In this document: piece after piece, positions 1 through 43,562 of the stretch
Layout of the letters: each line of letters starts with the position of its first letter
Numbering within the stretch: the stretch's first letter is position 1
Assembly (NCBI GenBank): GCA_002269645.1
Contig: NIVC01004514.1
Span: 1-43,562, forward strand
Direction: 5' to 3'
Source of the DNA: Macrostomum lignano
Lineage: Eukaryota
DNA: 43,562 nucleotides
Program-made: the position numbers and the translations under genes
The notes under the pieces: model-generated
The model's input: the letters and a program-made list of their open reading frames with translations, nothing else
Databases searched by the model: none
What the model was told of the DNA's origin: nothing

Positions 1-3000
1 TGATTCCATACTCAGGAAGGTGTCACATGTGTGGGAATATATTTCAGCATAATTTTGGACTATACATTTATGCAAAGCTACAATATTATTTTTTAATTTA
101 ATTTTTTTTTTAAGTCTACATTCTTACATTTTGATTTATATACAGCTAGACCACTAATATGCAGTAACATTAAAAACTTAAGTAAAATTTGGATTAGATC
201 AAAAGTTAAAATAATAGATCAATATTTATACATTTCATAAGCATTTTTTAGTTTAAAACTCTGCTATCTTTTAGTTCACTTTGAAAATAGTCAGAAAATA
301 AGCTAAAACTTTATAGTAAAGTGCATACATATGCAACCTCCAAAATTCAGTTGGCCATGCAACTTAGCAACAAAAATGCACTGTAGTTTTTGGCCAAAAA
401 TGCAACTTACATATAAAAAAATCCTAAAGCAAAATTAACACAACTTTGGGTAAATAGCAAAAGTAACTATGACTGTCTTTTAAGCCAAAATGCCTCGTCA
501 GCTACTTAGTACTACTACTTAGGTGTTTTTTTGGATGGGCATTTTTGCAACTTCCTTGGTTGGCTGCCAAATCAGTTGGTCGCCTCGGCCAATTGTTGCG
601 CATATATAGTAAAGTGCCATTTTAAATTTAATTATTTGTTTATCTTACCAAAAAACAATTATTTAATTGACATTGGACAAAATATATCTAAAAGCATATT
701 TTACTATATATAGAATGTATAAAGTATAATATATATAAATATATATAACCTAATATATATATTAGGTTACCTATTGTAAGCTAAATTTTCTGACCAGCTT
801 TGCTATGTGCCCCTATGAGCTAAAATTTCTACTGGGCTTTTGTTGTATACCATATATACTACTGCTATTTTGTGCATATTTTTTGCATATTAAAGTTTTC
901 TGCAATACTATATACTTTGAATATGGCCATGAGTATACCATTAATTAGCTAGTTAGCTATACAAGCTAGACTATAATTAAAGTGAATGCTTATCCCCATG
1001 ATATCTGTCTTAACTTGGGTCGGTCTAAGTGCCTAGTCCTAAGTACAGTAGGTTATATATAATATTATAGGCATAGTGATAATCTATCTAGTACTTATAT
1101 ATATACAAGCAGGCATGACAATGCTCTATGATAATAGGTTGCTCTGTTCAGTGTTGTGACACTCAGAGTTCATGCTATAGCTCAAGGTGTGGGGACACTC
1201 TTAAGTGTTTCTAGTTTTGATACTGTAGGTAGTATACTCTATATAAAGTAACCAGTAACCAATATTACAATAATTTGCAATATACAATGCTGCTATGCTG
1301 CTATGGAACAACTGCTATAGCAAGGCCTCAAAAAAGCTAACAAAGAGAATGAACTTGGAGTCTTACTAGTGCCAGAAGCTATGAAGCTCATTTGAATATT
1401 ATTAATAGCTATATACTTTATTTGCTTGCAATTGATTGAGTCCTTGTAGTAAGAGACATTTTTATAGCTTGCAAATGAGTGTAGTACCAGTGGACTTGTG
1501 GAGGCTACAGATGAATTTCTTTCTTTGGTTGTTTGTTTCTAAAAACTAAACAAAATATTTTTATTAACTTGAAAACAAAAAGCAAAAATATTTTACCATA
1601 ATTAACAAAGTAAAAACATGTTTCAAGTATTTTTTCATTAATTACAGCACAATACCATATAATACTATTCACTTAATTTTGAATTTAGGAATGACAAATG
1701 CTAAAAAATGTGACAACTAGTGTAATAGCTAAGCATATCAGTTTTAAATTTAAATGTTGCAATTGTTGCAAAGTAACTATAATGGACTATAATAACAATG
1801 GACTATAATGGACTATAATATAATTTATATTATAACAACCATTGCATTGTTATAATATAAAATGAGAACAAAAAAAGAACAAAACATAGTTTTTCATATT
1901 TAAAAGCACAAAATATTGAGTTTTAATAAGAAGTAAGTATATTTGTTAAAACATTTACTAAAAAACCCTAACTCAACTTTGGGCAAAAAAACTTTACTAT
2001 TCAACTTGACAAAGACTTCTATTTGTCAAGCTTTTAGTTATATGCTATTAGTTTGTTTGCAGAGTTTTATGCTAAGATGGACATTTTTGGCATAATCCTA
2101 GTTTCCTACATTAAATTGTTGTGATAGTAAAAATGTAATAAATTAAAACAGGTTAAAAAAGCTGCCTTTCTTGATTAATGCCTGGGTCTAATAGGCAGGA
2201 CTAGTCTAGGTATAGCCATTGATATAATCAGCTTTGTCTTAGTACTATAGCTGCATTGCAAGAGCTTTGGAAAGCAAATACAGCTTTGTAAGTTGCTAAA
2301 TAGACTATATTGATAGCCCTTATTTGGTTAACTGTATGTCATGCATCAATAACACAATTTTTGTATATTAATATCTAGGTCATAGAAGTTAATAAGAAGC
2401 TGTAAGTCTGCAACATGTACTATTGTTGTAGGCTCTTTAGTTCATCTAGCTATAGTCATAGCTAAAATTAAAAAATAATTCTTAAAATAATTTGATGTGA
2501 GAAACTAGAATTATATTACATTTTCATCTCCTATTGTATCTAATGCAGTGGAATAGTTAGGAATTTATTTCATGGGCTCAATAAGCATCTAGATAAAGGG
2601 ATGTTTTCATAAGCCGAAAATTTTGGCTTGGGGGGATTTTTTCTTGAGAATTAAGGAGGGGTAATTTCAAGGGGCCCATTAGACCTCTTTTTGGCTATAC
2701 TACTGGTCTAATAAAAATAATAGCTAGCAATAAAGTAGTAAAACATACAAAAATAGCAATTTTAAGGAAAAGGGCTATAGTTTTTTATATATTTTATATA
2801 CCATTTTTACGATTTTTATTGCTACTTTTGTTAAAATTTTCAGATAAATATAAATAGTTTATAGTTTTAAATATATATATTAAAAGAAAATTTTTAGCAT
2901 ATGCATTTATATACAGTTTTTTACATATATTAGAATAAATATTTAAATTCATATTCAATTAAATTAAAAACTTGATGAATACTCAAATATTTGATCTTAA

Positions 3001-3263
3001 AGAATTTTTAATTATATTTCCTAATGTTCAAGTATTGAGTAAAGTCAAAAAGTTCTTGTGTACTTAAAATATGTACTTACTTATTGTAAGTCTATTTAAG
3101 TCACTTAAAAGTACTTGTTTACTTAAAAGTAAGTAAAAATACTTATTGTATTTTAAATATTGTACTTTCTAAATAAATATACTAAATCTCTAAGGTTTGT
3201 ATGTTATCTATCAATTTGCATTACAAAGCATCCCTAATATGTTTAGTACATATGACTTGCAAA

Positions 3264-3730
3264 TAGTCTAGTGAAAAGTTATTGAACATACACACATACA
3301 AACAACATCAGTTTTAATATTTTGAGGTTAGTAACCTTTAATACCAAAAGCCTACCAATCTAGTCCCCATTATTTTATTATTAGAGGCAGGGGGTTGTTT
3401 GCACCCTGGTGCACTTTAAGCAACATAGGCACACAACAGAGGCATTACTGCCCATTCTGCTGACTCCCCTGAGCAGGCATACAAGTGCGCAGATATGTAC
3501 GCAAGCACACACTCACACAGGAGTGTACAGGGGCCCTAACTTTATATTATCGTTAGGCATGTACACTTCACTGCGCCTTGGGGGTTGGCTCTCAATGCTG
3601 TTAATTGCATGAGAAGAGCTAAGCCAAGATTCTAATTCAGCCCCAAATTAATGTGACTGCACTTGGAATCAAGCCTGGGTTGCTGGCACACCAGAGCAGC
3701 TGCGCTACCGCTGGGCTACAGCCCCCAATC
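3264..3730 (-). mobile_element. Putative tRNA-derived SINE relic; tRNA-like head at 3658-3726 on the minus strand
   Basis: Reverse complement of 3658-3726 reads GGGGCTGTAGCCCAGCGGTAGCGC...CCAGGCTTGATTCCAAGTGCA: a Pol III A-box (TAGCCCAGCGG), a decayed B-box and a partial acceptor stem. The segment is bracketed by a ~53-bp direct repeat (3211-3263 and 3731-3783, 2 mismatches). Confidence 0.45.
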
Positions 3731-4837
3731 TCAATTTGCATTATAAAGCATCCCTAATATGTTTGGTACATATGACTTGCAAAGTTGTTGAAAATTAATA
3801 AAAATGGTATAATGTATGGGGTAAAGTGTTGACCCATTAGAGTGAGCATATAAATGTATACATTATGTTATGTATTTGATTTATTAATCAAAATTAGTTT
3901 GTCGTTTCATTTAGTAAGGTATTTATTTTAAGCTAATATGTATAATAAAAAGTTAAAAGTATAATTCGACCTACTAATTAGGCTTGTATTCTAAGATATA
4001 AGGATTATCTGATAGGTTAGTAATCTAAATTTTTGTTTGATATTTACAGACTTATAGATTAAATATACAAACTAGTAAATTAGATTATGATGAAACATTG
4101 CTGGCATATACCAAAGCCTAGGGAAGTTTAATGATTATACATCTATATGTATTTTGCTAATTTTGAACTGTTGAAAAATAGACTTAAATGTTTATTTTAT
4201 TAGAATTTTTCAAATAGAATTATAAGGATATAATGTTCATTTAAAATTAGAAATCATAGTCTGATAGTTGCTAAGATCCTATAGTTTGTTTTATAAATAT
4301 TAATTTGTATAAGGTTTTGAATATGAAGTTCAAGTGTTATTTGCAGTTAGAGGTATGACAGTGGTTCAATCCTGTTCCTAAAATTCCGGAATCCTGGCAA
4401 ATTGGGATGCCAGTCCCATTTCTGTAATTCCAACAAACAATCCTATACAACCTCTAGCTATAGTTTGACTTATCAGCAATTGAATTTAAGAATGAAATTG
4501 AAAAAATTGACCTGAATAAGCACACAACTGTCAGTCGTCTGTGTTTTCAGCTTAATTATCATGGAAAGCTAATATAGGCACATAAGGTTTTCTATGTAAT
4601 TGTAAGGATGTGCTTTAACCCATTGGGTTCGAGCCCAGCCCAACTATGGTAATAAAATTCGCATGAAAAGCTTGGAGTACACATTCTTTCGTCGCTCTAT
4701 GGTCGCTATAATTGGCTTTCATGGGATTAAAATATCCTACATTTGTTACCGAAGTTATCCTACATTAGACCGAATTTTCTCAGAGCTGTATTAGCTTTTG
4801 CGTCTCAAATTTTGCTGAAGTTGCACTCTCCCTTGCC

Positions 4838-5704
<867 letters not shown>

Positions 5705-6850
5705 GATTGCGGCAACTGCTTGATAGCGACGCCTGTTTGCGGCCTGAGCAAGGAGACTAGCTGGGACAATTTAATATTTTGTTCCCTTACTTTGGTTGAA
5801 ATGGAGCTAGTAATTGGCCATACTTGACTTATTAATCAGTTTTAACGCAATTAATTATGCGCTATAAAAATAATAATTTATATTCAAACTTGTTCCTATT
5901 TGTAGCTGGGTGTAGTAGCGGCTCATCTTTATTAATGTACTCAAGACGTAGCAGCAAAAACCATTGTGCTTTTTACACTCATTTATTGCTAATGAAGCCG
6001 CAACAGCACCGTGGATTCTTCTCTCTGATAACTTCTTCGCTTAATAATTAACGCTACAGTAGTGACCTCGAATGTTAGTCTAACTTTGCGCATTGAGCTG
6101 TTGCATTGACACTTGCTAGGAACTTGCTACGATTCTTTTTGTCCTAAATCTGCTTCTTGACCCTTCAAAAATAATGTTCAATGTCTGAAATGTTTTTATT
6201 CTCTCTAATATAAGTCAATGATACAATTCATTCAAACCTGCACGACTTTGTCGGTCTTTGTTGTGCTTTATTTTCTCGCGTACTTGTCCGTGTCTCTTTG
6301 TGTCTTTGCACATTGACCCGTGTTTCTTTTTAATTCCCCGGTATAATATACTTAAGTTTAATTCGTTTAATGTAGCGTGCTTGCTTTTGTTTCTCTCGTT
6401 CTCTTCTCGTTATGCACAATGTGTTCCATAAGTTTAACAACCAATTAAAATATATTTATTAAATGCATATTTCTATACACTGGGCGAAAAATCGGCCTGT
6501 CTATTTTTTGGGAAAAATAAAACTTGAAAAAATATTTTTCGGTCGAAGCAAATACGTCAAACAGTTTTTATTTTATGCGGTACTAATAATGCGATCCTCG
6601 TTTTAAGTTTAGGCTAAAGCGTTACACCGGGCTGCGTACATGAATGTCACGTAGTGGCTTATCGGATTTTTAGATTAACGATCCAAGATTAAACACTGTG
6701 AAAACACAACTGTCCCAGCCCCAAGACCTTAATTTTAGCTAAATTGTGTGAACCAAACATCTTTTAAGCGAACATTATTTTTATTTTTCTATTACAAAAT
6801 CGGCGATAAAAACAACTTTTTAATATTTTAATTACATGCATGCTGTTCTA

Positions 6851-9800
6851 ATGGCTGGTCGAGGCCGGCCTATCCAGCCAGCAGTCGCTGATTTTAATGA
6901 CGAATGGGCTGCTGAACCAGCATCAGGAGATGATATCAATCAGCAAGGCACTAGCGACTGGAGTAGTGAACATTTAAATATCGATGTTGGCGGTAATCGT
7001 GTTCAAGGATCCAGTAGCCACAGAAACCAAGGACATCTTAGTGGCAATCAAGCGAGCTACTTCGATTACGGCGGAAATGAAGAGTCCCGAGATGGCTTTG
7101 GTAGCGGTCGGGGCCGTGGTGGCTTTGGAGCCCGTGGAGGCTTTGGTAGCGACAGAAACGAAGAACCTCGTGGAGGCTTTGATGGCGGTCGGGGCCGTGG
7201 TGGCTTTGGAGCCCGTGGAGGCTTTGGTAGCGACAGAAACGAAGAACCTCGTGGAGGTTTTGATGGCGGTCGGGGCCGTGGTAGCTTTGGAGCCCGTGGA
7301 GGCTTTGGTAGCGACAGAAACGAAGAACCTCGTGGAGGCTTTGATGGCGGCCGGGGCCGTGGTGGCTTTGGAGCCCGTGGAGGCTTTGGTAGCGACAGAA
7401 ACGAAGAACCTCGTGGAGGTTTTGATGGCGGTCGGGGCCGTGGTAGCTTTGGAGCCCGTGGAGGCTTTGGTAGCGACAGAAACGAAGAACCTCGTGGAGG
7501 CTTTGATGGCGGTCGGGGCCGTGGTGGCTTTGGAGCCCGTGGAGGCTTTGATAGCGACAGAAACGAAGAACCCCGAGGCGGCTTTGGTAGCGGTCGAGCC
7601 CGTGGAGGCTTTGGAGCCCGTGGAGGCTTTGATGGCGGTCGGGGCCGTGGAGGCTTTGGAGCCCGTGGAGGCTTTGGTAACGACAGAAACGAAGAACCCC
7701 ATGGAGGCTTTGATGGCGGTCGGGGCCGTGGTAGCTTTGGAGCCCGTGGAGGCTTTGGTAACGACAGAAACGAAGAACCCCGAGGCGGCTTTGGTAGCGG
7801 TCGAGGCCGTGGTGGCTTCGGCAGTGACCGTAGTCAAAGAGGTGGGTTCGGTGGCAATCAAGAGAGCGACTTCGATTACGGCGGAAATGAAGAGCCTCGA
7901 GGTGGCTTCGGTAGCGGTCGAGCCCGTGGTGGCTTTGAAGCTCGTAGAGGCTTTGATAGCGGTAGAGGCCGTGGTGGCTTCGGCAGTGACCGTGACCAAA
8001 GAGGTGGGTTCAGTGGTAATCAAGAGAGCGATTTCCAATTTGACAGAAACGCAGAACCTCGAGGAGGCTTTGGTGGTAGCCGAGGCCTTGGTCAAAGAAG
8101 TGGTTTTGGTGGCAATCAAGAAAGCGACTTTGATGGAGGCAGAAACGAGCGATCCCGAGGAGGCTTCGGCGGTCGTGGTCGGGGATCGAGAGACATAGAT
8201 GGCTTTAGATCGTTAAGTAGAGAAGATCAAAGTGGTGAAGAGTTCGAAAGGAGCAATCGAGGCTTCGGAAGTGGATTCGAAAGTAGAGACTTTTATCGTC
8301 GGGATAATGCAAATAACAATGGTGATAGCGTCTGCTTCAGGTGTCAGCAACCAGGACACTTTGCGCGAGAATGCACTAATTCTGGCGCGATTGCTTGTTT
8401 TAACTGCGGTGAGTCTGGCCACTTTGCCGCAGAATGTCCGAACACTCAACGCACTAGCAGAGATGGTCCATCAGCTGCTCATATCCCGGAGACGTCGGAA
8501 CTTGATGAGATATACAACCAAACTGTCCATGCCGGCATTAACTTTGACAACTACGAAAAAATTGATGTCGAAGTTTCGGGTGTTGACCGACCCGGCTACT
8601 TGCAATCATTTGATGAAATTGGCTTGTCCCCTGTCCTAATGGACAATATTTCTAAGAAGTTCAAGTATACAAAGCTAACACCCGTGCAGAGATACGCTAT
8701 TCCGATTGTACTTAAAGGTCGCGATTTAATGGCCTGTGCACAGACAGGGTCCGGGAAGACGGCGGCTTTTATACTGCCTATGGCAAAGTTAATCACTGAG
8801 ATAGGCGATATCAGCACTGGTGGAGGTTATACTACTTATCCGGTTGCTCTTGTCTTGGTACCGACCAGAGAACTCTGCAACCAGACGTTTGAATTCGGCC
8901 TGTAAGTTCATTGCTATTCTTGAATCAAATATATTCCATTAGTCTAGTGTTACTTTTAATCTTGTTTTTAGTTTCTGCTAGATAAAAGCAAGCATTTGTT
9001 CTCACATCACTTACAGAGGCTTTCTAGCTGGAACGGGCGTTCGAATTCAACGAATTTATGGCGGACCCAAGACGGACTACCTGCGTAATGAGCTGGCCAA
9101 TGGCTGCCACATTCTGGTGGCCACTCCCGGCCGGCTGAAGGACTTCGCCGAGAGGAACATTGTCAGTCTGAACAAGACCCGCTTCCTTGTGCTTGACGAG
9201 GCCGACCAGATGCTTGACAGGGGCTTCATGGACTCGGTGACTTGGACGCTGGACCAGATGCCATCCAATAGGCAGATTCTGATGTTCTCGGCTACCTTCC
9301 CTGGTCCGATTCAAGCTCTGGCTCAGCAGTACCTGCAGAACTATTTGTACCTGACTGTGGGTCAGGTGGGCGCAGCCAATCCCGACGTGACTCAGGAAGT
9401 TCGCGAGGTGCAGCAGGACGACAAGCAGGCCGCTCTGGAGTCAGTCATCGACGAGTGGCATTCGGATCCGGCTCGAAAGAGCGACCGGATTCTCATCTTC
9501 GTGGAGACAAAGCGACAGGCGGACTTTGTCGGACTGGCTCTGACGCAGAAGAAGCAGCTGCTCTGTACCACAATTCACGGAGACCGGCTCCAAAGCGAGC
9601 GCGAGACTGCTATCAGGGATTTCAAGAGGGGCAAGAAGCCGGTTATGGTCGCCACAAACGTGTCGGCTCGCGGCGTTGACATCAACGGAATCGAGCTGGT
9701 GATCAACATGGACCTGCCGAGCGACTTTCAAATGTACGTGCACCGCATTGGTCGCACAGGTCGCTGCGGCAACACAGGCAAGTCGATCTCGTTTTACGAC

Positions 9801-10076
9801 CACGGACGCGACTCGGCCCTGGCCCTCCTGTTGCGCCAGAATCTGGAGAAGTCCGGTCAGTCCGTGCCAGACTGGCTCGACGTTTACGCGGACCAGTCCG
9901 GCGGCGGCGACATGGGCGGCGTCGGTGGCTTCGTAGGCGGCAGCAATCGCGACATGAGGCGCGGCGTCGCCAGAGACCGGTTTCGCGAGCAGCCCGACGA
10001 GGGCGACTTCGCCGAGAGCGCGTTCCGTCCTGCCCCAGCCGCTGCTCAGCTATCCAACGACGATCCATGGGATTAA
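6851..10076 (+). CDS. vasa: Vasa/DDX4-type DEAD-box RNA helicase, copy 1, intact, ~1036 aa; join(6851..8901,9017..10076); alternative in-frame ATG at 6836
   Basis: N-terminal acidic-Trp motif (NDEW), long RGG/FG region and 2 CCHC knuckles (from 8333 and 8396). GINFDNY flank, Q motif, [30 protein letters not shown] and HRIGRTGR. Vasa-type C-terminus DDPWD. One phase-2 GT-AG intron (8902-9016) joins the two ORFs in frame. Confidence 0.93.
7085..8160 (+). repeat. Coding tandem repeat in vasa copy 1: 81-nt/27-aa unit (EEPRGGFDGGRGRGGFGARGGFGSDRN), then degenerate copies
   Basis: GAAGAACC recurs at 7160, 7241, 7322, 7403, 7484 and 7565 (exact 81-nt spacing). Confidence 0.95.
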
Positions 10077-11940
10077 TGATTAAATCTGTTTTTTTTGTAT
10101 AATCCCGCTACTGCACATCAGTAATTGGTAGTATTTTTGGTTAATTCGATTGTTTGATTAAGATTTCTTCCCCCGACTTGGCTTGACAAGATTTGGAATC
10201 GTAGATTAAAGACATCTACTGCTGCATATAGTGATCTTAATTTAAACATATGCCCAACGCTATTTTTTAGTCTAATGCGAACTTCGGACGGTTTTTTATC
10301 TGGAGAGTACAGCACATGCTTTTGCGGCAGTAAAGAACCTATTGCGTGAAGCGACCACCTATAAAATGCGTTATAGAAATCATGTATATACTAGCGTTTA
10401 GTGAGAATGAAGCTCCCGTCCTTTTGCCCCTCCCGCTGCTCCTCTACTCCTGCTCCGCCCTCCATCCAGAGTTATTATCCAACACTACTTAGACTCAAAA
10501 GACTGACAAGGAAACTCCAATATACTAATCAAACGAAGAGACCATCTAGAGACTTCTGGATCGAAGTGCACCAATATAGATAAGTAGCCCCCTTTTTATT
10601 TCACTGAATTGCTTTAAAAACATTGCATGTTTATTGTCTATTCGAAACTGCAACCATCAGGAATTAGAAATAAACATCCGTGTTGAGGGTTAAAAATCGA
10701 GAGAAACCTACTGAACCTTCGACTTGATTTATTGATTAGAAGCGCATAGACGGTGGGATTGTAGTACACCTTAATTTCGTAATTTAAATTGGTGCCAACT
10801 CGAGGCGGGTGTTAAGTAAAGCAAAGCAATCGCATCGCAATGTAATAATACTCGTATATCTTCGTTTCGTCCAATAATTTATATTCGTAACTTTATATCA
10901 GCTGAATTTCATCGCCTTAGCTCAATGGTGAGTCCAATAAATGCTGAATCATAGCTCGAACTGTTACTGGCTATGCTTTAGAGTGTGCCTAGTAAGCAGG
11001 GAGCTGTGCAAACTTGTGATTGGGCGGTAAAGGCTCAAAGTCAAATTTGGTGTCCTGCCTCCGTTCTTGCTACAAGAGACATCTTCAAAGAGAGAAACGA
11101 AAGAATAAGAAAAACAAAACATTTGATGCTCTAAGGTACAGATAATTTCTGTAGATTTTTTTAGTCACTAAAAGTTTGGCCACCGAATGTTTTAGCTTTT
11201 TTGCCACTAATTGGTCAAACGCTAAACTATATTCATTATACGCTACACCTACATTGCTTATTTTATTATTTGTTTTATTATTTTCACTATGTTATATGTG
11301 CATGCTATACTGAACTCTAATTGATCGGTTTCATTCACTAGTTATGTGCTTTTAGTGACAAACATTATCTTAAATGATTAAATCTATCCTAAATTTTTTG
11401 ATTAAATCTTATTAGTTGCTACGCAAAGCAAAAACTCAGGTCTTTCATAATTTCGCTTCGGTTACGGGTCGTTTTTTTCTGTTTTTATTTGGGTTTTTAG
11501 TACACGTTATTATTGTTTTTTTGTCATTTTTGCTTTTTGACGCTCAGAACGAACCTTTATTATTTTTGTTCGTGCTCAGAGGTCAGCAGAATCGGCATAA
11601 CTGCTAGCCTTCTTGATTTGCGACAGTGCCCAAGACCCCTTGCGAAGTAACTAGCCTGACTCTATTGACATATGTATCTGCTGATTAAATCTGCATCTAA
11701 TCCTAATATTTTGACGCGATAACATATTTGCATTGTGGTTCACAATGCAAAGAATCAATCATAATCTTATCTATGTTGTATACTAAGTAAAATATAAAGT
11801 TAATTAAGATTGCCTTGCTAATTTTACTGTCATGTTCTTCTTGTGTAAATTTCATTAAACTAAAGTCAGCTTTGCAGCCAAGATGCTCAGTAAAATTAGT
11901 ATTAAGATTCCCTATTATGCCTCCAGATTCTAAAATGGCA

Positions 11941-12319
11941 AGATGGGCCACTCAGGCATATATACTTAGTAAAACAGCTCTACTTTCAGTTCAGTAGCAA
12001 AGAAGAATATATAAGCTATTTTTTAGAAATAAAGGCAGCTGAAATGACTTTGATAAGTTCAGAAGCCCAAAGCTTGCAGGCGTAAACAGCTAGCTAATTG
12101 GTTCAGCAGTAATGTACATTAGCCAGTCCACTAAAATGTACATGGCAGCTTTAGGCTGGAATTCCGAGAAAGGCAATAAAAATTGGGTGGCGGAGCGGTG
12201 GTAGTGTGGAAGGGCACGGTTGGAGGGTTCAATTTGGGTGTTAAGAGCCAATAAATGAGCCTTGGCTTTAAAAATACATAAAAATGCTTCTGTTTAATTT
12301 ACTACTGAGCTGAAAGTAG
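11941..12319. mobile_element. MITE-like element, copy A (right end decayed); inverted relative to copy B at 26509-26926
   Basis: Begins with GATGGGCCACT. Has subterminal inverted repeats (11980-12000 versus 12299-12319). The interior matches the reverse complement of 26540-26926 over ~350 bp. Confidence 0.65.
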
Positions 12320-12829
12320 CATTTCTGCTAAAGGCTGTGCTATCGTCCGCACAAACAATAATAAGAATGGAATTAAGATCCAAAGGGGAGGAAAATGAAC
12401 TAAGATTGTCTTTGCTCACCAGTCAAACTTTTAGGCCATAGACAGTCCAGGTGGGAAACCATTGTCTTAGCAAAATCTAAAATTCTGCCAAACGTGCCAA
12501 TTAGATCATTTATAACTGTTCTCGATCGTCCTTTTGCCACAGTTGGCACAGCTATGACACAATTATGCTAATCAGCATATTACTGTGCTATGGAAACAGT
12601 TGCGAAACAGTTATGACTGTGCCACAATTGTGCAATAAGTGTCGATAGAGCCTTTTTTGCTACTAATCGACAATTATTTTTCCATTTGTTTCTTTACATC
12701 TGTAAGAGAATTAAATGTACTTGGCTAATTGTCGTAATATAAATTTTCGCTGCTCAATTATTGACTTTTGCTATGATAAAAATATTTGTTCATGTGCTGT
12801 TTTCAAAATCACCAAAGGTTGCATTAAAA

Positions 12830-15800
12830 ATGGCTGGCCGAGGATTTTTGCCCAAAGGCGACGTTGAAGACGAATGGTCGTCGGGAAATCTGAATAATGA
12901 CTTCAAGAAGATGACCTTTGGAGCTTCTAACGGCAGCAACGGATTCGGTGGCGCTTCGAACTATCAAAGTGGAGACACGGCTAATGGAGAAGGGGGTTTC
13001 GGCAGTGGCCGCAGTGGGTTTGGTGGAGGTCGCGGTGGCTTTGGCAGCGGTGCGCAAAATGGAGACAGAGGAGGTTCTGAAGGTCGTGGTGGTTTCGGTG
13101 GCGGGCGCGGTGGCTTTGGAAGCCGGAATGAAGACGCTCAGAACGATGATAGCGTCGGCTTTGGAAGCCGTGGAGGGTTCGGGGGTGGTCGAGGTGGAGG
13201 CCGTGGCGGCTCCTCTGCTTGCTTCAAGTGCAACGAGAGCGGTCATATGGCACGAGACTGCCCGAATGCTGATTCTCAAGAAAGACGTGGCGGCTTTGGT
13301 GGTGGAGGCCGTGGCGGCTCCTCTGCTTGCTTCAAGTGCAACGAAAGTGGCCATATGGCACGAGACTGCCCAAATGCTGATTCTCAAGAAAGACGTGGCG
13401 GCTTTGGTGGTGGAGGCCGTGGCGGCTCCTCTGCTTGCTTCAAGTGCAACGAAAGTGGCCATATGGCACGAGACTGCCCAAATGCTGAAGGACAAGGTTC
13501 TAGTGGTGGATTTGGTAGTCGTGGAGGTGGCGGATTCGGCCGTGGAGGAGGCCGTGGCGGCTTTGGAGCCTCCGCTAATGATGGCGCTGAAGGTAGCGGA
13601 GGTAGCTTCGGCAGCCGCGGTGGTGGTGGCTTCGGCAGTCGCGGAGGAGGCCGAGGTGGCTTTGGAGCCTCCGATGATGATGGCGCTGATGGTGGCGGAG
13701 GTGGCTTCGGCAGCCGCGGTGGTGGCTTTGGCAGTCGCGGTGGTGGCTTTGGCAGTCGTGGAGGAGGCCGAGGCGGTTTGGAGCCTCCGCTGATGATGGC
13801 GCGGATGGTGGCGGAGGTGGCTTCGGCAGCCGCGGTGGTGGCTTCGGCAGCCGTGGAGGAGGCCGAGGTGGCTTCGGAGCCTCCGCTGATGATGGCGCTG
13901 ATGGTGGCGGAGGTGGCTTCGGCAGCCGCGGTGGTGGCTTTGGCAGCCGCGGAGGAGGCCGAGGTGGCTTCGGAGCCTCTGCTGATGATGGCGCTGAAGG
14001 TGGCGGAGGTGGCTTCGGCAGCCGCGGTGGTGGCTTTGGCAGCCGCGGAGGAGGCCGAGGTGGCTTTGGAGCCTCCGCTGATGATGGCGCGGATGGTGGC
14101 GGAGGTGGCTTCGGCAGCCGCGGTGGTGGCTTTGGCAGCCGCGGAGGAGGCCGAGGTGGCTTTGGAGCCTCCGCTGATGATGGCGCTGGAGGCGGCGGTG
14201 GTGGTTCTGTCTGCTACAAGTGCAACCAGAGTGGCCATTTTGCCCGCGAGTGTCCAAACGCTGAAGCTGGAGGCGGCGGTGGCGGTTCTGTCTGCTACAA
14301 GTGCAACCAAAGCGGCCATTTTGCTCGCGAATGTCCGAACGCGGACGCACGTGCCTGCTTTCGCTGTAAGGAGACGGGCCACATCTCTGCCGACTGCCCG
14401 AATGTCGCCGCCGGTGATGCCCCCGGTGCCTCGACTGCTCACGTGCCTGAGGAGTCTCAGCTAGACGAGATTTATAGCCGGACCGTCCACACGGGCATCA
14501 ATTTCGACAAGTACGAGCAAATCAACGTAGAGGTGTCGGGCACCGACAAGCCGGGCTATCTGACCAGCTTCGATGCCATCGGGCTGCCCAGCGTGATGCT
14601 GGATAACATTCTCCGCAAGTACAACTACAACAAGCTCACGCCGGTGCAGAAGTACGGCATCCCCATCATCCTCAAGGGAAGAGATCTGATGGCCTGCGCC
14701 CAGACGGGCTCTGGCAAGACTGCGGCCTTTTTGCTGCCTCTGGCAAAGATGATCGCCGAGCTGGACACCAACGATTCTACTGTTGCTCAGTACACCACCT
14801 ACCCGGTCGCTCTTATACTGACTCCTACCCGAGAGCTGTGCAATCAAATTTATGATTTCGCTAGGTAAGTTCTTTGTCAGTAAATAATTTCACTATTGAT
14901 TAATCTTTAATAGCTCAAACACAAGGTAATAAGTTGAGTTGAATTGAATTTAGTTCGTGCAGTTTTAATCCATAATCATGCCTTTAACTAAATGAAGCTA
15001 AATATTTTTACAGACATGGCTGTATGTATTGTATATAACAATTTATTTCAAATACTAGTGCATGCCAGTGTCAGTAATTTAGCTTTTCCAGCTCGTTCTA
15101 TCCAATGTTGCTTTCAGCAAATTTTTGTACCCATTCAAAAACGTCATGCGCTGTCATACCACAAGTGGAATTGTGTCAAGTGTCTGCGATCGGAGTCTGA
15201 ACTGCAGCACCTCGTTAATGTTGGTGGCGGCACTCTTAATGTTATGGCGAATGGTGATCGCTATACTATCGATACGCACATTTCCTCTGCTGCATCTCTG
15301 TGTGAGGATATTCACATCTACTTTTCCAAGAGCTCAAATCGGACAAAGAAGTTCGAAGCCCTTCACATGGCGTTGAAGGTGGCCACGCACACATTCCTTT
15401 AAGAATGTGCAACGTGCTGGTTGGAGCTACTGCCCTACCTAGTGCGACTCGAGAAGCAGTGAATTATACTTCGCAGCATACTTTGTAGAGCAGCTTAGTC
15501 GAATACAATGATGCGGCTGCATCCAACGCTCGAATCCATGGCAGGGCATCAGGCAAGCTCTTTAGGACACGTCGACTCGATTAGCAATTAGTTTTCCATA
15601 TCCAGCGTCTTTTACAGAAGTACAAGATATAAAGTTTCAGCTGGAAAACACTGCTTGTTCACGACATCCATAAGCAGACTGTTAGACTGTTAGAGTACTG
15701 TAATCGCTGAGAATCATTTCTACCGAATGGACTTCCAGAATCCAGATTGCTACTATCCAATTTCCGTTGGCAAAAATCGGCGTCGGTTCGGACACCAAAT

Positions 15801-18800
15801 GGCTGTTGGTTGAGGATCCGAGAGCCAGGCACAAACCCACCTGCAGAACCTACCTGCCGTTTCCAAGGGCCTCTATGTAAATCCGATAGATAATGAATAT
15901 TTGTGCAGGTCCGTCTATGGTTAATCTAACAAAGTCTTTTTCTCAGCCGTCCCGGTTTTTTCGATGTTCCAGAGCGAGGTTCATCATCAGTTGATGATTC
16001 TCCTTCTTTAAAGCGGTTGTACCACTTTTACGCAGCCCGCTGAAACATGGTTTTGTCTCTGTACGCTATGTACTTGTGCAGCAGGAATTCCGACGCAGGA
16101 TTACGTCGATGGAGTAAAGACTCCGTTTCCATTATTTACGAGTCCGTCAGGTGATTTGCTGAATATTTGTTGTTTTAGAGTTCTCTGCACAGCGCTAGGA
16201 GCATTAAAACTTTCTAAAACTCGAGGATTTGACCATAGCCTATGTATTGGTCTTATCAAAGCTCAAAGCAGCAGCCCCATACATGTATATGGTCGATACT
16301 TGATTGCACGAAGACTTAGACTTCGTGGACTTAGAAGAATCGTAGACTTACGATTGCACCCTCGGAGCTGGACCAGCTGACAATGAAGGTACACCTATTC
16401 ACCTATTCAACATGAGGTCCACTTCCTCTGCTGGAACCACGGATGCGAGGCGAATTAAGGATTTGGTAAGGAATGACACTCGAGCGTAGTCCATTGAGTT
16501 CCCTTCTTTGGATCGCCTAGAACTGTTTTATGATAGCGCTGACGGTGAACGTTTCATTGGAAAGTAAGTGCCATGACATCCATGCCCAGAAAAAGCGCGA
16601 ACGTTCGTAGCTCGTGTATACAACTGGAGTGAACTCGCATCTAGCGAGGAGCTAAGTCTGAGGTCTTTGGTGTTATATTGCCACCCGATCGGGTATCTGG
16701 TAGACAAATTTCAAACTGCACGTTTCCTTCTTTTACGATCCATAGAGTCCTGACCACGCTCACTGTGACTTAGTCTTATATCACTCGTTACCATGCATCA
16801 CCCACACCATTTGGCTGCAGCTCTGGTGACTGTCAACTTTAAATGGATTCACCAACTGTTCTCAGAGTTCCGTCAAACATTTTAACAGGACGGGCCGCTT
16901 TCACATTAAAATTCACTTTGTCAGAACTTACTTATCATCCAGGTATTGTTTTATAATTAGAGATTCCATCTCCACGTGTTGTTCTATAATTGAAGATCCC
17001 ATCACCCTGACTCCTGATCTCCAAGTAGGTATTATTCCGTACGAGTAATTCGATCCAATATAGTTTTAAAAAAACTGAAAAAAATAGCTTAATATTCAAG
17101 TCCAAATACTGTCAATCCATTAAGCTTGAAAAGCGTTTATTCTTATGATGTGTAAAAGGTTCGTTCCAGTAGTACGAGGGCTGATCAAAAAGTTCTGCAA
17201 GTGACCTCAACTCAGTGTTACAGCAGCCGAGGCGTCTAATCAGTGTCACATTCCCTCAAGGTACTTTCCACCACCATCTATGCACCGTCGCATGCTTGTG
17301 CACCATATCTGAAAGCAGTCATGGTACTCCGAGGTTGGTATACCCTGTAGAGCTGAATGTACCGCTTGGGCAAGGTCTTGTATGCGTTAAAACGGCCTCC
17401 CAGAAATGACGGATTTGATCCTCAGGAACAGCCAAAAGTCACAGGGTGCTAGGTCTGGAGAGTAGGGTGGATGGGGCAGCAGCCGGACCCCCTGCTGTTC
17501 CAGGTATGCCATGGTTGAGGCCGCTCTCTGCGGTGCCGCATTGTCATGGTGCAGCAGGAGTCGAGGTCCATGTCTGGTTCGCGCACGTTCCTGCCGCTCC
17601 TGCAGCACGCCTGGCAGAACAGTGTCTGTGTAGTACCTGGCAGTCAATGTGGCACCCGTTGGAAGGATGTTCACCGATAAAACACCCTGAAAGTTGAAAA
17701 AATGGTAAACATCCGCTTCCGACTGCGGAATCCGGTCTTCAGCACCTCAGGCCTTGGCTCATCTTCTGCCAGCCAGACCATGTTAGACTGCTTATCCTTC
17801 ATGGTAAAGAAGGAGATCCAACATTCGTCTCTGTGATGACATTCGACAGTCGTCGTGGGCCGTGGGGCTCAAACATTTGCAGCCACAAGCAACAGATGCG
17901 CACCCTCTCTGCTTGCTGCTCCGGAGTGAGAACATGGGGTACCCACCCAGCGCAGGTCTTTGTGCGGCCCAGTTGCTCATGCATGATCCATAGCTGACAC
18001 CAAGCTCATAGGCAAGGAATCTCAGCGTAATGCTCCGATCCTCACGAATTATTGCATTGGCACGGGCCACGACATCTTCGGTCACGGATGTCCGGGGTCG
18101 GCCAGACCACGATTCATCGTTGAAGCCGTCCCGGCCTTCCGGGAAATGGCGCACCCAGCGGGCAACCGTGTCAAATTATTGAAGCAGAGTCAGCTAAAAT
18201 ATTCACTAGATCAGTATGAATCTCAGTCGCTCTGCAGCCAGATTGCATGCGCATAAAGATATAGAAGCGAACACTGTCTTTTGATAGTGGAAAATATATG
18301 GCTGTGAAATTTGACTGGCGCAAAGTTTTTGGCTTTTGCCGATTCTATATCTAAAAGCTATAACAAGAGGTTGCAGAACTTTTTGATCACCCCTCGTATC
18401 AACTAAAACAATGCAGTTTATTCAGGCAGTAATTAATAGCATTCAAGGTGATAATGACAATAAAGTCAGGCAGTAATTAAAATTAGTTTCCTATATAGCA
18501 AGTATTTTTTCAAATCGGAACTATAGCGTTGTGTTTTATGTAAGAATTTTCACCTCTCCTTCTGTCAGGGGATTTCTGGCTGGCACAAATATTCACGCCA
18601 AGCGCGTCTACGGCGGTCCCAAGACCGACTACTTGCGCGCGGAACTGGCCAACGGCTGCCACATTCTGGTGGCCACTCCCGGCCGGCTGAAGGACTTCGC
18701 CGAGAGGAACATTGTCAGTCTGAACAAGACCCGCTTCCTTGTGCTTGACGAGGCCGACCAGATGCTTGACAGGGGCTTCCTGGACTCGGTGACCTGGACG

Positions 18801-19616
18801 CTGGAGCAGATGCCTTCTGACAGGCAGATTGTGATGTTCTCGGCCACGTTCCCTAATCAGATTCAAGCTCTGGCTCAGCAGTACCTGCAGAACTATTTGT
18901 ACCTGACTGTGGGTCAGGTGGGCGCAGCCAATCCCGACGTGACTCAGGAAGTTCGCGAGGTGCAGCAGGACGACAAGCAGGCCGCTCTGGAGTCAGTCAT
19001 CGACGAGTGGCATTCGGATCCGGCTCGAAAGAGCGACCGGATTCTCATCTTCGTGGAGACAAAGCGACAGGCGGACTTTGTCGGACTGGCTCTGACGCAG
19101 AAGAAGCAGCTGCCCTGCACCACAATTCACGGAGACCGACAGCAGCGCGAGCGCGAGACTGCTATCAGGGATTTCAAGAGGGGCAAGAATCCGATTATGG
19201 TCGCCACAAACGTGTCCGCTCGCGGCGTCGACATCAACGGAATCGAGCTGGTGATCAACATGGACCTGCCGAGCGAATTCGACATGTACGTGCACCGCAT
19301 TGGTCGCACAGGTCGCTGCGGCAACACAGGCAAGTCGATCTCGTTTTACGACCACGGACGCGACTCGGCCCTGGCCCTTCTGTTGCGCCAGAATCTGGAG
19401 AAGTCCGGTCAGTCCGTGCCAGACTGGCTCGACGTTTACGCGGACCAGTCCTGCGGCGGCGACGGCGGCTTTGTAGGCGGCAGCAATCGCGACATGAGGC
19501 GCGGCGTCGCCAGAGACCGGTTCCGCGAGCAGCCCGACGAGGGCGACTTCGCCGAGAGCGCGTTCCGTCCTGCCCCAGCCGCTGCTCCGGCAGCCGAAGA
19601 AGAGGCCTGGGATTGA
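12830..19616 (+). CDS. vasa: Vasa/DDX4-type helicase, copy 2; join(12830..14864,18569..19616); one 1-nt deletion at ~13777-13779 (assembly error or pseudogenising); ~1027 aa if corrected
   Basis: MAGRG...EDEW start, 3+3 CCHC knuckles, RGG repeats, all helicase motifs intact, ends EEEAWD. The frame after 13780 is open through the knuckles into the helicase. The phase-2 intron (14865-18568, 3704 bp) is at the same position as in copies 1 and 3. Confidence 0.8.
13500..14195 (+). repeat. Coding RGG/FG tandem repeat of vasa copy 2 ([32 protein letters not shown]-like units)
   Basis: Recurrent GGAGCCTCCGCTGATGATGGCGC...GGCTTCGGCAGCCGCGGTGGT blocks. Confidence 0.9.
15170..16260 (+). pseudogene. Probable decayed hAT-family transposase fragment inside the vasa copy 2 intron
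   Basis: Translation of 15200-15470 gives [14 protein letters not shown]...[16 protein letters not shown]...[23 protein letters not shown]. This resembles the hAT pattern (C.LH..HN ... YF..S..R..F ... H..L....TRWL.....L.R...QW), with stops and R>C substitutions. No TIRs found. The right boundary is uncertain. Confidence 0.5.
17175..18396 (-). mobile_element. Full-length (1222 bp) decayed mariner (Tc1/mariner, DD34D) transposon inside the vasa copy 2 intron
   Basis: 26-bp TIRs CGAGGGCTGATCAAAAAGTTCTGCAA (17175-17200) and TTGCAGAACTTTTTGATCACCCCTCG (18371-18396) with 1 mismatch, and TA on both sides (17173-74, 18397-98). Minus-strand fragments: HTH ([22 protein letters not shown]), WVPHVL, a frameshifted IT(G)DE, and HHDNA-34 aa-D with [10 protein letters not shown]. 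At least three frameshifts. Confidence 0.93.
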
Positions 19617-21219
19617 CGGCCGCGCTGCTGGACCTGTGTCTGAAAGTTTTCATGCAGAAACAATTTTTTTACTGCACGGTGTTCGTACTTGTTAGACTTC
19701 TTGTTGCTATTTTCGTGTTTATTTCTCTTCCCATTCACTGCGGGTCAGATCTCGGGTAATCCGCTGTCTTGGTGCTCGATCTGCGTTAAAGCATTTTTAT
19801 TAAAACGCTTTGTGTCGTCTCGGCAAATTTATTATTTTTATAAATTTAGTATTTTTGCTATCTTATTTTTCCTAAAAAAATCGGCCCAGTCATTTTTAAT
19901 AGTCCTAATTTACATTTGCAATGGCCCGATTTGTTTTCAAAACAGTGCGTGAGCAGTGCGTGCTCAGGGTCCTCCGGTGGTTCTATTCTAAATAAACCTA
20001 TGTGTAATAAAATCGATTGAGCTCCTGTGCACTCTGCTGTTTAGCGCTATCTTGCTGCAGATGCTCCTGTCCTCATGATTTTCACAGCTGAGTGCGACAG
20101 CGACGGAATCTCGATGTTGCAATATTTATTTACAAGCTGCATTTTTTATACACCTGGTGCTAACTGGTGCTAATCTATATATCGCGTCTTTACTACTTTT
20201 GTTTAAGCCAAACTAACTATTATTATTATTATATATTCTACTTTTTAATATCGTTTCAAAGCCTAGTTTATAGAGTAGCTTTATCACTACTAGACTTAAG
20301 GTTAGCTTACCCAGTACCCCTGCCCACATTGAGCCGCGTCTCATGATTCGATTCAATGGTACAGTTTGTTCATTTTTAGTAGCATAACACGCTGTCTGCA
20401 CACTGTATTGCTGTGCTGTCTGCACACTATTGTGCTATCTGTATTACTGTGCTATGAAATCGAATCGAACCAAGGGGCAAATATGCTTCCTTAATTAGAT
20501 TCAAATATAAGACTGCCTCCGATATCTTGCAATTCGTAAGGCCACAGCAATAAAGCCCCGTTCACCAATTATTTTTATTTCGATTCATTCGTGTTGCAGT
20601 TGATTAAAGAAACGCCTTTGTGAAATTATCACTGTGCTCTGCGGTCCGCTTCGCAAGATGCATTTAATAAATCGGCTTTCGATCCTTTGGTTATTTTTAT
20701 TTTGTTCAAATTTGGCTGCTCTTTTGCTTTTGTTTTTTTCTTATTTGATTTAGGGAAACTTGTCCATGCGTTGGTCTAAATAGCTGTTTCCAACCTCAAA
20801 AACCTTACTGATAGTGATAAATAGGGCAAGGTCATCAAAAGGAGTCCATACTCACTCGGACAGTAAGTTAAAGCAATTAACATCCCGGAAAATACGAGCG
20901 TACAATTCTTAATGTTAATGAGCCTTAGCATGCAACACGCTCTCAACACTCCTTGGTTTTAATCACAGATACTAGAATAACTATCAGCATAGCTAGTAGA
21001 TGTCACTCGCAATTAAAGCTGTGAAAAGTACAGCGTCGACTCCTTTTCTGTAGTTTGTCTGCGCCGAGTCACTTAAATTTAATGTGGCATCTAAATTTGC
21101 TTTCCTTGCTCGGCGTTTGCAACCTCTTGAGAATATAGGGTTAATTAAGAAATAACACGCATTTAACTTTATGTACACAAGTGAACACAACTTCACAAGA
21201 CGGACGAAACTCAGCCATT

Positions 21220-21630
21220 GGGGCAGGCCCAATCTAGCTCAGCCAATGAGAGAGCAGTAAGGAGAGAGGTCAAAGTCAGAGCCTAGGGTTGGGGCAGGCC
21301 CAATCTAGCTCAGCCAATGAGAGAGCAGTAAGGAGAGAGGCCAAAGTCAGAGCCTAGGGTTGGGGCAGGCCCAATCTAGCTCAGCCAATGAGAGAGCAGT
21401 AAGGAGAGAGGTCAAAGTCAGCCTAGGGTTGGGGCAGGCCTAATCTAGCTCAGCCAATGAGAGAGCAGTAAGGAGAGAGGTCAAAGTCAGAGCCTAGGGT
21501 TGGGGCAGGCCCAATCTAGCTCAGCCAATGAGAGAGCAGGAAGGAGAGAGGTCAAAGTCAGAGTCTAGGGTTGGGGCAGGCCCAATCTAGTTCAACCAGT
21601 GAGAGTAGTAAGGAGAGAGGCCAAAGTCAG
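21220..21630. repeat. Minisatellite, 71-bp unit, ~5.8 copies, between vasa copies 2 and 3
   Basis: GGGGCAGGCCCAATCTAGCTCAGCCAATGAGAGAGCAGTAAGGAGAGAGGTCAAAGTCAGAGCCTAGGGTT units start at 21220, 21291, 21362, 21431, 21502 and 21573. Confidence 0.95.
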
Positions 21631-23075
21631 GCGCAAGCGGGCAAGAGAAAAGCCTAAACAGTTAACTGTTATTGGCCTGACTGTGGCTGGGGCGCCACCC
21701 CTTTTTCTTTTTCTCTATGCACATGCACTGGATTTGGGGTTTTACTTTTAAGTTTTCCTTCGTCTTAAATTAATTTTTAAAAAAATTAGAATCTGTGGTT
21801 TTCTGGTGTCGCTAAACAAGATAACAGAATAAACAGGATAAATACGTTACTCAAATGGGTCTTGCTTGTTGAAAAGGTCGAGACAATGTTGCAGCTTTAA
21901 AAACTTAAAATATCTTGTATTATTAAAAAACAAAATGCTGGTTTTATAATATTATTGTGAAGGCAAAACGCTAGTTTTGCTACTGAAGTAAGAGTAGTTG
22001 AGCAATTTTTTTACGATTGACGTTTCTGCTCGTAGTTAGTCTAGTATCTGTGGTTTAAATATTACTTTTTGCGTTATACGCTTGTAGGGAAATCAAAATT
22101 AAATAATAAATGCAGTAATATCACTGAGTAGCGAAAGCTCAGTAAGATATCTATTATGCAACTTCATTCAATTTCATACATACATACGTACATACATACA
22201 CGCAGTACAAGTACGGGAAACTAAACCATTTGGTAGCAAGTAGATATGATGTTGCTCATAGACAGGCAGACGGAAAAAAGGCAAACAAGTTGATAATTAG
22301 GCCTAGACATCAGCACAAATAAGAATGCCAGCAGCAACGGCTCTTGTATTGGGTAAAACAGAGAGTTCTCGCGGTTTGTGAAGCTTTCTATGAAATGAAG
22401 TACATGTAATGGTACTGTAGCACTGTAGCTCAAACTTGAATTTGGGTTGCTCTGCGTCGGTCTAAGGCATTTATATACCTCTGCACACAAAACCTAGAAG
22501 CCTCTAGAAATTTCTGTAGGCTTAACTTTCCAAATCGCGAAAATTTTCTATTTTACCCACTAGAAATCATGCTTAAACACCGACTTCCATGTAGTAAAGA
22601 TCAGAATTATCAAATTGGATACTTTTTATAAAACTCGCTTGCCTTTTGGCAAGACCATAATCTACTACTGCCAAATTGCAATCCTCAATTTGGCTCAAAA
22701 AATAAGTGTATAGAATCTAAGGTTAAATAGATATGAAACGAGCTGTCTATGGCCGAAGGTCTATTAACCGGCTGCAAATTTGTGAAGTTTATTTACTAGA
22801 AAACAAATTAGTCTATGGTAGTGGGTAGGGCTTCGCCCCCACACCCCGTCCCTCACTCTCGGGGTGTAGCTTGAGCAAAAATGTCTATAGTACGAGTACA
22901 GTAATCATTGATGCCCCTGCCCAATCTGCATGTAGAACCAAGGCGCCCTCTGATTTTCTATTAACACCTATTAACGCATGGGTACATTTAGTGTTCACCC
23001 TTTTTAAAGAAACTTATAGAATTTGTCACCGATCGCATTAAAACTTATGCTTATGGCAATCTAAAACAGCAGCGT

Positions 23076-26074
23076 ATGGCTGGCAAGAGATTCCTTATTA
23101 AAGACGCCAACGAAGACGAATGGGCGCCATTGACTGATGATTTTTCAAAGCTGACCCTTGGAGCCGACCGTAATGTAGCATCGACTGGTCGCGGTGGTCG
23201 CTTTGGCAGCCGCGGAGGAGGCCGTGGCGGCTTCGGAGCCTCCGCTGATGATGGCACTGAAGGTGGCGGAGGTGGCTTCGGCAGCCGCGGTGATGGCGGA
23301 TTCGGCAGTCGTAGAGGAGGCCGTGGCGGCTTCGGAGCCTCCGATGATGATGGCGCTGATGGTGGCGGAGGTGGCTTCGGCAGCCGCGGTGATGGCGGAT
23401 TCGGCAGCGTAGAGGAGGCCGTGGCGGCTTCGGAGCCTCCGATGATGATGGCGCTGATGGTGGCGGAGGTGGCTTCGGCAGCCGCGGTGATGGCGGATTC
23501 GGCAGTCGTAGAGGAGGCCGTGGCGGCTTCGGAGCCCATGCTGATGATGGCACTGAAGGTGGCGGAGGTGGCTTCGGCAGCCGCGGTGATGGCGGATTCG
23601 GCAGTCGTAGAGGAGGCCGTGGCGGCTTCGGAGCCCATGCTGATGATGGCACTGAAGGTGGCGGAGGTGGCTTCGGCAGCCGCGGTGGTGGTGGTGGCTT
23701 CAGCAGCCGCGGTGGTGGTGGTGGCTTCAGCAGCCGCGGTGGTGGTGGTGGCTTCAGCAGCCGCGGTGGTGGTGGCTTCTGCAGTCGTGGAGGAGGTCGA
23801 GGTGGCTTTGGAGCCTTCGTTGATGATGGCACTGATGGTGGTGGAGGTGGCTTCGGCAGTCGCGGTGGTGGCTTTGGCAGCCGCGGAGGAGGCCGTGGCG
23901 GCTTCGGAGCCTCCGCTGATGATGGCGCTGAAGGTGGCGGAGGTGGCTTCGGCAGCCGCGGTGATGGCGAATTCGGCAGTCGTAGAGGAGGCCGTGGCGG
24001 CTTCGGAGCCCATGCTGATGATGGCACTGAAGGTGGCGGAGATGGCTTCGGCAGCCGCGGTGGTGGTGGCTTCTGCAGTCGTGGAGGAGTTCGAGGTGGC
24101 TTTGGAGCCTCCGTTGATGATGGCGCTGATGGTGGCGGAGGTGGCTTCGGCAGCCGCGGTGGTGGCTTTGGCAGCCGCGGAGGAGGCCGAGGTGGCTTCG
24201 GAGCCTCCGCTGATGATGGCGCTGGAGGCGGCGGTGGCGGTTCTGTCTGCTACAAGTGCAAACAAAGCGGCCATTTTGCTCGCGAATGTCCGAACGCGGA
24301 CGCATGTGCCTGCTTTCGCTGTAAGGAGACGGGCCACATCTCTGCCGACTGCCCGAATGTCGCCGCCGGTGATACTTCCGGTGCCTCGACTGCTCACGTG
24401 CCTGAGGAGTCTCAGCTAGACGAGATTTATAGCCGGACCGTCCACACGGGCATCAATTTCGACAAGTACGAGCAAATCAACGTAGAGGTGTCGGGCACCG
24501 ACAAGCCGGGCTATCTGACCAGCTTCGATGCCATCGGGCTGCCCAGCGTGATGCTGGATAACATTCTCCGCAAGTACAACTACAACAAGCTCACGCCGGT
24601 GCAGAAGTACGGCATCCCCATCATCCTCAAGGGAAGAGATCTGATGGCCTGCGCCCAGACGGGCTCTGGCAAGACTGCGGCCTTTTTGCTGCCTCTGGCA
24701 AAGATGATCGCCGAGCTGGACACCAACGATTCTACTGTTGCTCAGTACACCACCTACCCGGTCGCTCTTATACTGACTCCTACCCGAGAGCTGTGCAATC
24801 AAATTTATGATTTCGCTAGGTAAGCTTTTCAACTTTCTGTTCGTCCTGACAGAGACCAAGTGCCAGGGTAAATGAGTAAGTGTCAAACCGGCATTTTAGG
24901 GTCAATCGATATAAACGGTACTAAATGCAGAATTAAAAGTACTCGTACGTAATTATTAATAGGTAAAATTCGTGCTTTTTGGGATTGTATTTAAAGCGAT
25001 GCTATAGCGATAGCTCTTCGTCTCATTCCTTCTGTCAGGGGATTTCTGGCTGGCACCAATATTCGCGTCAAGCGCGTCTACGGCGGTCCCAAGACCGACT
25101 ACTTGCGCGCGGAACTGGCCAACGGCTGCCACATTCTGGTGGCCACTCCCGGCCGGCTGAAAGACTTCGCCGAGAGGAACATTGTCAGTCTGAGCAAGAC
25201 CCGCTTCCTTGTGCTTGACGAGGCCGACCAGATGCTTGACAGGGGCTTCCTGGACTCGGTGACTTGGACGCTGGAGCAGATGCCTTCTGACAGGCAGATT
25301 GTGATGTTCTCGGCTACCTTCCCTGGTCCGATTCAAGCTTTGGCTCAGCAGTACCTGCAGAACTATTTGTACCTGACTGTGGGTCAGGTGGGCGCAGCCA
25401 ATCCCGACGTGACTCAGGAAGTTCGCGAGGTGCAGCAGGACGACAAGCAGGCCGCTCTGATTGAAATTCTCAAGCATTGGCGCAGCGACCCCAGCCAGGC
25501 GGACGATCGCATTCTGATCTTTGTTGAGTCAAAGCGCAAAGCCGACTATGTCGGCCTCATGCTATCTGACGGCGGCTTCCCGTGCACCACAATTCACGGG
25601 GACCGGCTGCAGCGCGAAAGAGAAATCTCCCTGCGCTCGTTCCAGCGTGGCAGGCTGCCGATTATGGTCGCCACAAACGTGTCCGCTCGCGGCGTCGACA
25701 TCAACGGAATCGAGCTGGTGATCAACATGGACCTGCCGAATGACTTCGACATGTACGTGCATCGCATTGGTCGCACAGGTCGCTGTGGCAACCCGGGAAA
25801 GTCGATCTCGTTTTACGACCACAGACGCGACTCGGCCCTCGCTCTCAAGTTGCGCCAGAATCTGGAGAAGTCCGGTCAGTCCGTGCCAGACTGGCTCGAC
25901 GTTTACGCGGACCAGTCCGGCGGCGGCGGCTTCGTAGGCGGCAATCGCGACATGAGGCGCGGCGTCGCCAGAGACCGGTTTCGCGAGCAGCCCGACGAGG
26001 GCGACTTCGCCGAGAGGATGTTCCGTGCCAACCCGGTGGCTACACAGCCGGTCATCGCTGACGATTGGGATTGA
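23076..26074 (+). CDS. vasa: Vasa/DDX4-type helicase, copy 3; join(23076..24819,25039..26074); one 1-nt deletion at ~23408; ~926 aa if corrected
   Basis: MAGKR...EDEW start preceded by an acceptor-like AACAG. RGG repeats, 2 CCHC knuckles (24248-24355), all helicase motifs, ends ADDWD. The frame from 23411 is open to the donor at 24820. 219-bp phase-2 intron. AATAAA at 26099-26104. Confidence 0.8.
23195..24230 (+). repeat. Coding RGG/FG tandem repeat of vasa copy 3
   Basis: Same unit family as in copy 2, with variants [18 protein letters not shown] and a run of FSSRGGGGG. Confidence 0.9.
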
Positions 26075-26508
26075 GTTTGTCTGGCTTGTTTTGCCAATAA
26101 TAAACTGAAACTTCCGGTTTGCTGATTTGCATTTTTTCTCTTTGCCAAATCATCTTTTACTCGTAAGTTCTTCTAGACCCATTTACGTTTGTAATTATTG
26201 CCAGGCTTTGGCCTAACTTACTTGCGTTGTTAATTTTTTCTAATCGGTAAAATCACAGATTTGATTTAAAATCTGATTTGAGGAGCACGAGCATAGAAAT
26301 TTAATAGGCTATCCCAAAGATCATATATACACAAGATGGGCCACTCATTTTAACCGCTTATGTGGCCATGGAAGCTAATGTAAAAAATTCTGCAACTCGC
26401 GACAGCGCGAATATCAACTACTGAACTCAATTTTGTCAGTAGTTTCTGCAGTGAATGCATCATTCTTAGTTTGATGGAGTAGCTATACCACAGATACTAG
26501 AATAGCTA

Positions 26509-26926
26509 GATGGGCCACTCAGCACATTTGCTTGTAAGCTACTTTCAGTTCAGTAGCAAGTTAAACAGAAGCATTTTAATACATTTTTAAAGCCTAAAAT
26601 TGGCTCAATTGGCTCTTACCCCCCAAGCTTAAACCCTCCAGCCGCGCCTTTCCACACTACCCCCGCCCCGTCCCAGCCTAAATTTTATTGCCTTTCTCGG
26701 AATTCCAGCCTAAAGCTGCCATGTACATTTCAGTGGACTGGCTAATGTACATTACTGCTGAACCAATTAGCAAGTTGTTTACGCCTGCAAGCTTTGGGCT
26801 TCTGAACTTATCAAAGTTATTTCAGCTGCCTTTATTTCTAAAAAAATAGCTTATATATTCTTCTTTGCTACTGAACTGAAAGTAGAAAGTGTTTTTACTA
26901 AGCATACATGCTTTTAGTGACCCATC
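26509..26926. mobile_element. MITE-like element, copy B, 418 bp, TA-flanked
   Basis: TA-GATGGGCCACT...AGTGACCCATC-TA ends (1 mismatch). Perfect 21-bp subterminal inverted repeat (26539-26559 and 26865-26885). No coding capacity. A second copy lies at 11941-12319. Confidence 0.72.
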
Positions 26927-27220
26927 TAGTCATTGTAGAATCTGTGGGTGTACCATGTCAGCTGTGCGCCGAACAGTAAACCATTTATTTATAGTGTATG
27001 CTAAATATAAGTTTTTAACACAACACTTCACGCCATTCTTAGGTGGGAGGATCGATCGGTTTCACCATTACTTGCCTGTCCCAGCTGCTGTTGCTGCATA
27101 AATTAATTAAGGAGTTGTTTGGCATCAACAATTCCTGGAATAGTGTCCAAGTTAAAAGAATAGTTGAAAAAAAAGTGTTTTGCTTTGCTTGTATGCAATT
27201 CAGTCCGGCAAATGGCGGTA

Positions 27221-27912
27221 AAATGTCACTGGCAGTTAAATGTTACTGGCAGTCAAATGTCACTGGCAGTCAAATGACACTGGCAGTCAAATGTCACTGG
27301 CAGTCAAATGTCACAGGCAGTCAAATTGTCACTGGCAGTCAAATTGTCACTGGCAGTCAAATGTCACTGGCAGTCAACTTGTCACTGGCAGTCAAATTGT
27401 CACTGGCAGTCAAATGTCACTGGCAGTCAACTTGTCACTGGCAGTCAAATGACACTGGCAGTCAACTTGTCACTGGCAGTCAATTGTCACTGGCAGTCAA
27501 TTGTCACTGGCAGTCAAATTTCACTGGCAGTCAAATGTCACTGGCAGTCAAATGTCACTGACGGTCAAAATGTCACTGGCAATCAAATGTCACTCGGAGT
27601 CAAATGACACTGGCAGTCAAATGTCACTGACGGTCAAAATGTCACTGGCAGTCAAATGTCACTGGCAGTCAACTTGTCACTGGCAGTCAAATGACACTGG
27701 CAGTCAACTTGTCACTGGCAGTCAATTGTCACTGGCAGTCAATTGTCACTGGCAGTCAAATTTCACTGGCAGTCAAATGTCACTGGCAGTCAAATGTCAC
27801 TGACGGTCAAAATGTCACTGGCAGTCAAATGTCAATCGGAGTCAAATGACACTGGCAGTCAAATGTCACTGACGGTCAAAATGTCACTGGCAGTCAAATG
27901 TCACTGGCAGTC
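27221..27912. repeat. Minisatellite, ~17-bp unit CAAATGTCACTGGCAGT, ~40 copies
   Basis: Directly visible. Includes a 242-bp higher-order duplication (27501 versus 27743). Confidence 0.95.
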
Positions 27913-28202
27913 ATTACTGCAAATGACGGCTTCCCCTCGATACAAGCAAGCAAAACTTGCATTGCTCATTTTCATTAATCCCTTCATAGTGCATGCATTA
28001 CGTAGCCCAATTGAAACAAAGTGCACACCGATCTGACAAAATAAGAAGTCAGTAATCACAAGAGGGCGTATCAGGGCTGCTTTGTGTTGCATGTAGACGC
28101 AGTGGAAATCAGTATTATAAGGAACTTTCCTAGTAGCAAATTCAATAATTATTGATTGATGCGACATGGCCAGTTGGAATTGCATACTGTACTATCTAGA
28201 CA

Positions 28203-42880
<14,678 letters not shown>

Positions 42881-42949
42881 CTGAGCAGATTTTGGACAAA
42901 GAGTTGGCTTGTCACTACGTGTAGAATTTGCTGTTGGGCTCAGAGGAGC

Positions 42950-43562
42950 TACAGAGAAGGCGCCAGATGCAGAGGTGGCGCCAGATGCAGAGGAGGCGCC
43001 AGATGCAGAGGAGGCGCCAGATACAGAGGAGGCGCCAGATGCAGAGGAGGCGCCAGATGCAGAGGAGGCGCCAGATGCAGAGGAGGCGCCAGATGCAGAG
43101 GAGGCGCCAGATGCAGAGGAGGCGCCAGGAGGCGCCAGATACAGAGGAGGCGCCAGATGCAGAGGAGGCGCCAGATGCAGAGGAGGCGCCAGATGCAGAG
43201 GAGGCGCCATGTGCAGAGGAGGCGCCAGATGCAGAGGAGGCGCCAGATGCAGAGATGGCGCGGTCGCCAAGCTACAGTGGAGGCGCCAGATGCAGAGGAG
43301 ACGCCAAGCTACAGAGAGGGCGCCAGATGCAGAGGAGGCGCCATGTGCAGAGGAGGCGCCAGATGCAGAGGAGGCGCCAGATACAGAGGAGGCGCCAGAT
43401 GCAGAGGAGGCGCCAGATGCAGAGGAGGCGCCAGATGCAGAGGAGGCGCCAGATGCAGAGGAGGCGCCAATGCAGAGGAGGCGCCAGATACAGAGGAGGC
43501 GCCAGATGCAGAGGAGGCGCCAGATGCAGAGGAGGCGCCATGTGCAGAGGAGGCGCCAGATG
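42950..43562. repeat. Minisatellite, 18-bp unit GCAGAGGAGGCGCCAGAT, >30 copies, running off the window end (probably NMDAR intron)
   Basis: Directly visible. Confidence 0.96.

Follow-up and report, generated by a model that had tools for sequence, protein, structure and literature searches.

A tandem array of three vasa/DDX4-type genes in Macrostomum lignano, with probable gene conversion between helicase cores and turnover of N-terminal repeats

Contig NIVC01004514.1 of the Macrostomum lignano assembly Mlig_3_7, whose 43,562 nt constitute the window analysed here, has three vasa/DDX4 genes arranged one after another on its + strand, from the start codon of the first (position 6851) to the stop codon of the third (26074). 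In all likelihood these genes, designated v1, v2 and v3, form an old array of three functional Vasa/DDX4-type genes, in which gene conversion acts on the helicase core and repeat turnover on the N-termini, and whose third member is the published macvasa gene. The duplications are considered ancient because synonymous substitution has reached saturation in parts of the core, and because introns and flanks cannot be aligned between copies.

The head-to-tail order and the common intron position of the original prediction both stand. Each gene consists of two coding exons separated by a single phase-2 intron in the same codon, at the junction of ...DF(A/G)(R/L) and GFLAG. The first exon of v1 (6851–8901) is an intact open reading frame encoding a disordered N-terminus, two CCHC knuckles and the early RecA1 domain (Q motif, motifs I and Ia); after a 115-nt GT..AG intron (8902–9016), exon 2 (9017–10076) supplies motifs Ib, II (DEAD) and III (SAT), RecA2 (IV, V, VI) and a tail ending in DDPWD. 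The exons of v2 (12830–14864 and 18569–19616, ending EEEAWD) flank an intron of 3704 nt (14865–18568), and those of v3 (23076–24819 and 25039–26074, ending ADDWD) one of 219 nt (24820–25038). Part of the v2 intron (~16600–18482) is an insertion missing from the homeologous contig; a transposase-like ORF remnant lies inside it on the - strand (17792–18154). As predicted, acidic-Trp motifs occur at both termini of all three proteins (N-terminal DEW; C-terminal PWD, AWD and DWD in v1, v2 and v3, respectively), and the upstream regions are dissimilar: blastn (word 7, E<=1e-3) across upstream regions, introns and 3' flanks detected no similarity among the copies except one repeat pair, 11924–12320/26538–26944. 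The copies were also described as full-length, which is true of v1 as assembled, but v2 and v3 are frameshifted and become complete only after a one-base repair each.

Assignment to Vasa is supported by several lines of evidence. Pfam recognises DEAD and Helicase_C domains in each protein, and the complete helicase motif set is readable in their alignment. The best database matches are M. lignano proteins of this very contig, followed by vasa/DDX4 proteins from many phyla at 44–49% identity, and among solved structures Bombyx Vasa (399 bits) scores highest, then Drosophila Vasa (366 bits), above DDX3X at 351 bits. The C-terminal acidic-Trp motif is present in 109 of 114 vasa matches. In the phylogeny that had been proposed as a check, a neighbour-joining tree of 208 columns restricted to RecA1 and including partial DDX3 sequences, v1–v3 fall within the vasa/DDX4 clade (90% bootstrap) and the DDX3X-labelled proteins outside it. 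All three genes are present in the transcript-based GenBank annotation; its supporting short reads map to several copies over identical tracts, and its models omit whole repeat blocks. Homeologue dN/dS is 0.04 for v2 and 0.15 for v3, and all copies appear, from these sequence comparisons, to be under purifying selection. By analogy with Vasa elsewhere, v1–v3 may act as ATP-dependent RNA clamps or unwinders in nuage or chromatoid bodies, supporting piRNA amplification, and their activities would be overlapping and partly redundant.

The helicase core is a mosaic rather than the near-shared unit originally envisaged. Its amino-acid identity is 85.5% for v1–v2, 79.2% for v1–v3 and 89.1% for v2–v3, while nucleotide identity switches along its length between tracts of 98–100% and tracts of 54–72%. 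The idea of a homogenised enzyme is supported: over the exon-1 helicase part, v2 and v3 are 99–100% identical in nucleotides on the same contig, above the 98% of each to its own homeologue. Homogenisation is patchy, however, and one v1 segment and one v3 segment (core aa 283–360, in RecA2) are anciently diverged. Positions 14437–14864 of v2 are identical to 24392–24819 of v3 and probably represent a recent conversion tract. In spliced coordinates the identical v2–v3 run measures 446 nt, reaches 18 nt into exon 2 and spans the exon junction despite unrelated introns. Within v2 exon 2, the 5' ~150 nt are v3-like and the stretch from ~18654 to ~19587 resembles v1, with perfect matches to v1 9102–10047 as long as 254 nt. 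Over core aa 1–160, dS is 0.009 between v2 and v3 versus 0.09 per homeologue pair and is saturated between v1 and v2/v3, and over core aa 283–360 it reaches 1.1–1.4 between v3 and v1/v2.

The timing of the exchange is indicated by sites that are alike within a locus and unlike between loci. There are 13 of these, 12 of them within the initial 579 core nucleotides; core nt 1–580 hold 12 locus-specific against 2 paralogue-specific sites, and the rest 1 against 109 (Fisher P = 7e-14). Since v2 and v3 of either contig have in common 12 substitutions that tell the two contigs apart, exchange between them went on beyond the recent duplication of the genome. Old as the duplications are, non-allelic conversion between coding exons probably overwrites parts of the three cores again and again: the RecA1 half has been homogenised between v2 and v3 since the recent whole-genome duplication, the RecA2 half is common to v1 and v2, and the central DEAD/SAT and motif V/VI segments are common to all three. 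Heterologous introns and flanks mark the limits of these tracts, which end where homology ends.

N-terminal regions follow a different course. Each is a Gly/Arg-rich disordered segment of gene-specific tandem repeats with CCHC knuckles, preceding a complete core and a Vasa-type acidic-Trp tail. The array of v1 (7074–7961) is built of 81-nt (27-aa) units, GFDGGRGRGGFGARGGFGSDRNEEPRG, in ~6.6 clean copies plus degenerate ones, and is followed by two zinc knuckles (8333–8437, aa 495–529). In v2, a first knuckle module of 108-nt units (13193–13488; three CCHC knuckles, four in the homeologue) precedes an RGG/GASADDG array of 96–99-nt units (13505–14204) and a second module of three knuckles (14212–14397). 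In v3, an RGG/GA(S/H)ADDG array (23190–24240) of ~10 units of 99 nt, with a 27-nt sub-array (23657–23775), is followed by two knuckles (24248–24352), three in the homeologue v3b. Pfam zf-CCHC counts of 2, 6 and 2 agree with the predicted 2, 3+3 and 2. The claim of three different N-termini is right for v1, which has its own array, but not for v2 and v3, whose 96/99-nt arrays and adjacent knuckles are homologous. Structurally the disordered regions are nevertheless diversified, with repeat units, knuckle numbers and charge (charged-residue fractions of 0.29, 0.20 and 0.23 in v1, v2 and v3) all differing. Rapid gain and loss of units and knuckles, proceeding in parallel with core conversion, would explain why repeat and knuckle numbers already vary even between homeologues.

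It is tempting to consider that this diversity divides Vasa roles among the copies, for instance between somatic neoblasts, testis and ovary or egg, or between granule types or piRNA steps, with distinct N-termini and unrelated promoters doing the sorting and conversion keeping the engine interchangeable. The unrelated upstream regions, the N-termini differing in repeat unit, charge density and knuckle number, and the apparent purifying selection on all copies are in keeping with such a division. So is the classification of a fourth, distant vasa-like gene, Mlig019643.g4, as "Neoblast, stringent", which implies that some partitioning exists in the wider vasa family. Yet macvasa reagents, which probably cross-react with every copy, label stem cells along with testis, ovary and eggs (PMC1828727, PMC4604429), and the variation between homeologues fits neutral turnover as well as adaptive tuning, leaving sub-functionalisation a possible but rather doubtful account.

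The frameshifts in v2 and v3 bear on whether these copies are functional. Each is a 1-nt deletion within one RGG-array unit, upstream of the helicase and outside homopolymers: after 13776 in v2 (GGCGG-TTTGG versus GGTGGCTTTGG in sister units) and after 23407 in v3 (GGCAG-CGTAGAGG versus GGCAGTCGTAGAGG). One-base repair yields proteins of 1027 aa (v2) and 926 aa (v3). Exon 1 is intact in the homeologues of both, and the N-terminal 439 aa of the macvasa cDNA A9J0E5 align with repaired v3 without gaps and with 3 substitutions, evidence that reaches the v3 deletion site and not that of v2. Because the cloned cDNA shows no frameshift and neither homeologue is broken, the two frameshifts are probably consensus errors of the PacBio-based assembly. 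Were they real, v2 and v3 of this subgenome would be young pseudogenes being lost after polyploidisation, with v1 here and the intact homeologues as the only functional genes. Such decay would suit a highly redundant, neopolyploid genome of three subgenomes (PMC10733133), and a single one-base deletion per gene outside homopolymers is what it might leave; it is nonetheless unlikely, given that the in-frame cDNA has exactly the repeat order and knuckle number of v3, that homeologue dN/dS is low, that both deletions fall within repeat arrays, the regions least well served by consensus polishing, and that the assembly paper itself uses broken ORFs as a measure of assembly quality.

One unequal crossover (anti-Lepore type) in an ancestral v1–v3 pair would also generate the order v1 – [v3 5' :: v1 3'] – v3 directly, without repeated conversion, and the middle gene is indeed v3-like in its 5' core and v1-like in its 3' core, in the predicted gene order. 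However, the upstream region of v2 should then resemble that of v3 and its downstream region that of v1, and blastn found neither similarity; moreover, an N-terminal module (the three knuckle units of 108 nt) and an intron are peculiar to v2. As the v2–v3 tract postdates the genome duplication and the array arose before it, conversion must act anyway, and a crossover origin of v2 is improbable. The notion that a single gene is represented here by homeologues or alleles joined in series, although suggested by the three subgenomes and by chimeric scaffolds amounting to 36% of assembly length (PMC10733133), can be dismissed as extremely improbable, since whole segments are saturated at synonymous sites, introns and flanks are unrelated, true homeologues are collinear and differ by ~2% in SNPs (PMC10733133) against the 54–72% nucleotide identity of diverged paralogue segments, the window is free of gaps (zero Ns), and an independent contig, NIVC01000646.1, is collinear with positions 11685–35106 at 88–96% identity and repeats the v2-to-v3 order. 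This second contig largely answers the earlier concern about stitched haplotypes or homeologues; adjacency of v1 and v2 is seen on NIVC01004514.1 alone, as the homeologous sequence compared begins just downstream of the expected place of v1.

The reading as a converting tandem array has partial parallels. GLH-1 to GLH-4 of C. elegans are Vasa-like P-granule helicases, partly redundant in germ granules, that combine one helicase design with CCHC knuckles and glycine-rich/FG repeats in varying number. The M. lignano trio resembles them as a family of Vasa-type paralogues with a common helicase design and variable knuckle number, but the GLH genes lie scattered instead of forming a tandem array and carry FGG repeats in place of RGG/acidic ones; the two expansions are independent, and to our knowledge homogenisation by conversion has not been reported for the GLH genes. 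Other lineage-specific vasa duplications include five paralogues in Mnemiopsis, vasaA/B in Sycon and vas1/vas2 in cnidarians; in the literature examined, none is described as a tandem cluster in which concerted evolution is confined to exons and repeat arrays turn over. Spider major ampullate silk genes are reported to be clustered paralogues with some regions homogenised and internal repeats diversifying rapidly (PMC9779670); their protein class and biology differ. That vasa is usually single-copy is a fair premise, but four vasa genes had already been reported in M. lignano by Fontenla et al. (2021) in their study of flatworm small-RNA pathway genes (PMC8191739), a count that fits the trio together with the distant Mlig019643 type. 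Their study offers a count and a tree, without genomic arrangement, domain or repeat comparison, or gene-conversion analysis; in the literature searched, neither the arrangement of the trio in tandem nor its mosaic of conversion tracts nor the turnover of its repeats appears to have been described.

On sequence grounds, v3 is macvasa (Pfister et al. 2007/2008; UniProt A9J0E5, 929 aa, and A9J0E2, 860 aa), and the macvasa literature searched describes neither v1 and v2 nor their tandem order and conversion mosaic. There, macvasa figures as a single gene that has "two isoforms" (PMC4604429). Between the two cDNAs, repeat content varies and knuckles number 2 in one and 3 in the other, the kind of difference that also separates v3 from v3b; an origin from separate gene copies is therefore likelier than alternative splicing. 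For the reverse primer of the published probe, only v3-type genes have a matching site, which in v3 lies at 26012. Still, 32–46% of the 21-mers of macvasa reagents, designed on the copy-3 type, also occur in other copies, so existing expression and RNAi data, including the abolition of piRNAs without a stem-cell phenotype (PMC4604429), do not separate the paralogues. The trio matters chiefly for this reason: probes and knock-downs published under the name "macvasa" probably reach every copy of the trio.

Three vasa genes lie head-to-tail on the forward strand and are designated here v1, v2 and v3, the last being of the published macvasa type. Gene models derived from the ORF listing, three-frame translation and inspection of splice junctions place v1 at 6851-8901 and 9017-10076 (1036 aa), v2 at 12830-14864 and 18569-19616 (1027 aa after repair) and v3 at 23076-24819 and 25039-26074 (926 aa after repair). 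Together with Pfam, they bear out the positions of the three genes and most of the accompanying description in the original prediction, including the shared intron position: one coding intron interrupts each gene (115, 3704 and 219 nt in v1, v2 and v3, respectively), bounded by GT and AG, in phase 2, splitting the same codon just 5' of GFLAG. A single coding intron brings a processed retrocopy to mind, but such copies should be intronless, and this origin is rejected because all three genes have retained a spliceosomal intron, identical in position and phase.

All three proteins carry the DEAD (E 1e-44 to 1e-45) and Helicase_C (E ~1e-28) domains, with two, six and two CCHC zinc knuckles (zf-CCHC) in v1, v2 and v3; vasa matches from other animals have 0-10. 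The helicase part, referred to below as the core, is complete in every copy, with the Q motif, I (AQTGSGKT), Ia (PTREL), GG, Ib (TPGRL), II (DEAD), III (SAT), IV, V (ARGVD) and VI (HRIGRTGR) all visible in the alignment, and ATP-dependent RNA binding and unwinding is predicted. The best matches outside M. lignano are vasa/DDX4 proteins at 44-49% identity, and among PDB entries Bombyx Vasa (399 bits) scores above Drosophila Vasa (366) and DDX3X (351). The phylogeny against DDX4 and PL10 that had been proposed gave a consistent picture: in a neighbor-joining tree of the RecA1 domain, with partial DDX3 outgroup sequences, v1-v3 form one clade with Mlig019643.g4 (100% bootstrap), placed within vasa/DDX4 (90% bootstrap) with the DDX3X-labelled sequences outside. 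By a moderate margin, the three genes thus appear nearer to Vasa/DDX4 than to PL10/DDX3/Belle. Each N-terminus holds 28-33 RGG motifs; being rich in glycine and arginine and bearing CCHC knuckles, it matches the layout of invertebrate Vasa proteins. The predicted acidic-tryptophan motifs are present at both ends, as (N/E)DEW near the start and as DDPWD (v1), EEEAWD (v2) and ADDWD (v3) at the C-terminus, yet they are ordinary Vasa hallmarks, found C-terminally in 109 of 114 vasa matches and N-terminally in 56 of 112. Mlig019643.g4 itself is a fourth, distant M. lignano vasa-type gene on a 284,862-bp contig outside the window; it is 43% identical, has three knuckles and ends in EDDWS.

The expectation that every copy is full-length holds for v1 and fails for v2 and v3 as assembled, in which the N-terminal frame does not run on into the helicase. 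Alignment of repeat units shows one base absent after 13776 in v2 (GGCGG-TTTGG) and one after 23407 in v3 (GGCAG-CGTAGAGG), each present in all sister units, and the full proteins are obtained only with one base added to each gene. These breaks could be genuine, very recent lesions, but this is quite unlikely: the macvasa cDNA protein A9J0E5 reads the v3 repeat series in frame, being collinear with repaired v3 across 439 N-terminal residues with all repeats in order and only 3 substitutions; the exon-1 ORFs of v2b and v3b, the homeologues of v2 and v3 on contig NIVC01000646.1, are both intact; and dN/dS between homeologues is low (0.04 for v2, 0.15 for v3). On these three lines of evidence the two frame breaks are probably assembly errors rather than marks of pseudogenes. 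Mlig_3_7 was assembled with Canu from early PacBio reads, and intact ORFs served its authors as a quality measure.

The same regions have consequences for annotation. The GenBank models of v2 (866 aa, P0001), v3 (774 aa, P0003) and v1 (894 aa) fall short by 161, 152 and about 140 aa, respectively, because they skip blocks of whole repeat units. In v2 and v3 the skipped blocks include both frame-break sites, the probable assembly errors, most likely as a result of an annotation derived from short-read transcripts. The annotated CDS starts, checked for trans-splice acceptors, are not preceded by AG. Stop-free ORFs over the vasa repeat arrays are also open to misreading as overlapping genes; the long reverse-strand ORFs at 6974-8119, 12824-14350, 13384-14442 and 23051-24397, as well as off-frame ORFs on the forward strand, were rejected as genes, their lack of stops being an effect of the GC-rich, codon-periodic repeats. 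The whole window was also scanned with Rfam and for tRNAs, which returned no RNA genes.

Mlig_3_7 contains three homeologous subgenomes differing by ~2% in SNPs and many chimeric scaffolds (PMC10733133), and a stitching of haplotypes or homeologues into one scaffold had been named as one way in which the original prediction could fail. The window has no gaps, and window positions 11685-35106 are collinear, at 88-96% identity, with part of the 495-kb contig NIVC01000646.1 (the compared part is termed L001), on which genes of the v2 and v3 types keep the order and orientation that they have in the window. The core coding sequences of its copies are 98-99% identical to their window counterparts (97.5-99% in protein), and by these comparisons NIVC01000646.1 behaves as a homeologue of the window locus. 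Between v1, v2 and v3, on the other hand, entire segments show saturated synonymous divergence, and neither the introns nor the sequences upstream and downstream can be aligned, which agrees with the predicted lack of resemblance upstream and goes beyond it. The three genes are therefore old paralogues, and an origin as stitched alleles is rejected.

The adjacency of v1 and v2 is seen on NIVC01004514.1 only, as the compared part of NIVC01000646.1 begins just short of the expected v1. Protein searches with the v1-specific half and with the neighboring Ran GTPase as queries returned no M. lignano protein among their matches. The annotated v1 product and the 1055-aa v2 homeologue were likewise absent from protein-search matches, though top scores would be expected of them. 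A0A1I8JLJ9, from an older assembly, is a v1-type protein slightly different from v1, and a second v1-type gene is therefore present somewhere in the genome. The locus shows at least three tandem vasa genes per subgenome, where macvasa has been used as if it were a single gene.

The surroundings of the cluster are rich in repeats. The Ran GTPase gene (4838-5704, forward strand), with three exons and 215 aa from its ATG, for which the annotation gives a partial product of 221 aa, precedes v1 by 1.1 kb. An inverted repeat pair of ~400 nt per arm, 88% identical, at 11924-12320 and 26538-26944, flanks the block of v2 and v3; both arms fall within regions aligning to the homeologous contig, so the pair is probably older than the genome duplication and could represent two mobile-element copies or the trace of an old rearrangement. 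Between v2 and v3, a 71-nt satellite (21218-21630; 5.9 copies, 94% matches) also occurs on the homeologous contig. Within the v2 intron, the segment at ~16600-18482 measures about 1.9 kb here versus ~0.5 kb on the homeologous contig, and probably represents a transposon that inserted after the genome duplication; a 120-aa reverse-strand ORF at 17792-18154 has a sub-threshold match to HTH_32, a transposase-type domain. Downstream of the vasa genes, 26.5-43.5 kb consists largely of separate tandem-repeat arrays (27213-27913, 28387-29986, 31939-35106, 36318-36941, 37186-37848, 38279-38987, 41228-42632 and 42947-43562), the same arrays being found on the homeologous contig; the 3.2-kb array at 31939-35106 shows a strong strand skew (AT skew about -0.43). 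Exon-sized reverse-strand ORFs of an ionotropic glutamate receptor (37913-41095; Lig_chan E 1e-14, weak Lig_chan-Glu_bd) are interspersed with tandem repeats.

The near-shared core of the original prediction proved to be a patchwork, real in stretches of 98-100% nucleotide identity and absent from others, where identity drops to 54-72% and dS is saturated. When v1, v2, v3, v2b and v3b were codon-aligned and compared in 30-codon windows, identity flipped between these two levels along the core. Over aa 1-150, the exon-1 part with the Q motif and motifs I and Ia, v2 and v3 are 99-100% identical, with v1 at 54-70% to either; over aa 181-270 (TPGRL, DEAD, SAT) all three are at 86-100%; over aa 271-360, where RecA2 begins, v1 and v2 share 91-100%, with v3 at 66-72% to both; and over aa 361-480 (motifs V and VI and the C-terminal extension) all three return to 89-99%. 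Synonymous divergence follows the same pattern: in core aa 1-160, dS is 0.009 between v2 and v3, 0.09 for each homeologue pair and saturated between v1 and v2 or v3, and in the diverged v3 RecA2 segment (core aa 283-360) it is 1.1-1.4 between v3 and v1 or v2 and 0.086 between v1 and v2. Protein searches found no outgroup Macrostomum sequences.

The interpretation of this mosaic is decided by the site patterns of v2, v3, v2b and v3b. Core nt 1-580 hold 12 locus-specific sites versus 2 paralogue-specific ones, whereas the core beyond nt 580 holds 1 versus 109 (Fisher P = 7e-14), and therefore conversion between v2 and v3 has been ongoing in each subgenome since the genome duplication. For this pair, copies are closer within a locus than between loci and divergence changes abruptly, synonymous sites included, as is typical of concerted evolution. 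An older exchange appears to connect v1 and v2, v1 agreeing with v2 at 77 of the 80 sites that are paralogue-specific in the RecA2 segment. The longest identical run between v2 and v3, 446 nt, spans the exon junction despite unrelated introns, which indicates that conversion tracts end where homology ends. Identity running across the junction also raised the possibility of a cDNA template, which is not favored, since a junction-spanning tract would erase the intron and every copy keeps it. A single unequal crossover could give a chimeric middle gene, but as the sole origin of v2 it is rejected as the main explanation, because the duplicated intergenic DNA it predicts is absent. In kind, the cluster is a lineage-specific expansion shaped by the ordinary mechanisms of tandem duplication, gene conversion and repeat slippage.

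The N-termini differ within a common frame: all three proteins start with MAG(R/K)...(D/E)DEW and end in (P/A/D)WD. The v1 array has its own 81-nt (27-aa) unit in about 6.6 clean copies plus degenerate ones, and abounds in arginine and acidic residues, the charged fraction being 0.29. The v2 N-terminus consists of three 108-nt knuckle units, a 96/99-nt GASADDG/RGG array and three more knuckles, and that of v3 combines some ten 99-nt units with a 27-nt sub-array and with two knuckles. At 82-88% identity, the array and proximal knuckles of v2 are homologous to those of v3, so that of the three different N-termini envisaged, the v1 unit and the v2 module are indeed private, but the repeat designs number two rather than three. 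Repeat and knuckle numbers are unstable between homeologues: v2b (L001 1124-3219) has 4+3 knuckles versus 3+3 in v2, and v3b (L001 10007-11718) has three versus two in v3, with a different N-terminal repeat series. With the core mosaic and site patterns, these differences lend support at the sequence level to the predicted combination of a homogenized core and diversified N-termini.

Work on stem cells, the germline and piRNAs uses M. lignano as a transgenic flatworm model with two classic markers, one of them macvasa. The gene was cloned as a germline and stem-cell marker (PMC1828727) and treated as one gene with two isoforms, RNAi of which removes piRNAs with no stem-cell phenotype (PMC4604429). 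The two “isoforms”, A9J0E5 (929 aa, two knuckles) and A9J0E2 (860 aa, three knuckles), repeat the contrast between v3 and v3b, and their cores are another patchwork of v1-, v2- and v3-type residues; both features suggest an origin from separate gene copies, with the third subgenome perhaps among the sources, and not from alternative splicing. According to a 2021 survey, vasa is amplified in M. lignano, four genes being left once sequences are clustered (PMC8191739), and ctenophores, sponges and cnidarians have vasa duplications of independent origin (PMC5381599). The literature search found no paper on the tandem order, on the conversion mosaic or on the turnover of repeats and knuckles, and the gene IDs of the three copies, Mlig005423, Mlig027829 and Mlig023312, appear in no searchable full text, nor in the supplements of Wudarski 2017 and Grudniewska 2018.

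Published reagents cross these gene boundaries. For the in situ probe, the forward primer has matches in v2 and v3 and the reverse primer in v3-type genes alone, and 32% and 46% of the probe's 21-mers are found in v1 and v2, respectively; of the qPCR primers of Zhou et al., the forward one fits perfectly to v1 alone and the reverse one to v2-type genes and v3b alone. Judging from these primer cross-matches and shared 21-mers, published macvasa in situ, antibody, qPCR and RNAi data are probably family-level readouts. The reported germline and stem-cell expression and piRNA role come from reagents made from v3-type cDNA that are not paralogue-specific (PMC1828727, PMC4604429), and the missing RNAi phenotype is not assignable to any single vasa gene. 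Clean reagents can be directed to the paralogue-unique stretches, namely v1 CDS nt 1-2156, v2 CDS nt 1-795 and v3 CDS nt 2146-2383, and to the UTRs. A published supplement classes Mlig019643.g4 as trans-spliced and as “Neoblast, stringent”, so that some division of labor exists in the wider vasa family; for v1-v3 it is a candidate only.

It is tempting, if speculative, to regard the cluster as a natural “IDR-swap” system that partitions Vasa work among neoblast chromatoid bodies, male nuage and female nuage, although this reading is unlikely. Ongoing, exon-limited conversion would keep three helicase engines interchangeable, and turnover of repeat units and knuckles together with unrelated promoters would vary condensate or RNA targeting from copy to copy. 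If the reading were true, redundancy among copies and the neoblast-enriched Mlig019643.g4 would explain the loss of piRNAs with intact stem cells and gonads.

The locus is a well-resolved new example of lineage-specific vasa expansion, in a genome known for redundancy, and has practical value for one model organism, M. lignano. It offers a compact case of concerted evolution halting at heterologous introns beside fast-changing low-complexity arrays in a condensate-forming helicase, and can serve as a natural set of N-terminal variants joined to a near-constant core.

What the first reader, a model, noticed from the sequence alone, without database searches (positions are those of the whole stretch)
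9017..10055. Patchwork gene conversion among the three vasa helicase exons; copy 2 is a chimera
Copy 1 differs from copies 2 and 3 at most synonymous sites in exon 1 and the first ~85 nt of exon 2. From ~9102 (18654, 25127) all three are nearly identical. After ...GCCGCTCTG (9437, 18989, 25459), copies 1 and 2 share [16 protein letters not shown]...TQKKQL, while copy 3 has [16 protein letters not shown]...SDGGFP. At finer scale, copies 1 and 3 share FPGPIQ against FPNQIQ in copy 2, whereas copies 2 and 3 share LDSV..EQMPSD. So copy 2 is copy-3-like in RecA1 and copy-1-like in the start of RecA2, and tree topology flips along the exon. This indicates repeated interlocus conversion or unequal crossover. 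A ~60-codon RecA2 segment of copy 3 escapes homogenisation and is a candidate specificity patch.
Basis: partly seen in the sequence, partly recalled or inferred. Interest (0 to 1): 0.7.

Follow-up and report, generated by a model that had tools for sequence, protein, structure and literature searches.

The report
Gene conversion mosaic in flatworm vasa triplet
Three neighbouring copies of the germline/stem-cell helicase gene vasa (macvasa) in the flatworm Macrostomum lignano have repeatedly copied pieces of their exons onto one another. This is an ordinary process, but it left one small unconverted island on the surface where Vasa normally docks its activator proteins.

Summary
The window holds three tandem, same-strand Vasa-like DEAD-box genes: c1 6851-10076, c2 12830-19616, c3 23076-26074. 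Each has two exons and one phase-2 intron at the same position.

Along the aligned helicase region the tree flips in blocks:
- Block A, up to 9101: c1 is saturated against c2=c3 (pS 0.85).
- 9102-9437: all three are nearly identical.
- 9438-9637: c3 is 41% different from c1=c2.
- 9638-10016: nearly identical again.
- The last ~19 codons: c3 diverges again.

Permutation of site patterns gives p<=1e-4. DNA homology between copies stops at the exon edges; introns, upstream regions and 3' flanks are unalignable. This points to exon-restricted non-allelic gene conversion, not recent duplication or unequal crossover.

The locus is Macrostomum lignano macvasa. UniProt models from another assembly reproduce the c1 and c3 mosaics. 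The state of c2's island has no independent confirmation. Donor and recipient are unresolved, and base composition hints that c1 received its exon 2 from c2.

The unconverted island covers motif IV and the RecA2 alpha2 helix that binds eLOTUS domains in Drosophila Vasa. Its dN/dS is about 0.2, and a role in partner specificity is untested.

This is a new example of a well-known process, of practical relevance to macvasa reagents.

The parts
6851..8901 (+). c1 exon 1. It encodes an RGG repeat region (81-nt units), 2 CCHC zinc knuckles and RecA1 through motif Ia. The helicase part (about 8366-8901) is the unconverted 'alpha' lineage, with GC3 0.46.
   Evidence: Translation. Pfam DEAD and zf-CCHC. 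Donor GT at 8902. pS 0.85 vs c2/c3. GC3.
9017..9101 (+). First 85 nt of c1 exon 2. It is still c1-specific and marks the left limit of all c1 conversion tracts, next to the non-homologous intron.
   Evidence: Site patterns. Intron heterology.
9102..9437 (+). Block B in c1 (= c2 18654-18989, c3 25124-25459). It covers RecA1 motifs Ib to III plus the linker and is homogenised in all three copies (16 variable sites in 336 nt). It contains two micro-clusters: 9254-9279 is c1-specific and 9293-9307 is c2-specific (FPNQIQ).
9438..9637 (+). Block C in c1, the 'ESV-type' island. It is shared with c2 (18990-19189; 9 nt differences between c1 and c2).
   Evidence: The same nucleotides appear, frame-shifted, in UniProt models P0001 and P0003.
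25460..25656 (+). Block C in c3, the 'IEIL-type' island of 66 codons. It is 41% different in nucleotides and 43% in amino acids from c1/c2. It covers RecA2 alpha1, motif IV, the alpha2 (eLOTUS-contact) helix, motif IVa and alpha3.
   Evidence: Present in P0001 part c and in P0002.
9638..10016 (+). Block D in c1 (= c2 19190-19556, c3 25657-26014). It covers motifs V and VI and the start of the C-terminal extension and is homogenised in all three copies (dS 0.09-0.15).
10017..10076 (+). C-terminal tail. c3 (26015-26074) is diverged from c1=c2 up to about 10046. After that all three copies differ. All three end in a Trp-Asp (..PWD / ..AWD / ..DWD).
12830..14864 (+). c2 exon 1. It encodes an RGG region, 6 CCHC knuckles and RecA1. 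It is 99% identical to c3 over the unique helicase part (7 differences in 621 nt). A 1-nt deletion at about 13779 breaks the frame.
14865..18568 (+). c2 intron, 3.7 kb against 115 nt in c1 and 219 nt in c3. It is not alignable to the other introns. It carries a degenerate Tc1/mariner-like element at 17173-18398.
18569..19616 (+). c2 exon 2. The first 85 nt are c3-like (with IHAK against c3's IRVK), block B carries the c2-specific FPNQIQ, the island is ESV-type, and the last 9 codons are c2's own.
23076..24819 (+). c3 exon 1. It encodes an RGG region (99-nt units), 2 CCHC knuckles and RecA1. A 1-nt deletion at about 23408 breaks the frame.
25039..26074 (+). c3 exon 2.

Best explanation
The window carries the Macrostomum lignano macvasa locus. 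It is three tandem Vasa-like DEAD-box paralogues that are anciently diverged but undergo recurrent non-allelic (interlocus) gene conversion.

Proposed mechanism (inferred, not shown): a break in one copy is repaired from a neighbouring copy. Only exon sequence is still alignable, so every tract starts and ends inside an exon. At least four to five events are needed, ordered here by synonymous divergence:
1. The most recent is a c2/c3 exchange covering exon 1, from the RGG repeats to the splice donor (dS 0.013).
2. One c1/c2 tract of about 950 nt from 9102 to about 10047 (dS about 0.085).
3. Exchanges that made blocks B and D of c3 like the other two copies (dS 0.07-0.15).
4. Short clusters at 9254-9279, 9293-9307 and 9728-9731. 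These are either micro-tracts or leftovers of patchy mismatch repair.

Three stretches were never overwritten:
- c1 exon 1 plus the first 85 nt of its exon 2, which lack a homologous anchor on the intron side.
- A 67-codon island at the start of RecA2, which exists in two old forms: ESV-type in c1 and c2, IEIL-type in c3.
- The C-terminal tail.

Shown: the mosaic, its significance, the exon restriction and the relative ages. Inferred: the repair mechanism, the number of events, and GC-biased conversion as a cause of high GC3 in the converted blocks. Open: which copy was donor, and why the island persists.
For: - Three intact helicase cores with the same phase-2 intron position.
- Block pattern of site types and per-block dS/pS.
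- Permutation tests: p<=1e-4 for the c2=c3 and c1=c2 runs, 2e-4 for c1=c3, and 49 label changes against 195 +/- 8 expected.
- c1-c2 dS is uniform over blocks B, C, D and E (0.095, 0.077, 0.088, 0.078), as expected for a single tract.
- c2/c3 homology runs 13505-14869 vs 23468-24824 and 18557-19568 vs 25027-26026 and nowhere else. Introns, 400-nt 3' flanks and 600-nt upstream regions score within shuffled-sequence nulls.
- Exon 1 dS of 0.013 therefore cannot come from a recent whole-locus duplication.
- GC3 is 0.46 in the only never-converted helicase stretch, against 0.71-0.83 elsewhere.
- Identity of the locus: P0002 is CAL91030.1, the M. lignano DEAD-box helicase (macvasa). P0001 and P0003 are M. 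lignano UniProt models.
- P0001 strings the three copies in the same order and carries c1 = alpha RecA1 + ESV island and c3 = beta RecA1 + IEIL island + c3 tail. P0003 repeats the c1 state.
- The converted tracts still differ by 3-4% with copy-specific substitutions, which collapsed reads would not produce.
Against: - No reads were available, so phasing rests on this assembly plus protein models from another assembly of the same inbred line.
- c2's ESV-type island has no independent confirmation, because P0001's c2 part stops at ..EVREV.
- The published macvasa cDNA (P0002) joins c2-like RecA1, including FPNQIQ, to a c3-type island and tail. Either another homeologous copy has a different mosaic or that cDNA is a PCR chimera. 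It carries about 10 singleton changes at conserved positions.
- M. lignano assemblies are known to contain chimeric scaffolds between subgenomes (PMC10733133).
- c2 and c3 each carry a 1-nt frameshift in the RGG repeats. This shows either imperfect consensus accuracy or that these copies are not functional.
Confidence: 0.85

Rival explanations
1. Assembly or polishing artefact. Reads from paralogous or homeologous copies were collapsed or mis-polished, creating the identical blocks and in particular the c1-like island in c2.
For: - M. lignano has three subgenomes about 1-2% apart, and 36% of Mlig_3_7 scaffolds are chimeric (PMC10733133).
- Single-base frameshifts in the c2 and c3 RGG repeats suggest residual consensus errors.
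- The macvasa cDNA shows c2-like RecA1 with a c3-type island.
- c2's island is not independently confirmed.
Against: - P0001 and P0003, from another assembly, reproduce the c1 and c3 mosaics and the copy-specific markers IHAK/IRVK and N/S in SLNKTR/SLSKTR.
- The shared blocks are not identical. c1 and c2 differ at about 34 sites over 950 nt, with copy-specific clusters.
- Subgenome chimerism mixes sequences 1-2% apart. It cannot create 36-41% divergent blocks.
- c2's island lies 130 nt from the c2-specific FPNQIQ in the same exon, well within one read.
Confidence: 0.06
2. Unequal crossing-over between misaligned tandem copies produced hybrid genes, rather than non-crossover conversion.
For: The copies are tandem and in direct orientation, 6.5-9.5 kb apart, which is the geometry that allows unequal exchange.
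Against: - A crossover hybrid would share the donor's downstream intron or flank. No pair shares any 3' flank, intron or upstream homology.
- The c1/c2 similarity ends about 30 nt before the stop codon.
- The pattern has several internal switches (A|B|C|D|E), which needs double-ended tracts.
Confidence: 0.04
3. The c3 island and tail did not escape homogenisation. They were imported into an already homogenised c3 from an unseen diverged paralogue or homeologous cluster elsewhere in the genome.
For: - The island is more diverged in protein than the c1 vs c2/c3 split in RecA1: 57% vs 71% identity, and 37% vs 57% at columns that vary among outgroups (Fisher p=0.023).
- The genome holds three homeologous versions of every locus.
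- The macvasa cDNA shows that the IEIL island can sit in a different context.
Against: - No donor was seen.
- The nearest other M. lignano helicase (P0005) is only 49% identical and differs in the island.
- ESV and IEIL types are each other's closest relatives; for example both have ..VGL.L where other Vasa proteins have ..LAS/IAT.(F/Y)L.
- Import needs two separate tracts, one for the island and one for the tail.
Confidence: 0.2
4. Conversion templated by spliced cDNA or RNA, which would explain why homology stops exactly at the exon edges.
For: c2/c3 identity runs right up to the exon 1 donor and resumes 12 nt before exon 2.
Against: - All three copies keep the intron at the same phase-2 position. 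A cDNA tract crossing the junction would delete it.
- c1 keeps 85 unconverted nt at its exon 2 edge, as expected for genomic templates that need flanking homology.
- Termination of tracts at the limit of homology explains the edges without RNA.
Confidence: 0.03

Closest known systems
Concerted evolution of tandem duplicates by non-allelic gene conversion with unconverted 'islands' (textbook cases from my own knowledge: human RHD/RHCE, red/green opsins, gamma-globins)
   Same: - Mosaic of homogenised and ancient blocks.
- Synonymous sites homogenised.
- Tracts confined to still-homologous (exonic) sequence.
- Short islands of high divergence flanked by near-identity.
- GC-rich converted segments.
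   Different: The gene family is the Vasa germline helicase and the host is a neopolyploid flatworm. Whether selection maintains the island, as it does in the opsin and RH cases, is untested here.
macvasa of Macrostomum lignano (CAL91030.1 = P0002; Pfister et al. 2008, as cited in PMC4604429)
   Same: It is 94% identical to c3 exon 2. It has the same RGG + CCHC + DEAD-box architecture and the c3-type N-terminus, island and tail.
   Different: - The literature treats it as one gene with 'two isoforms' (PMC4604429). The window shows three paralogues.
- The cDNA combines states found in different copies: c3 N-terminus, c2 knuckles/IHAK/FPNQIQ, c1 FMDS..LDQ, c3 island.
- The published qPCR primers match c1 perfectly (forward) and c2 perfectly (reverse), with no single copy matching both.
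Drosophila Vasa C-terminal RecA domain bound to the Oskar eLOTUS domain (PDB 5NT7; Jeske et al. 2017, PMC5458760)
   Same: The RecA2 domain aligns over its whole length (E=8e-43). The island includes the alpha2 helix through which Vasa contacts eLOTUS.
   Different: - Drosophila F504 and F508, both required for binding, correspond to F and A in c1/c2 (ADFVGLAL) and to Y and M in c3 (ADYVGLML).
- Position 508 is reported as strictly aromatic from insects to humans, and it is not aromatic here.
- Whether M. lignano Vasa proteins bind eLOTUS domains at all is unknown.
Multi-copy Vasa families elsewhere (C. elegans GLH-1 to GLH-4, Schistosoma vasa-like genes; from my own knowledge and PMC3373655)
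   Same: Several Vasa/PL10-like paralogues with differing numbers of CCHC knuckles and glycine-rich repeats.
   Different: I found no description of those genes as a tandem array undergoing exon-level conversion. Four searches combining vasa (or Macrostomum lignano) with gene conversion, paralogues or duplication found no such report.

Membership tests
Vasa/DDX4-like DEAD-box helicase | Complete DEAD-box core (motifs Q, I, Ia, Ib, II DEAD, III SAT, IV, V, VI) | tested here: met
   [33 protein letters not shown](T/S)[12 protein letters not shown] and HRIGRTGR are present in all three copies. Pfam DEAD E=4.8e-17 on exon 1 alone.
Vasa/DDX4-like DEAD-box helicase | N-terminal RGG/glycine-rich repeats with CCHC zinc knuckles, and an acidic C-terminus with a terminal tryptophan | tested here: met
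   RGG repeat arrays. zf-CCHC E=1.4e-15. 2, 6 and 2 knuckles in c1, c2 and c3. Tails are ..DDPWD..EEAWD and ..ADDWD.
Vasa/DDX4-like DEAD-box helicase | Closer to Vasa than to PL10/DDX3 | tested here: inconclusive
   The best solved relatives are Bombyx Vasa 4D25 (266 bits) and Drosophila Vasa 2DB3 (264 bits), against DDX3X at 243 bits. The margin is small and no phylogeny was built. The copies are 94% identical to the protein published as macvasa.
Vasa/DDX4-like DEAD-box helicase | eLOTUS-contact signature on RecA2 alpha2: invariant Phe at Drosophila position 504 and an aromatic at 508 (PMC5458760) | tested here: not met
   c1/c2 have F504 and A508. c3 has Y504 and M508. Among 140 homologues, F/Y/W hold position 508 in 90.
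Interlocus (non-allelic) gene conversion | Significant spatial clustering of incompatible site patterns (tree flips) between paralogues | tested here: met
   Runs of 161, 58 and 5 sites, with p<=1e-4, <=1e-4 and 2e-4. 49 label changes against 195 expected.
Interlocus (non-allelic) gene conversion | Homogenisation affects synonymous sites, so it is not explained by protein constraint | tested here: met
   dS is 0.07-0.15 in blocks B and D. In blocks A and C, pS is 0.68-0.85 (dS about 1.8-2.3 in C, beyond correction in A) within the same exon.
Interlocus (non-allelic) gene conversion | Tracts are internal (both ends in homologous sequence) and flanks are not co-transferred, which distinguishes conversion from crossover or fresh duplication | tested here: met
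   No intron, upstream or 3'-flank homology above shuffled nulls.
Interlocus (non-allelic) gene conversion | Mosaic verified on independent molecules or assemblies | tested here: inconclusive
   The c1 and c3 states are reproduced in P0001 and P0003. c2's island is not covered, and no reads are available.
Interlocus (non-allelic) gene conversion | Donor and recipient polarised with an outgroup | not testable with these tools
   No Macrostomum orthologues could be retrieved (look-ups). Only compositional hints are available.

The most novel reading that the evidence does not exclude
The 67-codon island, together with the C-terminal tail, is a two-state cassette (ESV-type and IEIL-type). Selection keeps it from being homogenised in a family that otherwise evolves in concert. 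It covers the helix through which Vasa is docked and activated by eLOTUS proteins, and both critical positions differ between the two states (F/A vs Y/M). On this reading it would sort the paralogues into two partner-specific classes, for example different TDRD5/7-like scaffolds or neoblast versus germline granules.
Probability: 0.15. Interest if true: 0.6.

Novelty: new member of a known kind. Interest (0 to 1): 0.35.

Why it matters
For evolutionary genetics this is a clean but ordinary example of exon-restricted concerted evolution with an unconverted island.

For the Macrostomum community it has practical weight:
- 'macvasa', a standard germline and neoblast marker and piRNA-pathway knock-down target, is at least three tandem genes. 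With three subgenomes there may be up to nine copies.
- Their helicase blocks B and D are 93-95% identical at the DNA level. Probes and dsRNA designed on these blocks, and antibodies raised against them, would therefore be expected to hit all copies.
- The N-terminal disordered regions, the island and the tails are copy-specific.
- The reference cDNA and the published qPCR primers combine states from different copies.
- The reported 'two isoforms' may be paralogues. This is my inference.

If the island proves to be selectively maintained, it would be a natural experiment on Vasa-eLOTUS recognition.

Tried and rejected
- A full helicase-core query to the search for homologous proteins timed out.
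- A 99-aa tail query found nothing. A 113-aa RecA1 N-terminal query found only two distant ENA fragments. That index did not return the M. lignano proteins, so no orthologues from sister species could be used as outgroups.
It found no record for six contiguous ORFs from the window, so no independent DNA was obtained.
- Protein constraint as the cause of the identical blocks is rejected by the synonymous-site pattern.
- Recent duplication as the cause of c2=c3 in exon 1 is rejected by the absence of intron and flank homology.
- A distant DEAD-box donor such as PL10 for c3's island is rejected. The two island types are each other's closest relatives, and the nearest other M. lignano helicase is 49% identical.
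- A relative-rate comparison of the two island types against 140 homologues showed no asymmetry (10 vs 6 derived states, p=0.45). Neither type looks degenerate.
- Pfam scans of ORFs in the downstream 27-43 kb found nothing. That region is made of minisatellite arrays.
- Structure prediction was not run. The allowed inputs would have given only a very shallow alignment, and the sequence alignment to 5NT7/2DB3 already places the island.
Full report
**Gene models.** The window carries three same-strand genes with the same build.
- c1: ATG 6851, exon 1 to 8901, intron 8902-9016, exon 2 9017-10076.
- c2: ATG 12830, exon 1 to 14864, intron 14865-18568, exon 2 18569-19616.
- c3: ATG 23076, exon 1 to 24819, intron 24820-25038, exon 2 25039-26074.

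Each gene encodes a glycine/arginine-rich repeat region, CCHC zinc knuckles (2, 6 and 2 in c1, c2 and c3), a complete DEAD-box core and an acidic tail ending in Trp-Asp. The single intron sits at the same phase-2 position, just after motif Ia. The finding's start, 9017, is exactly the first base of c1 exon 2.

I built a codon alignment from the last knuckle to the stop codon and classed every variable site by which copy is the odd one out.
- Block A (c1 8366-9101: the exon 1 helicase part plus the first 85 nt of exon 2): 225 of 621 sites have c1 odd, and c2 and c3 differ at only 7 sites.
- Block B (9102-9437 = 18654-18989 = 25124-25459): 16 variable sites in 336 nt.
- Block C (9438-9637 = 18990-19189 = 25460-25656): 80 of 197 sites have c3 odd, against 5 for c1 and 2 for c2.
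- Block D (9638-10016): 25 variable sites in 358 nt.
- Tail E (10017-10073): c3 is odd at 17 of 54 sites, and the last ~9 codons differ in all three.

**The pattern is not chance and not protein constraint.** Nei-Gojobori estimates:
- c1 vs c2/c3 in A: pS 0.85, beyond saturation.
- c2 vs c3 in A: dS 0.013.
- c3 vs c1 or c2 in C: dS 1.8-2.3.
- All pairs in B and D: dS 0.066-0.147.

Shuffling the 387 polymorphic-site labels 10,000 times never gave runs like those observed. The observed runs were 161 sites for c2=c3, 58 for c1=c2, and 5 for c1=c3 (p=2e-4). Labels change 49 times along the alignment, against 195 +/- 8 expected.

**Homology is confined to exons.** Self-BLAST and local alignments with shuffled nulls show that c2 and c3 align only over 13505-14869 vs 23468-24824 and 18557-19568 vs 25027-26026. 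The first stretch runs from the RGG repeats to the exon 1 donor plus 5 nt. The second runs from 12 nt before exon 2 to the tail. c1 aligns to the others only from about 9014/9057 to 10028/10074. Introns, 600 nt upstream and 400 nt downstream are indistinguishable from shuffled sequence for every pair.
- The 99% identity of c2 and c3 in exon 1 therefore cannot be a young duplication. It must be a recent conversion.
- A crossover hybrid would have carried flank homology with it.
- The 85 unconverted nucleotides at the 5' edge of c1 exon 2 are what one expects when tracts need a homologous anchor and the intron offers none.

**Relative timing and direction.**
- c1-c2 dS is uniform across B, C, D and E (0.095, 0.077, 0.088, 0.078). 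This fits one tract of about 950 nt from 9102 to about 10047.
- The c2/c3 exon 1 exchange is younger (0.013).
- B and D of c3 were homogenised at about the age of the c1/c2 tract or a little earlier. The counts are too small to separate these.
- Short clusters look like micro-tracts or patchy heteroduplex repair: 9254-9279 (six c1-specific sites in 26 nt), 9293-9307 (five c2-specific sites in 15 nt, FPNQIQ) and 9728-9731.

Which copy gave and which received is not settled. That is the most economical for blocks A and C alone. Two points complicate it:
- The c2/c3 exon 1 conversion is needed in any scenario.
- Composition points the other way. c1's untouched stretch has GC3 0.46, while everything from 9102 on has GC3 0.71-0.83 in all copies. 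In block A, c1 is AT-shifted relative to c2/c3 (120 S>W vs 61 W>S). The ESV-type island shows no such shift relative to the IEIL type (28 vs 28; binomial p=0.009).

So c1 may be the recipient of a c2-derived exon 2. Alternatively, GC-biased conversion has raised GC wherever exchange occurs. I could not retrieve an outgroup to decide.

**What the locus is.** A full HMMER scan of 1.84 billion representatives with c3 exon 2 found three close proteins and then nothing above about 52% identity. Cluster look-up names the three.
- P0002 is CAL91030.1, 'DEAD box helicase [Macrostomum lignano]', the published macvasa.
- P0001 (A0A1I8HZT3) and P0003 (A0A1I8JLJ9) are M. lignano genome-derived models.

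P0001 is a fused model that runs through the three copies in the window's order.
- Its first part has c1's RecA1, FMDS..LDQ..SN..IL, FPGPIQ and ESVIDEWHS. This is followed by a frame-shifted reading of exactly the ESV-type nucleotides.
- Its second part has c2's IHAK and stops at EVREV.
- Its third part has c3's IRVK, SLSKTR, the IEIL island and the c3 tail.

P0003 is a second c1-like model, again with ESV-type nucleotides read out of frame. These models differ from the window by about 1%. That matches the roughly 1.1% CDS divergence among the three subgenomes (S, L1, L2) of this neopolyploid (PMC10733133).

The c1 and c3 mosaics are therefore reproduced either in another assembly of the same locus or in a homeologous locus. 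In the second case the mosaic predates the subgenome split, which is consistent with dS 0.085 being greater than about 0.01-0.02.

**The published cDNA is a different mosaic.** P0002 has c3's N-terminus, c2's knuckle arrangement, IHAK and FPNQIQ, c1's FMDS..LDQ, and c3's island, block D markers and tail. It also has about ten singleton changes at conserved positions, for example YAHRIGR and KHCRSD, which are typical of cloned PCR products. It is either a PCR or RACE chimera, or a copy from another subgenome with yet another combination. I cannot tell which.

The qPCR primers published for Macvasa (PMC4604429) match c1 perfectly with the forward primer and c2 perfectly with the reverse. No single copy matches both. 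The same paper speaks of 'two isoforms' of Macvasa. These may be paralogues, which is my inference.

**Where the island sits.** The best solved relatives are Bombyx Vasa 4D25 and Drosophila Vasa 2DB3 (266 and 264 bits), ahead of DDX3X (243 bits). The RecA2 domain aligns end to end with the Vasa chain of the Vasa-Oskar LOTUS complex 5NT7 (E=8e-43).

The island runs from the helix before motif IV, through motif IV and the alpha2 helix, to motif IVa and the next helix. It stops just before motif V. Jeske et al. (PMC5458760) report three relevant points:
- eLOTUS is contacted mainly through alpha2 of the Vasa C-terminal domain.
- F504E or F508E abolishes binding and stimulation.
- F504 is invariant and position 508 is aromatic from insects to humans.

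Here c1/c2 read ADFVGLAL (F, A) and c3 reads ADYVGLML (Y, M). Among 140 homologues, position 508 is F, Y or W in 90. Neither type, however, has the canonical signature.

**Selection on the island.**
- dN/dS across the island is 0.19-0.24, so both forms have been under purifying selection.
- The core motifs inside it are conserved: [21 protein letters not shown].
- The differences lie in the three helices.
- The island is more diverged in protein than the c1 vs c2/c3 split in RecA1. Identity is 57% (CI 46-69) against 71% (CI 65-78). At columns that vary among outgroups it is 37% against 57% (Fisher p=0.023). This is a modest hint of older separation or faster change.
- Derived states are spread over both types (10 vs 6, p=0.45).

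None of this shows specificity. It leaves the idea open.

**Rivals.**
- An assembly artefact is unlikely for the overall mosaic. It is reproduced in other models, and the shared blocks still differ by 3-4% with copy-specific clusters. It is not formally excluded for c2's island.
- Unequal crossover and cDNA-templated conversion are disfavoured by the flank data and by retention of the intron.
- Import of c3's island from an unseen copy remains possible, at about 0.2.

**Verdict.** This is a real, statistically strong, exon-restricted gene-conversion mosaic in the M. lignano macvasa triplet. The mechanism is well known, and my literature searches found no prior description of it for vasa or for this species. 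It is a new member of a known kind. Its practical value lies in macvasa reagents and annotation. It also yields a testable side-hypothesis about the eLOTUS-docking helix.

Noticed in passing
window 13772-13785 (c2) and 23397-23415 (c3): Each of c2 and c3 has a single-base deletion inside its RGG repeat array. c2 reads GGCGGTTT-GGAGCC. c3 reads GGCAG-CGTAGAGG where sister units at 23298, 23495 and 23594 read GGCAGTCGTAGAGG. As a result the ATG frame and the helicase frame differ (total CDS lengths 3083 and 2780 nt, both 2 mod 3). The macvasa cDNA is open throughout, and the other assembly's model reads in frame through the repeat unit that holds the c2 site. Consensus errors are therefore likelier than pseudogenes, but this is unproven.
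   Followed up: partly
window 17173-18398 (inside the c2 intron): A degenerate Tc1/mariner-like element. It has 28-nt terminal inverted repeats (17173-17200 and 18371-18398, 96% complementary). Broken minus-strand ORFs give weak HTH_32 (E=0.002) and DDE_3 (E=0.003) matches and a ..[14 protein letters not shown].. motif. It accounts for about a third of the 3.7-kb intron.
   Followed up: partly
window 11924-12320 and 26538-26944: A roughly 400-bp repeat pair, 88% identical and in inverted orientation. One copy lies about 500 nt upstream of the c2 ATG and the other about 470 nt downstream of the c3 stop, so the pair brackets c2 and c3. Its nature (transposable-element fragment or other) was not determined.
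   Followed up: no
window 27213-43562, and 21218-21630: The downstream 16 kb is largely a succession of different minisatellite arrays. Periods include 17, 23/29, 25 (3.1 kb, 31957-35106), 28, 36, 44, 45 and 18 nt, plus (AGTC)n and (CTAT)n runs. No ORF there matched Pfam.
   Followed up: partly
window 6851-8300, 12830-14200, 23076-24240: The N-terminal disordered regions of the three paralogues are built from different repeat units: 81 nt in c1, 96 and 108 nt in c2 (the 108-nt unit carries a whole CCHC knuckle), and 99 nt in c3. Knuckle numbers differ (2, 6, 2). The copies therefore differ far more in their condensate-forming parts than in the helicase.
   Followed up: no
window 9223-9242, 18826-18845 (published primer sites): The qPCR primers published for Macvasa (PMC4604429) match perfectly on different paralogues. 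The forward primer matches c1, with 2 and 1 mismatches to c2 and c3. The reverse primer matches c2, with 2 and 1 mismatches to c1 and c3. The reference cDNA CAL91030.1 is a mosaic not seen in any single copy of this window.
   Followed up: yes
window 1-6800: The upstream region is very AT-rich (GC 0.28-0.40), against 0.50-0.60 in the vasa exons. It contains no long ORF with a Pfam match.
   Followed up: no
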